A stretch of 64,000 nt of DNA from Candidatus Binatia bacterium. GTDB taxonomy: Bacteria; Desulfobacterota; Binatia; Bin18. A program made the translations under genes and the position numbers. The stretch covers positions 56,020-120,019 of the forward strand of contig CAXXHG010000007.1 in NCBI GenBank assembly GCA_963666315.2. The letters are read 5' to 3'. The notes under the pieces were generated by a model. It was not told the origin of the DNA and made no database searches. It was given only the letters and a program-made list of their open reading frames with translations. Below are positions 1-64,000 of the stretch, piece after piece. Positions within the stretch are counted from its first letter, which is position 1. The number at the start of each line of letters is the position of its first letter.

Positions 1-1842
1 CTGACGCTAGTCATGAGTAGCAACCTGCTCATGATGTTCATGTGCTGGGAAGTCATGGGCATCTGCTCCTATCTGCTGATCTCCCACCAATCCGATCGAA
101 AGGCGGCTTGCAACGCGGCGACAAAGGCCTTTCTCGTCAACGCCGTGGCCGACATTGGTCTGTTGTTCGGCATCATTCTGACCTTTGCCACGTTCGAGAC
201 GCTGGATGTCCGGCAGATCCTCAGTCAGTCCGCGAGCGTCAGCGGACAGACCATCAACCTGCTGGCATGGGTTGGCTTTGAATGGCACGTTCGTACGGTC
301 ACGTTGATCACGCTCTTGCTGTTTATGGGATGCTTGGGTAAATCGGCTCAGGTTCCATTCCATGTGTGGTTGCCTAACGCAATGGAGGCCCCAACCCCCG
401 TCTCGGCACTGATTCACGCTGCCACGATGGTCAATGCCGGGCCTTATTTGTTGGTTCGATTCAGCGACTTGGTACTACTGTCGCCTGCGGCGATGATGGT
501 GATCGCCATTATCGGTGCAACGACCGCGCTGTTCGCCGCGATGGTCGCTCTGACGCAGAGCGATATCAAGAAGATCCTCGCCTATTCCACGATCAGCCAA
601 ATCGGTTTCATGATCATGACATGTGGCCTGGGGGCGTTTATGGTGGCTATCTTTCATATGTTGGCTCACGGATTCTTGAAGGGCTTCCTGTTTTTATCGA
701 CAGGCAACGAGCTCGCATCAGCCGGCTCGCACGCACACCACGTACCCACACGACCGAAACTGTTGTCGCCGGTATCCCTCGGGGCGTTGATCCTGGCCTG
801 TGCTCCGCCCGCGCTGATCTTCTCGGGTCCATATGGGGCACTGTGGACGGTCCACAATTCGAGCGCCGCTCAGATCGCTTTCTGGGTGATCGGCTTGCTG
901 ACCGTCTTCTTCACGGCCATGTATCTTTTTCGCGGACTTACCTCGTTGTTTCAGCCAGCCACATCCGCGCTCGTTCAGCCGCGGTTCTTTTCCCCTTTGC
1001 ATCTCGTGGCTATCATCGTCGGATCGCTCGGGTTGATCAGCACTTTGTTGGCGCTCTGGGTGTGGTTTGTACCGTTCCTGGCACCGGCAATAGCGACGCC
1101 ATATCCACTCGTCGAGGGCTTCTGGCAGACGAGTCACGTGCCGTTGCTCGTATTGGCCCTGGTGGCGGCGCTGGCTGGCTGGGGCTTGGCGGCGCTGCTT
1201 CAGGCAAGACCCATGCTGTCCGCCGTTCCTCGCTTGCACTTCGCACAAACGATGTACGTGCTGTTTCTCAACAAATTCTATTTCGATGAGGCGTATAGCC
1301 TGTACATCGTTCAGCCCATGGTCCGAATGGTCAAGTGGCTGTGGCGTGAGATCGACGTTGGCGTCATCAACGGTCTGATCCATGGGATGGCTGCGAGGTT
1401 GGTTCGCTTTGGCCAGTGGCTGTGGGAGACAGTCGACGTTCGCGGTATTGATGACGTGGTTCGTCGTCTTGCAAGGAATACTGTCCTTTTTGGCCGGTGG
1501 CTGTGGGAGACAGTCGACGTTCGCGGTATTGATGACGTGGTTCGTCGTCTTGCAAGGAATACTGTCCTTTTTGGCCGGTGGCTGTGGGAGACAGTCGACG
1601 TTCGCGGTATTGATCGCATGGTCGTCGAAGGTGGTCAACAGAGTGCGGGGCTATCCCAGTGGCTGTGGGAGGCAGTCGACGTTCGCCGAATCGAGAAAGG
1701 CGCGGACCAAGTAGATCGTGCAGCCGAAGCCAGCGGGAAGAAACTGAACGAAGTCGAACCACGGCCGATTCAAGACCACTTGGGTGTGTTGATCGCATGG
1801 TTAGTCGCGGTCATCCTGTTTTTCTATTGGCTCGTATTATAA
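1..1842 (+). CDS. nuoL: NADH-quinone oxidoreductase subunit L-like antiporter (5' end outside window) with extended lateral helix
   Basis: Motifs WEVMGICSYLLI, GKSAQVPFHVWLPNAMEAPTPVSALIHAATMV, DIKKILAYSTISQIGFM, NKFYFDE; frame is open to position 1. Confidence 0.9.
   Translation: MTLVMSSNLLMMFMCWEVMGICSYLLISHQSDRKAACNAATKAFLVNAVADIGLLFGIILTFATFETLDVRQILSQSASVSGQTINLLAWVGFEWHVRTVTLITLLLFMGCLGKSAQVPFHVWLPNAMEAPTPVSALIHAATMVNAGPYLLVRFSDLVLLSPAAMMVIAIIGATTALFAAMVALTQSDIKKILAYSTISQIGFMIMTCGLGAFMVAIFHMLAHGFLKGFLFLSTGNELASAGSHAHHVPTRPKLLSPVSLGALILACAPPALIFSGPYGALWTVHNSSAAQIAFWVIGLLTVFFTAMYLFRGLTSLFQPATSALVQPRFFSPLHLVAIIVGSLGLISTLLALWVWFVPFLAPAIATPYPLVEGFWQTSHVPLLVLALVAALAGWGLAALLQARPMLSAVPRLHFAQTMYVLFLNKFYFDEAYSLYIVQPMVRMVKWLWREIDVGVINGLIHGMAARLVRFGQWLWETVDVRGIDDVVRRLARNTVLFGRWLWETVDVRGIDDVVRRLARNTVLFGRWLWETVDVRGIDRMVVEGGQQSAGLSQWLWEAVDVRRIEKGADQVDRAAEASGKKLNEVEPRPIQDHLGVLIAWLVAVILFFYWLVL
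1335..1739 (+). repeat. Five 81-bp (27-aa) in-frame tandem units inside nuoL
   Basis: GTGGCTGTGG recurs at 1335, 1416, 1497, 1578 and 1659; sequence 1416-1614 is a perfect 81-bp tandem repeat. Confidence 0.95.
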
Positions 1843-1877
1843 CAATTTATAACAAGGCGCCCTGAAGAGTTGATGCT

Positions 1878-3368
1878 ATGAATGAACACCTGCTGTCTTT
1901 GATTATTTCCGTTCCTTTTGTTGGCATTGTGGTCCTGGCATTCGCGCCAAGCGAGCCGTGGATGCGGCGAATTGCGCTTGGCTGCACGCTGCTGGCCTTC
2001 GGGCTCTTCCTGATTCTCTGGTCCGGGTTCGACCCCAATGAGCAGGGCATGCAGTTTGTGGAGCGTATGCAGTGGATGCCGACATTCAACATTCAATATG
2101 CGGTTGGCGTAGATGGCATCAGCATCCTCTTGGTGTTGCTCACAACACTGCTGTCCCCTCTGTGCGTGTTGTGTTCGTGGACTTCGATCACCTCGCACGT
2201 GCGGGCCTTCATGATGCTGATTCTCCTGGTCGAAGGCGCCATGCTGGTGGTTTTTACGGCCCTGGACCTGTTCCTGTTCTTTATGATGTGGGAAGTCACG
2301 ATGATTCCTATGTACTTTATGATCATCCTCTGGGGCGGACCCGGACGGATTGCCGCGGGGTTGAAGTTCATCCTGTATAGTTTGACGGGAAGCCTACTGC
2401 TGCTCGTGGGGATTCTGGGACTTTACGTCCAAGGCGGACATACTTTTGACATGATTGCCCTGGCGGAGCAGACCTATTCTTCCACATCCCAGTTTTGGAT
2501 GTTTCTAGCTTTCATGTTGGCCTTTGCCATCAAGCTTCCGATGTTTCCGTTTCACACCTGGCTGCCTGACGCCCACGCTGAGGCGCCCACGGCCGGCAGT
2601 GTCATTTTGGCCGGCGTGCTTTTGAAAATGGGCGGATATGGATTCTTGCGGATTTGTCTGCCGATCCTTCCCGATGCGTCAGCGAGCTTTGCTCCCTTTA
2701 TGCTCTGGTTGTCGGTTGTGGCGATTCTGTACGGCGGGTTTATGGCCCTCGCCCAGGACGACATCAAAAAGCTTGTCGCCTATTCGTCGATCTCTCACAT
2801 GGGGTTCGTTACGCTGGGTATCTTCGTTTTCAATAGCCAGGGGATCCAAGGCGCGATTCTCCAAATGTTCAACCACGGGATCGTCACCGGGGCGATGTTC
2901 CTTGCGGTCGGCGTGTTATACGACCGCACGCACAGCCGACTGATCGGGGACTACGGCGGGCTGCACAAACAGATGCCACGGTTTGTCGCCCTGTTTTGTG
3001 TTTTCTCGGTGGCATCTTTCGGGCTGCCGGGGACGTGCGGTTTTATTGGCGAGGTCCTGGTATTGCTTGGCACCTCAGAGGAGAGTTTCGTTCTGGTCTT
3101 ACTCGCCATGGGAGGCATCGTACTGGCGGCGTCTTACATTCTATGGATGTTCCAACGAGTGGCGTTGGGACAGGCTGGCACGCAAGTCGCCTCGCAGCTT
3201 TCTGACATCACCGTCCGTGAAACGGTAACTCTCGCGCCGCTCGCCCTGGTGGTGTTTGCTGTCGGCGTCTATCCACGCCCACTTATGGAATTGATCGACG
3301 CCGGCGTCACCAAACTCGTGGAACTGACTCGTCAGGGACTGCCGCCCGAGATAACGGGCCTTTTCTAG
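1878..3368 (+). CDS. nuoM: NADH-quinone oxidoreductase subunit M
   Basis: Motifs GVDGIS, FAIKLPMFPFHTWLPDAHAEAPTAGSVILAGVLLKMGGYG, LVAYSSISHMGFV. Confidence 0.93.
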   Translation: MNEHLLSLIISVPFVGIVVLAFAPSEPWMRRIALGCTLLAFGLFLILWSGFDPNEQGMQFVERMQWMPTFNIQYAVGVDGISILLVLLTTLLSPLCVLCSWTSITSHVRAFMMLILLVEGAMLVVFTALDLFLFFMMWEVTMIPMYFMIILWGGPGRIAAGLKFILYSLTGSLLLLVGILGLYVQGGHTFDMIALAEQTYSSTSQFWMFLAFMLAFAIKLPMFPFHTWLPDAHAEAPTAGSVILAGVLLKMGGYGFLRICLPILPDASASFAPFMLWLSVVAILYGGFMALAQDDIKKLVAYSSISHMGFVTLGIFVFNSQGIQGAILQMFNHGIVTGAMFLAVGVLYDRTHSRLIGDYGGLHKQMPRFVALFCVFSVASFGLPGTCGFIGEVLVLLGTSEESFVLVLLAMGGIVLAASYILWMFQRVALGQAGTQVASQLSDITVRETVTLAPLALVVFAVGVYPRPLMELIDAGVTKLVELTRQGLPPEITGLF

Positions 3369-3903
3369 TTGGCCAGCTCACTCGTCAACAAAGACCAACT
3401 ACACGGTGAAGCCATGCAGCGGAGAGATTGGGAGCGGCTGTGTGAACTGAACGCGGTCCAACAGGTTAACGAGGATCTTTCATATCCTGTCTGAATGGGC
3501 CCCCTGAATCCGCCCAGAGCAGGAGTGCGAGAGAATCTGTCAAGTGTCACGCGTAAATCACATGCCTGTCAGTTCCCCCGCAACATTGTGTTCTATGTCC
3601 TTGCTGCCAGGCGGCTTGACATGGTCTGATTAGCCGCTCTTCTGCGTGAATCTCAACAGCTATTAGCAAGGGTATGGGTCACTCTCCCCGCAGGCAGGTA
3701 AGACAGCGTTGAGATAAAACAGCCCTGTTACAAGACAATGGCAGTATTATGATGTATGTGAAAATCCCGGGCTGGATTTCTATTCAAATCCGAGGATGCA
3801 GCCCGGTAGGGAGCTCTAGCCTGTTGCCTGAAGAGCCTCAGCGGCAGGAGGGAAGAAGGCTTGCTGCACGAGCAGTAACAGTTCCGCAACGGAAAAAATT
3901 TTG

Positions 3904-4216
3904 CTTAGTCAGTGCTAGACGGGAGGTGTTTGAGTTCCTGTTGCTGCTTTTGCGAAGCCAAGACACCGACAACAATGATTGGGACATCACGGATACGGGC
4001 ATTTTGATGGGTACGGATCTATTCGAATATCTTCTAGCCGCTTTTGAGGGGCAGCCGTGGTTCGAGGGTCGCCAGGTCGGGCACAAATGATTCGATGAGC
4101 AAGCAGGCCTGTCCCCCGTCTCCGGCCGCTTTAAAACAATAGCCGGCTTGCTCAAAGTTGTAGGTGATCAGGCTGGCAATACTTACCTCATTCTCCATCA
4201 CAAGAATCTTCTTCAA
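3904..4216 (-). pseudogene. PhoB/OmpR-like response regulator receiver domain remnant
   Basis: KKILVMENEVSIASLITYNFEQAGY...VPDLATLE; receiver-like sequence continues past in-frame stops (RIRDVPIIVV); acidic pocket residues altered. Confidence 0.65.
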
Positions 4217-4286
4217 TGGTGCGATCCCTTCTAATGTGATCCAAAAACAAAAAGATCAATTCGAGACCGCCAAAAGATTTCATTGA

Positions 4287-4315
4287 GGTGACGGGTCTAT
4301 GAAGAAATTATGACC
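4287..4315 (-). promoter_or_regulatory. Pho-box-like triple half-site facing the receiver pseudogene
   Basis: Minus strand reads GGTCATA-attt-CTTCATA-gacc-CGTCACC, 11-bp period. Confidence 0.6.
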
Positions 4316-4330
4316 ATGGCTTGTCGGCTG

Positions 4331-4359
4331 TTTCACAAGACCGTCATACTCTTTTCATC
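4331..4359 (+). promoter_or_regulatory. Pho-box-like triple half-site, divergent
   Basis: TTTCACA (4331), CGTCATA (4342), TTTCATC (4353), 11-bp period. Confidence 0.55.
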
Positions 4360-4411
4360 TATGTGAAGGAGTCAAGGCATATAGTTCCAAGAAAAATGTA
4401 TAGAGGAGAAT

Positions 4412-4619
4412 ATGCGCAACAGGACCGTTTACCCTGCGGGCGGTGTTCTTGAGTCCTGAGTGGCATGAGCGTGTGCAACGTGTTGCTGGAGCCCGTGGTC
4501 CCCCACCCCATGAATTTATGCGTGAGGCCATTGAGCCTGAGATCGTCAGACGTGAGATCCTGATCGGCAAACAGAAGACCGGGAAAGCTAAAGAATCGCT
4601 GCCGATCATTCTTCACTAA
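4412..4619 (+). pseudogene. Small CopG/ribbon-helix-helix-like protein, +1 frameshift just after ATG
   Basis: RBS GAGGAG before ATG 4412; shifted frame reads VFLSPEWHERVQRVAGARG...EFMREAIE, stop at 4617-4619. Confidence 0.4.
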
Positions 4620-4670
4620 AGAAGTTGAAGGCTCCACTAGCATAGCCTGGACAACAACTCTTTCCTTCCT

Positions 4671-5033
4671 TCACCTGAGGCTCGACGAGGTGTACGCACA
4701 TTTCGCACCTCGAACAGTAGAGGGCGGTTCATTGAAAATGACTTCTTGAACAAGCCCTGCAAGGTTTTCACGAGTTGCGGGGAGGCTTTCTTTCCCGCAA
4801 CTCGTCAGTTCACAATAACGTCTAATCCGGCCACGGATGATCGTGGCCGGACTTCTCAATAATGTTGCCTGCTCTAACGAGTGGAGCAGAGGATACAGGC
4901 TGCCTGGGCTAATACGGTAGCCCAACCGGTCAAGGGTTTTGCTGAGCAGTCCACCATATGTCTCGCCCGGGCCCGCTTTGTAAAGGACGAATACCTTGAC
5001 CATGCCCGAGTGTAGATATACAGCACGACCCAC
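4671..5033 (-). CDS. PadR-family transcriptional regulator
   Basis: ETYGGLL...GYRISPGSLYPLLHSLEQ...GRIRRYCELTSCG. Confidence 0.8.
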   Translation of the reverse strand: MGRAVYLHSGMVKVFVLYKAGPGETYGGLLSKTLDRLGYRISPGSLYPLLHSLEQATLLRSPATIIRGRIRRYCELTSCGKESLPATRENLAGLVQEVIFNEPPSTVRGAKCAYTSSSLR

Positions 5034-5060
5034 ATTTTGATGAAGGAAAAATCAATTCTG

Positions 5061-5078
5061 TGTGACAGTTGTGTTACG
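5061..5078 (-). promoter_or_regulatory. Pho-box-like pair upstream of padR
   Basis: Minus strand CGTAACA-caac-TGTCACA, 11-bp period. Confidence 0.55.
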
Positions 5079-5328
5079 GAGAGCTTGTATGATGGGAAGG
5101 AAACGCCCATCAGTGCTAGCAGCTACTGGCCAGCGGCTTGGTCTTCTTGCGCGGCGCCTCCAAGAGCGGAGGAATGCGCGCAAATTCCTCGCGCGTGAGT
5201 TCACTCGGGTACTGATGCTTCACGCTTCCCTCCTCTTCAATCCGGAAGGACTACCACATCACCCAAAATTCATCTTGAACAGGTTCTTAGATATCGGTGA
5301 AAAATTTATAGAAAAGGGATGGGCTGGA

Positions 5329-5565
5329 TTATTGAGCCGTTGTGACCGTTGCCTGCTGTTCGAGATGTTGAAGTGCCTTTTGCACATCTTCCGCCGATGC
5401 CTGAAAGCGTATCATGAGGGTACGGACATCGATCAAGTCATGCGGCTGGTGGCTAAGGTGTTGGATGAGACGTTGCGTCGGTTCGGAAGGACTATCAGAG
5501 CATACGGTCTGTTTCGGATCTTTATGTGGCATGTGTTTCAGGGCTCTCCTGTCTATTTTATCCAT
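5329..5565 (-). CDS. Small hypothetical protein (78 aa), possibly winged-helix-like
   Basis: ATG start directly downstream of a four-unit Pho-box array; LIQHLSHQPHDLIDVRTLMIRFQASAEDVQKAL. Confidence 0.5.
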   Translation of the reverse strand: MDKIDRRALKHMPHKDPKQTVCSDSPSEPTQRLIQHLSHQPHDLIDVRTLMIRFQASAEDVQKALQHLEQQATVTTAQ

Positions 5566-5601
5566 TCTATCTGAAATAGTTGTGGCGGAGAATAAGCGGC
5601 T

Positions 5602-5641
5602 TGTTACAAGAGTGTTACAAGATGGTGAAATCTATGTGACG
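5602..5641 (-). promoter_or_regulatory. Pho-box-like array of four half-sites
   Basis: Plus strand TGTTACA 5602, TGTTACA 5613, GGTGAAA 5624, TGTGACG 5635; exact 11-bp period. Confidence 0.7.
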
Positions 5642-5654
5642 TAGAAAGATCGCA

Positions 5655-5748
5655 AATAAAAGAAAGGCCCGTGGGGTAAAGGAGGGGAAACCCACGGGCC
5701 TTGATACACGCTGAGTCGGGGAGACTCAACCGTGTAAACGTTCATGAC
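5655..5748 (-). ncRNA. Candidate ~95-nt sRNA with two C-rich loop hairpins; second hairpin is an intrinsic terminator
   Basis: Extended -10 TGcTATAAG at 5755-5763; hairpin 5705-5736 with loop UCCCC; 12-bp stem 5664-5702 with loop containing CCCCUCCUUU, followed by a U-rich tail. Confidence 0.5.
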
Positions 5749-5876
5749 AAGATTCTTATAGCATGTGAATATGATGTATGGAAGATAAGTCATACTAAAT
5801 TATTTATTTTTTTATTATTAGATATATTTATAGTTCGAGCAGTCCGTACTACGAGGAATCTTTGTATCATCGCGAT

Positions 5877-7253
5877 TCACACAAAACGCAAGAAGAGAGT
5901 CAAAATTCCCAGAAAGGACAGAAAGCCGCAGATATCGGTACAGGCCGTCACAAACACGTTTGATGCCACGGCTGGATCAATTCCCACGCGTCGCAGGGTG
6001 AGAGGGACGATACTGCCGACGAACGCGGCGACTATTAAGTTGACCATCAATGCCAGGGCCAAGACTATGCCGAGCGTTGGATTGCCCTTCCACAAATAGG
6101 CTACGAATCCTGCAGCACAGCCGAGGGCCAGCCCGTTGCCCAGCGCAATCGTCAATTCTTTGACTAACACCCGTTTGGTCTGGGTCAGGGGCACTTCGCC
6201 TAACGCAATACCGCGCACAATGATGGTCAGCGTTTGAACCCCGGCATTACCGCCCTGGGCGGCAACAATTGTCATAAAGGCGGCGGCAATAGCGACTTGC
6301 TGAATCGTGCCTTCAAAAAAGGAAATGACTACAGCGCTCAGCGTGGTTGTGACCAGATTCAGGGCAAGCCACGGGAGGCGTAGGCGGATGGACTGCCAGG
6401 CCGAGTCAAGAACCTCTTCTTCTTCGTCAAGACCTGCCAGCTTGAAAATATCTTCGGTTGCTTCTTCTTCGAGTACATCAACCACATCGTCAACGGTAAT
6501 GCGTCCCAGCAGCAGGCCTTCGACGTCGACCACGGGCAGAGAAATAAGGTCGTATTTTTTGAACATGAGCGCGACCTGTTCCTGGTCGAGATCAGCACGG
6601 ACCGAAATGACCTGTTGGTCCATGACGCTTTCAACCACATCACTCGGACGGGCGAGGATGAATTTACGCAGGGGCAGAACGCCGACAAGATGACGGGTTT
6701 GATTCACAATAAAAACGATATTGATGTCAGGGATGTCGTCGATACGACTGCGGATCATTTCAATGGCCTGGTCTATGCGGGTGCCTTGCGGCACGGCCAT
6801 ATACTCGACCTGCATAATCCCGCCTGCCGTATCGGGTGGATACTGCAAGAGCTGGGAGACTTCCTCAGACAGGTCCTGGGGCACCTCATCGAGGACGGCC
6901 TTGGCTCGTCGGGCAGAGAGTGAGGCGAGTAGATCTGCCGCGTCGTCGGAGTCAAGATATTCGACTAAATCGCCCAGTATGTCGTCAGACAGTCGCTCAA
7001 CCAGCGTGTTTTTGGTGTGGGGGGAAACCAGGCTGAGGGCTGCTGCCGCATGGCGTAACTCCAGAAAAGCAAAGACTTTGTGTTTGACTTCGGGCTCTTC
7101 CAGAACGTTCAGCAGCTCCGCCGTATCCGCCGGATGCAGGCTCGCGACTCCGGTCCGCACGATCTCGTCTTGACCCAGCTCGGCTTGGATAACGAGGTGT
7201 TCCAAGGACGTGGGACGATCCGGAATTGGTGAGGAGGTCACTTGAATCGCCAT
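5877..7253 (-). CDS. mgtE: Magnesium transporter MgtE
   Basis: HPADTAE, YPPDTAGGIM, CBS pair, GRITVDDVVD, RLPWL, GGNAGVQ, GIDPAVAS. Confidence 0.95.
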   Translation of the reverse strand: MAIQVTSSPIPDRPTSLEHLVIQAELGQDEIVRTGVASLHPADTAELLNVLEEPEVKHKVFAFLELRHAAAALSLVSPHTKNTLVERLSDDILGDLVEYLDSDDAADLLASLSARRAKAVLDEVPQDLSEEVSQLLQYPPDTAGGIMQVEYMAVPQGTRIDQAIEMIRSRIDDIPDINIVFIVNQTRHLVGVLPLRKFILARPSDVVESVMDQQVISVRADLDQEQVALMFKKYDLISLPVVDVEGLLLGRITVDDVVDVLEEEATEDIFKLAGLDEEEEVLDSAWQSIRLRLPWLALNLVTTTLSAVVISFFEGTIQQVAIAAAFMTIVAAQGGNAGVQTLTIIVRGIALGEVPLTQTKRVLVKELTIALGNGLALGCAAGFVAYLWKGNPTLGIVLALALMVNLIVAAFVGSIVPLTLRRVGIDPAVASNVFVTACTDICGFLSFLGILTLFLRFV

Positions 7254-7362
7254 AGCTATGTTCTCGTATAGGAATCGATCCGATGAGACGAGAGCGTACG
7301 TTCTTTTCTGCCGTCTTTGATGCGGGCGTGCAGTTCATACGGGGGTGCAGTGAAAAGAGTGC

Positions 7363-8985
7363 TCACGGCGGAGACAGGTCTAATACGGACCCCTTTGTAT
7401 TTGTCCGTTCTCCGCTCTGACATCGGCAACCAAATGCACCGTTCCATCCGCGTGCGGTTGGGTGCGGACAAAGCCGAAATTGAACAGGTCGCCCTGTGCG
7501 TATAGTAGTGTTGGGTTGAGGGTTGGATCAAGTTGGGTTTGGGTCACGGCTGGAGCCATGCCGGCATTCAGTGGTCCAGTGATCAGTTCATGAAAAATGA
7601 GCAGATCGCCGTCTCCGTCGGCATCAAGTGCGTATCGAATCTGGGCTGCAAAATGAACGTCGGTGGTGATAAAGACAATATTGTTCACATTGGCTTCATC
7701 TAGGAAGTGTAGGAGATCTAGGAGTTCTCGCTCAAATCCAGTCTGACCCGTCTGGGCAGAAAAGTCCGGACTGTTTCCATTCGCCCAGCCATCTCGACCC
7801 AATATGTGGGCTAGGCTTCCGGTCGGAACAGACAGGGGGACATCGCTACTGACGATTTTCCAGGTCGCTTGTGAATCCTGAAGTTGCTGTTTCAGCCAAG
7901 CGAGTTGCGCCGAACCGAGTAGTGCCTTCTGGTGTGTTTGCGTATCGGCCAGATCGTTCCGGCCTCGATATGAGCGTGCATCCAGGAGAAAAAGGTCGAG
8001 GTGCTGCCCCCACTGGAAGGCGCGATATATCCGCTGGGACCCGTCTGGATGTCGAGCGATGGGCGAGTACAGAAAAAATGTTTCCCGGCCAATAGTGACA
8101 AGGTTGGGATAGCCTATTCGTTCTCCTGTCGTTTGCGCCCAGTATGTCCAGCGCGCCCCAAAGTCGTTCAGTACTTCATGATCGTCCCACTGGGCATACA
8201 TGGGCACGTGCTGGAAGAAGTGCTGCACGGCAGGATCCGCGCGATTGTATTGCCAATGCAGGCGATAGACTCGCCGCAGCTGGCTGAGATCGGTCCAATC
8301 CACTGTCGGCGAGAGTACGCCGGGAAACCGGCCTGGAATATTCTTCCAGACCGGAGGAGGTGAGCTGTGTGGTTCGTTTGCTCCAGCTCCAAGTGGTCCA
8401 AGCAGCCGTTCAGGGGGACAACCATCATCCGCATAAATCATATCGCCATTGGCAACAAAGAAGTCGGGCTGTAACGCGGCCATCCGGGTAAAGATGGCAT
8501 AGCCTGTCTGTTTTTGGCGACACAGACCTTGTCCGCCCAAATCTCCGCCAAAGACAAAGGTAACAGGCTTGGGAGATTCACCATCTGGAGCGGTTGTCAA
8601 GCGGCCTTGCGTAGTCGCTGACTGCTCACGCTGATTTCCTGCCGGCTCGGCTGTGAGCCAGACGCGGTAATAGTAGTGCGTGCTGGGCTGCAGCCCGGTC
8701 GGTGCGACCTGGCCGGTGTAGTCCGACTCTTGGGTGACGAAGATTAGGTTGTGCAGTCTGAGGATGAGAGAAGTCCGGACTCCTGTCGTATGCGACACGG
8801 AGATAGACCTCGTGATTGGCTCGGGACCAGATAACGACACTGTGTGATGTTACATCACCACGCGCAATACCGTGGGTGAGCGTCGCCACGTCTGCGATTT
8901 GGGCAGACTGGCCACCGGGGAGGGCATACAGTAACAAGAACATGCTGATTAAGAGCAGACGGACACCCATTCGCAGCCGAGGCAT
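7363..8985 (-). pseudogene. phoD: Alkaline phosphatase D (PhoD), frameshifted
   Basis: Signal peptide and THGIARGDVT..VVIWSR in one frame, +1 shift near 8745 into NGDMIYAD, WDDHEV, LDARSYR, TTDVH; probable second shift near 7392 (GSVLDLSPP*). Confidence 0.85.
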
Positions 8986-9029
8986 AGTTTTTCCTCTCGT
9001 TCTTTGCACTGGCTTACAGCATACACAAA

Positions 9030-9062
9030 CAAATAAGCAAATAGGCAAATAAGCAAATAAGC
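9030..9062. repeat. 8-bp tandem repeat (CAAATAAG)x4 in the phoD/phoX divergent spacer
   Basis: caaataag caaatagg caaataag caaataag. Confidence 0.85.
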
Positions 9063-9154
9063 CCGGAGAGGGGCAGCGCCCCCTCGGGGCAATGCCCCTT
9101 CCTTGTCAGGTCTGCCGACTGCTATCGTGTATCAGTTTCATATTGCTAGCTCGC

Positions 9155-11341
9155 ATGCGACGATTCAGTGTCATCTTTTTTGTGATTACAGCCTTTCTCG
9201 TCTTAACCGTCGCTATAGTTTTGCAGAGCCGGGGGCAAATTGATGCACCCGCCCCGCTGTCTTCGGTTGTGGCGATCACGCACCCCGAAGGAAAGAATAT
9301 TGCTGAATTCGTCAAAGCACAGGTCGCCCAGGTTTCCAATGTTGCTAGTGGCAAGGCCCCCGCTCGTTCATTCCCGCTTGCCCCTGCTACATCCGATACG
9401 GTCCGTGTACTGGACGGCCTACACAGTCACGTGGTGGTGAAGTGGCTTGATGCGTTAACAACACAGCCGTCATCTGTACCCCGCTTTGGGGCGAATAATG
9501 ATTATCTTGCCTATTTTGGTGATGACTGGGATGCCGACTGGCAGGGCGATGTGCCGGGCAGCGCGCCGCAGTTTAACGGCAGCGGGCAGTCGGGCTGGCT
9601 GTGGGTGAATCATGAGTATGTATCAAACTTTTCACCGACCCTGACTACTGCGCCGACCGGCCAGCACCTGATTTTTGCAAAATTTCTGAAAGCCCAGGAC
9701 ATCTTGCAAAACAATGTGGACGCGCCACTCTGGCCGCAGACTGCGCTGGACATCTATATTCGGTACCACAAGCAGCAACTTGGCGGCTCATGGCTGCGGA
9801 TTGTCCGTAACGCCCAAACCGGTCGCTGGAGTGTGGATCGTTCAGCCCAGGCGGTCCGATTTAATGCGACCAGCCAGACGCTCGTCACAGTGACGGGCCA
9901 GACATTGCGCTCCCGTGACCATGATGACACTGGGCAGCCTCTCCCGGCTGGTGTGGTCGTTGGCATCTTGGCGGATTGTTCGGGCGGGCAAACACCGTGG
10001 GGAACAATTATAACCGCAGAAGAAAACCAGCGGTGGTTTTACGGAGACCTAGAGATTTGCTGGGATCAAAACCAAAAATTCATAACAGAAAAAGGGTGTG
10101 ATCCTGGGGCGCCCATCGCCGTACCGACTGACCCGAGTCCTGCCTCTATATTTGGCCAGACTTCACATTGGCAGGAGCGTCATAGCCGCGAAGGCTACGG
10201 CTATCTTGTGGAAATAGATATCCGGAGTGCCCCCAATATTTTCTATACAAGTGTAGCTGATGGAGGCAGCGGGCGGGGGCATCGCAAGATTGGCAGTATG
10301 GGTCGCGCGCGCTGGGAGAATGTGGCCATCGTGGTGGACCGGAATTGGCAGCTTCAGTCCGGCAAACGAATCGTGCTCTACGCCGGCAACGACCGGCGCA
10401 GTGGCCGTATCTATAAATGGGTCAGCAAAGAACCCTACTCTGCAGGCATGACGCGAGCCCGGATTCGGTCATTACTCGATCAGGGCACGCTCTTTGTGGC
10501 CCACTTTGCCGGGCTCGATAACATGACTGGAAAGACACTTCTGGGTGGGACGGTGCCGACGGAGCAGCAGCCTGGCTCCGGACGGTGGATACATCTCAGT
10601 ATTGATAGTCTCGATATTGCTCCGAACGCTGAAGCTCTGGGTGATGCAAAAAAGACCGTGGGCGCCGCGCTTCAGGATATGGGCTGGAACAAGATGGGCG
10701 GCTTTCAGACTGATCACGACGTCAGACGCACGCTGTTCACTGCTGTGGCAAAGGTCGGTGTGATGGAGCTGAATCGACCGGAAGACCTGGAATGGAATCC
10801 TAAAGATCCGAGCGGAACGCCCCGCTTATATGTCGCCTTTACCAATCATTTCCAGGGAACCCAGCTTGATCAGCACGGGGTGATATTAGATCCGTCTATT
10901 GTCACGGTTCGCAACGATGAAGATGGGGCCATTTTCGTTATCCAGGAAGTGGACGTTCAGAGCCCAGCTCAATCAAAGACGTTTTCCTATTTCTCTGTAT
11001 GGCGGGGTTCTGTGGACCCGGCTGATGCGTCCGCTGCCGCCAACCCTGATAACCTCATGATCGACCGTGAAGGCGGCGTATGGTTTGGAACGGACAGAAA
11101 TTTTATACGCACTAGAGGCAGGGCCGCTGACGGTCTGTACTATCTTGATCTTGATCCCAGCCATCAAGCGGGAAAGCCTGGTATTACCGACCCCAGCTTT
11201 GGCAAAGCCTTTCGTATTGCCACCGTCCCGAGTGACGCCGAAGCCACCGGGCCTGCGTTTAACTCGGATATGACGACCATCTTTCTGAGTGTGCAGCATC
11301 CGGGCGAACGCTTCCCCAGCACCTGGCCGCAGGCGCGCTGA
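9155..11341 (+). CDS. phoX: Alkaline phosphatase PhoX (DUF839)
   Basis: FGANNDY, WVNHEY, DCSGGQTPWGTIITAEEN, GRARWEN, NRPED, NPDNL, EATGP, LSVQHPGE; start inferred at MRRFSVIFF. Confidence 0.9.
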   Translation: MRRFSVIFFVITAFLVLTVAIVLQSRGQIDAPAPLSSVVAITHPEGKNIAEFVKAQVAQVSNVASGKAPARSFPLAPATSDTVRVLDGLHSHVVVKWLDALTTQPSSVPRFGANNDYLAYFGDDWDADWQGDVPGSAPQFNGSGQSGWLWVNHEYVSNFSPTLTTAPTGQHLIFAKFLKAQDILQNNVDAPLWPQTALDIYIRYHKQQLGGSWLRIVRNAQTGRWSVDRSAQAVRFNATSQTLVTVTGQTLRSRDHDDTGQPLPAGVVVGILADCSGGQTPWGTIITAEENQRWFYGDLEICWDQNQKFITEKGCDPGAPIAVPTDPSPASIFGQTSHWQERHSREGYGYLVEIDIRSAPNIFYTSVADGGSGRGHRKIGSMGRARWENVAIVVDRNWQLQSGKRIVLYAGNDRRSGRIYKWVSKEPYSAGMTRARIRSLLDQGTLFVAHFAGLDNMTGKTLLGGTVPTEQQPGSGRWIHLSIDSLDIAPNAEALGDAKKTVGAALQDMGWNKMGGFQTDHDVRRTLFTAVAKVGVMELNRPEDLEWNPKDPSGTPRLYVAFTNHFQGTQLDQHGVILDPSIVTVRNDEDGAIFVIQEVDVQSPAQSKTFSYFSVWRGSVDPADASAAANPDNLMIDREGGVWFGTDRNFIRTRGRAADGLYYLDLDPSHQAGKPGITDPSFGKAFRIATVPSDAEATGPAFNSDMTTIFLSVQHPGERFPSTWPQAR

Positions 11342-11499
11342 TAACCGCGTTCTTGCTGAGACCAGCGAGCTGAGTTTTTTACTGATGCGCTAATCCGAAC
11401 AGAATAAACTTGGACTCATGCCAGGTCTCATATTTCCCGCGCTGTAAGTCTGAAAATCCTTTATATAGCTACGAGCTTCTCCTCCTCCGGGGTCAGGGT

Positions 11500-12306
11500 C
11501 TAGCCTTCACAAAACCGCTCAAACACCCCTGCATCAATCTTCTTCTTTTTTCCTTCAAAGAAATTTCGCTCGGTCCATTGGGCCAGAAAGCAGAGCTCGA
11601 CAAAGGGCAAATACCGCTGAAAGTCAGGAGCGCCTTGTGCGGCAAGGTGTTCGTAGAAGAGCGGTTGGAATTCTCCAAGCCAGCGTACACAGGCTTTGAT
11701 TGTCCCCATGCCGATGAGCTGATCATCGGCTATGCTTTCCACATCGATGGTGTAGAGTTTGCCGCCTTCCTGGCTGACCACAAAATTCTTGAGCACCGGG
11801 TCGGTGTAATCAAAACCAAGCCAGACCTGCTGCGGAGTGAGGGGTTCGATGGCTGTGCAAAGCCGCTCGTAGAGTGAATCGGAAAGGATGCCCACTTGGT
11901 TCAAGAAACGGAGATCTTGCGCAAGGCGAGCGGGAAATAGTGTGTCGGCTGTATCCACCAGTTCTGAACGTTTTGCATAGATTGTGGCATAAAAGTCTGC
12001 GACCTGACGGACGACCTGTTCCGTAACAACTCGGGGACGATCACCGGCTCTGAAGTCCACCCAGATCTCGTGTTCGTAGCGGGTGACGAGACGCGGGAAG
12101 ATGTCATCAGCGTGGAAGACTTCGAGATTATGCTCTATATCCGCAGCGATAGCCGAATCGGCCAGCTGTACCCGCTTGAAGCGCTGTCCGTTTATGGTTA
12201 CAAAATGCAGGCTTTTTGCTTTTCGTAACCGCAGGCCGAAAAGACTTGGGAAACGCGTTTGGATACGGCTGAGCCAAAGGGGCCTGGAGAAACTTTGCTT
12301 CACCAT
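11500..12306 (-). CDS. Hypothetical protein with degenerate kinase-like fold
   Basis: 268 aa with RBS; YTDPVLKNFVV...YTIDVE resembles APH-like catalytic motifs. Confidence 0.55.
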   Translation of the reverse strand: MVKQSFSRPLWLSRIQTRFPSLFGLRLRKAKSLHFVTINGQRFKRVQLADSAIAADIEHNLEVFHADDIFPRLVTRYEHEIWVDFRAGDRPRVVTEQVVRQVADFYATIYAKRSELVDTADTLFPARLAQDLRFLNQVGILSDSLYERLCTAIEPLTPQQVWLGFDYTDPVLKNFVVSQEGGKLYTIDVESIADDQLIGMGTIKACVRWLGEFQPLFYEHLAAQGAPDFQRYLPFVELCFLAQWTERNFFEGKKKKIDAGVFERFCEG

Positions 12307-12389
12307 CAGCTCCTCTTGTTACAGTCTCAGAGACGCGTGTTGTATATCCACACCGGGCGGCAAAAAGCAAGACAGGAGTACTCCGGGCT

Positions 12390-13421
12390 ATGACAATCAC
12401 CGATCCGCCCATAGTGACTGTCTTTATCCCGGTCTATAACCGAGAGCATTATATCGGCGAGGCGATTGAGAGCATCTTGTCTCAGAGCTTTCCCAATTTC
12501 GAACTCCTGCTGATTGACGACGGCTCAACCGACCGCAGCGTTGAAGTCATGCGTTCGTACGGCGATGCTCGCATTCGGGTGGTGTGCAATGAACACAATC
12601 TCGGCATCCCCAAAACGCGCAATCGCGGCTTAGAGCTGGCGCGAGGTGCGTACATCGCCTTACTCGACAGTGACGATCAAGCCTGTCCAGACCGGCTGAT
12701 CAAGCAAATGACCTTTTTGGACCAACATCCGGACTATGTCCAAGTCGGCGGCCGGATAAAATTTATGGACGAGCACGGGCAGCCGCTGAAAAAGAGAAAA
12801 CGCCAGCCTCGCATGTTCCAGGATATCCAGGCTCAGCTCTTATTTCGCTGTTGTTTGACCAATACAACCATCATGGCCCGAACCGCTATTCTACAGGAGT
12901 ATAGATATCGTGAGAGCTTTCCGCGCTGTCAGGACTATGACCTGCATGTGCGTCTCGCGAAGCGCTATAAAATGGCCAATTTCTCCGACGCGCTGACCCG
13001 TGTTCGCATTCACCCTGCTCAAATCACAGCGCTGACCCCAGAACTCGGTGATACCAAAAAAGGAGAAATTGTGAGTGGCCAGCTTGCAGACTTAGGGGTG
13101 GCGTTTCGCCAAGAAGACCTTCTGTCGCACCTCACGCTGTCTCGCATGCGCAAGTTCCGCTTTACTCCGGATCACGCCTATCTGGACTGGGCGGATGTCT
13201 GGTTGCAGGGCTTGCTAGCAGCAAACCGGAAAACCCAGCGCTATCCGGCCTCCGTCTTTCAGCGCACAGTGAGTGCAAAGTGGGCCAAAGCCTGTCAGGC
13301 CGCAGTAAACGGAATGGGCGGAATGGGCTGGATCGCGTGGAAAAGATTTCTACGCTCACCACTGCGGAAAGGGATTACCTCCCATATTCTCCGAGAACTC
13401 CGGGCACTCTCTCGTTGCTAA
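12390..13421 (+). CDS. Glycosyltransferase family 2
   Basis: VFIPVYNRE, IDDGSTD, TRNRGL, LDSDD, QDYDL. Confidence 0.93.
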   Translation: MTITDPPIVTVFIPVYNREHYIGEAIESILSQSFPNFELLLIDDGSTDRSVEVMRSYGDARIRVVCNEHNLGIPKTRNRGLELARGAYIALLDSDDQACPDRLIKQMTFLDQHPDYVQVGGRIKFMDEHGQPLKKRKRQPRMFQDIQAQLLFRCCLTNTTIMARTAILQEYRYRESFPRCQDYDLHVRLAKRYKMANFSDALTRVRIHPAQITALTPELGDTKKGEIVSGQLADLGVAFRQEDLLSHLTLSRMRKFRFTPDHAYLDWADVWLQGLLAANRKTQRYPASVFQRTVSAKWAKACQAAVNGMGGMGWIAWKRFLRSPLRKGITSHILRELRALSRC

Positions 13422-13496
13422 AGACACCCAGCCAGTGGTATGCGTTATGCGCATCAAGCCATCATGCAGAAACCATTGGGGAGAGAGGCAAACGCC

Positions 13497-14510
13497 TTAC
13501 GTGTCCCAGGGATGTTTTCCACCCTGCTGATAGTAGTCAAATAGCTCAAGCCAGAGCTGTGCTTTGTCACTGTCTAAACCTACCATCATCGACTTGAGAT
13601 AGGCTCTATAGACAAAATGCAGACGGAATAGGGGAGCGATAATACCGGTATCATACCCCAGCTCTTGGCAGTACTTCTCCACCGCTTGCTTCGCATAGCC
13701 GATGCCCGCTGCGTTAGATGTAGAGCTGGATGCATAGAAGGTTTTGATAGCCTGGGCCTTCTTCTGCCACGGCACCAAGCCGCCAATATACGCGTAGCGG
13801 GTGATGAAATAGAACAGATCAATAAGGGGCAGCCCGTTGAGATTGGCAGTCTCCCAATCGATGAGTCCACACGCGTCATCGGGTTGCATGATCAGGTTTC
13901 CAGGCGAGAGATCGCCATGCACGACAATACTCTCGAAAGATCCCCGAAAGCCCGTTTGCAGGCTATCGAATAATGGATCAAGCTCTGCAGGGCTTCGACC
14001 GACTTGCGTGAGAAAGACGCGTAGCGGCCTCAGCTCTTCAGCCAAGAATTCCTCTGTGCTGATAGCGGTTCGTGTCCCGCGTGCAAGCGTAACAAGCAAG
14101 TCAGTCGTGCGGCTGAGGTGGCGGGGAAAGCATTGACCCACATGCCAAAAGCGACGCGGGATTTCTTCCAGCATCTTCGTGCCGCGTACTGCCCGTTCAA
14201 TACTATATTTCTGCTTGTGCAGTTCGCCCAGAAGACAGGGCTGGGGAAGATGAGTGGCCAGACCCGGTTGGGACACAAGCGAGACCAGCAGGTCATACTC
14301 CTGCTCCAGCGGTGTATTTTGCTGTGGATCGCGCACGACTTTGACAAAAAAGAGGGGCTGTCCGGTGGGATCTATGACGGCAAAGTGAACCCGGCTGGCC
14401 TTCCAGTCCGTCCCCCGGATCTGGAGAAGGGACAACTGTTCGGGCGCACGCGTCTGACCCGTGAGGCTACTCCAGTTTTTTTGGAGTTCCTTTTCAAGCA
14501 CGTGTCTCAT
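13497..14510 (-). CDS. Aminoglycoside-phosphotransferase-like kinase
   Basis: FFVKV, VHGDLSPGNL, LIDWE, DLFYF; start inferred at ATG 14510 just after the methyltransferase stop. Confidence 0.8.
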   Translation of the reverse strand: MRHVLEKELQKNWSSLTGQTRAPEQLSLLQIRGTDWKASRVHFAVIDPTGQPLFFVKVVRDPQQNTPLEQEYDLLVSLVSQPGLATHLPQPCLLGELHKQKYSIERAVRGTKMLEEIPRRFWHVGQCFPRHLSRTTDLLVTLARGTRTAISTEEFLAEELRPLRVFLTQVGRSPAELDPLFDSLQTGFRGSFESIVVHGDLSPGNLIMQPDDACGLIDWETANLNGLPLIDLFYFITRYAYIGGLVPWQKKAQAIKTFYASSSTSNAAGIGYAKQAVEKYCQELGYDTGIIAPLFRLHFVYRAYLKSMMVGLDSDKAQLWLELFDYYQQGGKHPWDT

Positions 14511-14526
14511 CGTTTTTGGGCCAGCA

Positions 14527-15573
14527 TTATTTTTGAGCCAGAATGATAAAGCTGGGGCTGAAGAGCCAGTCCAAACCGAGGCGAGCAAGGCCCGAGCAGA
14601 ATACATATTCATCAAAACGCTGCGCCCTGAGCACCGTCTTGCGGAAGTAGCGCGCAGCGGCAGCATCTCCCCAGCGCGAGATGTAGCGGGGATCTTGGTA
14701 ACGCGGCCAGGGGCAATAGAATTCCAAACGCGAGTAGCCCGCCTGCCTAAAGAGACGCTGATAGCCACGCCGAGTATAGGTATAGGTACGATAACTCTTG
14801 TGCTTCAAGAGCCGGGTCACGGCCGAAGCCAGCTTGCGTGGCAGCAGGCTCGTAAAATAGAGCTTGCTGTGAGGGTCACGGCTGCGGTACAAAAACTCGA
14901 ACCCGATGCGGTTCTCGATGGCGACAAAGAGGGTGCCGCTCGGCTTGAGCAACTCCCGACAGCGTTCGAGAGCTTTGCGCTGCACCTCGCGTGGACTGCG
15001 GTCAGCGAGCCACTCGCCAACCCATTCCAAAACACCATTCATGACAATGCAGTCGAAGCTGGACTTGCCAAAAGGTAGGTCCCACACACTTGCGTGGATC
15101 GGAATAATGTTTGCCAAGTCTTCACACTCGACGCGCCGGGCCAAAAAATGCACCCGCTCAAAGGTGGCGTCCACGGCAAACACCTCCTTGCACACTTTGG
15201 CGATGGGAATGGCTAAGGTGCCAAAACCACAACCCAGGTCGAGCACCACACTTGTCGGATCAAGCGGCAGGAGAAAGCGTCCGTCGGCATGATTTGCACG
15301 AAAACTGTTCAGCAAGACGCCCCGACCACGGAGCTTGTGTGTATTCAGATACGCTGTGAGCCCAGCAACTCCTTTGTTTTGGTATAAATCAAGCAATACC
15401 GGCATCTCTTGTTGAGGCAGCTTTCCGTAGTAGTAGTCATGCTCTACAAACGAGAACACACCATCCTTTTTTGGGAATTGTCGCGGGCACGAGTCACACA
15501 CATAGGTCTTACCGGCGAGTCGAAGTGGGGAGAGGCACTGGGGACAATGGAGTTGCAAAACGGAGCCACCCAC
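14527..15573 (-). CDS. Class I SAM methyltransferase with N-terminal Trm112-like Zn finger
   Basis: CPQC...CDSC, VLDLGCGFG, FDCIVMNGVLEWV, VAIENRIG. Confidence 0.88.
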   Translation of the reverse strand: MGGSVLQLHCPQCLSPLRLAGKTYVCDSCPRQFPKKDGVFSFVEHDYYYGKLPQQEMPVLLDLYQNKGVAGLTAYLNTHKLRGRGVLLNSFRANHADGRFLLPLDPTSVVLDLGCGFGTLAIPIAKVCKEVFAVDATFERVHFLARRVECEDLANIIPIHASVWDLPFGKSSFDCIVMNGVLEWVGEWLADRSPREVQRKALERCRELLKPSGTLFVAIENRIGFEFLYRSRDPHSKLYFTSLLPRKLASAVTRLLKHKSYRTYTYTRRGYQRLFRQAGYSRLEFYCPWPRYQDPRYISRWGDAAAARYFRKTVLRAQRFDEYVFCSGLARLGLDWLFSPSFIILAQK

Positions 15574-15613
15574 CGGAGCAAAGGGAGACCGATTACGGCT
15601 GAGACTGCTCTTG

Positions 15614-16411
15614 TTATGCTTCGCCGACTGGTAACGGCGTCTCGTCTAACGACGCGGTCTCATAAGAGCTGAGCGTAGACTGGTGGGGTCCAAAATGGGC
15701 GCGTACTTGTGCAAGGTCTTCTGGAGTATCGATTTCGGCCCACCACAAGCCCTCGATTGAGGCCACCTCGACAAGGGAGAAGTCAGCCAGCGTATCAATA
15801 ACCGACAAATACCAGCGCTGCAGGGAGGCAGGCTTACGCATGGCCGTCTCAAGGGCAGTACGAAACGCCTCAGCCCCGCTGGCACGGAAACGCATCAGGC
15901 CGATGGACTCTCCATGCACCTGCGAAGGAGGGAGTCTTTTCCCCACTGCGGTCAGGCTGCGTTCATCTCGCATGGAGACTTTCATATCATCTGCGTCATA
16001 GACAGCTTTACGGTCGATAGCGAGCACAATGGGTGCCGAGGGGGCCCTGAGCAAACGCTGCAAGACGGCAGGTTCAAACAAGGTGTCGCCGTTCAGTAGT
16101 AGAAAGTTCGCATGCATTTCCGGAATAGCCGTCCAACACGTTGCCAGGTTATTTGAGACGGCGAAGAAGGGGTTATAGCGGATCGTTATGTCTATTCCAC
16201 GTACGGGGCACGTTGCCAGAAAAGACTCCACCTTTTCCGCCCCAAATCCGACCATGATCGTAGCCTGTTGGATGCCGCACTCAGCCAGGGCATGGAGTTG
16301 GATTTCTAGGGCAGGCCTGTCCGCATCGACCGACAACAGGCATTTCGGCGTGGTTTCGGTCAAAGGCAGTAGCCGTTTGCCCTGGCCTGCACTTAAAATA
16401 ATGGCTTTCAT
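15614..16411 (-). CDS. Nucleotidyltransferase (phosphocholine/sugar-phosphate cytidylyltransferase family)
   Basis: AIILSAGQGKRLLPLT..PKCLL, LNGDTLF, EIDTPEDL. Confidence 0.88.
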   Translation of the reverse strand: MKAIILSAGQGKRLLPLTETTPKCLLSVDADRPALEIQLHALAECGIQQATIMVGFGAEKVESFLATCPVRGIDITIRYNPFFAVSNNLATCWTAIPEMHANFLLLNGDTLFEPAVLQRLLRAPSAPIVLAIDRKAVYDADDMKVSMRDERSLTAVGKRLPPSQVHGESIGLMRFRASGAEAFRTALETAMRKPASLQRWYLSVIDTLADFSLVEVASIEGLWWAEIDTPEDLAQVRAHFGPHQSTLSSYETASLDETPLPVGEA

Positions 16412-16493
16412 ATGCTTTTGCTTGGGAGATAAGGGACTGTATTCAATTTATCCTGCCCGGTATAAGAGAAAACCACCAATGAATCAAGCAGGA

Positions 16494-16535
16494 TGAGCAG
16501 AATGAGTGGAATGAGTGAAATGAACAGAGTGAGAT
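16494..16535. repeat. Imperfect 9-bp tandem repeat in divergent spacer
   Basis: atgagcaga atgagtgga atgagtgaa atgaacaga. Confidence 0.6.
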
Positions 16536-16570
16536 CATCCAGGGTCAGGACCGGCCGGCGATAGGCGGTA

Positions 16571-18850
16571 ATGCTGGCTCTCCCCTCTCTTTTTCGGCGA
16601 CGGCTGGGAAAAACACTCAGTTTCTATCTTGCCACAGAATTCATCACCCCAACCTTGTTCTCTTTGTTTGGGTTGACCACGCTGGTGTTGACCAAGGATT
16701 TACTGGGATTCTCAGACTTGGTTATTAATCGCGGACTAGGGCTTGCCGCAGTTGGTTGGATTGCCTTTTACGAGATTGTTCCGCTTCTCTCGCAGACGCT
16801 GCCCTTCGCCGTTCTGGTTGGGACGTTGGTTGGACTCGGTCGTCTCAGGGCAGACCGTGAACTCCTAGCGATTGAAGCTGCAGGCGTGGCGCGTCAACGC
16901 TGTGTTCTGCCAGTACTCGGTTTTGCCCTCATCATGTCCGCCACAGGTCTCGGCTTTTCTCTGTATTCCGCTCCTGCGGCGATCCGCACGCTGGATGTCA
17001 CTTTGCGGGACATGATCCAGGAGAATCCCGGCATCTCCCTGCGCCCCGGGACAGTGCATCAGTTTGGCGGATCGCGCATGGTTGCACGGGAAATTTCTGC
17101 TCGCGGGGACCGACTGCGCGGCGTCCTCCTATGGATTTCAGATACTGCTCAAGAATACTTTGCCGGACAAACCTTGTTTGCGGAACGTGGAACCCTAGAG
17201 CCACTTGCTACGGGCACTGCTCGTCTGGTTCTGTACGACGGCGTTATTCTCCTCTCGCCCCAAGAGGGCGGAGGGGAGACTCGATTCCAAACCTTTGAAA
17301 CCATCCTCCAGGAATCGCAAAAGACCCTGGCTCGGAGTCCGCGGTCACTGGCCGGCCTTTCCCTGCCTGACTTAGTGACACGGGTGCAGGAAACGCCTCA
17401 AACGCCTCTGGGTGCCACACAAGCCCGTCGCGCCCGGACAGAGCTGAATCGGCGTTTTGCTGCCCCGCTGGCAAGCGTTGTCTTTGGCCTTTTGGCAATA
17501 CCCCTGGCATTCATGGGACAACGCTTCTCGCGCGCCGCAGGCGGAGTGTTGGGTTTAGTGCTGACTGTTGTCTATTATGGTCTCATCCAGCTCGGGGATG
17601 GACTGGCTCAGGCGGAAGTGGTCACTGTTGGGCTCGGAGTGTGGCTACCAAATATCGCGGTTGGTCTGCTGGCTCTCAGCTTACTCTGGTTTCAGGGACG
17701 TACACGTTTTCGGTGGTGGGCACTCGCACACCCGCAGGCTACGGACCCTACGCGAGCGGAGACGGACGCCTTTTCTCCACGGACACGGCGCGCCCTACTG
17801 CAGCGTTATGTTGTCCAACACTATACGCTGATGGTGCTGCTCGCTTTCGGCATTTTGTTCGTGGGTTATCTTCTGGTCGATATCCTCGAACGGCTCGAAT
17901 GGTTTGCCCGCCACAATGCAACGCCAACCGAGGCACTCAGGTTCTACGCTGCCCGTATCCCACTGCTGGCATCGCGCATCGTGCCTATGTCACTGCTGCT
18001 TGCCACCGCCCTGACGGTCAGCGTGTTGTCTTTCCACCGAGAGCTCATCGGCATGCGCGCCAGTGGTATTTCGGCAACCCGTACGCTGTCGTGTATTCTC
18101 ATTATTGCCAGTCTGATCGCTCCGCTCTCCTTTGTGTTGAATGAATATATCGTGCCCCGCACGAACGCTTTAGCCGATCGACTCAAAGAAACAGAAATCA
18201 AAGATCGTTCAGAGACCGGTGTGCTCCAAAAAGTGGTTTGGTATCGAGCCGGGAGCCATGTCTCTCAGGCAACACAGCTCGACCCGACACTGGGGGAAGC
18301 CACGGATATCTCTATCTACGAGCTCGGAGAGATGGGCCTGCCACGCAGCCGGACTGATGCCCGACGTGCTACATACGTGGGTGATGGGATGTGGGAGCTA
18401 GTTGATCCAGTCCGTATTACGATCTCTGAAAACGGGCTTCGGCGTGAGCCAGCAGAACGGCTCATGCAATTAGGCCAGGCTCCGGACACGAATATCGACA
18501 CCATGCACCTGGGCGTCTGGCAGTTAGCTCAGACCATCGGTGACACACAAACGGCGGGCTATGATGTCACTACCTACCGCGTTGATCTGCACGTCAAGCT
18601 GGCAACCCCGCTGGCCTGCATCCTGCTGCCTGCGATTGCCCTGTTCTTTGCCCTGAATGGACCGCCTTTCCCTGGCCCTGCTGTTACCCTGCTCATGAGT
18701 AGCCTCCTCGGGGTGAGCTATATTCTTTTCACCGGTGTGTGTGCATCCCTCGGCTACGGCGGGACCCTCTCTCCGCCACTTGCGGGCTGGGGACCAGCCA
18801 TGAGTGCTACTCTCTTGGCTGGAGTCTTTGCGTGGCAAAACCAGGGCTAG
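16571..18850 (+). CDS. Fused LptF-LptG LPS export permease
   Basis: Two YjgP/YjgQ halves: GRLRADRELLAIEAAG...WLPNI and RELIGMRASGIS...AGWGP. Confidence 0.88.
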   Translation: MLALPSLFRRRLGKTLSFYLATEFITPTLFSLFGLTTLVLTKDLLGFSDLVINRGLGLAAVGWIAFYEIVPLLSQTLPFAVLVGTLVGLGRLRADRELLAIEAAGVARQRCVLPVLGFALIMSATGLGFSLYSAPAAIRTLDVTLRDMIQENPGISLRPGTVHQFGGSRMVAREISARGDRLRGVLLWISDTAQEYFAGQTLFAERGTLEPLATGTARLVLYDGVILLSPQEGGGETRFQTFETILQESQKTLARSPRSLAGLSLPDLVTRVQETPQTPLGATQARRARTELNRRFAAPLASVVFGLLAIPLAFMGQRFSRAAGGVLGLVLTVVYYGLIQLGDGLAQAEVVTVGLGVWLPNIAVGLLALSLLWFQGRTRFRWWALAHPQATDPTRAETDAFSPRTRRALLQRYVVQHYTLMVLLAFGILFVGYLLVDILERLEWFARHNATPTEALRFYAARIPLLASRIVPMSLLLATALTVSVLSFHRELIGMRASGISATRTLSCILIIASLIAPLSFVLNEYIVPRTNALADRLKETEIKDRSETGVLQKVVWYRAGSHVSQATQLDPTLGEATDISIYELGEMGLPRSRTDARRATYVGDGMWELVDPVRITISENGLRREPAERLMQLGQAPDTNIDTMHLGVWQLAQTIGDTQTAGYDVTTYRVDLHVKLATPLACILLPAIALFFALNGPPFPGPAVTLLMSSLLGVSYILFTGVCASLGYGGTLSPPLAGWGPAMSATLLAGVFAWQNQG

Positions 18851-18892
18851 GCAGCGCCTCATCTCTGAGTTCAGCTGTGGAGTCTGTTGGAC

Positions 18893-19741
18893 TTACCACT
18901 CAGTCTCGTGCATGCCCAGGAGTTCTAAGAACACGTCCCCAGGTAGCCGCGACACGAGCGTACAAAAATGGTCGGAGAATTGGGAGACCAGTACCGCGTA
19001 CCCATCTTGGTCATATAGATACACATCTGCGCTTACCCGTCTTGCCCCGAAACCAGGCGACGGCATGCTTCCTCGTTGTCGGAGACAGACAATGGGTTGG
19101 GTATCGGACTCCAATCCAGCATAATATGCCACAGCCATAGGATGCCCCTGGACAGCGGCGACAGTTCCGCCCTGGAGTTGATAGCCCGCCTGCTGCAAAT
19201 CCGGCACATGCGTCGAAAAATCGAGCTGACCGGACTGATTAAACGATTCCTGTAATTGCTGAACTGCATGGGTCGTATACGTGAGGGCCACGCGGCCCTC
19301 CGTTACTGCGGAGTAATAGGACGTTGCAGTTGTCAGGAGACGTGAGGAAGGGCGCAGGCCAAAAAGCTGAAAGAGCGCGATCAACACCAGACAGGAGGCC
19401 AAGGCGGTTCCCCAAGCCAGCCGTGGCAGACGAGATCGGACTGGAGCGTATGCAAGCCTGGCTCGCATACGCTCCCAAAAGGCCAGCGGTGATGCGGTTT
19501 CGGCACTCAGAGCGTTCCGTAGCTGCCGCTCGACCGCCTCGGGAACAGGGACAATAAGTGTATGCACGGTAACCATGCGCGCAGCAAAGGCGGACTGGAA
19601 TTGCTGTGCGTAGGAAAGCAACTGGCTGCACGTCGTACACGACGCGAGATGACGATCCGCTTCGTTGCGTTCATCAGACGTTAGACACCCATCAACATGG
19701 GCAGCGACCAGCTCTTGATAGGTCTCGCAGTTCATAATCAC
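18893..19741 (-). CDS. Zinc-finger (zf-HC2) transmembrane anti-sigma factor
   Basis: C...HLASCTTC, one TM segment, periplasmic domain. Confidence 0.85.
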   Translation of the reverse strand: MIMNCETYQELVAAHVDGCLTSDERNEADRHLASCTTCSQLLSYAQQFQSAFAARMVTVHTLIVPVPEAVERQLRNALSAETASPLAFWERMRARLAYAPVRSRLPRLAWGTALASCLVLIALFQLFGLRPSSRLLTTATSYYSAVTEGRVALTYTTHAVQQLQESFNQSGQLDFSTHVPDLQQAGYQLQGGTVAAVQGHPMAVAYYAGLESDTQPIVCLRQRGSMPSPGFGARRVSADVYLYDQDGYAVLVSQFSDHFCTLVSRLPGDVFLELLGMHETEW

Positions 19742-19866
19742 CGCAGTGGTAGTGTTATTCTTTTTCGCATGCAGCTGCAGATATCGTGATTATACAGTGA
19801 TATGCACGGCTACGCGTGTACTGCTATGAATACTCAACAGCTCTAGGCAGTGAGAAAGTTCCTCAT

Positions 19867-20613
19867 ATGGTCGGCAGGCTCAGAAAATCAGTGAGATTTG
19901 GCCTCTCCGCGCACCTCCTTCTTATCATGCTGCTGACACACACCGGCTGCGTGCCAGGCGGACATACCGGCCAAGAAGACACAGGCTACACGTCCGCTCG
20001 GCACGCAATGGTGACACAGCAGATCAAAAAGCGGGGTATTCAGGATGAACGGGTCTTACACGCGCTCATCCACGTTCCTCGTCATCTGTTCGTTCCCCCT
20101 GTGTACAGGGACCGAGCTTACCAGGATGAGCCGCTGCCGATTGGGCAGGGCCAAACTATCTCCCAGCCGTATATTGTCGCCTTGATGAGTGAGCGTTTAC
20201 TCTTGACCGGAACAGAAAAGGTGCTGGAAATCGGCACGGGATCAGGCTATCAGGCGGCGGTTCTCAGTCATCTAGCCAAGCAGGTCTACTCGATTGAGAT
20301 TCTGCCTCAGCTTACGGACACGGCTCGCCAGCGGCTTCAACAATTAGGCTATACCAACGTCACGGTTATTCAGGCAGACGGAAATCTCGGCTGGGAACAA
20401 GAGAGCCCGTATGACGCCATCATCGTCACCGCCGCCGCCCGGCATATCCCGCCTGCACTCATACAACAATTGGCGGAAGGTGGACGCATGGTTCTCCCCG
20501 TTGAGCGCAACGAACAGCAACATCTGCTCAGACTGCATAGGCGGGACGGACAAATTATTGAGGAAGACCTGGGACTCGTCCGGTTTGTGCCCCTGGTGGG
20601 GGGAGATTCGTAG
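19867..20613 (+). CDS. pcm: Protein-L-isoaspartate O-methyltransferase
   Basis: VPRHLFV, GQTISQPYIVA, VLEIGTGSGYQAA, PYDAIIVTAAA, VRFVPL; start uncertain. Confidence 0.93.
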   Translation: MVGRLRKSVRFGLSAHLLLIMLLTHTGCVPGGHTGQEDTGYTSARHAMVTQQIKKRGIQDERVLHALIHVPRHLFVPPVYRDRAYQDEPLPIGQGQTISQPYIVALMSERLLLTGTEKVLEIGTGSGYQAAVLSHLAKQVYSIEILPQLTDTARQRLQQLGYTNVTVIQADGNLGWEQESPYDAIIVTAAARHIPPALIQQLAEGGRMVLPVERNEQQHLLRLHRRDGQIIEEDLGLVRFVPLVGGDS

Positions 20614-20663
20614 AGAAGGCGCCCCGCACTCTGGAGCGCGGGGCGCACGTAAGTAGCCGCTCG

Positions 20664-21176
20664 CTATTTCCGCCCTCCACGGCGCACGAGCAACTGGGCA
20701 TGCACATGGGCTGGATGAAGCTGGCACTTCACCTCAAACAAGCCTGCTTTGTCAGCGGTGAACTCGACCGTCTTGGACTCCCCACTATTGACCACTTCTT
20801 CGATGCTAAAGGCTGGAATAGAAAAACCATGGTTAGGTGGGTCGCCGGGAATCTTATTAATGATCTTGATCTGGACTTTCTCACCTTTCTCGACAATCAG
20901 CACTGAAGGTACAAACAATTTTGAGCCTTCATACAGCACGTTCACCACGGTGAACTTTCGAACCGCTGGCTCCCCAACTGCTGCGGATTGTAGTACGTCT
21001 GCCACTGCTTTCGTCGCCGATTCCGTCATCTGGTTAGCCGCCGTCTTGGTGGCTGAATCCTTCACTGCATCCGGCATAGATCCGACCTGTGCTTCGACCT
21101 GTCCCGCAAAACCACTGGCACTCAAAACCGTCGCAACAATCATACTTCCCGTTGTCTTCCAGCATTTCTGGATCAT
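20664..21176 (-). CDS. Exported cupredoxin-domain protein
   Basis: Signal peptide; HGFSI...CQLHPAH. Confidence 0.8.
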   Translation of the reverse strand: MIQKCWKTTGSMIVATVLSASGFAGQVEAQVGSMPDAVKDSATKTAANQMTESATKAVADVLQSAAVGEPAVRKFTVVNVLYEGSKLFVPSVLIVEKGEKVQIKIINKIPGDPPNHGFSIPAFSIEEVVNSGESKTVEFTADKAGLFEVKCQLHPAHVHAQLLVRRGGRK

Positions 21177-21420
21177 GCCATCCTCCTTCACCGAGATAAG
21201 ATAATTTTAGTGAGCCACAACCACCAACGGATTGCAACTTTTGGGTCATTTGACATGTTTGTCGCCATTGTTGGACGAGGGTCGGGAGCCGCCGTAGCGG
21301 GCGGGCGACACACAAACGCGCCCCATCTCACAGGGAAAGATGTGAGCGAATTAGAGCAAGCCATCGAAGAAGCGCCCAAACCCTATTGATTTGACCCCGT
21401 CCCAATCTCGGTACTGCAGC

Positions 21421-21511
21421 CCCGATCCAGCGCCCGGTACTGGACAGCCTGAGCAATATGCGCACTGGTGCGGGCGCTGAGGCCGAGGCGTTGCATGGCC
21501 TGCTCTAACAG
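21421..21511 (-). pseudogene. C-terminal remnant of ComM/YifB Mg-chelatase-like ATPase with internal deletion
   Basis: LLEQAMQRLGLSAR joined to SAHIAQAVQYRALDR; the usual ILKVARTIADL segment is missing. Confidence 0.65.
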
Positions 21512-21886
21512 TTATCCAGTCCGACACAGCCAGCGACTAAAAAACTGCCGATTCCGCGCCACCAGCCAATAGCCACCCTCGATACACCAAATCAGCAAAG
21601 GCAGGCTTCCGAGTCGAGCCAGGCGGGAATACCCAACTTTCTCCAGAACATACAAACAGGCTCGCCCTGCCGAAAGCATATTCCCTTCTGGCGTCAAGAC
21701 ATGCACGGCACGTTCACACCGCTGGGCAAGCGTGTCTGTCATGGGCGGCCGAGGGGCGTCTTGATACGGCACGGCCTGAATCTGATCAGTCGAATCACGC
21801 TGCTTGACCCAGGCAATCGCCTGCTGGCAAAAGCCGCATTCTCCGTCCCAGAAAAGCCAGATGGGTTGGGCCACAGAAGATTCCAT
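21512..21886 (-). CDS. DCC1-like thiol-disulfide oxidoreductase (DUF393)
   Basis: WDGECGFC, YWLVARNR. Confidence 0.88.
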   Translation of the reverse strand: MESSVAQPIWLFWDGECGFCQQAIAWVKQRDSTDQIQAVPYQDAPRPPMTDTLAQRCERAVHVLTPEGNMLSAGRACLYVLEKVGYSRLARLGSLPLLIWCIEGGYWLVARNRQFFSRWLCRTG

Positions 21887-21890
21887 CTTT

Positions 21891-22466
21891 CTATTGCTCT
21901 TCAGCTGAAGCGGGTTCTTCAGCTGAAGAGTCCGCTTGAAGAATGCCCAACTGTCGCAGCTCCTCTAATACCCGTTCTCGGTGGGTTGCTCCCCAATACA
22001 CCCGATGACATTTTTTGCAGCAAAGGAAGGTGGAGTGTGTTTGCCACACATATTCCGGTACGCGCTGCTGGACATGCGCCCGCTCTACGGCTGCTAATTC
22101 CTGGTTACACACACTACAGCGAGTGAGCAGATATGTTGAGACATCAAGCTGCAAGTCTGTACACACCTGCTTGAGCTGATCGCGGAAACGATCACTTTGA
22201 ATGAAAACGAACGGTGGAACGTCTTTCTGGTTCAGAAAACATGTACTCCGCGTCAGCAGAAGGCGGCCCTGACGGCGGGCTTCACGTTTCACACCTTCAG
22301 GTGAAAGCTGCGGCAGATAGACGGTGTCATACCCAATAATACGGAGCCATTTCGCTAATTTGCCGACCATACGATCCGCCAAAAAACGGGGAGGTATAGC
22401 GGCAGACGTGTCTGGGCTTGGCCCGGACGTAGCTGAGCCAGGCTCAGGATTCTGGTCAGAAATCAT
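21891..22466 (-). CDS. Mut7-C RNase (PIN) domain protein
   Basis: FLADRMVGKLAKWLRIIGYD, RCSVCN, CKKCHRVYWGATH. Confidence 0.9.
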   Translation of the reverse strand: MISDQNPEPGSATSGPSPDTSAAIPPRFLADRMVGKLAKWLRIIGYDTVYLPQLSPEGVKREARRQGRLLLTRSTCFLNQKDVPPFVFIQSDRFRDQLKQVCTDLQLDVSTYLLTRCSVCNQELAAVERAHVQQRVPEYVWQTHSTFLCCKKCHRVYWGATHRERVLEELRQLGILQADSSAEEPASAEEQ

Positions 22467-22549
22467 GATGAGAAGACCTCAAGGATTTGTTCCGCGACCC
22501 GATTTCACCGTAGAGTAAGAAAATAGGCAAGACAAGGGTTCCAGACTGT

Positions 22550-24093
22550 ATGAAACGTGTCATTAGTATCAGTATTGTATTGTTCTGGCTGGTCATGATC
22601 GGCTTACTGGTTCAACGCACCCAGGGTACCCTGGGCACCGTGCGCAGCCTGCCGACAACTGGGCGTGTTCAGGCAAAACTGCTGTCCCAGGTAGTCGAGC
22701 CTATACTACAGCCGCAAGAAAAATGGATGGGCATCTACCATCAGGGCCGCAAAATTGGCTACCTGCACCGCCGGCTGACACCCGCGGCCTCCGGTTATCA
22801 ATGGACCGAGCAGTGGCGGATGAAACTCCAGGTCCTGGGCACGCCACAAACGATACAAACTGACGTGCAGGCCAATACCGACCAGCACTATGCGCTGAAC
22901 GATTTCTCCTTTCGCTTGCGAAGCGCTGGAACCGAGTTTCATGTTGCAGGACAGGTTACTCTGACACAGGCTAGCCTCACAGAAGAAAGCAAGACCACAG
23001 CACCCTCCACCTCTCGCTCCCTGCAGGGCACGCTGACAGCCGGGGGCGAGCCGCCCCATTTTCTTTCGTACTGCACGAGCCCCTCTATTCGCCTTCTTTA
23101 ACCCAGATGGCTCTGCAAAATGTAAAACTCGAGCCTGGAGATGTGCATGAGTTTTCAGTTTTCAATCCGCTCTCCAGCCGGCCCGACACTATCGCCCTGA
23201 CAACGGTCGGACCGGAGATACTGGCCCTCAATGGCGCGCCCCAAGAAGTCACAATAATTGCCACCCAGTATGCAAGCATGACCGCTCACGCCTGGCTCGA
23301 CCAGGCCGGGAACGTGGTCAAGGAAGAAGCGGCGTTCGGCCTCGTGCTCCTGCAGGAAAATCAGCAGACTGCCTTAGCCCAGGGCTGGCAGGATAACACG
23401 CCGCTGGATCTGGTTGTTTCGACCGCAATTCCTGTTCACACGGCTCTGCCGTATCCGCGGCAACTGACCCAGTTGCGTTTTACAGTGAATGGCCTAGACG
23501 AAGACCGAGCCTTTGTCTTCCCGCCCCGCCAGCGATATCAGGATGCAGTCTTGACGGTCACACAAGAGGACGTGGCTCGTTTCTCCACCTATCCATTGCC
23601 CGCCACTGATCCCGCGTTTCGCGCTGAGCTGGAGCCCACGCCGTTTCTGCAGAGCAGACATCCAAAAATCATGGCCCAAGCCCAGCGTATTGTGAGAGCG
23701 GAAGACGACGTACGGCAGGCTGTTCAACTCTTACTTGACTGGACGCATCAGGCGTTAGAACAAGTGCCGACGGTGAGCGTCCCGACCGCGCTTGCCGTGC
23801 TGGAAACGCGCACGGGCGACTGTAACGAACACGCTGTCCTCTTTACCACACTGGCCCGCGCGGTCGGCATTCCTCCGCGTGTTGTCGTCGGCGTCGTCTA
23901 TCTTGAGCGTACATTTTACTATCACGCCTGGTCTGAGGTGTGGCTGGGCCAGTGGGTGGCCGGTGATCCCATATTCTATCAGTTTCCAGCGGATGCCGCC
24001 CACATCAAATTTTTAGCAGGCGGTCCGGAAAAGCACCTCGCGCTGCTCAAAATTATCGGCCGAATAGGAATAGACATCGTCGACTATCAGTAG
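22550..24093 (+). pseudogene. Transglutaminase-like exported protein, one frameshift near 23050
   Basis: WMGIYHQGRKIGY in the first frame; GDCNEHA, YHAWSEV, GDP in the second; second frame reads openly upstream of its ATG (APFSFVLHEPLY). Confidence 0.82.
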
Positions 24094-24122
24094 ACTATCA
24101 ATAGTCTGGACTATCAGTAGTC
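24081..24122. repeat. Short GACTATCA(G/A)TAG repeat x3 across the stop codon
   Basis: gactatcagta gactatcaatagtctg gactatcagtagtc. Confidence 0.7.
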
Positions 24123-24157
24123 GGACAGACAGATTTCACAGGAAGGCTCTCTCTCAC

Positions 24158-24535
24158 ATGATACACATCGACCATCTAACCAAGTGGATCGGTTCCTTCA
24201 CCGCCGTCGACGAGCTGTGCCTCGACATTCGTGAAAGCGAGATTTTCGGCTTCCTCGGCCCGAACGGCGCGGGCAAGACCACCACCATCCGCATGATGAT
24301 GGGTCTCCTCAAGCCGACTGCCGGGCGGATTGTATTAGGCGACTACGATTTGGCTATTGACCCGATTGCGGCGAAAGCGCAGACCGGATTTGTTCCGGAC
24401 CAACCGCATGTCTACGACAAAATCACCGGTCGAGAGTTTCTCCATTTTGTGGGTGGTCTCTACCAGATGCCCGCTTCCAGCCTGCATCAAAAGACTGAGG
24501 AGTCGCTCAGCACTTTTAGCCTCTTAGAGTGGGGC
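24158..24535 (+). pseudogene. ABC transporter ATP-binding protein, truncated
   Basis: Walker A GPNGAGKTT present; family-like sequence stops at LLEWG, before the signature and Walker B motifs. Confidence 0.85.
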
Positions 24536-25261
24536 CGGAATGGGCTCCGGCGTCGAGACCGAGCCGGGCGCCGCAAGGCAGTGATCTTGAGTTCTGTGAA
24601 GAGCAGCGATTACAGCCGTTCAAAGGCATTGTTAAAGTACGCGGCAAATTGCTGCGGTTTCCTGATGACATGGAACGGGACGATATTACTCGGTCAATCG
24701 AGCATGAATTTTTGCCGATGATCGAAAAGGAAAAGACGGACGTACCGCCGCCATCGGAAGGGATGATGCTGGGTGCATCTTTTGGGACACAACCTTTGGC
24801 GCCGGGAGAATATGTGATCGAGTTGGACACGCCCGGCACGATTATCAGCGGTGACTATGACAATGCGCCGTGACTGACGCAAGTAATCGTAGTTTCTGGG
24901 TCTCAAAAAAAGGACATGGTTCTGGCTGAGAGCAATCTGATTCGATTGAGTGGCCTATGGGCGCATGAGCAGGACGATGATTCCATGGTGTTAACCGGCA
25001 ACCTGGGTGGTGGTGCTCGGGTCGTCGTATTGCCCATACGGGACAAGGGTTCGTCTAAGGAACCGGCAGGTTGGGTATCGATCCGAAGCTTCAGATAAAC
25101 CCTACACCCGCCTGAGGACCTATCTGGGAAGTAGTTTGGATATAGACCTGCCCGAGATCGTGCCATAGAGGGCGAATATGGGCGTCTGGGATGGGCTGGA
25201 GGGCGTGTGCCTCGATCGGCATGAGCGCTGTATCCATATTTTGTCCTCTTCTCACTGAACG

Positions 25262-25665
25262 CAACAAAAAGGATATTTTGGGAACGTCGTCCATCGTGTG
25301 CCGGTAATGATTACGGCATGAATGCCTGTCGCTGGTTGTCTTATCTTGTCCTGCTTATTGGTACGTTGTGATCCTCTTCGCTCTTTATAGCGGCGAGCGA
25401 GGAAAAGCAGCACGCGCAGGAAGCAGACTCGGCCCTTGTCCAGAAACCGGAGATCGCTGACGAAAACCCTGGTCCCGATGTCCTGACTCACGAATATTGC
25501 TCTGCCTGCCATAGCTTTCGACTGGTCGAGGCGCAACGACTGAATCGGGCCACCTGGGCGTGGGTGATGGAGGATATGGTCGAGAAGTTTGGCGCAGGTT
25601 GGATTACGCTGGATGAGCAAAAGATCATTATTGATTATCTTGTGGAACAGTACGGACCGGAGTAA
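25262..25665 (+). pseudogene. Remnant of SorA-like sulfite oxidase C-terminus plus SorB-like monoheme cytochrome c with in-frame TGA
   Basis: KGYFGNVVHRVPVMITA* overlaps (ATGA) an ORF at 25318-25665 with signal peptide, TGA at 25369, CSACH and RATWAWVMEDM. Confidence 0.65.
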
Positions 25666-25702
25666 TAGAGACTGGCAGTTTGTTAGAGCTCAAATGAGGG
25701 GT

Positions 25703-25796
25703 CTGTCATTCTGAACCGAAGCAGCGCGAAGGTGAAGAATCTCTCAGGCGTACAGGACGAAGAGATTCTTCGTCGCGAGGCTCCTCAGAATGACAG
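25703..25796. repeat. REP-like palindromic element
   Basis: CTGTCATTCTGA...GAAGAATCTCT...AGAGATTCTTC...TCAGAATGACAG. Confidence 0.8.
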
Positions 25797-25857
25797 GCAT
25801 AGAATCGGTACTGAAAAAGTACGAGAGCAACAGCAAGGATCTGAAAAGGGGGGCAGT

Positions 25858-26619
25858 ATGGTAGGACAGTTAGACGGGAAAGTTGCCCTGATTACGGGCG
25901 CAAGTTCTGGCATTGGCCGGGCGTCAGCCCTGGCCTTTGCGCGTGAGGGAGCGAAGGTTGTGGTTGCGGATGTCGACGTTGCTGGCGGAGAAGAAACCGT
26001 TCAAATGGTCAAGCAGGCAGCGGGCGAGGCACTTTTTGTGAAAACCGATGTCTCACAGGCAGCTGAAGTTGAAGCCCTTGTGAATACGACAGTTAATATG
26101 TATGGCCGGTTGGACTATGCGCACAATAATGCCGGCATTGAGGGCATGGTCCTGACGCCGACCGCCGATTGGACTGAAGAAGCCTGGAACCAGATCATTA
26201 GTATTAATCTTAAAGGTGTGTGGTTAGGCATGAAATATCAGATCCCTCAGATGCTCAAGCAGGGTGGGGGGGCTATCGTAAATACGGCATCAATAGCTGG
26301 ATTGGTGGGAAGTCGTTCGGCTGGCTATGGGGCGAGTAAACACGGCATTGTCGGGCTCACGAAAACAGCGGCGCTAGAATATGCAAAGTCCGGCGTTCGA
26401 GTGAATGCGGTCTGTCCAGGTGTGATCCGAACGCCGATGGTTCAGCGAAGTTTAGATCGTATGCCCGAGCTTGAAGAGCGATTTGTTGAAGTGGAACCCA
26501 TAGGACGCATTGGCCGACCCGAGGAGGTTGCAGAAGCTGCAGTCTGGTTGTGCTCGGACGCGGCGTCGTTCGTCACCGGACACGCTATGACCGTAGACGG
26601 AGGATATGTGGCTCAGTAG
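25858..26619 (+). CDS. Short-chain dehydrogenase/reductase
   Basis: TGASSGIG, NNAG, YGASK, VNAVCPG, VDGG. Confidence 0.95.
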   Translation: MVGQLDGKVALITGASSGIGRASALAFAREGAKVVVADVDVAGGEETVQMVKQAAGEALFVKTDVSQAAEVEALVNTTVNMYGRLDYAHNNAGIEGMVLTPTADWTEEAWNQIISINLKGVWLGMKYQIPQMLKQGGGAIVNTASIAGLVGSRSAGYGASKHGIVGLTKTAALEYAKSGVRVNAVCPGVIRTPMVQRSLDRMPELEERFVEVEPIGRIGRPEEVAEAAVWLCSDAASFVTGHAMTVDGGYVAQ

Positions 26620-26669
26620 TACCGCGTCAATATAAACCTGCGCGTTATGGGATGCATTCTGACGGAACC

Positions 26670-26769
26670 CGTTCGGTCTGAGCGTAGTGTGAGCGAAGTC
26701 GAAGACCCGAGCCCGTGCGGAGGACGCCCTTTGACTTTGCCGCCGGCGCGGCGACGCTCAGGACGAATG
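26670..26769. repeat. REP-like palindromic element between convergent genes
   Basis: GTTCGGTCTGAGCGT...GAAGTCGAAG...CTTTGACTTT...ACGCTCAGGACGAA. Confidence 0.7.
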
Positions 26770-26825
26770 TTGAGACCACACCGTACAGCTTTAGATTGGA
26801 CATGCTGGCAGCACCCTTTTTAGTA

Positions 26826-27710
26826 CTACCGAAATTGACGAATCAGCTCAGCGCCCTTTTCTAATATGGGCCATTGGATCTCTGGAGTGGCTGGCTCAAT
26901 CAGAAAAACAATCCGCGTAAAGCCCAGATCAATGAGTTCGTGGAGCCGCTTAATGGCATTCGGTGCGGCCTGCGCGTACGCGGTTAAGACCCAGGTGATC
27001 ACCGTCAAGTCAAATTCATCCATTGTCCGTCCGACTCTGATCGCTTCTGTTCTGATGGTGTTGAGACCATTCGACAGTTCATCCAGTCCTTCGACCAAAC
27101 CATCTACCGGAAACCAGCCATCGCAGTATTCGACTATGCGCTTGGGTGACCACTTAGAACTGGCTCCCAGGAGTATTGGTGGCCCTCCGGCTTGAAGGGG
27201 CTTCGGCCAGCACCACATAGGATCAAAGTTCAAGAACTGTCCGTGGAACTCTGCAACCTCTTTGGTCCAGATTTCGCGCATAGCAAGGACATTTTCGCGA
27301 GTGACCTTCCATCGATCTTTGAATGCTACTCCGTGGTCGGCCATCTCTTCTGCGTTCCAGCCTGCTCCGATGCCAAACAAGAAGCGCCCGTTGGAAACGT
27401 GGTCTAGACAGGCGACTTCTTTGGCCAGGGTAATCGGATGATGTTCCGGGACTAGACAGACTGAGGTACCAACCCTGAGCTTCTGCGTTACTGCCGCTGC
27501 GGCAGTCAAGCCGATAAAGGGATCAAAAAACTCACTATAGTAGCTTGGGAGGTTGCCGCCGCCGGGAAACGGACTGATGCGGCTGGTCGGAATATGAGTA
27601 TGTTCTCCAAAGAAAAGAGATTCAAAACCATGCTCTTCCAGCCAGCGTGCGAGATCTATGGGTTGGATCGTATAATGAGTCGGTATGGTCACAATTCCAA
27701 AATCTGCCAT
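26826..27710 (-). CDS. LLM-class (probably F420-dependent) oxidoreductase
   Basis: GFESLFFGEHTHIP, DPFIGL, SNGRFLFGIGAGWNAEEM, PKPLQ. Confidence 0.9.
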   Translation of the reverse strand: MADFGIVTIPTHYTIQPIDLARWLEEHGFESLFFGEHTHIPTSRISPFPGGGNLPSYYSEFFDPFIGLTAAAAVTQKLRVGTSVCLVPEHHPITLAKEVACLDHVSNGRFLFGIGAGWNAEEMADHGVAFKDRWKVTRENVLAMREIWTKEVAEFHGQFLNFDPMWCWPKPLQAGGPPILLGASSKWSPKRIVEYCDGWFPVDGLVEGLDELSNGLNTIRTEAIRVGRTMDEFDLTVITWVLTAYAQAAPNAIKRLHELIDLGFTRIVFLIEPATPEIQWPILEKGAELIRQFR

Positions 27711-27748
27711 CTCCGTCCCTCCTTTTATGTCGACATGGCTGGCTGATC

Positions 27749-27787
27749 TTTGGCGATGCGATCACGCGAGGGTGATCGCGTCGCCAA
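27749..27787. repeat. Long inverted repeat in divergent promoter region
   Basis: TTGGCGATGCGATCAC-gcgagg-GTGATCGCGTCGCCAA. Confidence 0.7.
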
Positions 27788-27900
27788 TCTTGTCAATCTG
27801 CAATTTAGCTGAAATGATACAAAATGTATTGCCTACGGGGGCGATCATTATCTAACTAGTCCCGCAGCGGTAGAGCGTGGGAAGCAAGAAAGGAACGACT

Positions 27901-29025
27901 ATGCGGCTTGGAATGTCGATGGTGTTTCAGAACCATAAGCAATACGACGACCGGGAAATGTACAAACAAGAGACTCGCTTGGCAATCAAAGCCGAGGAAT
28001 TGGGTTTTGATATCATATGGCCGGTCGAGCATCATTTCTTTGATTACGCGATGTGTCCTGACAACATGCAATTCCTGAGCTATCTTGCTGCGCGAACCGA
28101 ACGCATCCAACTCGCAACTGGCGTAATTATTCTGCCCTGGAATGATCCTTTGCGGGTTGTTGAAAAGATGGTCCTGTTGGATCATCTATCGGACGGACGG
28201 GCAGTCCTTGGCCTGGGTCGTGGGCTCGCCCAGCGCGAGTACCGTGGCTTTGGCGTAGATATGGCCGAAGCGCGTGACCGATTCAACCAAGCGGCTGAGA
28301 TTATTCTCACTGGTCTGGAAGAAGGCGTTGTTGAAGCGGACACCACCTATTATAAGCAGGCTCGCGTTGAGGTGCGTCCCCGTCCGCTTCAAAGTTTCAA
28401 AGGCCGTCGGTATATGGTCTGTATGTCTCCGGAGTCGTTCGAGGTAGCGGGTCGGTTGGGCTTAGGCGCAATGATGTTCTCCCAAGCCTCGTGGGATCAG
28501 GTTGCTGACAATATCTGGAACTACCGTGAGCTGTATCGGAAGCACAATAATGGGGAAGAAGCGCCTCCCGTGACTTGTGGCGATTTTGTTGCGTGTTATG
28601 AGGACAAGAAGAAAGCTGAGGAAGTTGCCCGTAAACATATCGTGGGCTACTACTGGGCCGTGATGGAGCACTACGAAATGCTGAGTGATCACTTTGCGAA
28701 AGCTGGCAAGTCCTATCAACACTATGCACAGGCAGCAGAGATGCTGAAGCAGCTTGACTCGGACGTGGTTGTTGAGGGCTTTTTGAATGCCAACTTATGG
28801 GGTAGCCCAGACATGCTGCTGAAGAAGCTCGAACAGCGCCGTGAGATTATTGGTGACTTTGAGGTTATCGGCTGTTTTAGTTATCAGAGTCAGCCGTATG
28901 ATCAGGTTGAGCGTTGCATGCAGTTGTTCGCCAAAGAGGTCGGCCCAGAGCTTAAGAGTTGGACTCCTCAGACTAGCTCAGCGCCGGTCAATGTTAATGC
29001 TGTAACAACTAGTGTCGGTAGGTAA
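27901..29025 (+). CDS. LLM-class flavin-dependent oxidoreductase
   Basis: AEELGFDIIWPVEHHF, LDHLSDGRAVLGLGRG, VRPRP. Confidence 0.92.
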   Translation: MRLGMSMVFQNHKQYDDREMYKQETRLAIKAEELGFDIIWPVEHHFFDYAMCPDNMQFLSYLAARTERIQLATGVIILPWNDPLRVVEKMVLLDHLSDGRAVLGLGRGLAQREYRGFGVDMAEARDRFNQAAEIILTGLEEGVVEADTTYYKQARVEVRPRPLQSFKGRRYMVCMSPESFEVAGRLGLGAMMFSQASWDQVADNIWNYRELYRKHNNGEEAPPVTCGDFVACYEDKKKAEEVARKHIVGYYWAVMEHYEMLSDHFAKAGKSYQHYAQAAEMLKQLDSDVVVEGFLNANLWGSPDMLLKKLEQRREIIGDFEVIGCFSYQSQPYDQVERCMQLFAKEVGPELKSWTPQTSSAPVNVNAVTTSVGR

Positions 29026-29070
29026 TGCAAGAATCAATACTGCGATAAAGGAAGAGAAGGAGGCCATAAA

Positions 29071-29233
29071 ATGGCGGGACAGTTGGATTGAAAAGTTGCG
29101 TTCGTCACGGGTGCGGGGTCAGGCATTGGACGGGCGTGGCGTCGCACAGGATAATAGCCAAGCTATCTTCTGGTACCGTAAGGCGGCAGCCCAGGCCCAT
29201 GCGGCAGTACGGAAAAACCTAGGGTGGAGGTAG
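29071..29233 (+). pseudogene. SDR N-terminal stub fused to a single Sel1-like repeat stub
   Basis: MAGQLD*KVAFVTGAGSGIGRA, then in another frame GVAQDNSQAIFWYRKAAAQAHAAVRKNLG. Confidence 0.7.
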
Positions 29234-29309
29234 TACTTTGGACATGACCCTTGGATGAACGCCTAATGCCGAAGACGCAATGGAACCTTGGGTAATGTAT
29301 GACTTCGGT

Positions 29310-29376
29310 GCGCTGTTCCTCGATGCCCCGGAGCCGTTCTCGTCCTCAGCACCCTTTGATGTCGTGCCATAACGGG
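29310..29376 (+). repeat. 67-bp direct repeat A (partner at 51504-51570)
   Basis: 8 mismatches in 67 bp by manual alignment; encodes ALFLDAPEPxSSxxPFDVVP*. Confidence 0.9.
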
Positions 29377-29411
29377 TAGTAAGCATTTTACTGCGCTGGT
29401 ACACGCTAAGG
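29374..29411 (+). repeat. 38-bp direct repeat B (partner at 49621-49658)
   Basis: gggtaStaagcaKWttactgcgctgRtacacgctaagg, 4 mismatches. Confidence 0.85.
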
Positions 29412-29953
29412 TGTCCCAGCTTTCGCTTGCGCTGATGGAGCCGTGGTGGGAAACGTGGCCGTGCAGGGGCTGCAGACCAACACGGCAGATGGTTTTGTGT
29501 GCGTGGATGGTATCGCGGGCAACACGGCGACATGTACGTTTCAGGGGAACATCGACACGTCCGCCAATTCGCTGCTTTCCAGTATCGCCACGGCAGATGA
29601 TGTGAGTACGGTAACGCGTCCGGTTACGGCTGCGTTAGTGAAGCGTCTGAATGCGCAAATCGCCCGCCTACAAGAGCAAGAGCAGGCGCTTCGCGTCCGA
29701 GCAGAGAGCATAGACAATGAGCAGTTGCAGTAGCAGCTCCACCAGCTCTGTGACAAACTCAGCGCCTTGCAAGTGAGGCTGGCAGCACGCCGGGATGGGC
29801 GGTCACCGTGGGAAGAATACGTCAGTATTGATTAGGCGGGCTCCTAAAAAGTCAGGGAAGCTGCGCCAAATAAAATGATTACGCGGCTTCTCCCACTTCT
29901 CATTCCAACAGTTGATTCATCGCCCTAGAGCAGGCCCTTCCAAGTGCGCCCGT

Positions 29954-30106
29954 CTAATCCAGCGCCTTGACCATCTCAACCCTTTCTTCGAGGGTGCGGT
30001 GGATATAGCGTCGAGTCGTATCATAGCGCGCATGGCCGAGTTCACTTTGGAGGGCATCCACGTCTTGGAATTTCTTCTAATGCCGGGTCGCAAACCCATG
30101 CCGGAA
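29954..30106 (-). pseudogene. Tyrosine integrase C-terminal stub, copy 1
   Basis: FRHGFATRH*KKFQDVDALQSELGHARYDTTRRYIHRTLEERVEMVKALD*. Confidence 0.82.
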
Positions 30107-30179
30107 ACCCTGGCTAATTGTCAATGATGTCCAGCTCTTCCGGTGCGGACATGTAAGGACAGCGCCATGCATGCCGTTG

Positions 30180-30644
30180 TTAGGCCGCCTCTTCGCTCCC
30201 GCGAACTGTCCCACCAACAACAAGGGCAGCAGATATGATCATCAGGTTCTTGATGATGTACTGACCCTCCATCGTCGGCCCATATGGCAGGTGGCCTGCC
30301 TGGAACGTGACTGCAGGAAGGAGGATCAAGGGCATGAATGTCCCGACCATCTGTAGGGCTAGTAACGCGATGGCGACTCGGATTGTCCTGCGAAAGAGAA
30401 ACGCTATTCCGATCGCAACTTCCCACCAACCTATGATGACCACCCACAACCCCCCATCGAATAACGGCAGCCAACGCACCGTTGCGATGATGAGAGGTTC
30501 CGCCGCTGACAGGCCAAGCGGTTTGAGAACGCCGAACCAGATAAAGATGATTCCAAACGAAAGGCGCAAGGCGAGAATTCCCCAACGACACATGAAGGTG
30601 GATATCGAACGGTCAATCTCATCGAAGTTCATATGAGCCTGCAT
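30180..30644 (-). CDS. DoxX-like membrane protein
   Basis: LRLSFGIIFIWFGVLK, TMEGQYIIKNL. Confidence 0.8.
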   Translation of the reverse strand: MQAHMNFDEIDRSISTFMCRWGILALRLSFGIIFIWFGVLKPLGLSAAEPLIIATVRWLPLFDGGLWVVIIGWWEVAIGIAFLFRRTIRVAIALLALQMVGTFMPLILLPAVTFQAGHLPYGPTMEGQYIIKNLMIISAALVVGGTVRGSEEAA

Positions 30645-30656
30645 CGCGTACGTCAG

Positions 30657-31358
30657 TTATGCAGCCTGATACAGCGGGTTCTCCAGCAGGTAATTCACGG
30701 TGGACGCGTACCAACGGCCGCCCTTCTTAGTTTCGACCTCCCGTTGATTCAGTTGTGCCGCAATCCAACGTAGCGACCTCCCGGCCTTCCGCTTCCTGCG
30801 TATCCATTTCACGCGCTTGAGTTCTGCATCTACAGGGGTGAGCGTGTCGCCGGTCCTGGCATACCCGAATGGCGTAGTGGGATACACTTCTCGCCGGCGC
30901 TTCTTGTACTGCAGGGCAGCAGCCGTTCGCTCGGCAATCAGATTCCGCTCCAGCTCGGCAAAACCTGCCGACATGGTCAAAAACATCCGGCCCATAGCCG
31001 ACGCCGTATTGATGCTTTGCCCGCCCATATCGAGCAGATGCAGACCAATACCGGCCTTGTCCCATACCTTCGTCTGCGTGAGACAATCGGACGCGTCTCT
31101 AAACAGCCGGTCAAGCTTCAGCACAATGGCATGCTTGACGGCTTTGCCTTTTCCTAGCGCCTGCAACAGTTCCGCCCCGCCTGGCCGGTCCGCTAGGGGA
31201 ACCGTGCCGCTGATACCTTCCTCGCGGATAATGTTCGTAACCTTGATATTCTGCGCAGTCGCATAGGCGCTGAGCCGTTCGGCCTGCGCGTCCAGCGAAA
31301 CGCCTTCTATGGCCTGTTCTGCCGTACTAACCCGCGTGTATGCAATACCTTGCTGCAT
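30657..31358 (-). CDS. Serine recombinase (resolvase domain plus short recombinase DNA-binding domain)
   Basis: YTRVST.EQ...SLDAQ, EEGISG, KLDRLFR, FAELERNLIAERT, PFGY, SLRWIAAQLN. Confidence 0.93.
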   Translation of the reverse strand: MQQGIAYTRVSTAEQAIEGVSLDAQAERLSAYATAQNIKVTNIIREEGISGTVPLADRPGGAELLQALGKGKAVKHAIVLKLDRLFRDASDCLTQTKVWDKAGIGLHLLDMGGQSINTASAMGRMFLTMSAGFAELERNLIAERTAAALQYKKRRREVYPTTPFGYARTGDTLTPVDAELKRVKWIRRKRKAGRSLRWIAAQLNQREVETKKGGRWYASTVNYLLENPLYQAA

Positions 31359-31497
31359 TTTTGTCCTTCTCTCCCGTACGAAGACGCTCCTCTTTGTACA
31401 AAATATACACTCGTCTGAAGATGATTTCAAGTTTTAAAGCGTAATTTCCTATCTTTATATATTGTTTTGCGTTAGTATGAAGGGAACGGAGGTCGCT

Positions 31498-31740
31498 ATG
31501 TCCATCGAAAAAAGAATTAGCCCCGAGTCATTAGCCGAACAGTGGGACGTCAAAGTTACGACGATTCGCAAATATATCCGCGACGGCAAGCTGCGAGCCG
31601 CGAAGTTCGGCCGCGGGTATCGCATCGCAGAAAGTGACGCCGAAGCCTTCGCAGCAGCGAACACGGCGAATATCCAAACGACCGTTTATGACCCGGCAGC
31701 CGGCGGTGACGGCACGAACATCAAGGTGACGAAACCATAG
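31498..31740 (+). CDS. Excisionase-like HTH_17 protein
   Basis: SPESLAEQWDVKVTTIRKYIRDGKLRAAKFGRGYRI; RBS GGAGG. Confidence 0.85.
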   Translation: MSIEKRISPESLAEQWDVKVTTIRKYIRDGKLRAAKFGRGYRIAESDAEAFAAANTANIQTTVYDPAAGGDGTNIKVTKP

Positions 31741-31749
31741 CGCAGAGGT

Positions 31750-34278
31750 ATGACAGCTACCGCACTGATAGCGACGCTGGAATCATCGCATCACACTAGT
31801 AGTGATACCGGGCAGATTCGTGTCGATGTGCTCAGACCTGCGCAAAGCCGATACGAAAGCGTACCCGACGAACTCAAAGGATTAAAACAATGGGTGGCCT
31901 GGAAACGTGAGCCCGACCCGAAACATCCGGGAAAGCCGCGCAAGGTGCCATACAATGCGCATACGGGACGACGCGCTTCTAGTACTGACCCTGCCACTTG
32001 GACAACGTTCGACCACATGATGACCGTCAAGGGCTATGACGGCATCGGCTTTGTTCTGGCAGAAGACGATCCGTACACCTTTATCGACCTCGACCACTGT
32101 CAAAACGCCGATACGGCTAAGCCTGATCCGTGGGCGAATGATATCGTTGGCCAGTCTGCTAATTTTTACTGGGAAGTGAGCCCGTCGGGTACAGGACTGC
32201 ATGGCCTGGGCAAAGGGTCGTGGCCGACCAGGGGCAATAAAAAAGGCAACGTCGAAGTCTACGTGGCCAGTCGGTATGCGACCGTAACGGTTCGTTATCA
32301 CGCTGGGGAGCAGTTCGAGCTCGGCGACCATACAGAAGCGCTCGAGGAGCTGCATAAACAATACTTCAACGACCCCAAGCCCGCGCCCAAGATATCTAAT
32401 GTCAAAGGGTCGGCCGGGGGCGGATTCGCGGGTACCGATGCTGACCTGATTGTCAAAGCTCAGCACGCGAAGAATGGGGCGAAATTTTCCAGTCTTTGGA
32501 CGGGCAATACTGATGGTTATCCGTCGCAGTCTGAAGCAGATCAGGCCCTAGTCAACATGCTTGTTTTTTGGTGCGCGGCGGATCCTGAGCGCATTGACCG
32601 GCTTTTTCGCGCGTCTGGCCTGTATCGGGGAAAATGGGACGAAAAACATGGTGACGATACGTATGGCGCATTGACGATCGCAAAGTCTTTGAGCGGCCAG
32701 CGTGAATATTACCGGCCGTCTTGGTCGGCCGGCAGGGTGAAGGCGGTCGACACACCTGCGGACGATTTGGAGTCCATCGTGATAACGGCCCGACCGTTGC
32801 GGGATATATCAGACGATGCCCTCAACGCTTTAGGCAAGCGCAATATCCCGCCGGCACTCTTTGTTCGTTCGAACAGACTCGTACGCTGCATAATGAATGA
32901 ATACGACACGCCCCTCATCGACATGCTCTCAGAACACGCCGTGCGCGGCAGGCTTGCCCGAGTGGCCGACTTCCTCAGAGTTAAATCGGGAAGGACAGAA
33001 GATGACCCGCCGACCCACATTCAATGTTCGCCACCACTGGATGTAACTCGAGATATTCTCGCTCTGGGGGACTGGCCATTCCCTGTTCTCGAAGGCGTCA
33101 CGTCATGCCCCATCCTGCGGCCGACGGGGGAGTTGATGCGATCACCCGGGTATAATCCCGAGACACGCTTGTTCTACTGGCCGCCCAAGAATTTCAAACT
33201 CGGGACAATTCCCGACGCGCCCGCACAAGAAGACGCGCGTGCGGCCCGGGATTATATATGTGACGAGATACTCAGCGATTTCCCATTTAGCCAAGCCGCC
33301 GATTTGGCGAACATGATCGCCACGCTGCTGACCCCGGTCACGCGGTCCGCCATTCTCGGCAATGTCCCACTGTGCCTTATCGACAAGCCCACCCCGGGGA
33401 GCGGCGCAACACTCTTAACCGACGTGGTCGCCCTTATCGCCACCGGGACGACCGCGCCCAAAATGCTCATACCGGAAGGAAGAGGCTCAGACGATGAATG
33501 GCGCAAACGCATTACCTCAACGCTTATGGACGGATACACGATTACGGTTTTTGACAATGTTGATGCGTCTCTTTCTTCCAATACGTTGGCCATGGTGTTG
33601 ACGACGGAATTTTGGCGGGATCGTATCTTAGGTCGAAGTGAAAATATCACGCTACCCGTGCATAAAACGTGGATTGCCACAGGGAATAATGTGCGCATTC
33701 GTGGTGATCTTGCGCGGCGATCCTATCGGATTCGCATCGACACTCAGCAAGAACGTCCCTGGGAACGGCACGAATTTCGGCACCTCGAGTTGTTGAAATG
33801 GGTAGAGGAGCACCGCGGAGTCATTCTCGCGAAACTGTACACCATGATCTTGGCATATTTTCAGGCCGGCTGTCCGCCTCAGAAAACACCGCCCATGGGT
33901 GGGTTTGAATCGTGGGTCCAATTGGTTGGCGGGATCCTCGCCTATGCAGGCGTTGTCGGATTCTCAGAGAAACGCATGGACCTCTACGAACTCGTTGACG
34001 ACGAAGGACCACAATGGGCCGCATTTCTTTTGGCGTGGTCTGAACAATTCGGGACTCAGACCCGCACAGTTTCTGAGTTTTTCGTGCTGGCCTCTTCTGA
34101 TCTGCGCGCTGCTATTCCCGAGTGTTTAGCGATCGACCTAGATCGTTTGGATTCAGCAAAGAAGAAGCTAGGCAGAGCATTAGCGAAACGGGTCGACCGC
34201 ATTTATGGCGAATATCGCATTACCAGATCGAAAGACGAGCACAGTAAAATATGGCGATGGACAGTCAGCGAAGCCTAA
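31750..34278 (+). CDS. NrS-1-like primase-polymerase fused to helix-bundle and helicase-like domains
   Basis: QWVAW, KVPY, GIGF, IDLDHC, EVSPSGTGLH; SEADQAL...DRLFRASGLYRGKWD; PGYNP, GSGAT, FDNV, WIATGNN, DLARR. Confidence 0.88.
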   Translation: MTATALIATLESSHHTSSDTGQIRVDVLRPAQSRYESVPDELKGLKQWVAWKREPDPKHPGKPRKVPYNAHTGRRASSTDPATWTTFDHMMTVKGYDGIGFVLAEDDPYTFIDLDHCQNADTAKPDPWANDIVGQSANFYWEVSPSGTGLHGLGKGSWPTRGNKKGNVEVYVASRYATVTVRYHAGEQFELGDHTEALEELHKQYFNDPKPAPKISNVKGSAGGGFAGTDADLIVKAQHAKNGAKFSSLWTGNTDGYPSQSEADQALVNMLVFWCAADPERIDRLFRASGLYRGKWDEKHGDDTYGALTIAKSLSGQREYYRPSWSAGRVKAVDTPADDLESIVITARPLRDISDDALNALGKRNIPPALFVRSNRLVRCIMNEYDTPLIDMLSEHAVRGRLARVADFLRVKSGRTEDDPPTHIQCSPPLDVTRDILALGDWPFPVLEGVTSCPILRPTGELMRSPGYNPETRLFYWPPKNFKLGTIPDAPAQEDARAARDYICDEILSDFPFSQAADLANMIATLLTPVTRSAILGNVPLCLIDKPTPGSGATLLTDVVALIATGTTAPKMLIPEGRGSDDEWRKRITSTLMDGYTITVFDNVDASLSSNTLAMVLTTEFWRDRILGRSENITLPVHKTWIATGNNVRIRGDLARRSYRIRIDTQQERPWERHEFRHLELLKWVEEHRGVILAKLYTMILAYFQAGCPPQKTPPMGGFESWVQLVGGILAYAGVVGFSEKRMDLYELVDDEGPQWAAFLLAWSEQFGTQTRTVSEFFVLASSDLRAAIPECLAIDLDRLDSAKKKLGRALAKRVDRIYGEYRITRSKDEHSKIWRWTVSEA

Positions 34279-34283
34279 TTGAG

Positions 34284-34446
34284 TTGCGGAGTTTTTGTCA
34301 ATGCTAACATGTATCAGTTTTCTCTTTTATCCAGGTGAATTGATATAGAGGAGGGCCGACCCGATACCCCGCAAAACCCCGCAAGAATTCTAAGTGCTTG
34401 ATTTTCCTAGACCTGCTGCGGGGCTTGTAAATGGGAAACCCCGCAT
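34284..34446. repeat. Direct and inverted ACCCCGCA motifs after the primase; putative origin
   Basis: ACCCCGCA at 34366, 34376 and 34438; inverted TGCGGGG at 34417; TTGCGG at 34284. Confidence 0.5.
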
Positions 34447-34458
34447 GAGGAGCACGAA

Positions 34459-34680
34459 ATGGCGACAAATAAAGACGTTCTTGATGTCTTTCCGGGCGCA
34501 AAAGTGGTCGACCCAAAGGACGTGGCCCGGCGCTCGAATATACCGGCCAAGGTGGAACAACCCCAGGAGCAAGAGGTTCGCACCGCCAAAGTCGACGCCG
34601 AGAGAAAAAGTCGCATTGAACGCGCATTAAAAGCCGGTGCCCGGCGACAACAAGGCCGGCAGGGCCGACTGTTTGAGTGA
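34459..34680 (+). CDS. Small hypothetical phage-type protein
   Basis: RBS GAGGAG; VLDVFPGAKVV...QGRLF. Confidence 0.55.
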   Translation: MATNKDVLDVFPGAKVVDPKDVARRSNIPAKVEQPQEQEVRTAKVDAERKSRIERALKAGARRQQGRQGRLFE

Positions 34681-34950
34681 GGAATCATATGTTTAAGTAT
34701 TGGTCTTAACAATAAACACGATGCTCAAGACCGAGAATGCCCGGCATGCGAGTGCCGGCTGTGGTGGGTGGATGGCCTTGGTCATGCGCATTGCGCGGAA
34801 TGCACCCCGCCTGCTGACCGCGCACTGGTCATACGATGGCTTCGACCGACCACACCGAGCTACGACCGCCACTGGTTGCAGGATGCCGCATAAGGGTGAG
34901 GTTGAGTATCCGATTCGACATCCCAGATCCTGGTCTTCACTTTGGGTCCA

Positions 34951-35442
34951 TCATTCACCGAGATGCAACCGGAGGCTCTCGATCTGAATCGGCGCATCCT
35001 CTTTGTCATCCAAACCCAGCTCACTCCGACTGGGGCTGTGCAAGATCAACACCTTCTGCTCGATGCTGACGTTGGCCTCAGGGCTGAACATGCCCAGATG
35101 CTTGCCGAGCAGCTCAGCCGATCTGTTTGCTCCAGCGGCATCGAAACGCCAAACGCCAGTCGTCCGGCCTTCGCTATCCATGACCGGAGTGCCCTGTAGC
35201 CATCGGTCGTTGATCTCGAGCAGACGTTTCAAGACCTCATCCACCGTAATCTGTGTCCGAACAGAGGCCGCTTTCTGCGCTTCCTCGATCGCAGCCTGAA
35301 TGTCTGGTTTCGAGAGGTTCTCCGATCCGATCTTCCGTGCTGTTTTTTCACCATATCCCGCCCGGATCGCGGCTTTGGTCGCGCAGAGATCGATTAGATA
35401 CTCGTCAACAAACTTCGCCTGCTTAGGCGTCAATGTCGCCAT
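34951..35442 (-). CDS. terS: Terminase small subunit
   Basis: LTPKQAKFVDEYLIDLCATKAAIRAGY...GSENLSKPDIQ...AELLGKHLGMF. Confidence 0.92.
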   Translation of the reverse strand: MATLTPKQAKFVDEYLIDLCATKAAIRAGYGEKTARKIGSENLSKPDIQAAIEEAQKAASVRTQITVDEVLKRLLEINDRWLQGTPVMDSEGRTTGVWRFDAAGANRSAELLGKHLGMFSPEANVSIEQKVLILHSPSRSELGLDDKEDAPIQIESLRLHLGE

Positions 35443-35801
35443 CAGTGTCCTCGCTGTCCCGCTCAACCCACCGGGCAATTCTGCGCGATCAACATCACGC
35501 GCCGGACGGTTCGAAAGTCGGCCGACGTAAACTCCCATTGCGCTTTGCCCACAAATCCGGGTTGGAAGAGCCTGAGCAAAAAGTCGCTGCGGTGGATCTC
35601 GTCGCCGGTGAGTGCGTCGGTCAATTCATCCAATGTCGTCGGCTGTAATGGCAAGCGCGCTTTTCGAGGGGCGTGGTCAATGCTGCGCATACAGTCGTTG
35701 TTCACGGTGCGAACATACGCCGGCTGACACGTATTTCTAAAATAATGTCGTCGGGGCTCACGGTAAGACCATTTCGCTCGAAGATGCCAGGATAGACAAG
35801 A

Positions 35802-35947
35802 CTCTGTTTTCGTGTCAGTAGCGAGACAACAAACTAACCTTTAAAGAGTCAGTCATGTTGATTACAGCTGTATTGTTCTTACTTGTAGCCTCCCCTGTCT
35901 TTGCGCAGCTCGATCTTGATAATGCGGGCAACGTCGGGATTGGGACG
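35802..35947 (+). repeat. ~146-bp direct repeat, copy 1 (upstream region plus signal peptide; gene truncated)
   Basis: About 7 differences versus 39991-40137. Confidence 0.92.
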
Positions 35948-36012
35948 ACGAGCCCATCGCCAATTGTTGAAATTGCCACTGCAATCAGCTTGATCGGTTT
36001 TATATCCACAGA

Positions 36013-36222
36013 ATGCTGCAGCGAGTGGCTGAGAAGGCCGGGGTGGAAGATCACGTCCATTCCCATCTCTTTCGACACGGCTTTGCTACCCGGCATTGGA
36101 AGAAATTCCAAGATGTGGATGCCCCACAAAGTGAACTCGGTCACTCGCGGTATGATACGACCAGACGATATATTCACAGGACTTTGGTAGAACGGGTTCA
36201 AATGGTCAAGGCAGTGGATTAA
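36013..36222 (+). pseudogene. Tyrosine integrase C-terminal stub, copy 2
   Basis: HSHLFRHGFAT...LGHSRYDTTRRY (HxxR, H, Y catalytic residues). Confidence 0.85.
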
Positions 36223-36337
36223 GCGGGCTCACGTGACATTCGCCTTTGGTATGCGAGATCCTTTGCCGTCGAAGAGATTACCAATAATTGTCCTCGGTGT
36301 CATCCGGTCGGGACATTTCCGTTTCTAGTGTGTGTGT

Positions 36338-38717
36338 ATGCGAATCCGCACTTTCATCATCGGTTTGATATTGTTAGCCCTGTCGTCAACTTCGGGTGTG
36401 TCGGGTCCGAATCCCAGGTCGCAGGTCCTACGGATTCCTGATAAGTCACAAGCCCATTTAACGCCAGCCCAGCATAAGATCAGTCCGCATCTGCGCCACA
36501 CCTGCTCGGAGCTGGAGGAGGCCGGGGCTACCGCCTACAACGCAAAGACTTTGCGTATAGCCGAGCGCTTCTCATCCCCATTGGTCAAAGTCGACGACGC
36601 AGCGCGGGTGCAGGTGTATCTCAAAGTTGACTCCGTTGACGGCGACATCCAGGAAATTCTTAAATCGGTTGGTGTCGAGATTGAGATCGCGAATGAAGAG
36701 TGGAATCTCATTCAGGCTTGGATACCTTACGACTACATTGAAATCATTGCGGATTTTGAGTTTATTCACCATGTCCGCCCACCTGATTATGGAACATTCA
36801 ACTCCAGTCTTCTGAACGCCGACGGCGGTGACGAACTGAGTCTGCCACCTACAGGTGGGGAATTCGATATCGATGGCTCTGGCGTTCGGGTTGGTGTGAT
36901 ATCAGGCGGCGTGAAGAGCTTGACGGATACGGTTGAGCGAGGTGATTTGCCGACTGGGATTCTGGAGATGGGATCCTGCGCCACTCCGGGCTGTGATGAA
37001 GGGACGCTGATGATGGATGTCCTGTACGCCACCGCTCCAGGGGTAACGGCGGGTTTCTGTGCACCGGGTCCGACCCTGACAACGCTCTCCTTCATCTATT
37101 GTGTGACGTGGCTCACGCATACGTTTGAAGCGGCCGTGATCGTGGATGATGTGGTCTTCGTCGCGCCGCCCTATTTCGAAGATGGCATGGTTGCGCAGAC
37201 CGTGGCGCAGACCGTCGTTTCAGGTGTGACCTATGTCTCGACGGCGGGGAACTTCGCGCAGTGGCATTACGAGGCGGACTTCGTTGAGAATGTCGACTTC
37301 ACGGGAATACCCGTCCATGATTTTGGTGTCGCGGCTGGGGGGGGCGGGCGATGTCTTCGACACGGTAGGGAACGCCACAAACGGATGGATGGTGTCTCCT
37401 GGTGAATGTGTCACCGCCGATCTGCAATGGAGCGATCCCTGGGGCGCCTCAGGCAATGATTACGACGTACTCATTTTCGACTTCGAGCAGAATCTGCTCA
37501 ATGCACCGGGCGCCGGACAGGCCGTTCAGGATGGCGATGATAACCCCCAGGAAGCAGCCGAATACTGCAATCAGAGTGCTGTCCCAGTGAGCGCGAGCAT
37601 TGTCGTCCAAAAGTTGAGCGGTCAGGATCATCGTATCGAAATGTTCGTGCAGATCACAGATGTTGCCGATTCCATACCCCATCACGAGCATACAGTTGTT
37701 GCAGGGAGCATCATCGGGCATCAGGCGGTCCAGGGTGTCCTTACGGTAGCAGGGGTGAGAGACAACGAATCTGGACTACCGGAGGTTCCCTCATCCACCT
37801 CACGTGGGCCGTCGGACATCTATCATCCCGCCGTCGAGTCCCGCAGCAAACCAGACTTGGCTGCGCCCGAGTGCGTCCGATTGACTCGTACGGGCCGATC
37901 GCGCCAGAGCGTCTGCGACGCCTCTGCTGCCGCAGCACACGTAGCGGGGATCGCCGCGCTCCTCCTTGACGCCAATCCTGACCTGACGGTGGAGCACGTC
38001 TATGACGTTCTGACCTCGACTGCCACCGCCATTGAGGGAACCAGCGTCGACGTGCAGTCTGGATTTGGCTTGGTAGACGTTGTGGCGGCGCTGAACGCAG
38101 CGATCAGCGGGATGAAACTCATCGCTCCGTCTGAGATCAACAGGCTGGAGACGGCTACGGCCCAGGCCGTGATCGAATATACAGACAGCTCGCAGGCTCT
38201 CATCATAAAATTCGAGGAGCGTTTCGGCGAGATTGGGGATACGGGTCCTGGCCCCTCCGTAGAAGTCTATGGGGACGGCCGCGTCTCTGTGTATTACCCT
38301 CACTATATGAAGCGGGCAGGCACGTACCAGCTGCAGTTGGCTCCGGAGGAGATCGAGCGTCTGCTCCAACTTCTGTCTGCGCAAAATATTCCGGCTTTCG
38401 ACAGCGCTGCGGTGAGACAGACCAGAGACCTGGCTGTCGCGGCCGAAGAGGTGGGCTCAGGCATTCTTTTCAGCGTAAGTGATCCGTCCACGACGATCCT
38501 TGAACTGCACCTGGACCAGTACGCGTCAGCTTCGCCACCGGGCCAAGTGCCGATCGCCGTGCAGCAACGCATCGTCTGGCAAGGACTGAGAGCCGATGCA
38601 CGGCGCTTGCCAGACGTTAAGGCCATCCAGAATCTGTTCACCGCGCACCAGGAATTGCGCTCACTCATGGAGCACCCGGCCTTAGAGCAACTGGACGCAC
38701 CAGCGGAGACCCAATGA
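36338..38717 (+). pseudogene. Secreted S8/S53-like serine peptidase split at a G8 tract
   Basis: Signal and pro region, DGSGVRVGVIS, DEGTLM, STAGN, KPDLAAP, SAAAAHVAGIAALL, SGFGLVD; frames join if G8 at 37337-37344 is G7. Confidence 0.8.
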
Positions 38718-39928
38718 AGGCTTTTTGTCACGGTATTCTTGTTGTGGTGTTCCTACTCGGCCCAGCGCGGTTGGTGCAGGCCGGAGCGTTTATCTTTGCC
38801 GGTGAGGCAAACGGTGTTAATTTGATTCTCCATCCGGCCGGCTATACGGGCGTAGGCGGCACGCTCACCGTCGGCGTATGTATTGACGCCACAAGCGCCA
38901 ATGCAACCGAAATGATCCAGCCGGTTCAAAACATTGTGGCCACCTTTAATCGACGCCAGGCTGTTGCCCCGAATCTTATCTTTGGCAGCAATAACGACAT
39001 CGGCTCTTCTGAGTTTGATTTCGAGTCCGTCGCGTTGCACGAGGTCGGGCACTGTATAGGACTGGGGCACGTAAACGCAGCGTCGGAATCTGGCCTGTCT
39101 GGAGGTAATCTGGACTATACCAAAGCCACGGATGGAGTCGACAATACCTTCAATCTGAACGACGGAGCAGATAACATTATCGGCTCAGCCGATGATATCC
39201 GCGGAGACGACGCCAACCTGCATTGGTTTAGGAAAACGACCAATAATCCGTGTGCTGTCGATAACGCTACTTCCGATGGCACAACCTACAGCCGGGACCT
39301 GGCCGACCTGCCGGCGGGCGAGACGTTTGCGGCGAACGCCGATCGGGACGTTTGTGCCGATCGGAGCTCCCCCAACACTGAGGCCGTCATGCAACAAGGT
39401 ACCGGCTTCGATGAAGACCAGCGCGCCCTGACCCAGGACGGCGTGTCCACGCTCGAACTAGCGATGAGCGGGCTGGATGAAACAGCTGGGACTGCGGACG
39501 ATTATACCTTGAACTTGGTTTCGCATGGGATCGTCAGTAATGCCGCTGCGGATCCCAACTGCGATATCGTTCTTGCTATCAGCGGTGGCAGCTTCGCATT
39601 CTGTAGCCCTCAAGCTGTCTTTATTACATTTCCTACCCACGCCCGCATAACCACGGCCAATATTTTCTTCGGCACCGGCTTCAACTGGTTCTTCAATACC
39701 GGAATCTGTTCTGGTGGGCCGCAGACAACCGGAACCAATCTGAATCTCAGCAATACTTCTATGAGCGATGCCGGGCGCTTCCGGGCGACGCAGACCATCA
39801 CCGCTGGTACTGCTTTCGCAGTCACCTCTACAGGCTGCGTGAACTTCTCCGCGGGTCAATCGATCCGTTTAGAGCCCGGTTTTTCGGTCGCTGCGGGTGG
39901 CAGGCTCAGACTCTCGATAGACAACTAG
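38714..39928 (+). CDS. Secreted metzincin (matrixin-like) metallopeptidase with short C-terminal beta domain
   Basis: Signal peptide, HEVGHCIGLGH, AVM turn, C-terminal AGQSIRLEPGFSV; ATGA-coupled to the S8 gene. Confidence 0.82.
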   Translation: MKAFCHGILVVVFLLGPARLVQAGAFIFAGEANGVNLILHPAGYTGVGGTLTVGVCIDATSANATEMIQPVQNIVATFNRRQAVAPNLIFGSNNDIGSSEFDFESVALHEVGHCIGLGHVNAASESGLSGGNLDYTKATDGVDNTFNLNDGADNIIGSADDIRGDDANLHWFRKTTNNPCAVDNATSDGTTYSRDLADLPAGETFAANADRDVCADRSSPNTEAVMQQGTGFDEDQRALTQDGVSTLELAMSGLDETAGTADDYTLNLVSHGIVSNAAADPNCDIVLAISGGSFAFCSPQAVFITFPTHARITTANIFFGTGFNWFFNTGICSGGPQTTGTNLNLSNTSMSDAGRFRATQTITAGTAFAVTSTGCVNFSAGQSIRLEPGFSVAAGGRLRLSIDN

Positions 39929-39990
39929 GCGGGGCCGGCTAGAGGCAGGTTTTTTCGCGCCGGTTGGGGCAACCTTCACAATGGAAAGTT

Positions 39991-40137
39991 CTCTGTTTTC
40001 GTGTTAAGTAGCGAGACAACAAACTAACCTATAAGGAGTCAGTTATGTTGATTACAGCTGTATTGTTCTTACTTGTAGCCTCCCCTGTCTTTGCGCAGCT
40101 CGATCTTGATAGTGGGGGCAACGTCGGGATTGGGACG
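39991..40137 (+). repeat. ~146-bp direct repeat, copy 2
   Basis: Matches 35802-35947. Confidence 0.92.
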
Positions 40138-40734
40138 GCGAACCCAGAGGTGAAACTGCATGTCAATGGGCAGATATTGATGGAGGCGTCTAACGGATTC
40201 CTGAAGTTTGACCGTGCCTCGACAGGGGCAGATCTTTCCATGCGGTTCTCCACAGGCAATACGATGCAGTGGCAATTTGTACAAGAGGGGAATTCGTCGC
40301 AAGATTTGCTTCTGCAGCGTGCTGGCAGTATCGCAGTCATGACCTTTGACCAGGCGCAGGGCCGCATTGGCATCGGCACGACCAACCCTACGGACGAGCT
40401 TCACGTCAACGGGCACATCCGTGCCGAGGGCAGCTTCATCTCCGGAAGTACGGTCCTGAACGTGCCTGACTACGTCTTCGAGCCCGACTATCTGCTTATG
40501 CCACTGCCAGAACTGGCTACATTCGTTGCACACGAAAAACACCTGCCCAACGTTCCGTCAGCAGCGGAGATAAGCGAGACGGGCGTGAATATGACGGACA
40601 TGCAGATGAAGCTGTTGGCCAAGGTGGAGGAATTGACGCTGTACACGATTGAGCAAGATAGGATGATCCAGGAACTGGCGGCGCGGGTGGCCGTCATGGA
40701 GCAGTCCGGGTCACGATTAGGCACGGTCAAATAA
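40045..40734 (+). CDS. Secreted tail-fibre-like protein with GNVGIGT repeats and C-terminal chaperone-like/coiled-coil domain
   Basis: GNVGIGT, GRIGIGT, PDYVFEPDY, HLPNVPSA, LLAKVEELTLY. Confidence 0.75.
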   Translation: MLITAVLFLLVASPVFAQLDLDSGGNVGIGTANPEVKLHVNGQILMEASNGFLKFDRASTGADLSMRFSTGNTMQWQFVQEGNSSQDLLLQRAGSIAVMTFDQAQGRIGIGTTNPTDELHVNGHIRAEGSFISGSTVLNVPDYVFEPDYLLMPLPELATFVAHEKHLPNVPSAAEISETGVNMTDMQMKLLAKVEELTLYTIEQDRMIQELAARVAVMEQSGSRLGTVK

Positions 40735-41087
40735 TCTGAATGAACTCGCGCGATGTCTGGTGCTATCGGCTCGATCATTTCCGTTGCGCGCGTGTCGAGG
40801 AACGAATCGGTTATGGGTCGCATCGAGATCGTGCCGTACAGGGCGAATATGGAGCCACTGTCGCCGCAACGCATCGGTAATCAAGTTCGGATCGATCAAG
40901 CAGTCCTGCTGGCGTTCAAGCCAGACCTCAGCGTCGTGCGCCGCTCGCTCCAAGTCCCGCCGCCCTTGTTCACCTTTTGTAATGGGATTCTCCTTTCGCA
41001 GATCAGCTTACTACAGCAGTTGCCACAACCCCGACACAGGAGAATGAACCACAAGAGAATGGAGCAATTCACCGGTAGATAGTAGGC

Positions 41088-41170
41088 AAAAATAAAAGCC
41101 TGGAGTTGCAGCTCCAGGCTTTTATTTTTCTCGGCGTGGCGGGAACCATCACGAGAACAACGCCCTTGGT
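41088..41170 (-). ncRNA. Candidate antisense countertranscript RNA, copy 1
   Basis: TTGACC-17-TATTGT (41205-41177, minus strand), TTCTCG/CGAGAA hairpin, terminator AAAAGCCTGGAG...CTCCAGGCTTTT plus U tail. Confidence 0.65.
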
Positions 41171-41237
41171 GCGTGTACAATAACTGATTGTTCTTGTGCG
41201 GTCAAATCCCTGCCAGCACCGAGAGGTGGAAGGTGGT

Positions 41238-41762
41238 GTGGCTGTGGCAGGATCACTAGCAGATGTGGGGCGGTTGGCGTGGAGTGACGTTCGAGTTCTC
41301 GAAGAAATTTGCTACCTGTGTAAGCTCAGGAAGCGGAAAGGGTTGGCAGCCTACTGTATCCCTGGACGCAAATACCTCAGCCGAAAGACCGGCTACGCAA
41401 TCCGGACGATCACCAGAGCCACAGACCGCTTGGAAGCCGCAGGACTCATCCAGAAGCGGCAACGGCGGCCGGTCCAAGGCAAATGGGCAACCAACCTCTA
41501 CCGGCCCGTGCAGAAGCGATTTTGGAAGCTGGCGGGGCGATCGGCAAAGCCTTTTCACCACCTGATGCGCAGTGTCACCGGATGCCGTTCAGCCGCCTGG
41601 CTGCCTATTGTGGGCGCGAGAGGGGCAAAATCAGCGGGGCTCAGAACGTCGATATGCGTCCGTTTCGGACTTTCGCCCCCAGTGCGGCTTAAAAGACCTC
41701 CGTCACCAAATTGGGATACGACTCTCACGCCGGCGCTGAACATCCAATTTTCTCAAAAATAA
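41238..41762 (+). CDS. Winged-HTH replication-initiator-like protein, copy 1 (C-terminus probably corrupted)
   Basis: YCIPGRKYLSRKTGYAIRTITRATDRLEAAGLI...TNLY; paralog of 43448-43942. Confidence 0.65.
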   Translation: MAVAGSLADVGRLAWSDVRVLEEICYLCKLRKRKGLAAYCIPGRKYLSRKTGYAIRTITRATDRLEAAGLIQKRQRRPVQGKWATNLYRPVQKRFWKLAGRSAKPFHHLMRSVTGCRSAAWLPIVGARGAKSAGLRTSICVRFGLSPPVRLKRPPSPNWDTTLTPALNIQFSQK

Positions 41763-42468
41763 AGGGTGGTTCCGTTGTTGCATCCCGGCGGCTGTCAACA
41801 CTCTTTGGTAGAGTCGCTTGTAGTCGTATTCCCTCCTATTTCTGTCTGAATTCCAGGCCTTCGGTATCCACTTATCGAGATATTCCGCGATCTTATGCCC
41901 TGCAGCAGGGGCATCTTCGTCAACGGCCGCATATGCCGCGATATATTTTGCTTGGAGCTCCTTATCCTTGCCCAAGTGTTCGAAAATTCCAATCCTGATA
42001 GAGGCCCAGGCATGAGAAACCTCACCCCATTCAGACGGAGGTGATTGTACGAGTGGTTCAATTTGCCGTCGCATCCAATTGCTCGCTTGACTATGTGGAT
42101 CAAAACCACGTCTCTCCAGTTCCATAAAGATAACAATGTGCTCCAGCTGGTTCGTAGTATCCCCTGCAAAGAGGTTAATATGTTGGTCTACAACACTAGA
42201 GGCCAGGATCAGTGCTCCATCATGAAAACGGCTAATGTGAAGCCAGTTCATGTACGAGTGCATGTTCATCGAATTCCCGTGGTATCCGGGCATTTCTGGT
42301 GACGTGAGGCTGCCATTGCTTAAAACCACCACTGGCCGATGCATTGTCGTCGACTGCATCAAACTCCTCTTCGCCAAACCCTATTTTACAGTTTGTCCTA
42401 TGCTCGATGTCTGCAATTAACGTAAGCGTATCTTCGCTAGGCTCGAATCCGAACAATGTAGTGTCCAT
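41703..42468 (-). pseudogene. HExxH zinc-metallopeptidase-like gene, +1 frameshift inside the motif
   Basis: CATGAACTGGCT-T-CACATT: removing one T gives LVHELAHISR and joins ORFs 42232-42468 and 41703-42377. Confidence 0.65.
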
Positions 42469-42745
42469 TTGAAATAGCTCCTTTCGAATCTCCGGCGGTG
42501 AAAATACATTCGGATTTGGCCTGCCTTGGTCAGCATAATCCGCCTCCTGCTGCTTGGCAAAATGCGACCAAAATTATCCTGTCACTATTGTCCAGACCAG
42601 TCAGGATTCCGTCCTCCTGCGCCGTGGCTGGATTGGCAATATCCCTGTCCTAATGTGGAACAATGAGTCCTGGCACATTTGACCAAATACCAAAAGGCGA
42701 GTAGCCTCATTATGTTAGGTGGCTGTTGGTATGAGGAGGTGGAGG

Positions 42746-43282
42746 ATGGACGAGCAATCTTATCGTGACTGGCCCGCTGCTCCCGAAGCAAGCCAAAGGG
42801 CTGGTGTTTCCCAAAGAACATTACGAAGAATGGCTGACCGGGACGAAGTGCGTCGTGGGGTTGTTCGCATATCTGGTAGGAAGCCTCTACCGGTATTCTA
42901 CCCAGACGATTTGGACCGGGTGCGCAAAAGCATGGCCCCATCTGATGCGGTCAAATTGCCCCAAAAACCGGCTAAAAAGCGTCCCAAGCCGCATCCCCTG
43001 ATCGTTGACCTGAAGGACCGGGTATTTCTCAATTTGAGAGAAACTGCGGCCCTTAGTGGGTTGCCTAGAGATGTTGTTGTTAAGCTTGCCGACACAGGAA
43101 GCTTGTACGGTTTTCAGCGTGGGAACCGTTGGTATATCAGCCGGGAAAGCGTGCAACTGTTGGGCACACCGTCAGCGCAAATACCACAAGCCCTCTTGGC
43201 CAAACCTGTCCAAAAGAACCCAGGCCAGATTGGCACAACGGTAAATGATGAAGCAACAAATGGAGTGAATAATAGCGCGTAA
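42746..43282 (+). CDS. Double HTH (MerR/Xis-like) DNA-binding protein
   Basis: EASQRAGVSQRTLRRM and LNLRETAALSGLPRDVV...GNRWYISRESV; RBS GGAGG. Confidence 0.72.
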   Translation: MDEQSYRDWPAAPEASQRAGVSQRTLRRMADRDEVRRGVVRISGRKPLPVFYPDDLDRVRKSMAPSDAVKLPQKPAKKRPKPHPLIVDLKDRVFLNLRETAALSGLPRDVVVKLADTGSLYGFQRGNRWYISRESVQLLGTPSAQIPQALLAKPVQKNPGQIGTTVNDEATNGVNNSA

Positions 43283-43291
43283 GTTTTGACC

Positions 43292-43375
43292 AAGAATAAA
43301 GCCATGTGCTGGAACACGTGGCTTAAAATCTTTCTCGGCGTGGCGGGAACCATTACGAGAACAACGTCCTTAGTA
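43292..43375 (-). ncRNA. Candidate antisense countertranscript RNA, copy 2
   Basis: TTGACA-18-TAATTT with TG extension (43411-43382, minus strand), same TTCTCG/CGAGAA hairpin, terminator AAGCCACGTG...CACATGGCTT plus U-rich tail. Confidence 0.62.
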
Positions 43376-43447
43376 TCTTCAAAATTAGCATGTTGTTCTT
43401 GTGCTTGTCAAATCCCATCCAGCTCCGAGGGAAGTGGGGGTGGTGTT

Positions 43448-43942
43448 GTGGCTGGACTGCAAGACGTGGGGCGGCTGGAATGGTCGGATATCAGAGTCTT
43501 TGAAGAACTTACCTATCTTTGCAAACTGCGAAGACGAAAAGGGCTTGTGGCCTACGTCATTCCGTCTCGGAAATACCTATCCAAGAAGACCGGCTTCTGC
43601 ATTACCACGGTAAGCCGGGCGACCAATCGACTTGTATCTCAAGGATTGCTCAGGAAGACTCAAAGACGGCCTGTACGGGGGATCTATCAAACCTACGTTT
43701 ATAAGGCCGTACCGCGCAAATTTTGGCGTCTAGCGGCCACATTGGGCAAACTGTGGAGCTCGGAGTCAGTGGCCAGGGTAGGGTGGCCAACTCGCCGTGT
43801 GACAGGTGTGGCACTCAAACATCTAAGAGAAAAGAAAATAACTCTTCACCCCCCAAAGGAAGGGGAATTGTCTCAATCTTCCCCTCTCCTTGAGCGCCTG
43901 CCGTTACTCCAAACCTGGTTAGCAAGAGGAAAAGGTCGTTAA
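43448..43942 (+). CDS. Winged-HTH replication-initiator-like protein, copy 2
   Basis: YVIPSRKYLSKKTGFCITTVSRATNRLVSQGLL; GTG start inferred from alignment with copy 1. Confidence 0.68.
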   Translation: MAGLQDVGRLEWSDIRVFEELTYLCKLRRRKGLVAYVIPSRKYLSKKTGFCITTVSRATNRLVSQGLLRKTQRRPVRGIYQTYVYKAVPRKFWRLAATLGKLWSSESVARVGWPTRRVTGVALKHLREKKITLHPPKEGELSQSSPLLERLPLLQTWLARGKGR

Positions 43943-44017
43943 AGGCGGAATCTTGGGTTTTGACTGTAGTTCGATTCTATAGTTCCGGGTTCCACTCCGA
44001 TGTCATTGTGAGGATCC

Positions 44018-44245
44018 TTGGAACAGAAGGGGAATCCCCTGAATAATATCGTCCACGAAGAGTGTAAGCATTGTCGGCAGCTATACCTTGTCATGACCGT
44101 CTGGAAGGACGTGGATCAGTCTGGCGAGACCTTTGAAAGACCCGCGCGTCGAGATGTGCAGACCTGTCTCCCATGCGCGACACGCGGCCACCGGTTGGCA
44201 TATCGTGGACCATGTCCCTTGTGTGGTGAAGGGACGGACGGTTGA
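44018..44245 (+). CDS. Small Cys-rich (Zn-binding) protein
   Basis: CKHC, CLPC, CPLC; RBS GAGG before TTG. Confidence 0.55.
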   Translation: MEQKGNPLNNIVHEECKHCRQLYLVMTVWKDVDQSGETFERPARRDVQTCLPCATRGHRLAYRGPCPLCGEGTDG

Positions 44246-44364
44246 TCGGTCCCAATCCTCCGATTCCTTCGCAACCGTTTGTCGTCCTTTGTGGAACGTG
44301 CCGAGAAGCCATAACGAACACTACTACGGAGCTGGAGAGGAGCCCGCATGGGAGCAGCAGAGAC

Positions 44365-44469
44365 ACGCGGCGAAAGACATACAAGACCTGGCACAGCGAC
44401 AGTACGCGCTGGGACCACTACAATCCGCGAGACGGGGACATTATTATCGGGACCTCCTGGAAGTGTGGC
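44365..44469 (+). pseudogene. Sulfotransferase N-terminal stub
   Basis: YKTWHSDSTRWDHYNPRDGDIIIGTSWKCG, ending inside the PAPS-binding K-x-G-T-T-W motif. Confidence 0.6.
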
Positions 44470-44682
44470 AGGGCAGGGCGACGACGTGGACAAGGAGGCC
44501 CTCCAGCGCTATATGGGCGCGACAGAGGCAGAACGGGCCGAAATAGACCAGGTGGCCGCCGAGCCGGCAAAGCCGGCGTTAGTTGGGGTCGGGAACGATA
44601 AACACGCTGGGATTATGCTCCAAGCCCGAATTGCGGTGGCTCGGGAGTATTTTCACAATCAGGAGACAAAGGGGTAGGGATC

Positions 44683-45027
44683 GTGTCCCGGAAGAAGAAG
44701 CAGCTCTCTGCCACGGCATTTGATCGTAAAATTAAGATATGGGGCGTGATTGCCCCGGTCCTTATTGGCCTGCTCATTTGCTCAACCGCTCTTTTTATCC
44801 ACCTCCGTCCGCCCTCCCGCCAGGGAATCGTCGTAGCTGACAAAAGCTCCGTGGTCCGAGATCTGCCAGGGAGAGTGACGGCGCTCACCCGGGAAAGTGA
44901 GACGAGCGAGTGGCAACAGGTAGGCATCATGCTCATGAGTGCATCTGGAATCTTGATGCTCCTGCTGAGTCTCGGCCGCATTTACGTCCACTCACGGTAC
45001 AGACAGGTAGAGAGCAGTGACGTATGA
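44683..45027 (+). CDS. Small two-TM membrane protein
   Basis: Basic N-terminus and two hydrophobic segments. Confidence 0.5.
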   Translation: MSRKKKQLSATAFDRKIKIWGVIAPVLIGLLICSTALFIHLRPPSRQGIVVADKSSVVRDLPGRVTALTRESETSEWQQVGIMLMSASGILMLLLSLGRIYVHSRYRQVESSDV

Positions 45028-45257
45028 AAAGCAACAAAAGGGGAGTTCGATCTGTTGTGAAACATCCCCGTGAAACATGAATATCGAAATACGGAGAATG
45101 CTCCGTCTGCCCCCGGAGATTGCATTATTGCTCACGGTTTCAAAAAACCCATTTGCTCCTGCTCGCCGTCGATCGGTAGGTTGTCATCTTTGCGTGAACT
45201 TGTTGGCTCTACAAAGCGCTTCGGTGGACGGTCCATGTGGAAGAAACTTCGACCAAT

Positions 45258-45680
45258 TTACCGTAGAATCCACGCTTTATTGGGCGCGGTGAAGAAGACA
45301 TACAGATTCGTCAGCATCCCAGTCAGGGCCAGGAAGACGAGACTGATGAACACCAGCATCAGCCATTTGGCTTTCCGCGGCCCGACATTTTTCTGTATGC
45401 TGAAGAGGCTGAAACAGAGCGCCGTGTAAAGCAAGCGGCTCAAATCGATGCCGGGTGCCAGGATGGGCCGCACGAATTCCACAAAAGCGATGCCCAGTCC
45501 CAGAGCGGAGCAATGGCCAAAAACACCGTGCTGATAATGAAACCCACGACGAAGGAGTTGGTAATCACCGTAACCATATTTTGCCACTACCGAGCGCGAG
45601 GACTCTAGACTTTCGCTATTTATCTCTATCAGCAGTCTCAGCCAAGACAGGTTTTGCCCCATAAACCGGCTGAGAGCCAC
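45258..45680 (-). CDS. Hypothetical membrane protein (possibly degraded)
   Basis: Three hydrophobic segments; abuts the upstream gene. Confidence 0.4.
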   Translation of the reverse strand: MALSRFMGQNLSWLRLLIEINSESLESSRSVVAKYGYGDYQLLRRGFHYQHGVFGHCSALGLGIAFVEFVRPILAPGIDLSRLLYTALCFSLFSIQKNVGPRKAKWLMLVFISLVFLALTGMLTNLYVFFTAPNKAWILR

Positions 45681-45681
45681 T

Positions 45682-46041
45682 TCACCCTAGCGGCACATTG
45701 AGAAGCTTTGCGTAAATGGTGTATGGCATCGGTTCGGTGGCCCCGTTGAGATGAATACTGATATTGGTCGCGTCAAAATACTCGTACCACCGCGCCGCAA
45801 CGATGACCTTTTCGAACTCATGCACTCGGCTGGCGCTGCCAAACCCAAATACCCCAATAAATCCTTCCTTCGGCGCCTTGGGGAGGGTTGCATCGATTTT
45901 GCTCCACCCGAGCACGACTGCGCCGCCCGCTCGCCCGTCGTTGATGTAGTCGTCCAGGGACTTCAGGTACGCGAGTTTATCCGCCTCATCCAGCGCGTCC
46001 CAGCGCGTATTCGGATGCCAAACGATAGCTAGGATATGCAC
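45682..46041 (-). CDS. DUF6616-like dimeric alpha/beta barrel protein
   Basis: W..L....K..Y...GAVVLGW...WYEYFD..N; RBS GGAG. Confidence 0.6.
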   Translation of the reverse strand: MHILAIVWHPNTRWDALDEADKLAYLKSLDDYINDGRAGGAVVLGWSKIDATLPKAPKEGFIGVFGFGSASRVHEFEKVIVAARWYEYFDATNISIHLNGATEPMPYTIYAKLLNVPLG

Positions 46042-46110
46042 GAACTATTCTCCTGCTGCGACCGTAACGGTGGCCAACCAGGAACTCGTTCTTTTGATCG
46101 CTGTTACCGT

Positions 46111-46404
46111 CTACTGTAGCCCGCCTTCAATCACGAGCCGTGCCTGACGATAATGGCCGACGAGCCGGACCTGGTAGCCGCGCTTCCTGAGCCGGTTGAA
46201 GGTGAGATATAACCGCCAGAGATAACTGAGGGCAGGGCTTCCGCCATTACGCCCAGCCGCTTGGATTTCTGCAAAGAATTGATCTTCTGTGGTCTGAATC
46301 TGCGCAGGCATCGCCTCTATTATAGCAGGGACGTCGTTACGGGTGAAATGGGGAAAACTCTGTACCGGGGATGAGGCGCCCGATATCAGAATGGTTTTTT
46401 GCAA
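46111..46404 (-). CDS. Hypothetical protein
   Basis: RBS AAGGAG before TTG; 97 aa. Confidence 0.45.
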   Translation of the reverse strand: MQKTILISGASSPVQSFPHFTRNDVPAIIEAMPAQIQTTEDQFFAEIQAAGRNGGSPALSYLWRLYLTFNRLRKRGYQVRLVGHYRQARLVIEGGLQ

Positions 46405-46480
46405 GGGATGCTCCTTAGAGGCAAATCAGGTTAAGCTCGGTGAATGACATAACGCCTGTTTACTCCGGGTTAACAAGAAG

Positions 46481-46690
46481 ATGTCTCTTGAGCCTGGCAC
46501 TCTTGAAGAAGCGCAGTCACGGGTACGATCAATTGCACGACGCATCATTACGGAACAGGCGTTCCAACCGCACGAAGGAGCGTGGTGTACGACCTGTGAT
46601 TATGCCGAGTTCTGCCCGGTGAAAAAGCGGAGCCCGAAGCCCGTTCCGGCTGGGCAACGGGCGATGCAGATTCCGTTTGACTTTGGGTAG
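46481..46690 (+). pseudogene. PD-(D/E)XK (AddB/Cas4-like) nuclease C-terminal stub
   Basis: FQPHEGAWCTTCDYAEFCP Fe-S cysteine motif without the nuclease core. Confidence 0.65.
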
Positions 46691-47270
46691 GCTCGTTGCA
46701 GTTATCGCCTCACAAAGCGCTCGTCATAAGGGTCCAACGCATGGCACATCGACAGACGACACCACGGTTTGCGGTCGCGCAACTCCCCAATGGCCTGTGG
46801 TCAGTCCACTATAAAGGGGTACCAATCCGCAGCTATGACAAGCGTGGCTGGGCAATACGTATGGCGAAAAATCTCAACAACAAGGAGAACGTGGGGCGAT
46901 GGTTGCGCCACCAGGCCGCCAAAATTGCCGCCTCTGTAGACAGCTGATTGAGGGACGCCCTATTGTCAGGAAAGAAAGGAATCATCATTGGCTTTCCCGA
47001 AGGCGCCGGCGTAATCCTTCAAAACCCTTAATCGGGCATATGTGCCCGATTGGAGAGATTAGGCGGGTTCACGCGTCCAGAAAATGCCACGGATATATAG
47101 CCATCTTAGCTAATTTCTAGCCGATTTGGGTCAAGTCCATTACATATATGCCGATACGTATTCGTAGCGGTGTTTGTCATGATCCACCGCTCTTCATTCT
47201 GAGGCCGTAGGGTTTTCCAGGTGGCTAGAGAGGGATATCTGGCATATGGGCCTCCCTACGGCCCTGTTCT

Positions 47271-47615
47271 TCACGATAAAGTGAGGCGGAATCGGCGTGA
47301 CCTTTCTTCTGGCTCAGCCGTCCCGGGTATCACGGCGTATTTCTTCAGCGGCCGCGCCCGCAGGAAGTCAGGATCAATGTGCAAGGTGTCACAGATAAAT
47401 ATGAAGCTACCGAGTGCGGTGTTCTCGGACTCGAGCCAGGTCAGCGACTCGTTCTGCAGGGTCCGCTTCTGGTGGTCTATGTTGTCTTTCCCGTAGGTGA
47501 AGATACCGCGCTGTTCGAGGCCCATGACGGCATTGCCCAGGACCGCCGCCCACAGCAGCAGCTGTCCGGTCAGGCGCTTTGGGGGCAAGATTGTCGCCAG
47601 CCGCTGCTTGGACAT
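47271..47615 (-). CDS. Hypothetical protein of a recurrent small family
   Basis: LLWAAVL..A...WL......GSFIFICDTLHIDPDFLR pattern. Confidence 0.6.
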   Translation of the reverse strand: MSKQRLATILPPKRLTGQLLLWAAVLGNAVMGLEQRGIFTYGKDNIDHQKRTLQNESLTWLESENTALGSFIFICDTLHIDPDFLRARPLKKYAVIPGTAEPEERSRRFRLTLS

Positions 47616-47693
47616 ACCGTGGTGATACAGAATGTTCCGGCGTTTACCAACCCTCTGAGACGCACACGCAGCGAAACTCGTCGCGTTGCGCCC

Positions 47694-48311
47694 CTACACG
47701 AAGCTGTCATCGGTGCGACTGCGGAGCTGGATGGTCCCCGCTTCTTCGAGTGCCGTGGCCGTCTCCAAAATGGCCTTCTGGGGGGCCTCTACCACGCTGA
47801 GCCGCACCGGATCTACCGCGTCCATGTCCTCTTTCAACAGACCGGTGGCGCGCTCGGACATGTTCCGGAAGAGCGGTTCCTTCAACCTGGTACTTGCCGT
47901 TCGAAGGGCCACAGCCCATTGATTCCGGTCGATCCCCCCCGCCAGCGTTTGGAGGCTCTGGTCATCCACCGTTTGCAGATCCTCGAACGCGAACATCTCG
48001 GCGCGCACCTGCTCGGCCAACTCCGCGTCTTCTGCCTCCAGGCCGGTCAGTATGGCCTCTTCTGTCCAGTGCTCCTTGGTTAAACCGGTGCAGAGGTAAT
48101 CGCTGCTGCTGTCTAGGCTCAGGCCTGCGTTCGCCGCCTTCTCCATCAGATCGTCGAAGACTTCAGTGATGTCACCGTGGGCGATGACCCCAGCCTTGCC
48201 AAGGCCGTGCAGCTGCAAGAGCTCGTTCGGGGCCAATTGTGCCACCAGCTCACCGGCGACCTCTTCCCCGACTAACCCCAAGAAGACGACGACTTTCTCG
48301 GGACCCGTCAT
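47694..48311 (-). CDS. Orphan FliG-like protein (N- and C-terminal parts, middle missing)
   Basis: TGPEKVVVFL..VGEE.A; AELAEQVRAEMFAFEDL, FRNMSERA, PVRLSVVE.PQKAI. Confidence 0.78.
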   Translation of the reverse strand: MTGPEKVVVFLGLVGEEVAGELVAQLAPNELLQLHGLGKAGVIAHGDITEVFDDLMEKAANAGLSLDSSSDYLCTGLTKEHWTEEAILTGLEAEDAELAEQVRAEMFAFEDLQTVDDQSLQTLAGGIDRNQWAVALRTASTRLKEPLFRNMSERATGLLKEDMDAVDPVRLSVVEAPQKAILETATALEEAGTIQLRSRTDDSFV

Positions 48312-48409
48312 CGTCCTTCGATGGCTAACACGCCGTTGGTAGTCTATACCAATTCGGCCATGTGTTCGGTGCAGGGGAGGTAGTTAGGACCCCGTGACGC
48401 GTCCGGTTT

Positions 48410-48669
48410 TTACACTAGCCTGACACCAGTGTCATCAGACAGTTTTACCCACGCGATCTCGGTGTACGTCCCATCTTGGGGATCGTTCTCAAAACCGCCC
48501 ACCGTGCGGCGCGGATCAACGGTCACATTCTGCGCGGCCACCGGATTCGGGTAGATCTCGCGTGCTGCCTGCGTCGCTTCTGATTGATCCACGCCCTGAT
48601 GGACTCGAATCAGAATATCGCGGGTCGCCTTATCTTTGAGCCATACCGTGAATCGAGCGGCAGCCATGA
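48410..48669 (-). CDS. Hypothetical protein
   Basis: RBS GAGGAGG before ATG. Confidence 0.5.
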
Positions 48670-48827
48670 ACATCGCCTCCTCACCAATCAAACCACACCA
48701 GAGTCCTACCCGGCGACACGTTTCCTGTCCGCTCTCTTTTTGAGAACTGCCTGACGATATCTTTGCCGCCTATCTTCTAAAAGTTTCTCGTGATTGCTCT
48801 GGTAATAGTTTTTTCGATTGCATTGCG

Positions 48828-49169
48828 GTGAGCAATACTTCTGGCTCGACCGTCGTGGCTATTATCCGTGAGGAAGGAGTGTCCGGGACTATTTCGCTCG
48901 CACAACGCCTAGGTGGAAACAAATTCTTCTCCTCCGTCGGGAAGGGCAAAAAGATTCAGCATGTGATTGCGCTCAAGCTGGACCGCTTATTCCGAGATGC
49001 GAGCGATTGCCTGGTGCAAACCAAGCTCTGGGACAAGACTGGTATTGGTCTGCATCTCCTTGATATGGGCGGTCAAAGCATTAACACGGCCTCCGCTACG
49101 GGCCGGATGTTCTTAACCATGAGTGCGGGATTTGCCGAGCTGGCCCAACAGGCACGTCGGTGCCACTGA
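48828..49169 (+). pseudogene. Internal fragment of a serine recombinase paralogous to 30657-31358
   Basis: IIREEGVSGT...LKLDRLFRDASDCL...GRMFLTMSAGFAEL; catalytic Ser region and C-terminus absent. Confidence 0.88.
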
Positions 49170-49620
49170 AGTACGTTCTGTGCTAGGTGACTAAAGTAGA
49201 GGGAGTCCTAATCTGACACGTGGTTTCGCCTCACCTCTCGCCCCATCGTATTGGGCGAGACGCCGAAGAGTTGGGCCACTTCCCGTTGAGACTTTCCGGC
49301 ATTGAGCAGCTCATGGGCATGGGTGGCTTGTTGGGCAGTTGGGACGGTGGCAGTAGGACGGTAAATTCGTGGATACCAGCAAAAACTGTTTCCCGAAAAA
49401 AGTGAGATGATGGGAAATGAGATGGTTGGGGTGGATTAGTTGGGTGATAACTCCACACCGATATAATCAAAAACAGATACGGGGTTTTTTATGCCCCACA
49501 TGCCCCGGACGCGCATGGAGGTAATTCCTAACGGGTCAACTTTGTTGACGCGGGCAATTTCGCGGGTGGGGGATAGGTCAACATCAGAGCCGGTAAGCGC
49601 GGTCCGGACCGCAGTAAAGA

Positions 49621-49658
49621 GGGTACTAAGCAGATTACTGCGCTGATACACGCTAAGG
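49621..49658 (+). repeat. Repeat B partner
   Basis: Matches 29374-29411. Confidence 0.85.
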
Positions 49659-49765
49659 GCGGATTTCAGCTATCGAAACACTGTCAGGTTGGTCAGCTCA
49701 AGAGGTCTTCCCCAATAATGTGTAAATAGCAGCAGACAGCTCTACTCTTGGGTGACGGTCTTGCT

Positions 49766-49832
49766 TTACTGTAGCTCCGCCAACAATGCCTTCGCCGCTT
49801 GCAAGTCTTTCGTATCAAACCCCTCGGTGAAC
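49766..49832 (-). pseudogene. C-terminal stub of an adenylate/guanylate cyclase-ATPase-TPR protein
   Basis: FTEGFDTKDLQAAKALLAELQ*. Confidence 0.75.
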
Positions 49833-50012
49833 GCTGGCCCAACCGATCCAGGTACGCATAGGCATTCGCACCGGCGCCGCATGAGGTTATCGATGATCTC
49901 ACCCACACTCTCAAATACTAACGAAGTTGGGACGATCCCTTCGCGGCAGACACGGAGGCTGAATGTCGGCAAAGAAGCGCCCACCCGACCGCAAGAGAAT
50001 GGTATCCCCCAC

Positions 50013-51566
50013 GTGACCCTACTCGCGAAGAACATTCTTATCCTCGCCGCCGCCCTGCTGTTCGGCACACCTCCCGCAAGCGCGCAACAGGTCCAGGTGC
50101 TGGAGCACGGCACGGTGGAACATAAATCCAGCTCGTTGGTGCAGGTCGATGCCGACACCTACGCCCTCGCCTACCAGGGGCGCCGACACCGACGGGTTCC
50201 TCAAGACCTTCACCATCAGCGCGGACGGCATGACCATCACCCAGGTCCAGGTGCTGGAGCACGACACGGCCCAAGGGACACACAACTCGTTGGTGCAGGT
50301 CGATGCCGACACCTACGCCCTCGCCTACTCTGGCGCCGACGAGGACGGGTTCCTCAAGACCTTCACCATCAGCGCGGACGGCATGACCATCACCCAGGTC
50401 CAGGTGCTGGAGCACGACACGGACCGTAGGGCGCCGCCAACTCGCTGGTGCAGGTCGATGCCGACACCTACGCCCTCGCCTACCAGGGGCGCCGACGGCG
50501 ACGGGTTCCTCAAGACCTTCACCATCACCGCCGACTGTCCGACCGATCTCGTGCTCTCCAACCAAACGATGAGCGGGACGCAGGTCTTCAGATCCGAGAG
50601 CACGATGACGGTCGGGCCGAATATGACCGTCCCGAGCGGGGCCGCGATCACACTGCGGTCGAGGACAATTCGTTTGGAGGCGGGGGTTTCCATACAGTTG
50701 GGGGCAACGTTCACGGCTAACACGGACCCGGACCCCTGTGAGAGTGCCATGGACACAGTGCGCAGGCAGGACCGGGAGTTTGTCTTTGCGGCAGGCGCCG
50801 CGGGGGACGACGAGGGGGACGGCGTATCGAATGCGCTGAGGAATGCGAATGGTGTCCCTGCCTCCGGTGTGGGGGGCCCCATCAGTGGCTCTCCGAACAA
50901 AGCCGGCGACGATCCACTGCTCGACGGCACCCACACCTTCTTACTCATCGACGAGGACTCCATCGACCACGCCACGCCGCCGAACTTCTTCTCGGAGTTG
51001 GACGTGAATGCGGACATGGCCGAGATCGGGCTGCGCGAACGGCTCCTGTTCTTCGCCGACAACCCAGGGGCAATCCTCACTCTGCATACGGGCGCAGTCG
51101 GGGATGAAGGCTGGTTCGCGCTGAAGACGATCCCCGCCTCGTGGGCCGCCGTGGGGCGGACGGGCGAGGGGCTGCGCAATTACCTCCACGCCGATCCCGG
51201 CCTCGGCACCCCCGACCTCGATGGGGACCGGGAGGCACTGCTGGTTCAGATCCCCGATGTCACTCCACTGCGCGCGACCGGCCTCCGGCTGTTGGAGGGG
51301 CAACAGGTCTGCGCCGTGGTCTATGACCGCGATGTCCGCGTGACCTACGCCCCCTTAACGCGGCAGCCTCCACGGGAGCGAACCTCGGGATTGTGGCCTT
51401 TGAGATCCTGGCCGTGACCGAATCGACAGCCTCTTCCCCAGCCGCCCTCCCGCAGGTCGAAATCCAACTTTTGGACGCCGATCGATTGTGCGCCAAGGAA
51501 CTGGCGCTGTTCCTCGATGCCCCAGAACCGTCGTCGTCCTTAGAGCCCTTTGATGTCGTGCCGTAA
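50013..51566 (+). pseudogene. Secreted repeat protein (3 x 51-aa blades, beta domain, C-terminal domain) with several frameshifts
   Basis: Signal peptide ending ASA-QQ; frame shifts near 50178, 50430-50490 and 51360-51380; ends PFDVVP*. Confidence 0.7.
50088..50529 (+). repeat. Three 153-bp tandem coding units
   Basis: CAGGTCCAGGTGCTGGAGCACG at 50088, 50242 and 50395. Confidence 0.95.
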
Positions 51567-51570
51567 CGGG
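51504..51570 (+). repeat. Repeat A partner
   Basis: Matches 29310-29376. Confidence 0.9.
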
Positions 51571-51641
51571 GGCCGCGCCGGCCATCTGGACCTGACCGAT
51601 GATAAATAATGAGGCAATCCCCAACTGAGCATGACAAACGG

Positions 51642-51667
51642 AAAACCCCCTGCAAAAGCAGGGGGTT
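51642..51667 (-). terminator. Intrinsic terminator downstream of tRNA-Thr
   Basis: AACCCCCTGC-TTTT-GCAGGGGGTT followed by TT. Confidence 0.8.
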
Positions 51668-51673
51668 AGAGGA

Positions 51674-51746
<73 letters not shown>

Positions 51747-51837
51747 AGAAGGTTTTGAAGGGATAAACGACCACGTAAACAAAGTCAATCGTAGCCGGTT
51801 TGGGGCGTAGCAATCAAGCGAAGCTTCTTCTCAGAGC

Positions 51838-52476
51838 TTACGGTTCAATTCGGTGCAGGAGCTCTCGGGCCGCCTGGGTAGGATCAGACGCAGCACTGAT
51901 AGCCGAGATCACCGCAACGCCAAGCGCACCGGTCTCAAGAACCTCGGCAACCCGTTCGGCTTTGATACCGCCAATGGCAAAAACCGGGACTGCACTTTGC
52001 TCTACAGCTTCGCGCAAACGGTCGAGCCCTTGGGGTTCGCCATAGGCCGCTTTTGACGGCGTGTAATACACTGGGCCAAAAATAATAAAGTCTGCGCCTT
52101 CGGATGCGGCAATTTCCTGCGGTGTATGGGTTGAAACGCCGATCAGTTTGTCTGGCCCAAGGAGTTGTCGGGCTTCTGCAACAGGGAATGCGCTTTGTCC
52201 CAGGTGGACGCCATCTGCTTCGGTAGCCAGAGCGATATCAATTCGATCGTTAATCAAAAGGCTGGCGTGGTAGCGCAGTGTCAGCTCGCGTAACTGCTCT
52301 GCCAGCTCGTATAGTTCGCGGCCTTCGAGATCTTTCTCTCGGAGCTGGACGGCGCGTACGCCGCCGTCGAGGGCGGCGTGAACAACGTCGACGAGAGGAC
52401 GATCGGCCGTTTGTTTGCGATCGGTGACAAAGTAGAGCCGGAAGTTGAGCAGAGGAACTCCCTTACCTAGCCACAC
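51838..52476 (-). CDS. thiE: Thiamine phosphate synthase
   Basis: LYFVTD, VQLREK, INDRIDIA, DGVHLGQ, GVSTH, FAIGGI. Confidence 0.93.
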   Translation of the reverse strand: MWLGKGVPLLNFRLYFVTDRKQTADRPLVDVVHAALDGGVRAVQLREKDLEGRELYELAEQLRELTLRYHASLLINDRIDIALATEADGVHLGQSAFPVAEARQLLGPDKLIGVSTHTPQEIAASEGADFIIFGPVYYTPSKAAYGEPQGLDRLREAVEQSAVPVFAIGGIKAERVAEVLETGALGVAVISAISAASDPTQAARELLHRIEP

Positions 52477-52550
52477 GGCTTAATACAGCCAAGTTTTCGG
52501 GCAAGGGGGTGTAGCTAGAAGGCTTGGTCTCTGTATTACGACCTGGCAAA

Positions 52551-52592
52551 ACCCACCCCGGCGCTACGCGCCACCCCTCCCAAGAGGGAATT
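52551..52592. repeat. REP-like element
   Basis: ACCCACCCCGGCGCTACGCGCCACCCCTCCCAAGAGGGAATT, intergenic. Confidence 0.55.
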
Positions 52593-52646
52593 TTCTGAAC
52601 GGAAGGGGCCACCGAAGGAACCTTTGGCAATCAGCCCCTACGCGCT

Positions 52647-53429
52647 CTACTCGATAAGGTCACCGAGCGGGCTAGAGGCTGTGGCGTATAACTTCTTGCC
52701 CATACGACCGGCCAGATAGGCCTTTCTGCCCGCGTCAACGCCCAACCGCATGGCCTCGGCCATTAGAATGGGATCTTTGGCTGCCGCAATAGCCGTGTTC
52801 ATTAACACCGCGTCACAACCCATTTCCAGGGCAACGGTAGCGTCGGAAGCCGTCCCGACCCCGGCATCGACAATCACTGGGATCTTGCTGTGTTCAAGGA
52901 TAATGCGAATATTGTACGGGTTGCATATCCCCAGCCCGGAACCTATCGGTGCAGCCAACGGCATGACAGCCGCACAGCCCATGTCTTCGAGCTTTTGGCA
53001 CGAAATCGGATCGTCGTGAATATAGGGCAGGACAATAAAGCCATCGTCGACTAAGAGCTTGGCCGCCTCTAGCGTACCCGGAATGTCGGGGAAGAGCGTC
53101 TTGGGATCTCCAATGACTTCCAGCTTGACCATATTGCCGACCCCGGCCTCGCGTGCCAACCGGCAGGTGCGGACTGCATCCTCGACAGTATAACAGCCGG
53201 CCGTATTGGGCAGGATGGTGTATTGCTTGGGATCGATGTAGTCGAGCAGATTCTCTTTGTTCGGATCGGTGATATTCACGCGCCGGACGGCAACGGTCAC
53301 AATCTCGGCACCCGAGGCCTCAATGGCCTGTTTGGTTTCCGCAAAATCCTTATACTTGCCCGTCCCAACAATCAGTCTGGAAGTGTATTCTTTCCCTGCG
53401 AGTACAAATGGATCCGGTAAATCTGGCAT
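52647..53429 (-). CDS. thiG: Thiazole synthase
   Basis: [39 protein letters not shown]. Confidence 0.97.
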
Positions 53430-53458
53430 GGCATCCTCGCTGTATAGATCTCAGTAAA

Positions 53459-53662
53459 TCAGCAGCCGCCGCCCACGAAGTGCACGATCTCAACCTCATC
53501 ACCGTGCTTTAAACCGTGGTGCACGTATTCTTCATGCGGGATAATATCCTGGTTGACTTCGACGGCGATCCGCTTTTTTCCGAGGCCCAATTCTTCCACT
53601 AAATTCGCGATAGTTGCGCCCTCTCGGCACTCACGCTCATCGCCGTTGAGCCTCACTGTCAT
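53459..53662 (-). CDS. thiS: Sulfur carrier ThiS
   Basis: IAVEVN, GDEVEIVHFVGGG followed by C. Confidence 0.93.
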   Translation of the reverse strand: MTVRLNGDERECREGATIANLVEELGLGKKRIAVEVNQDIIPHEEYVHHGLKHGDEVEIVHFVGGGC

Positions 53663-53846
53663 CGCGGCCTACCATATGCCCACGGGTTTGCCTTTACAAC
53701 CCAGGAGGCTTCTGGTATTTCCCTGTCTGCCCATCCTGATGGAGATCTTTCCGACGCGTCAAGAACTATCAATGACCCCATCTCTGAGAAACGAGATGTC
53801 GAAACAACAGAGGTCATAATGGCGCTGCATAACCAAGGAGAAGGAC

Positions 53847-55433
53847 ATGGCTACCGTCACGCGCGCGCTCATTAGTGTGAGCGATAAACGCGGCATTGTT
53901 GACCTGGCTCGCGGCCTGGTCGCGCTTGACATTGAAATTCTCTCAACCGGCGGTACGGCCAAGGCGCTCACTGAAGCCGGCATTGCCGTCACGCCGGTCG
54001 AAAAGTTTACCGGCTTTCCCGAAATGCTCGACGGGCGGGTAAAAACTCTGCACCCGCGGATTCATGCCGGCATTCTTCACCGCCGTAGCGACCCGAATCA
54101 TCAGCAGGCTATGGCCGCACATGACCTCAAGCCGATCGATCTGATTGTGGTCAATCTCTACCCGTTCGAGCAAACCGTTGCGCGGCTTGACTGCACCTTT
54201 GCCGACGCCATAGAAAACATTGACATCGGCGGCCCGTCTCTCTTGCGAGCCGCAGCCAAAAACCATGCGGACGTCGGCGTGATTGTCGATCCGGACGACT
54301 ACCCAACCATCCTTGCTGCGCTCAAAGAGAAGGGCGTACTCTCCGCCGAGCAAAAGCTCGGTCTGGCCAAGAAGGCGTTTCGTCTGACTGCCCGCTATGA
54401 CGGTGCAATCTCGGATTATCTGGGCAGTCTCGATGGCGAGGAACGGCTGCCCTTCGGCGAGACACTGCATTTGCAGTACACCAAGGCTCAAAACCTGCGT
54501 TATGGCGAAAACCCGCATCAGTCGGCGGCCTTTTATCGGAGTCCGGTTATTCAGGAGCCCTGTATCGCCAATGCCAAACAGCTTCAAGGCAAGGCATTAT
54601 CGTATAACAATATCGTGGATGCCAACGCTGCGTTTGAGCTGCTCAAAGAGTTCGATGAGATCACAGCTGTGGCTATTAAGCATACCAATCCGTGTGGCGT
54701 AGCCACCTCGGCCGACTCACTGGCCGATGCGTTTCGCAAAGCACGCGCGTGTGATCCTGTTTCGATCTTCGGCGGGATTGTGGGTTTAAACCGCGCAGTC
54801 GATGCAGCCACGGCCCAAGAAATCCTCAACCTTTACGAAAAGGGGTTTCTGGAAATCATGATCGCACCGAGCTATGCGCCAAAAGCGTTAGACATGCTGG
54901 CGTCGTCAAAACGGCTGCAGAATATCCGCCTCATGGAAATCCCGGATATCGCGGACGCGCATCCGGCCCGTTATGAGGCCAAGCCGGTTGTCGGTGGATT
55001 GTTATATCAGGAACGTGACACCGGCCACGTGAACGTCAGAGACTGTCAGGTCGTGACCAAACGCCGACCAACGGACGCCGAGTACCAGGCCCTCGCCTTT
55101 GCCTGGCGGGTATGTAAACACGTCAAGTCCAATGCCATTGTATTGACCGCCAGCGACCAAGTTATCGGCGTAGGAGCGGGACAAATGAGTCGGGTGGATG
55201 CGGCTAAAATCGCCGTCTCTCGTGCCCAACAGATTGGCCTGGAAACACTAGGATCAGTTGTTGCCTCGGATGCCTTCTTTCCATTCCGTGACGGACTCGA
55301 TGTGGTTGCCAAAGCCGGGGCAACTGCGGCCATTCAACCCGGTGGAAGCATGCGGGATAAAGACATTATCGAGGCCGCAGAGGAACACGGCATGGCGATG
55401 ATCATGACCGGCGTGCGCCATTTCCGTCATTAA
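53847..55433 (+). CDS. purH: Bifunctional AICAR transformylase/IMP cyclohydrolase
   Basis: [44 protein letters not shown]. Confidence 0.98.
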
Positions 55434-55445
55434 GATGCACTAATT

Positions 55446-56723
55446 ATGAAAATCCTCGTTATCGGCAGCGGCGGCCGCGAACACGCCCTGGTGTGGAAAA
55501 TCTGCCAGAGTTCACGTGTTTCCAAAGTCTACTGCGCGCCGGGTAACGCCGGCATTGCCGAGCAGGCCGAACTGGTTGCGCTTGCGGCGGATGATATTGA
55601 CGGGCTGTGCCGATTTGCTGAAAAAGAGCAGATTGATCTGACCGTGGTCGGGCCCGAAATACCGCTCAGCATAGGCATTGTGGATCTATTCGAAGCACGT
55701 GGCCTGCGTGCCTTTGGGCCAAACCGGGACGCGGCCCAGCTCGAAGGCAGTAAAGCCTTTAGTAAAGAACTGATGCGCCAACAGGGCGTACCAACTGCAG
55801 CATTTGGCGTTTTCAGCGACCCGGATGAGGCGAGTCGGTATATAGAACAGGTTGGTGCGCCTATTGTGGTCAAAGCCGACGGCCTGGCGGCTGGGAAAGG
55901 CGTCCTCTTGTGTGCGACGCAAGCTGAGGCCCATGACGCCGTCACAGCAATCATGCGCGACCGTCAGTTTGGGGCAGCCGGCAATCAAGTCGTTATTGAA
56001 GAATTTCTGCAGGGCGAAGAGGCGTCGTTCCTGGCCTTTAGCGATGGCAGCCATATTCTTCCCCTGGCATCCTCTCAGGATCACAAGCAGGTGTTTGACG
56101 GAGACCAAGGGCCGAATACGGGAGGCATGGGCGCCTACTCCCCGGCCCCGGTTGTGACTCCGGCTTTGGCTGATCAGATTGTCCAAGAGATTCTCACTCC
56201 TGTCGTGCAAGGCCTCAGACAGCGCAATATTGTCTATAAAGGCGTCCTGTACGCCGGCCTGATGATCCAGGACGGCCTGGCCAAGGTATTGGAGTTTAAC
56301 GTTCGCTTCGGTGACCCGGAATGTCAGCCACTCATGCTGCGGCTGCGGTCCGACCTGGTAGAGGTCATGGACGCGGTGATTGATGAACGCCTCGACCACG
56401 TCATCCTCGACTGGGACGAGCGGCCGGCGGTCTGTGTGGTCCTGACCGCCGCAGGCTATCCTGGCAGCTATGAGAAGGAGAAAACGATTTCAGGTCTTGA
56501 GCGGTTCTCTGACTGGCAAGACGGTGCGGTTTTTCATGCCGGTACGAAGAGGAAGGCAGATGTGCTTGTGACCAACGGCGGTCGTGTTTTAGGCGTTACC
56601 GCAACCGGCACAGATATCGGTCAGGCATTGAGCGCGACCTATCAAGCCGTTGAACGTATTTCGTGGTCGGGCATGCACTATCGCCGCGATATTGCTCAAC
56701 GCGCTCTGAAGCGCGACCCATAG
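55446..56723 (+). CDS. purD: Phosphoribosylamine-glycine ligase
   Basis: GSGGREHAL, KADGLAAGKGV, QDHK, NTGGMG, RFGDPE. Confidence 0.98.
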   Translation: MKILVIGSGGREHALVWKICQSSRVSKVYCAPGNAGIAEQAELVALAADDIDGLCRFAEKEQIDLTVVGPEIPLSIGIVDLFEARGLRAFGPNRDAAQLEGSKAFSKELMRQQGVPTAAFGVFSDPDEASRYIEQVGAPIVVKADGLAAGKGVLLCATQAEAHDAVTAIMRDRQFGAAGNQVVIEEFLQGEEASFLAFSDGSHILPLASSQDHKQVFDGDQGPNTGGMGAYSPAPVVTPALADQIVQEILTPVVQGLRQRNIVYKGVLYAGLMIQDGLAKVLEFNVRFGDPECQPLMLRLRSDLVEVMDAVIDERLDHVILDWDERPAVCVVLTAAGYPGSYEKEKTISGLERFSDWQDGAVFHAGTKRKADVLVTNGGRVLGVTATGTDIGQALSATYQAVERISWSGMHYRRDIAQRALKRDP

Positions 56724-56731
56724 GAAAATAT

Positions 56732-58108
56732 ATGGCCCACATTCGCCCCTTTCGTGCAATCCGTTATAATCCAGCCGTCGTCGGAGGCCTGCAGAAGGTG
56801 GTGGCCCCGCCGTACGATGTGATCAGTCCGCAGCAGCAAACGCTTTTGCACATGCAGAGCCCTTATAATGCCGTACACCTGGACTTTAACAAGGAAGCAG
56901 ATCCATATGCGGCGGCGGCCCAGACTTTTCAGACCTGGTTGTCGCAACAAGTCGTGCAGCAGGATCCTGAGCCGGCTTTCTACTGCTACTCACAGGAATT
57001 CAGCCTCAAAAACGGACAGCAACGGCGACGCATCGGTATCTTCACCGCGCTGCGTCTCGAAGAGTTTGAGTCCGGTATTATCCGCCCGCACGAGCGCACG
57101 TTCGAGCCGGCCAAAAAAGATCGCCTCGCCCTGTTGCGTGCCTGTCAGACCCATCTGAGTTCGATTTTTTGTCTTTACTCAGGATCAACTGGATCGGCAG
57201 GGTCGGCTGGATCAGCAGGGTCAAATTGGTCGCTTGAACAGACCTTGCAGGCAGAACTCGCCCAGCCGGCTGCGGTTGACATACAGGACGACGCCGGCGT
57301 AACCCATCGCCTGTGGCCGATTACCAATCCGGACACGATAGCAGACTTGCGTACCCGACTTGCGGATGCACCCCTGATTATCGCGGATGGGCATCATCGC
57401 TATGAAACTGCTCTGCAGTACTGTCGAGAGCGTGCGTCTCAAGCATCTGAAGCAGAGCCGAATGGCTCAAGTGACTCAGCCAGCTCAACCAACCCAACCG
57501 GCGAGGAGCCATTTCGCTATGTCTTAGCCTATCTCACTAATGCGGAAGACCCAGGTCTCACCATTCTGCCCACCCATCGGCTTATCCAGCAGACACGTTT
57601 CCCGAGTGCGGCCAGTCTTCAGGCTGTCCTCAAGCGTGACTTTCGGCTGGCCCGTTATGCGCTCAGACAACGGGAGGCCTTTATGGCTGCGCTCGCCGCC
57701 CCTGTCCAAAACGGGCGATATGGACAGGAGCGGCGCATAGGCTGTGTGCTAGCCGACGCCGAGCACTACTGGCTGTTGTCCTTTGATGACCGAGTGACCC
57801 ACGGTCTGCCGGCATCAAAGGCGATGATAGAGCTGGATGTGACGGTCCTACACGACGTAATTTTCCAACGCTTTCTTGGCTTGCCGCCAGAAGTCCAGAA
57901 AGGGGCGGTCTCATATACAAGTGACGAGGATGAGGCATTCCGGCTCGTTGCCGAGCGGCAGTGCCAAGCCGCATTTCTGCTACGCTCGGCCACGTTCGAA
58001 CAGATCAAGCGGGTGTGCGACGGAGGAGAAACGATGCCCCAGAAGTCAACCTATTTCTACCCCAAGCTTCTGACCGGCCTCGTTTTCTACCATCTCGGAA
58101 AAGAGTAA
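56732..58108 (+). CDS. DUF1015 family protein
   Basis: APPYDVI, PHERT, IADGHHRYETA, MPQKSTYFYPK; contains Gly/Ser-rich insertions. Confidence 0.92.
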   Translation: MAHIRPFRAIRYNPAVVGGLQKVVAPPYDVISPQQQTLLHMQSPYNAVHLDFNKEADPYAAAAQTFQTWLSQQVVQQDPEPAFYCYSQEFSLKNGQQRRRIGIFTALRLEEFESGIIRPHERTFEPAKKDRLALLRACQTHLSSIFCLYSGSTGSAGSAGSAGSNWSLEQTLQAELAQPAAVDIQDDAGVTHRLWPITNPDTIADLRTRLADAPLIIADGHHRYETALQYCRERASQASEAEPNGSSDSASSTNPTGEEPFRYVLAYLTNAEDPGLTILPTHRLIQQTRFPSAASLQAVLKRDFRLARYALRQREAFMAALAAPVQNGRYGQERRIGCVLADAEHYWLLSFDDRVTHGLPASKAMIELDVTVLHDVIFQRFLGLPPEVQKGAVSYTSDEDEAFRLVAERQCQAAFLLRSATFEQIKRVCDGGETMPQKSTYFYPKLLTGLVFYHLGKE

Positions 58109-58112
58109 TTTC

Positions 58113-58748
58113 TTAAAAGCGTCGGCCACCACCGGCACCACCGCCACCGCCGCCGCCAAGTCGGCGTCGTTCCGGCGGGCGGGCTTCGTTGATCTTCAGG
58201 ATTCTGCCTAGCACCTCTTGGCCGTTAAACTTTTGGATAACGGCCTGAGCATCCTCCTTTGAGCCCATCTCAACAAAAGCAAAGCCCTTCGATTGTCCGG
58301 AGAAGCGGTCCGATACAACCATGACCGAGCTGACCTCGCCAGCCTCGGCAAAGACCTTTTCCAAGTCGGCGTTGCCCGCCGTGTAGGGCAGATTCCCCAC
58401 AAAAAGCCGTGTGCCTGAGGAGGCTTGGGGACGCATCGGAGGTCTGCCCGCAGACGAAGGGCCTCTGTCACGGCCACCGCGCGCGAGCATGGGTCCGCCG
58501 CGGCTGGGTTTCGCCTCATTAACCGTTAGGGTCTGGCCGTCCACTTCTTTCCCATTCAAGCCTGCAATCGCAGCCTGGGCAAACTCCTCGGTCTCCATTT
58601 CGATAAAGCCGAATCCCCGTGACAAGCCGGTCGCAGGGTCGGTCATAAGTTCGGCGGATTGGAGCGTACCAAAAGGGGTGAATAAGTCCTCAAGGTCGGG
58701 AAAACATAACAAGGGGGCTAAATTGCCAACGTATAATTTTATAGCCAA
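58113..58748 (-). CDS. RNA-binding protein with two RRM domains and Gly-rich tail
   Basis: LYVGNL/RGFGFIEM and LFVGNL/KGFAFVEM. Confidence 0.92.
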   Translation of the reverse strand: MAIKLYVGNLAPLLCFPDLEDLFTPFGTLQSAELMTDPATGLSRGFGFIEMETEEFAQAAIAGLNGKEVDGQTLTVNEAKPSRGGPMLARGGRDRGPSSAGRPPMRPQASSGTRLFVGNLPYTAGNADLEKVFAEAGEVSSVMVVSDRFSGQSKGFAFVEMGSKEDAQAVIQKFNGQEVLGRILKINEARPPERRRLGGGGGGGAGGGRRF

Positions 58749-58771
58749 AAAGAAATCTCCTCTATTCCAGA

Positions 58772-59062
58772 CTACCGGTTGCGATCATCTCCATAATCTC
58801 CGCCACCTCGCCGCTCCTGAGGCTTGGCCTCATTGACGGTCAGCGCTCGCCCCTCGAATTCGTATCCGTTCAATCGTTCGATCGCGGCTTGGGCCTCTTC
58901 TTCACTGCCCATTTCAATAAAACCGAATCCTCGCGAGCGACCGGAAAATCGATCCATAATAATCGTCACTGAAGAGACCGAGCCAGACTCGGCAAAGAGG
59001 GTTTCAAGTTCCCCCTCCGTTGTTTTGAACGAGAGATTGCCAATAAAAAGTCTCAGCGCCAA
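58772..59062 (-). CDS. Single-RRM RNA-binding protein
   Basis: LFIGNL, SRGFGFIEM, LTVNEAKP; RBS GGAGG before TTG. Confidence 0.93.
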   Translation of the reverse strand: MALRLFIGNLSFKTTEGELETLFAESGSVSSVTIIMDRFSGRSRGFGFIEMGSEEEAQAAIERLNGYEFEGRALTVNEAKPQERRGGGDYGDDRNR

Positions 59063-59301
59063 CTTTCACCTCCGTAGTGCATACACACAGACCCGGTGAA
59101 CCCATAAGCAGGTTCCGGGAGTCTCAAACGAGGCTTGCCAGTCTTGCGACTCTTGAACCAACTTAGGCAACACACGGGACAATTTACGCGGACGTAGTGG
59201 GGGAGGGTAGCAAATTCTAGTTTTGATTACAACGAAAAAAGAAACGGGCCCAAAAATTTATTGTCTGGAGTAGCGAGGGATGATAGCATTTCCGCTCATC
59301 A

Positions 59302-60228
59302 ATGCAGATCTCTTCACACACTATAGGCGTCCAACCTCCCAGTACCGATCTGTCGGCGGTCATCCTCGCCGGAGGAAAAAGTTCCCGTATGGGCAAGGCC
59401 AAAGCTCTCTTGCCCTTCGATGGAAAGCCCTTGATCGCCCACCTTATTGATCGTCTCGCCGAGCGGTTTGCCGATATTGTTGTGGTTGCCGCACCGGACC
59501 AGACACTGCCGGCTTTACCCGTTACCGTCGTTCAGGATGAAGTCGCTCACCAGGGGCCGGTAGGTGGCATCTGTTATGGCTTGCAAGCCATACGGGGGAC
59601 AGCGGCCTTTGTCACCTCGTGCGATGTTGCTTTCTTACAGCTGCCTTTAATCGAGTATTTGACTTCTCTGCTCAAAGACTATGACGTTGTTGTCCCGTTC
59701 TGGCAGGAGCGGCTCCAGCCACTGCACGCGGTCTATCGCCACAGTGTCGTGCCTCGCTTACAGGAACAGCTTGCACACAAACGGCTGCGCCCGATCTTCT
59801 TGTACGACACGGTACCGACACGAAAAGTGTCTCCGGAAGAGATTAAACGGTTTGACCCCGAGGGCTTGAGTTTCCTCAACATGAACACTGAGGCCGACTA
59901 CCAAGATGCGCTGGCTCGGTGGCGCACGTTATATCCACCGGTGTCGTGTACAGTTGAGCTGTTTGGCGTGGCGCGCCTCAAAGCGAACACCACCCAGGTT
60001 GCGCTCATTCTGCGGGCTGAAGCAACACTCGAGGACGCGCTTGCAGCTTTGGCGGCCGCATGCCCGCAGCTCGTTGGCCCGGTTCTTTCTTCGGATGAGG
60101 CAGGCTATCCTGCGCTCCTCAGTGGATACGCCTGCAATATAAACGGAAAACACTTTATCAGAGACGCGCATACTCCCATTCAGGCCGGAGATAGTTTACT
60201 CATCTTATCGAGTGATGCCGGAGGATGA
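59302..60228 (+). CDS. MobA-like Mo/W-cofactor nucleotidyltransferase fused to a C-terminal MoaD/ThiS domain
   Basis: ILAGGKSSRMG..K, SCD, QPLHAVY, NMNT; then VELFG...AGDSLLILSSDAGG. Confidence 0.88.
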   Translation: MQISSHTIGVQPPSTDLSAVILAGGKSSRMGKAKALLPFDGKPLIAHLIDRLAERFADIVVVAAPDQTLPALPVTVVQDEVAHQGPVGGICYGLQAIRGTAAFVTSCDVAFLQLPLIEYLTSLLKDYDVVVPFWQERLQPLHAVYRHSVVPRLQEQLAHKRLRPIFLYDTVPTRKVSPEEIKRFDPEGLSFLNMNTEADYQDALARWRTLYPPVSCTVELFGVARLKANTTQVALILRAEATLEDALAALAAACPQLVGPVLSSDEAGYPALLSGYACNINGKHFIRDAHTPIQAGDSLLILSSDAGG

Positions 60229-60243
60229 GTCAGGTGAGGATGA

Positions 60244-62440
<2,197 letters not shown>

Positions 62441-62454
62441 AGAGCTACCTAATC

Positions 62455-62826
62455 ATGCACGAATCAACAAATGTCTTAGGTGAAACACTGCAACAGTGCA
62501 GCTCCCGGCCGTTAACCGGCTTCTACCGGGATGGCTGCTGCAACACGGGGAAAGAGGATGTCGGGTTGCATACCGTCTGTATAGAAGTCACTCACGAGTT
62601 CTTGGAATTTTCCAAGGCCAGGGGCAACGACCTTAGTACACCCCGGCCGGAGTTTGGCTTTCCTGGATTACAGCCCGGTGACTGTTGGTGTTTATGCGCG
62701 CTACGCTGGCAAGAAGCCTATGAGGCCAGCGCCGCTCCGTGGGTTCTGATGTCTTCCACCCATGAGGTGACCTTAGAGCATATTCCGCTAACGCAGCTGA
62801 AAGAATACGCCCGGGACTTGCATTAG
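62455..62826 (+). CDS. DUF2237 family protein
   Basis: NVLG, TGFYRDGCC, GNDLSTP, WCLCALRW. Confidence 0.93.
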   Translation: MHESTNVLGETLQQCSSRPLTGFYRDGCCNTGKEDVGLHTVCIEVTHEFLEFSKARGNDLSTPRPEFGFPGLQPGDCWCLCALRWQEAYEASAAPWVLMSSTHEVTLEHIPLTQLKEYARDLH

Positions 62827-62844
62827 CGCTTCCAGGCGCTCCGT

Positions 62845-64000
62845 TTATATTTCAGCCGTTCGGTTTACCTCGACTTTCACCGCGCAGTACTTGAACTCCG
62901 GAATCTTGCCGTACGGATCAAGAGCGTCATTGGTCAATAGGTTGGCCGCGGCTTCTTGATAGCAGAATGGAATGAAAATCTCGTCGCGCTGAAGGCCATC
63001 GTCCGCTCGCGCATATGCCGTCAGCTCACCCCGCCGCGAGGAAAGAGTAAGCAGATCACCTGCCGCGCCTCCTATAGCGGCCAAGTCTTCCGGGTGCATG
63101 CTGATAACAGGATGCGGCTCAAGAGCATTCAGCACACTCGCCCGGCGCGTCATGGCTCCGGTATGCCAGTGTTCGAGCTGTCTTCCGGTAATCAAGACAT
63201 ACGGGAATTCTTTATCCGGCAGCTCGTCAGCACTGATCAGCCGAGCGGGAACAAAGCGTCCGCGTCCGTCTTGAGTCGGAAAGTCTGCTTTGAAAACAAC
63301 AGGCTGGCCCGGATCGTCTTCACTCAAGCACGGATATGTCACAGAGCTGTGCTGTTCGAGTCGCTGCCAGCTCATCCCGCCTATGCTGGGCATGGCCTGG
63401 CGCATTTCTTCAAAGACCGCAGCCGTATCAGGATACTGCCAGTCTAATCCCAGCCGCCCTGCAATATCTTGAATAATGTCCAGATCCTGACGGGCTGCAC
63501 CTGGTGTATCCAGGGCTTTACGGCCAAGCTGTACGCGCCTATCGGTGTTGGTAAAAGTGCCCGTTTTCTCTGGAAAGGCGGAAGCCGGCAAAATGACATC
63601 GGCAAATGACGCAGTTTCCGTCAAAAACAGATCTTGCACCACAAGGTGATCGAGAGCGGCCAGGGCCTGTCGGGCATGATGCAGATTAGGGTCGGACATG
63701 GCCGGGTTCTCGCCCATGATATACATGCCGTGCAGCTTGCCATCCAGAATGGCATTCATAATTTCGACGACAGTGAGGCCGGGATTCGGATCAAGAGAGA
63801 CGCCCCATAATTCTTCAAAACGCTGCCGCGCAGCCTCGTTGTCAACCCGTTGATAGTCAGGGAACATCATAGGAATCAGGCCGGCGTCAGACGCGCCTTG
63901 GACGTTGTTCTGCCCACGCAATGGATGCAGCCCCGTGCCCGGGCGACCAATTTGTCCGGTCATGAGGGCCAGGGCAATCAAACACCGGGCGTTGTCCGTG
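62845..64000 (-). CDS. fdhF: Formate dehydrogenase alpha subunit, C-terminal part (5' end outside window)
   Basis: PLRGQNNVQGASDAG, EKTGTFTNTDRRVQ, TGRQLEHWHTG, KIPEFKYCAV. Confidence 0.92.
   Translation of the reverse strand, partial: TDNARCLIALALMTGQIGRPGTGLHPLRGQNNVQGASDAGLIPMMFPDYQRVDNEAARQRFEELWGVSLDPNPGLTVVEIMNAILDGKLHGMYIMGENPAMSDPNLHHARQALAALDHLVVQDLFLTETASFADVILPASAFPEKTGTFTNTDRRVQLGRKALDTPGAARQDLDIIQDIAGRLGLDWQYPDTAAVFEEMRQAMPSIGGMSWQRLEQHSSVTYPCLSEDDPGQPVVFKADFPTQDGRGRFVPARLISADELPDKEFPYVLITGRQLEHWHTGAMTRRASVLNALEPHPVISMHPEDLAAIGGAAGDLLTLSSRRGELTAYARADDGLQRDEIFIPFCYQEAAANLLTNDALDPYGKIPEFKYCAVKVEVNRTAEI

Follow-up and report, generated by a model that had tools for sequence, protein, structure and literature searches.

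The window analysed here, a stretch of 64,000 nucleotides from a Candidatus Binatia bacterium, opens inside the gene for a NuoL-type subunit whose lateral helix carries five 27-residue modules, and these modules do not count extra pump genes. A common view takes the NuoL lateral helix as a strap whose length matches the number of pump subunits, with the 2M insert as the standard example; Chadwick et al. are said to have described, in 2018, '2M' complexes with an insertion of about 26 aa that fits one extra NuoM. For the helix described here we give an even chance to another explanation, that of a modular and recombination-prone strap of bounded, variable length, docked at its two ends, and not of a rod that measures subunits.

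The NuoL-type gene (L007:15622-17841) encodes 739 aa and begins 378 nt before the window; its 3' part, for residues 127-739, occupies positions 1-1842 on the + strand. The protein has the Proton_antipo_M core (PF00361, E 4.3e-62) and Proton_antipo_N (PF00662, E 1.8e-16), and its closest solved chains are NuoL/ND5, with 8qby_L as the best (E 5e-80); over its first 500 residues it matches such chains with E-values of 1e-67 to 5e-80. The lateral helix starts with a canonical segment common to every NuoL, LFLNKFYFDEAYSLYIVQPMVRMVK (positions 1258-1335, + strand, from the alignment to Paracoccus NuoL), which is followed by five in-frame 81-nt modules on the + strand, with starts at 1336, 1417, 1498, 1579 and 1660. 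Module 1 (1336-1416), WLWREIDVGVINGLIHGMAARLVRFGQ, is of the A type, which is the first-position type and occurs also in ordinary NuoL; module 2 (1417-1497) reads WLWETVDVRGIDDVVRRLARNTVLFGR; module 3 (1498-1578) is a recent duplicate of module 2; module 4 (1579-1659), WLWETVDVRGIDRMVVEGGQQSAGLSQ, is of the B type by repeat and type comparison; and module 5 (1660-1740), WLWEAVDVRRIEKGADQVDRAAEASGK, is of the C type, the type found last in arrays. The gene then encodes, also on the + strand, a juxtamembrane linker, KLNEVEPRPIQDH (1741-1779), with the family consensus KLxDVEPRTLQHH in 112 homologues, and the last transmembrane helix, hydrophobic LGVLIAWLVAVILFFYWLVL, which is the equivalent of TM16 and ends in the stop codon (1780-1842).

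The translation has five WLWxxVDV modules at an exact spacing of 27 aa, bounded by NKFYFDE and the hydrophobic C-terminal helix. A degenerate 24-nt motif taken from the module start matched the + strand five times, 81 nt apart, and had no match in 100 shuffles of the window. A repeat search returned a 39-nt core in five copies, with spacings of 81, 81, 81 and 81 nt and identities of 67-100%, and three 81-nt copies at 1408-1488, 1489-1569 (99%) and 1570-1650 (68%); TRF reported a period of 81 on the array, with 2.6 copies and 99% matches. In the codon register, modules 2 and 3 are identical at 81 of 81 nt, the first 39 nt of module 4 are 95% like those of modules 2 and 3, and modules 1 and 5 have 57% and 53% nucleotide identity to module 2. 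A preliminary description, made from the letters of the DNA, had seen the unit five times at an exact 81-bp period, with identical middle copies and diverged outer ones, and these results agree with it on both points.

Residues 530-594, which comprise NKFYFDE and module 1, align to the single lateral-helix stretch of Paracoccus NuoL (8qby_L, residues 601-664), the same family and position as the lateral helix HL of complex I NuoL/Nqo12/ND5. The complex I subunit has one module, and 76-80 residues follow the FDE anchor in three ordinary NuoLs, whereas five modules and 187 residues are found here. A profile of the module scored 30-41 bits on each of the five modules; in 57 other NuoL/MrpA-type ORFs it gave at most two partial matches each, all of them at or below 2.9 bits. 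The earlier statements that a typical NuoL has one such segment, and that this lateral helix gained four extra 27-aa modules via tandem duplication, are thus borne out. The C-terminal layout of TM15, lateral helix and TM16 is present, as indicated by the 8qby_L alignment and by helices at residues 551-603 and 716-738 in an AF2 model of the whole 739 aa built with 112 aligned sequences.

Residues N550, K551, Y553 and Y545 are invariant across the 112 homologues. In the available part of a preprint (10.64898/2026.03.13.711513), the TM12 residues of the NuoL proton path are Lys399 and Asp400, in E. coli numbering. This Lys with its Asp is absent from the window protein in the alignment to 8qby_L, in which FLSKD aligns to FSGPYG. 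At TM12 the family consensus reads FSGPYE, its Glu being kept in 106 of the 112 homologues, and the window protein has Gly there; where NuoL has Lys-Asp, the family has Y-E and the window protein Y-G. The loss of Lys-Asp was considered as a DabB-like trait and dropped, given the conserved Glu one residue off. The window protein departs from two nearly invariant family residues, E405G and H718D, and therefore its function may be atypical.

In a conserved cluster of 11 genes the NuoL-type gene is the tenth; the order is SulP, DabA, MrpE, MrpF, MrpG, MbhD/E-like, MrpB, MrpC and the MrpD-type, NuoL-type and NuoM-type pumps. The Pfam domains over the cluster are SulP, DabA, MNHE, MrpF (MrpF_PhaF), PhaG_MnhG, MbhD + MbhE, MnhB, Oxidored_q2 and three PF00361. 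DabA, which we take to be a beta-carbonic-anhydrase-like CO2-hydrating protein, has 998 aa, with PF10070 at 877.7 bits; it matches the solved DabA2 (9rd0_A) at E 6.1e-115 and keeps the motifs CIDVRSE, GHGS and CGAC. The zinc ligands of DabA (Cys-His-Cys) sit in those motifs, according to the available part of the same preprint (10.64898/2026.03.13.711513). The MrpD-type pump (498 aa) is closest to MbhH (6cfw_H) and MrpD (7qru_D); the Oxidored_q2 protein is of the NuoK/MrpC type; a separate ORF of 187 aa is MbhD + MbhE-like, and the NuoL-type protein itself ends at TM16. The NuoM-type pump (496 aa; positions 1878-3368, + strand; PF00361; 8qby_M, E 9.1e-128) is the final operon gene and keeps the TM12 motif GFIGEV. 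A terminator-like hairpin is found at 3344-3359, and such sites are no commoner than in shuffles; the terminator and promoter scan as a whole did no better than shuffles.

The genes 3' of the operon are PadR, MgtE, PhoD and PhoX, in accordance with the earlier reading of one nuoM and no nuoN downstream, and the DabA gene that it had proposed to look for upstream lies in the same operon. On the other hand, the operon is not the complex I-like one that had been inferred: no nuoA-J, nuoH, nuoN or peripheral-arm genes occur in it or among the adjoining genes, and homologues of Mrp E, F, G, B and C with DabA are found instead. The gene order is kept in all 19 loci whose upstream flank extends far enough, which belong, by their record titles, to Planctomycetota, Nitrospirales, Nitrospinota and Gammaproteobacteria. 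The operon encodes three antiporter-like subunits, as in ordinary complex I with its one-module NuoL. We infer that the gene products form one complex, with a DabA head on a Mrp/complex-I-like arm with three pumps.

This gene set overlaps with several known systems without being equal to any of them. With complex I it has in common the NuoL family and the lateral helix, and the only nuo gene that adjoins is of the NuoM type. With Mrp (CPA3) and the Mrp-like module of MBH/MBS it shares homologues of MrpB, C, D, E, F and G; an MrpA with its NuoJ-like C-terminal domain fused after TM16 is absent here, its parts being the NuoL-type and the separate MbhD/E-like proteins, and the cluster has in addition a NuoM-type pump, DabA and SulP. 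DAB pumps also have DabA with zinc-ligand motifs and a NuoL-like partner, and the solved DabB2 has a lateral helix (preprint 10.64898/2026.03.13.711513, available part). The DABs described in preprints (DAB2, DabA-DabB; DAB1, DabA-DabB-DabC) contain a single pump subunit, which a small DabC accompanies in some, whereas the genes here encode three pumps and six Mrp small subunits, and the NuoL-type subunit is closer to NuoL (E 5e-80) than to DabB2 (E 4.6e-35). The operon type ybcC (DabA), SulP, NuoL, NuoM was named 'clade C' (PMC5700660), and NuoL/NuoM-like genes beside Mrp and BicA were described in Nitrospira (PMC7784846, PMC12342949); the available passages of these three papers and of the DAB preprint make no mention of the repeat. 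No report of it was found in the available literature on DabA-Mrp clusters or NuoL lateral-helix insertions.

The length of the array is quantised in the family. Among the 112 homologues, the module number n is 2 in 10 proteins, 3 in 44, 4 in 47 and 5 in 11, and, counted from the first module, the rest of the chain measures 87, 114, 141 or 168 residues (33+27n), within 1 residue, in 105 of them. The arrays follow a common plan, with an A-type module first, A- or B-type modules in between and a C-type module last (110/112). Within each module, conservation is strong in the first half, WLWxx[VI]DVRGIDR, whereas the second half varies and is rich in Gly, Ser and Ala. The linker is also conserved, with P713 in 108 of the 112 proteins, R714 in 111, Q717 in 108, H718 in 103 and H719 in 101. 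A search of the 194-aa tail against 1.84 billion cluster representatives gave 118 matches at E ≤1e-3, mostly family fragments, and none of these has six or more modules. P0171, P0179 and P0214 were rejected as unrelated repeat proteins that merely have common short repeated motifs, and P0176 as a low-complexity repeat protein with no module.

Modules are gained and lost rapidly. The family tree of 112 tips requires at least 42 changes of n, and 200 shuffles of the labels gave a mean of 50.5 (range 41-58). P0007 and P0008 (n=4) are identical over the first 550 residues to P0022 (n=3), and P0026 (n=3), near-identical over those residues, lacks a different module. Adjacent modules are at least 90% identical in 8 of the 112 proteins. 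Records titled as whole chromosomes (L014, L017, L023, L028) hold only n=3 and n=4. Some of the variation in n between near-identical proteins may come from short-read misassembly, the units having 30-40 identical bases in common.

The number of pumps does not follow the number of modules. The 21 related loci with all three pump genes visible have exactly three pumps each, at n=2 (2 loci), n=3 (12), n=4 (5) and n=5 (2); module number therefore does not reflect extra pump subunits. In 11 genomes, the counts of PF00361 genes (14, 8 and 9 at n=5; 10, 10 and 6 at n=4; 10, 12, 12 and 6 at n=3; 10 at n=2) do not track n, and the other PF00361 genes sit in clusters of their own, of 2-4 genes, where contigs are long enough to tell. 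DabA length (955-1048 aa) and the lengths of the other subunits presented no trend with n in the loci, as judged by eye. The preliminary description had suggested that the four extra modules could bracket up to four further antiporter-like subunits and had proposed a comparison of module number with antiporter gene number across homologous operons; the two are unrelated in the 21 loci and in the 11 genomes. What stands of its reading is the lengthened lateral helix, the tandem duplication and the DabA upstream, and what is not supported is the extra antiporters and the oversized complex I.

The strap between TM15 and TM16 begins with the canonical A-type module, and we propose that the C-type module, followed by the EPRTLQHH motif and TM16, would be a fixed anchor, as suggested by the nearly uniform C-type ending of the arrays and by the near-invariant linker. 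Unequal recombination would be driven by the first 40 nt of the modules, the conserved part of their 81 nt, and whole modules would thereby often be gained or lost, and the strap would vary in length while both ends remain docked. The extra modules may form a chain of amphipathic surface helices of about 20 residues, kinked at each DVRGID, since 27 residues make 7.5 helical turns, with the hydrophobic face of an ideal helix flipping by about 180 degrees per module, and since the AF2 helix breaks, at low confidence, near the VDVRGID of modules 2 and 3. This kinked geometry follows from a simple helical-phase argument, because the AF2 model has a pLDDT of 27-39 at residues 627-719 and is uninformative for the extra modules. 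Two observations speak against a slack strap. The conserved first halves and the exact period of 27 in diverged proteins suggest a contact for each module, and no family member has fewer than two modules, one more than complex I needs for the same three pumps, as if at least one extra were required.

DabA would dock on the NuoL-type subunit that bears this modular strap, because this subunit is the sole NuoL-type among the three pumps, it matches the solved DabB2 (E 4.6e-35), and a complex prediction gave weak support. The other two pumps, searched at thresholds of 1e-20 and 1e-30, did not match DabB2. The prediction, for residues 316-739 with DabA residues 425-998, scored 0.57, the best of three controls being 0.00; at least 50% of contacts are common to its runs, with a partner pLDDT of at least 79. 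Of 80 solved complexes, 58 reached the mark set for this score, as did 2 of 110 mismatched pairs, and among those that passed, only 7 of the 80 solved complexes lay at or below 0.60, together with both mismatches.

Another reading, which we consider unlikely, is that the strap has a long reach, past the two neighbour pumps and over MbhD/E-MrpB-MrpC and MrpF-G-E to the end of the arm, and that longer straps clamp the second protomer of an MrpE dimer. Every operon encodes the Mrp small subunits, and, according to the available part of the paper on the solved Mrp structure, helix HL braces that complex and most of the dimer interface comes from MrpE (PMC7419157). The minimum of two modules would also be consistent with it, as would a rough estimate, from approximate subunit widths, that 2-3 modules would reach the far end of the arm. 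Under a long reach, however, the anchor site would have to shift with n, and the anchor motif and TM16 are nearly invariant.

For the window organism itself, it is quite improbable that the fifth copy is an assembly artefact, from one extra round of the repeat loop in an organism with four modules. The 118-nt stretch at 1416-1533 comes back at 1497-1614, in keeping with the identity of modules 2 and 3, and the contigs of four public runs (X1, X2, X5 and X7) all break within the repeat, at about 1445 and around 1504-1614, with none crossing the array. In addition, the closest relative, P0003 (712 aa, 94% identical), has four modules and lacks module 2 or 3. Against an artefact, the 104-nt repeat unitig of X1, which with X2 is perhaps from the source sample, has a depth of 5.6 and the 37-nt core unitig a depth of 9, with flanks at 3.5 and 2.9; these ratios of about 2x and 3x are those that the assembly predicts, a weak hint given the low depth. 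The same five-module layout occurs in an independent assembly, L008 (93% identity), in which modules 2 and 3 are 99% identical and have their own substitutions. Five diverged modules are present in L016, where the first four have 60-84% nucleotide identity to each other and 49-64% to the last, and also in P0013 and P0017.

A stoichiometry ruler, in which each extra module seats another copy of an operon pump (e.g. NuoM- or MrpD-type) and so sets the number of pumps and of ions per CO2, we regard as very unlikely. It would agree with the exact 27-residue period, about 40 Å as a helix, and with the strongly conserved first half of each module; it does not agree with all 21 loci lacking further pump genes, with the lack of tracking in 11 genomes, or with proteins that are identical over the first 550 residues and differ in n. 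Successive modules would, moreover, show opposite faces on a continuous helix, and to our knowledge there is no case of one antiporter-like gene product at several positions in such an arm. A parallel is the HL insert carried by NuoL in the 2M complex I of Nitrospira and by MrpD2/NuoL in 'Ca. Manganitrophaceae' (PMC9040806); in the available part of that paper, the 26-residue NuoL insert of Nitrospira is postulated to fit a fourth pump, and inserts are also reported in NuoLs of complexes without an extra subunit. The likeness is in size, about 26-27 residues being added to the strap as one block: past the anchor there are 105-109 residues in NuoLs whose clusters hold four PF00361 genes, 76-80 in ordinary NuoLs and 106 in the n=2 members of the present family. 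In 2M complex I, however, one insert goes with one extra pump gene, whereas here one to four extra modules come with no extra pump gene, and these modules are plainly tandem copies, more or fewer of them from one close relative to another. A second nuoM is absent from the cluster, which has one NuoM-type gene, and the four-pump clusters of these genomes lie elsewhere. We see little probability in the related idea that module number is a heritable and rapidly mutable ruler, by which the reach of the strap would tune pump copies or second-protomer clamping and, at the strain level, the ions per CO2.

Equally improbable is that the WLWxxVDVRGIDR motifs bind, on the cytoplasmic face of the membrane, a soluble or peripheral partner, such as DabA or the cytoplasmic domain of the SulP transporter, with more modules giving more copies or tighter binding: the conserved first halves, the conserved operon partners DabA and SulP, a DabA here about 130-170 residues longer than the solved DabA2 and, as weak support, the predicted DabA complex may point to it, but that prediction comes without a contact list and is silent on modules touching DabA, the length of DabA has no trend with n, and the available part of the preprint names TM11-14 and cytoplasmic loops of DabB2 as the binding site of DabA2, with no mention of a contact to the lateral helix (10.64898/2026.03.13.711513).

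The family thus breaks the rule that the strap matches the pumps, with 27-residue modules in 2 to 5 copies, fast turnover and a fixed gene set. Since the module number varies over that fixed gene set, strap length alone is a poor predictor of extra pump subunits in genome annotation. As read from its genes, the cluster would be a little-studied one that joins CO2 uptake (DabA) to a Mrp-type ion pump, and, as a DAB CO2 pump with 11 genes, it would far exceed in size the forms of two and three subunits for which structures were recently reported. The natural variants with 2, 3, 4 and 5 modules are a ready series for probing the role of the strap.

The window, C7:56020–120019 in contig coordinates, opens inside a gene that reads in frame 1 without interruption from the first base up to the stop codon at 1840–1842; with the upstream DNA of L007, the extended locus, it has 739 codons (protein P0002). 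The source genome, G000, comprises 4.99 Mb in 47 contigs. The unit-start motif matches five times, at 1336, 1417, 1498, 1579 and 1660, at a spacing of 81 nt, with no match across 100 shuffles used as a control, and TRF and a separate repeat search agreed on this period. In codon register, no difference separates modules 2 and 3 over their 81 nt; the first 39 nt of module 4 match theirs at 95%; and identity to module 2 is 57% for module 1 and 53% for module 5. In the protein, the NKFYFDE anchor is followed by 12 residues, five 27-residue WLWxxVDV modules, a 13-residue linker and the terminal hydrophobic helix. The preliminary description, which reported five in-frame units of 81 nt with identical middle copies and diverged outer ones, was correct in this.

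It also held that a typical NuoL has one such segment, and alignment, profile scores and tail lengths agree with this. Residues 530–594 (NKFYFDE and module 1) align with a single stretch of Paracoccus NuoL (8qby_L, 601–664). Against a profile built from 354 distinct modules, the five window modules score 30–41 bits each, and 57 other NuoL/MrpA-type ORFs, drawn from the retrieved loci and the window's own genome, never give more than two partial hits apiece, none above 2.9 bits. After the FDE of the anchor, three ordinary NuoLs have 76–80 residues and three NuoLs of four-pump clusters have 105–109, a pump being an antiporter-like PF00361 subunit, while the 739-aa protein has 187. On contig C10 of the same genome, a nuo-type NuoL of 725 aa (PF00361 part at about C10:168954–169853) contains a pair of lateral-helix modules, FDRYVIDFIVDG... 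and FDDWIIDGLVNA..., and extends 146 residues beyond the anchor; its cluster has only three PF00361 matches.

A search with residues 380–739 found 151 proteins at E ≤ 1e-3, and among the 120 matches listed the protein lengths form classes 27 residues apart. Nine of the 120 were dropped as truncated (P0010, P0015, P0019, P0024, P0033, P0053, P0073, P0111 and P0113), and the other 111 with the query form alignment A1, the 112 listed proteins. In 105 of these, the tail from the first module to the C-terminus measures 87, 114, 141 or 168 residues (±1). By tail length, the module number n is 2 in 10, 3 in 44, 4 in 47 and 5 in 11 of the listed proteins; profile hits give 11, 45, 45 and 11 instead, and none of the 112 has one or six modules. 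The 194-aa tail, searched against 1.84 billion cluster representatives, yielded just 118 hits, and no hit exceeded five modules. The representatives search also returned P0174 (215 aa), a Lys/Asn-rich NuoL-like C-terminal fragment with a canonical QTG tail after tandem modules of its own (SRWMYSFVELKGFEK...), two adjacent copies of which start 27 residues apart. Since it is from an unrelated lineage, module duplication in the lateral helix (HL) arose more than once. In the TM12 motif FSGPYE, the window's protein has Gly (835–837) where 106 of the 112 listed homologues have Glu.

Positions 1–13 of the module are strongly conserved (L2 92%, W3 99%, V/I6 95%, V8 75%, R9 80%, I11 84%, D12 68%); W1 and D7 are fixed by the selection pattern, so their 100% is uninformative. 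The second half is variable and Gly/Ser/Ala-rich. Sub-profiles A, B and C, trained on first, middle and last modules and thus partly circular, give the architectures ABBC (32), ABC (29), AABC (14), BBC (11), ABBBC (8), BC (6) and rarer forms in the 112 listed proteins, and by these same sub-profiles the C type is last in 110 of the 112. The linker and TM16 that follow are near-invariant among the listed proteins (P713 108/112, R714 111/112, Q717 108/112), with His at 718 in 103 and at 719 in 101; the window's protein has Asp at 718 (1774–1776). The ends of the array look fixed and its middle variable.

The eleven genes of the operon lie on one strand and are given here in L007 coordinates, from which 15999 is subtracted for the window. 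SulP is encoded at 7006–8634; DabA at 8643–11639 (PF10070, 877.7 bits); MrpE at 11555–12124; MrpF at 12121–12390; MrpG at 12390–12728; an MbhD plus MbhE-like protein at 12692–13255; MnhB at 13252–13701; and a NuoK/MrpC-type protein at 13694–14089. Three pumps follow: a 498-aa protein at 14086–15582, closest to MbhH (6cfw_H, 2.6e-54) and MrpD (7qru_D, 1.4e-53); the 739-aa module carrier at 15622–17841, closest to NuoL/ND5 (5e-80) and more distant from MrpA (1.7e-40) and DabB2 (4.6e-35); and a 496-aa protein of clear NuoM type at 17877–19367 (8qby_M, 9.1e-128). DabA, which had been proposed as a gene to look for upstream of the window, matches the solved DabA2 structure (6.1e-115) and retains the motifs holding the zinc ligands. 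This operon of SulP, DabA, Mrp-type small subunits and three pumps is not one for complex I. The genes 3′ of it (PadR, MgtE, PhoD, PhoX) are unrelated. The neighbourhood is one of phosphate scavenging: upstream, L007:20–6303 holds a pair of genes for phosphate-selective porins, one for a PstS-like binding protein and a 766-aa ORF in which matches to WD40-like beta-propellers are combined with an ABC permease domain, and downstream, window 7380–11341 holds the PhoD and PhoX phosphatases. In a seawater run (X5), one contig joins 1847 to 1950 of the window, skipping 102 nt that span the spacer between the two genes and the opening codons of the NuoM-type one; its source may be a relative in which these genes are joined differently.

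The preliminary description proposed that each extra module could bracket one added antiporter subunit. A related-locus search gave 80 loci, 26 of the DabA-Mrp family and the remainder ordinary NuoL loci at 32–42% identity; in the 26, every ORF was labelled with the eleven operon proteins as queries and the modules were then counted. All three pump ORFs are seen in 21 loci, with exactly three in each; four, truncated where a contig stops, show two pumps; and no fourth pump occurs in any of the 26, within flanks of up to 10 kb. The DabA and Mrp genes keep an identical order in all 19 loci with sufficient upstream flank. Among the 21 three-pump loci, n is 2 in L015 and L018, 3 in 12 loci, 4 in L010, L014, L024, L027 and L028 (tails of 137 in the last two), and 5 in L008 and L016. 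In G000 there is a single DabA; of its 14 PF00361 matches, the 11 outside the operon occur in twos or threes, either on different contigs or at C7's far end. Whole-genome PF00361 counts in 11 genomes show no trend with n: 14, 8 and 9 for n = 5 (G000, G006, G007); 10, 10 and 6 for n = 4 (G001, G008, G004); 10, 12, 12 and 6 for n = 3 (G002, G003, G005, G010); and 10 for n = 2 (G009). G001 (n = 4) and G002 (n = 3), from records titled as whole chromosomes, have the same PF00361 cluster pattern, 4+3+3. In these homologues the number of repeats bears no relation to that of antiporters, the outcome named beforehand in the preliminary description as refuting its reading, and one module per extra pump is not supported.

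Three of the related loci have features of their own. In L015 the SulP gene (7437–9182) is 3′ of the NuoM-type gene and not at the operon head. L034, from a MAG labelled Acidimicrobiia, is the sole fragmented locus of the 26; all its operon genes are split into short ORFs, which implies many frameshifts, whether through decay of this copy or through errors in the assembly. The L008 record, the closest genome record (93% identity), is labelled as an uncultured Enterobacteriaceae MAG, a label that looks doubtful since the next relatives are labelled Planctomycetota or Pirellulales.

That the fifth copy is an assembly artefact is unlikely. No contig of four public runs crosses the repeat, all stopping at 1445 and resuming at about 1504–1614. 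Unitig depths in run X1 are 5.6 for a 104-nt repeat and 9 for a 37-nt repeat, compared with flanking depths of 3.5 and 2.9, or roughly the two- and threefold excess that the assembly predicts, at a low depth and in a run that, like X2, may be the origin sample. Moreover, diverged five-module proteins exist (L016, P0013, P0017).

Module number turns over often in the family. In a FastTree phylogeny built on the N-terminal 550 residues, with repeat columns left out and the 112 listed proteins as tips, n requires at least 42 changes; 200 label shuffles gave 41–58 changes (mean 50.5), so n carries little phylogenetic signal, an effect somewhat inflated by the many unresolved forks of the tree. P0007, P0008 (both n = 4) and P0022 (n = 3) share one sequence over these 550 residues, and P0026, near-identical to them there, lacks a different module. 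The closest of the matches listed, P0003 (712 aa, 94% identical), equals P0002 minus one copy of module 2/3. Adjacent modules are at least 90% identical in 8 of the 112 listed proteins. Five modules also occur in L008, which comes from a separate assembly and is 93% identical; there, modules 2 and 3 agree with one another at 99% but carry substitutions absent from the window, which points to gene conversion or independent duplication. Elsewhere modules are long-standing positional orthologues, for example modules 2 and 3 of L014 and L024.

The 739-aa protein is the only NuoL type among the three operon pumps. The DAB2 preprint (10.64898/2026.03.13.711513) places a finger-like hairpin of DabA2 among TM11–14 of the NuoL-like DabB2. 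Complex prediction with residues 316–739 and DabA 425–998 scored 0.57, in a range (≤0.60) where only 7 of 80 solved complexes passed and where both passing mismatches lie; the best of three controls scored 0.00. Of the solved complexes, 58 of 80 reach the mark, as do 2 of 110 mismatched pairs. At least 50% of contacts are shared between the runs, with partner pLDDT of at least 79. This score-level output, covering the 739-aa protein of the three pumps, hints that DabA may sit on the NuoL-type subunit. The missing TM12 Lys-Asp was considered as a DabB-like trait and dropped as an argument, because the family keeps a conserved Glu next to that position.

In the accessible text of the sources, an operon class with ybcC (DabA), SulP, NuoL and NuoM is listed (PMC5700660), and Nitrospira nuoL/nuoM-like genes adjoin an Mrp cluster and BicA (PMC7784846, PMC12342949). 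Two DAB structure preprints, including the one cited, describe there two- and three-subunit forms only. A 26-residue HL insert is reported in 2M complex I and in 'Ca. Manganitrophaceae', and also in NuoLs without an extra subunit (PMC9040806); the window's protein instead has five 27-residue modules. The accessible main texts of the literature searched hold no description of tandem modules in HL.

A module of 27 residues makes 7.5 alpha-helix turns, and if one ideal helix is assumed, the hydrophobic-moment vectors of successive modules computed along the tail are about 180° apart, so a continuous straight amphipathic helix cannot show one face in every module. The AF2 model has a single helix at 551–603 (pLDDT about 60–70), broken near VDVRGID of modules 2 and 3; with pLDDT of 27–39 at residues 627–719, its tail geometry is a hint at most. 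The tail would form a chain of amphipathic helices of about 20 residues linked by conserved kinks. As read from the sequences, this strap helix is built of modules whose copy number varies, within a predicted DabA-Mrp-NuoL/M complex.

Follow-up and report, generated by a model that had tools for sequence, protein, structure and literature searches.

Paired conserved blocks with a putative countertranscript precede a rare winged-helix gene in three copies of a module in a Binatia genome

We identified a module of conserved DNA blocks and a helix-turn-helix (HTH) gene that occurs twice in the 64-kb window, meaning the whole stretch of DNA that was analysed, and a third time on contig C24 of the same genome. 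In every copy (3/3) the gene that follows the blocks encodes a rare winged-helix protein of ~165 aa that resembles HTH_36. Judged from its letters, the conserved stretch probably encodes a short antisense RNA, and the conserved DNA is wider than the proposed RNA. The window contains the following features:

41088..41129, no strand: copy 1 hairpin in the form of a two-way intrinsic terminator (21-nt arms 95% complementary; A-tract before, T-tract after)
41127..41167, no strand: copy 1 block A, forming the plus-strand hairpin's 5' arm and, on the minus strand, the body of the putative RNA (41-nt conservation)
41090..41171, minus strand: copy 1 putative ~80-nt countertranscript (ends placed from the -10 and the terminator)
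41178..41205, minus strand: copy 1 promoter-like site TTGACC-17-TATTGT (consensus scan, 9/12)
41188..41210, no strand: copy 1 block B, right arm of the inner inverted repeat and leftward -35 (conservation)
41128..41225, plus strand: copy 1 long imperfect hairpin of 30 pairs (block A pairs with block B and the stretch before the ribosome-binding site, RBS)
41244..41762, plus strand: copy 1 winged-helix gene, GTG start (N-terminal 100 aa intact, C-terminal half degenerate)
42719..43282, plus strand: two-repeat HTH_17/excisionase-like gene upstream of copy 2 (PF12728, E 2.7e-9; likely start ATG 42746)
43291..43324, no strand: copy 2 hairpin (minus-strand U-tract; plus-strand T-run weak)
43331..43371, no strand: copy 2 block A (41-nt pattern, conservation)
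43293..43375, minus strand: copy 2 putative ~80-nt countertranscript (ends placed likewise)
43382..43411, minus strand: copy 2 promoter-like site TTGACA-18-TAATTT (by reading; TG one base before the -10)
43393..43416, no strand: copy 2 block B (conservation)
43332..43431, plus strand: copy 2 long imperfect hairpin (base-pairing comparison)
43448..43942, plus strand: copy 2 winged-helix gene, an intact member with a C-terminal PLLxxW (family comparison)
44018..44245, plus strand: small downstream ORF with three CxxC motifs (translation)
44683..45027, plus strand: small ORF with two hydrophobic stretches (translation)

The duplication had been part of the original prediction and was borne out, since the 41-nt pattern of block A matched exactly at 41127-41167 (+) and 43331-43371 (+) only, with 0 matches in 100 shuffles, and the C24 copy adds a third instance. 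Pairwise identities (copies 1-2, 1-3 and 2-3, respectively) were 39/41, 37/42 and 35/42 in block A, 9/21, 11/21 and 14/21 in the spacer between blocks A and B, and 22/24, 22/24 and 24/24 in the 24-nt block B. For the HTH coding DNA they were 59%, 80% and 64% over the first 306 nt, and 45%, 67% and 49% at third codon positions. Across all three copies the blocks therefore span 83-100%, the spacer 43-67% and third codon positions 45-67%; one gene-conversion tract cannot account for this pattern, because the spacer is unconserved. The earlier claim that conservation of the 41-nt block exceeds that of the coding DNA holds for the window copies (39/41 against 45% at third codon positions), as do a TTCTCG/CGAGAA stem, found in 3/3 copies, and hairpins that keep their position among copies whilst changing in sequence; the same reading had, however, named one conserved block only, and overlooked block B (24 nt, 22/24). 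Coding potential of the block was ruled out, as the frames of small ORFs differ among copies. A single contig of an independent public assembly spans 40900-43673 with 2 differences and confirms the tandem order of the copies. A relative found in two public runs gave a fourth variant, with a different stem at the same hairpin position; 57 nt between its two aligned pieces did not align at 80% likeness, some pieces being absent from the table, which hints that block A is less constant there.

The signals for a leftward RNA lie on the minus strand. Its -35 reads TTGACC in copy 1 and TTGACA in the other two, and 17-18 nt away, in 3/3 copies, stands an AT-rich hexamer starting with TA; this -10 matches 3/6 consensus letters in copy 2 and lacks the last T in copy 3. 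Both sigma70 hexamer pairs of the original prediction are present as sequence, but the copy 2 site fails a consensus scan that copy 1 alone passes (9/12), and 3.6 kb held three promoter-like sites where shuffles gave an expectation of 2.8. At ~80 nt from the leftward promoter, each of the three copies has a leftward terminator, with a minus-strand U-tract directly after the stem in all three and in the fourth variant; a plus-strand T-run at this hairpin occurs in copy 1 only (copy 2 at most weak). Two pairs of the terminator stem are maintained via changes on both sides, and a promoter/terminator scan flagged none of the hairpins as terminators. The putative RNA folds as a 5' tail, a 12-pair stem-loop and the terminator, with z-scores of -5.5, -2.3 and -4.6 in copies 1, 2 and 3 and energies of -36.5 kcal/mol (copy 1) and -22.8 kcal/mol (copy 2), the copy 1 terminator hairpin being the 3' hairpin of the minus-strand fold. 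Among the three sequences, 10/12 pairs of the RNA-body stem-loop are invariant, one is improved and one broken, and no pair has changed on both sides.

The earlier antisense-RNA claim thus retains its leftward -35, AT-rich -10 and U-tract terminator in 3/3 copies, the RNA itself being a prediction. The motif matches no known Rfam family: searches at gathering thresholds returned tRNA only, and those at E up to 10 returned only sub-threshold matches driven by the terminator hairpin. The contigs of the one RNA-library run, which carry no strand, cover 41323-41469 and 42435-42690 and not the block, and speak neither for nor against the RNA. A possible pairing in trans between the putative RNA and the RBS or start codon of the winged-helix gene was rejected, with duplex energies no better than those of 500 shuffles (fractions at least as good: 0.53, 0.92 and 0.54 in the three copies).

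On the plus strand, blocks A and B form the arms of a ~100-nt imperfect hairpin whose variable, AT-rich tip holds the leftward -10. Block A also pairs with the stretch leading up to the ribosome site, and a few bases separate the end of the stem from the RBS. Pairing is kept in 88/90 cells (97.8%) on the plus (mRNA) strand against 79/90 (87.8%) on the minus strand, and one-sided changes that leave a G-U pair number four and one, respectively, an asymmetry of few events in a structure derived from the same three sequences. Both arms of copy 3 have gained a single nucleotide, and the two additions form a base pair. Variable positions fall in loops and bulges; the -35 letters are unpaired in this hairpin yet invariant, whereas other unpaired positions of the same arm vary. 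The leader folds are of ordinary stability (z -0.8 to -1.7). Conservation of block B reaches well beyond the -35, so the RNA gene alone is insufficient to explain the region, and the better mRNA-strand pairing of this block and the pre-RBS stretch means that the region is no less a structured leader or operator than it is an RNA gene. A switch in which blocking of the 5' arm hides the start codon was not supported, the modelled change in access differing inconsistently from one copy to the next. A promoter for the winged-helix gene could not be identified on the plus strand, and inspection of the blocks by eye gave no convincing match to a plus-strand sigma-70 promoter or a sigma-54 site.

The winged-helix genes start with GTG, as originally read, at positions now corrected to 41244 (copy 1) and 43448 (copy 2). 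All copies are chromosomal and 2/3 are decaying: the C-termini of copies 1 and 3 are degenerate or truncated and lack the family PLLxxW motif. HTH_36 (PF13730) is the sole Pfam signal of the family, scoring 21.0 bits in copy 1 and 22.9 bits in copy 2, below the 25-bit gathering cut-off; among 20 relatives chosen from 150 listed, 17 matched HTH_36 at E <=0.001 and 6 reached the cut-off. Nearly all of those 150 are small stand-alone proteins of about 140-200 aa. The family comprises 534 representative clusters in public data and ~27 metagenomic relatives, and no characterised member was found among the small stand-alone HTH_36-like proteins.

PHROG profiles of phage replication initiators match the N-terminal part of the protein (E 2.8e-8 to 6e-4; only residues ~5-92 of the 165-172 aa are covered, and the profiles are 298-455 positions long) and weakly support its identity as an initiator by sequence. 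The AlphaFold model consists of one winged-helix domain and a low-confidence tail, for which the top Foldseek matches were DnaD, RTP and MarR, all at E >0.001. The C-terminal domain by which O-like and DnaD-like initiators recruit machinery is absent from the protein. Sequence searches of solved structures gave no match below E 0.1, NCBIfam and PADLOC gave nothing for it, and tblastn against 72,556 plasmids and 50,697 phages returned no match. As for iterons, no direct-repeat family lies near copy 1 and only chance-like two-copy repeats near copy 2, with no tandem repeats in 40-48 kb of the window. The initiator and replicon of the original prediction are weakly supported, by the N-terminal initiator profiles and by the use of HTH_36 as a REP type in small plasmids (PMC6209633), whilst the lone 165-aa domain, the lack of iterons and of plasmid or phage relatives, the chromosomal location of all copies and the decay of two of the three speak against them.

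A double-HTH gene had likewise been placed upstream of the module, which is correct for copy 2 but not for copies 1 and 3. Copy 3 follows a different, frameshifted HTH_17 gene, and copy 1 has only a short similarity remnant just before its hairpin, such that an HTH_17 gene lies upstream in 2/3 copies, one of them frameshifted. The TIGR01764 match of the gene upstream of copy 2 is below cut-off. Downstream, the three-CxxC ORF (44018..44245) matched no family, and the hydrophobic ORF (44683..45027) none above its cut-off.

This layout has precedents, and the "new control system" of the original prediction was overstated: it is that of lambda cII-oop-O and of cop/antisense/rep operons. In lambda, the pO-oop-tO unit, which lies between cII and O and has a promoter and a terminator to itself, produces a short leftward RNA (PMC5869508). 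By gene order and orientation, the copy 2 leftward unit similarly lies between an HTH regulator and an O-like gene, its promoter adjoins the start of the winged-helix gene, and the N-terminal domain of the product, like that of lambda O, matches "replication initiation O-like" PHROG profiles. In contrast to oop, 52 bases of which overlap the end of cII (PMC5869508), the terminator here lies 9-17 nt beyond the upstream stop (in copy 2, stop at 43280-43282 and putative RNA end near 43293), so the putative RNA would cover untranslated RNA only. The protein also differs from O in being 165 aa long, without the C-terminal domain and without repeats inside the gene, and no sequence relationship between the module and the lambda unit was shown.

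In pMV158 copG-RNAII-repB and R1 copB-copA-tap-repA, a countertranscript is described as encoded between the repressor and rep genes (PMC5717011), and in cop-rep operons one transcript spans the small repressor gene and the rep gene that follows it (PMC5717011; PMC4485353). The module resembles these in its order of small regulator gene, putative countertranscript region and initiator-like gene, but the elements here are chromosomal islets, the upstream gene is of HTH_17 type rather than the ribbon-helix-helix type of plasmid Cop proteins, and neither a leader peptide or origin was seen nor an Rfam match to a countertranscript RNA. Unlike plasmid countertranscripts, the putative RNA stops about 70 nt before the start codon, leaving the RBS uncovered. 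Two small Paracoccus replicons are listed with HTH_36 proteins as their REP type (PMC6209633), and such proteins also occur in the replication/regulation region of Stx phages (PMC8951638); the window proteins share the HTH_36 signal with these but score below the cut-off and have no plasmid or phage relatives by tblastn.

We posit, with a confidence that stays somewhat short of even, that the module is a regulator, countertranscript and initiator-like circuit analogous to lambda cII-oop-O, pMV158 copG-RNAII-repB and R1 copB-copA-repA. It would control a rare pair of mobile-element genes, in which an HTH_17 (excisionase/AlpA-like) regulator is followed by the HTH_36-like winged-helix gene, whose DNA-binding domain appears to resemble those of phage O-type and DnaD-type replication initiators. 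A rightward transcript, with read-through assumed, would pass from the regulator gene through a weak plus-strand hairpin into the winged-helix gene, and in this RNA blocks A and B would form the hairpin arms, the tip holding the putative leftward -10 and the 3' arm its -35. The leftward promoter and terminator would yield a ~80-nt countertranscript fully complementary to the 5' arm. Its pairing could create a long RNA duplex as a substrate for RNase III, an unfolded leader hairpin, or both, and head-on transcription may contribute interference; the level of winged-helix protein synthesis would then be set by the countertranscript. Because block A is nearly identical among copies, the RNA of one copy could act on the others.

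The blocks may instead be operators of the HTH_17 or winged-helix protein for a rightward promoter, with the leftward RNA an unimportant by-product, an explanation that we regard as unlikely but of real weight. The site is flanked by two DNA-binding genes, block B is conserved past the -35, and block A has dyad symmetry; inverted repeats occur in all copies (11 nt, 91%, 27 nt apart in copy 1; 16 nt, 81% in copy 2), including inverted TTCTYG-type half-sites and an 11-12-bp inverted repeat. In L011, a distant relative (43% identity), a near-perfect 20-bp palindrome that includes TTGTTC occupies the corresponding place, and the leftward promoter-like site there faces a protein-coding gene, not a terminator. 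Yet a protein site has no cause to prefer, as the arm changes mostly do, keeping G-U pairs on one strand, and the matched insertions of copy 3 preserve pairing whilst altering the spacing of arms that, at 25-60 bp apart, are unusual for a single dimer. Operators also leave unexplained a leftward terminator without a leftward gene. A slightly slimmer chance falls to a rightward leader alone, whose hairpin would be an RNase III site, a stabiliser or a translation control, the first hairpin merely a terminator or attenuator of the upstream gene and the leftward promoter a product of chance. The better plus-strand pairing, the confinement of variable positions to loops and bulges, the end of the stem just before the RBS and the RNA-library contigs over two stretches, one in the copy 1 gene and one upstream of the HTH_17 gene, all suit such a leader; its fold, however, is no more stable than shuffles, in silico blocking of the 5' arm changed start-codon access inconsistently, and the invariant unpaired TGTCAA/GGTCAA and the minus-strand U-tract of all variants go unexplained.

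That the module acts as DNA, either as an att- or res-like site for a serine recombinase of the island or as a single-strand origin or promoter, seems very improbable. The window copies are direct repeats flanking 2.2 kb, block A resembles two 12-bp inverted half-sites (9/12 alike) around 6 bp, and the island has serine recombinase genes (intact at 30657-31430, a fragment at 48828-49169). A long strand-biased hairpin with promoter-like letters also resembles single-strand origins. Against this, similarity between the copies extends >300 nt into the HTH gene, so that a whole module rather than a bare site has been duplicated; the distance to the recombinase genes is 5-10 kb, and no rolling-circle or relaxase gene was found near the module. 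No contig joins the copies as an excision product; the one joint listed belongs to a relative whose sequence maps in part to each copy, and the two sides of that joint are separated by 11 unrelated letters.

In a broader and decidedly improbable extension of the countertranscript circuit, the modules would be the core of an unrecognised small integrative replicon of deep-sea Binatia, with a 165-aa O-like mini-initiator, a ~80-nt countertranscript acting on a ~100-nt leader hairpin, and RNA genes of decayed copies acting in trans to exclude, by immunity or incompatibility, incoming elements of the family. The countertranscript circuit itself, if confirmed, would give Binatia their first described regulatory RNA and mobile-element control circuit, and the small stand-alone HTH_36-like family a function; limited literature searches found no paper on such an RNA or circuit in Binatia, which to our knowledge have no cultured representatives. 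The mechanism would repeat a well-known theme, and its value would lie chiefly in annotation and comparison.

The predicted linkage of motif and gene was confirmed within the genome, where the motif occurs only beside the HTH gene (3/3 copies) and never elsewhere. A covariance model scored 101 bits for copy 1 and 98 bits for copy 2, and its only other hit in the genome (18.9 bits, E 0.4) covered the terminator part only; the module was present in 0/27 genomes of the same genus. Hits of motif scans (1 and 5) were all unrelated sequence on inspection. Searches for further loci to align gave none in genome contigs or viral contigs, and one distant locus in metagenome contigs. The winged-helix gene was found in 3/61 genomes of relatives, 2/401 of the phylum and 2/401 of the class, counts that include the source genome and otherwise consist of fragments or a distant 271-aa protein. 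The source is a deep-sea bacterium, and all three module copies reside in its one genome.

A whole-genome DNA search of the 5.0-Mb draft genome to which contig C7, the source of the window, belongs revealed that the module seen twice in the window has a third copy, on contig C24. As originally observed for the window, the 41-nt pattern (block A) matches exactly at two sites there, 41127-41167 and 43331-43371, with 0 matches in 100 shuffles. The proposed covariance-model search for gene linkage, run with a model built from the three copies, returned the same three loci only, each with a GTG-start gene of one family directly 3', the sole extra match in the genome being marginal (E 0.4) and confined to the terminator part of the model. 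These winged-helix genes start with GTG at:

41244, plus strand: copy 1
43448, plus strand: copy 2
L002:1661 (sequence of the C24 locus): copy 3

The copy 2 gene is intact (164 aa, with the conserved C-terminal PLLxxW motif of the family), and the C-termini are degenerate or truncated in copies 1 and 3. A single contig of an independent public assembly spans 40900-43673 with 2 differences; as it covers both window copies, their tandem layout cannot be put down to misassembly in this genome alone.

Conservation between the copies differs sharply by segment.

Identity between copies by segment (copies 1-2, 1-3, 2-3)
Hairpin: 67%, 89%, 70%
Block A: 39/41, 37/42, 35/42
21-nt spacer after block A: 43%, 52%, 67%
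Block B: 22/24, 22/24, 24/24
Ribosome-site region: 58-74%
Gene, first 306 nt: 59%, 80%, 64%
Third codon positions: 45%, 67%, 49%

Blocks A and B are thus two discrete, strongly constrained blocks around a free spacer of constant length, and a single gene-conversion tract is disfavoured as the cause of their conservation because it would not spare the spacer.

Judged by their pairing potential, the two blocks belong together: an inverted repeat of 11-16 nt links the right half of block A to the left half of block B, and the partners of block A's left half are the end of block B and the conserved CCAGC..CGAG letters immediately upstream of the ribosome site. On the plus strand, RNAalifold predicts a single hairpin of 30 pairs with the variable spacer at its tip. 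Over these same pairs, 88/90 cells pair on the plus strand versus 79/90 on the minus strand, and four one-sided changes are retained as G-U versus one, counts that come from three sequences only and from a structure derived from those same sequences. In copy 3 each arm is longer by one letter, and these two letters pair with each other; variable positions of the 3' arm coincide with bulges. Across the three copies no pair is altered on both sides, and the stability of the plus-strand folds does not exceed that of shuffles (z -0.8 to -1.7).

On the minus strand, block B reads TTGACA in copies 2 and 3 and TTGACC in copy 1, and an AT-rich hexamer beginning with TA lies 17-18 nt beyond these -35-like letters (TATTGT, TAATTT and TAATTC in copies 1, 2 and 3), with TG one base before it in copies 2 and 3. 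The hexamers of the predicted leftward sigma70 promoters are present in the copies, but a consensus promoter scan flagged only the copy 1 site, and promoter-like sites in that scan were not in excess (3 versus 2.8 expected). About 80 nt downstream on this strand stands a GC-rich hairpin with a U-tract directly after its stem; on the plus strand, a T-run follows the stem in copy 1 only. That these hairpins vary in sequence while keeping their position was confirmed, and a fourth variant (contigs of public runs X2 and X5), its stem read from loose contig ends before 43320, likewise has a different stem in the same place, with the T-run again on the minus-strand side. The module hairpins were absent from the terminator list of the same scan, probably, at a guess, as the palindrome extends to its centre. 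In the predicted leftward RNA, a 12-pair stem-loop would lie between a 5' tail and the terminator (z -5.5, -2.3 and -4.6 in the three copies, the energy coming mostly from the terminator). Two pairs of the terminator survive changes on both sides in the three-way consensus, and in the body stem-loop 10/12 pairs are invariant, one improves and one breaks.

Only one RNA-library run includes part of the stretch, as contigs that give no strand. RNA-library contigs cover 41323-41469, inside the copy 1 gene, and 42435-42690, the latter a 256-nt marine metatranscriptome contig with 1 difference that matches the intergenic region between a divergent 224-aa gene and the HTH_17 (excisionase/AlpA-like regulator) gene, where a minus-strand promoter-like site occurs at 42560-42532; blocks A and B lie outside both.

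The simplest account using all features, which we favour tentatively, would be a cis-antisense circuit. The rightward mRNA would cross a weak hairpin on its way from the HTH_17 gene to the winged-helix gene, the part between the two genes folding as the long hairpin, and a leftward RNA of ~80 nt would start within the DNA of that hairpin and be complementary to its 5' arm. The blocks might instead be operators only, which we consider unlikely. That they serve solely as a leader structure is rather improbable in our estimate: the -35 letters are unpaired inside the plus-strand hairpin yet invariant, which is what a promoter would add on top of structural constraint. A site acting at the DNA level is very improbable. 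Pairing of the putative RNA in trans with the gene start region, and a switch hiding the start codon, both failed in silico. The layout of the cis-antisense circuit is that of lambda cII-oop-O (PMC5869508) and likewise of copG-RNAII-repB and copB-copA-repA (PMC5717011). The claim of a new control system goes too far: the module matches no Rfam family, the winged-helix protein has no named family and no characterised relative was found, and a few general literature searches returned no paper on the module, but this type of circuit is already well known; the small RNA is putative.

HTH_36 is the sole Pfam match of the winged-helix protein, at 21.0 and 22.9 bits, below the 25-bit cut-off; among small plasmids, HTH_36 is known as a type of REP protein (PMC6209633). 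PHROGs gave N-terminal matches (residues ~5-92, to profiles 298-455 positions long) to five families carrying the annotation replication initiation protein or O-like (E 2.8e-8 to 6e-4). The AlphaFold model (pLDDT 72.9) combines a single winged-helix domain with a long helix and a tail of low confidence, in which a short C-terminal helix is conserved; its best Foldseek matches, all with E > 0.001, were DnaD, an archaeal regulator, TFE-alpha, MarR-type regulators and replication terminator protein. We regard a role as replication initiator, rather than only transcription regulator, as a minority prospect. The family is rare: 5.8 billion proteins contain 30 clusters of it at 90% identity, and the superfamily around it numbers 534 representative clusters, with almost all of the 150 relatives listed ~140-200 aa long. 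In a scan of 20 relatives, HTH_36 was matched by 17 at E <= 0.001 and its cut-off reached by 6, one of the 20 also passing RepC N-terminal. No relative was found among 72,556 plasmids or 50,697 phages, and in the whole genomes searched the gene was found here only, besides same-genus fragments in two genomes and, in a different genome of the phylum, one distant 271-aa HTH_36 protein encoded next to an AlpA-like gene. Beside a further distant member (43% identity) on a metagenome contig, L011:150-235 holds a 20-bp near-perfect palindrome with TTGTTC; its leftward TTGACT faces a divergent protein-coding gene, with no terminator in that place.

Upstream of copy 2 stands a gene with two HTH_17 repeats, and a different HTH_17 gene, which is frameshifted, precedes copy 3. 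Besides these parts the C24 locus carries a C-terminal fragment of another family member; the part order is the same as in the window (family gene, HTH_17 gene, module), and the locus forms a 2.3-kb islet amid ordinary chromosomal genes (L023:7506-9930), with a TPR gene on one side and a cytochrome cluster on the other. The window modules sit in a mobile-DNA pile-up that adjoins tRNA-Thr (51674-51746, minus strand) and includes several stretches with further copies elsewhere in the genome; no iterons were found near these modules. The genes at 30657-35538 form a satellite- or PICI-like set, and a recombinase fragment lies further along:

30657-31430, minus strand: serine recombinase
31462-31740: excisionase-like HTH
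31750-34278: primase-polymerase/helicase with NrS-1 polymerase HBD domain
34951-35538, minus strand: small terminase subunit
48.8 kb: recombinase fragment

A 67-nt direct repeat (29310-29376 and 51504-51570, 88% identity) flanks the mobile region next to the tRNA; on alignment it resembles the shared 3' end of paralogous genes rather than an att site. The 928 nt at 39980-40907, which take in a gene (40045-40734) whose weak matches are tail-fibre-like, are 100% identical to C46:105782-106709, the repeat stopping 180 nt before copy 1. An unknown 234-aa gene (47379-48083; stretch concerned 47262-48074) has DNA paralogues on C24 (84% identical, 17 kb from copy 3) and C8 (80%). Finally, a 153-nt unit is present in 2.9 tandem copies at 50088-50535, within a GC-rich 422-aa ORF (50149-51417; GC3 0.83) that has no family match and has paralogues 88-94% identical on C27 and C37.
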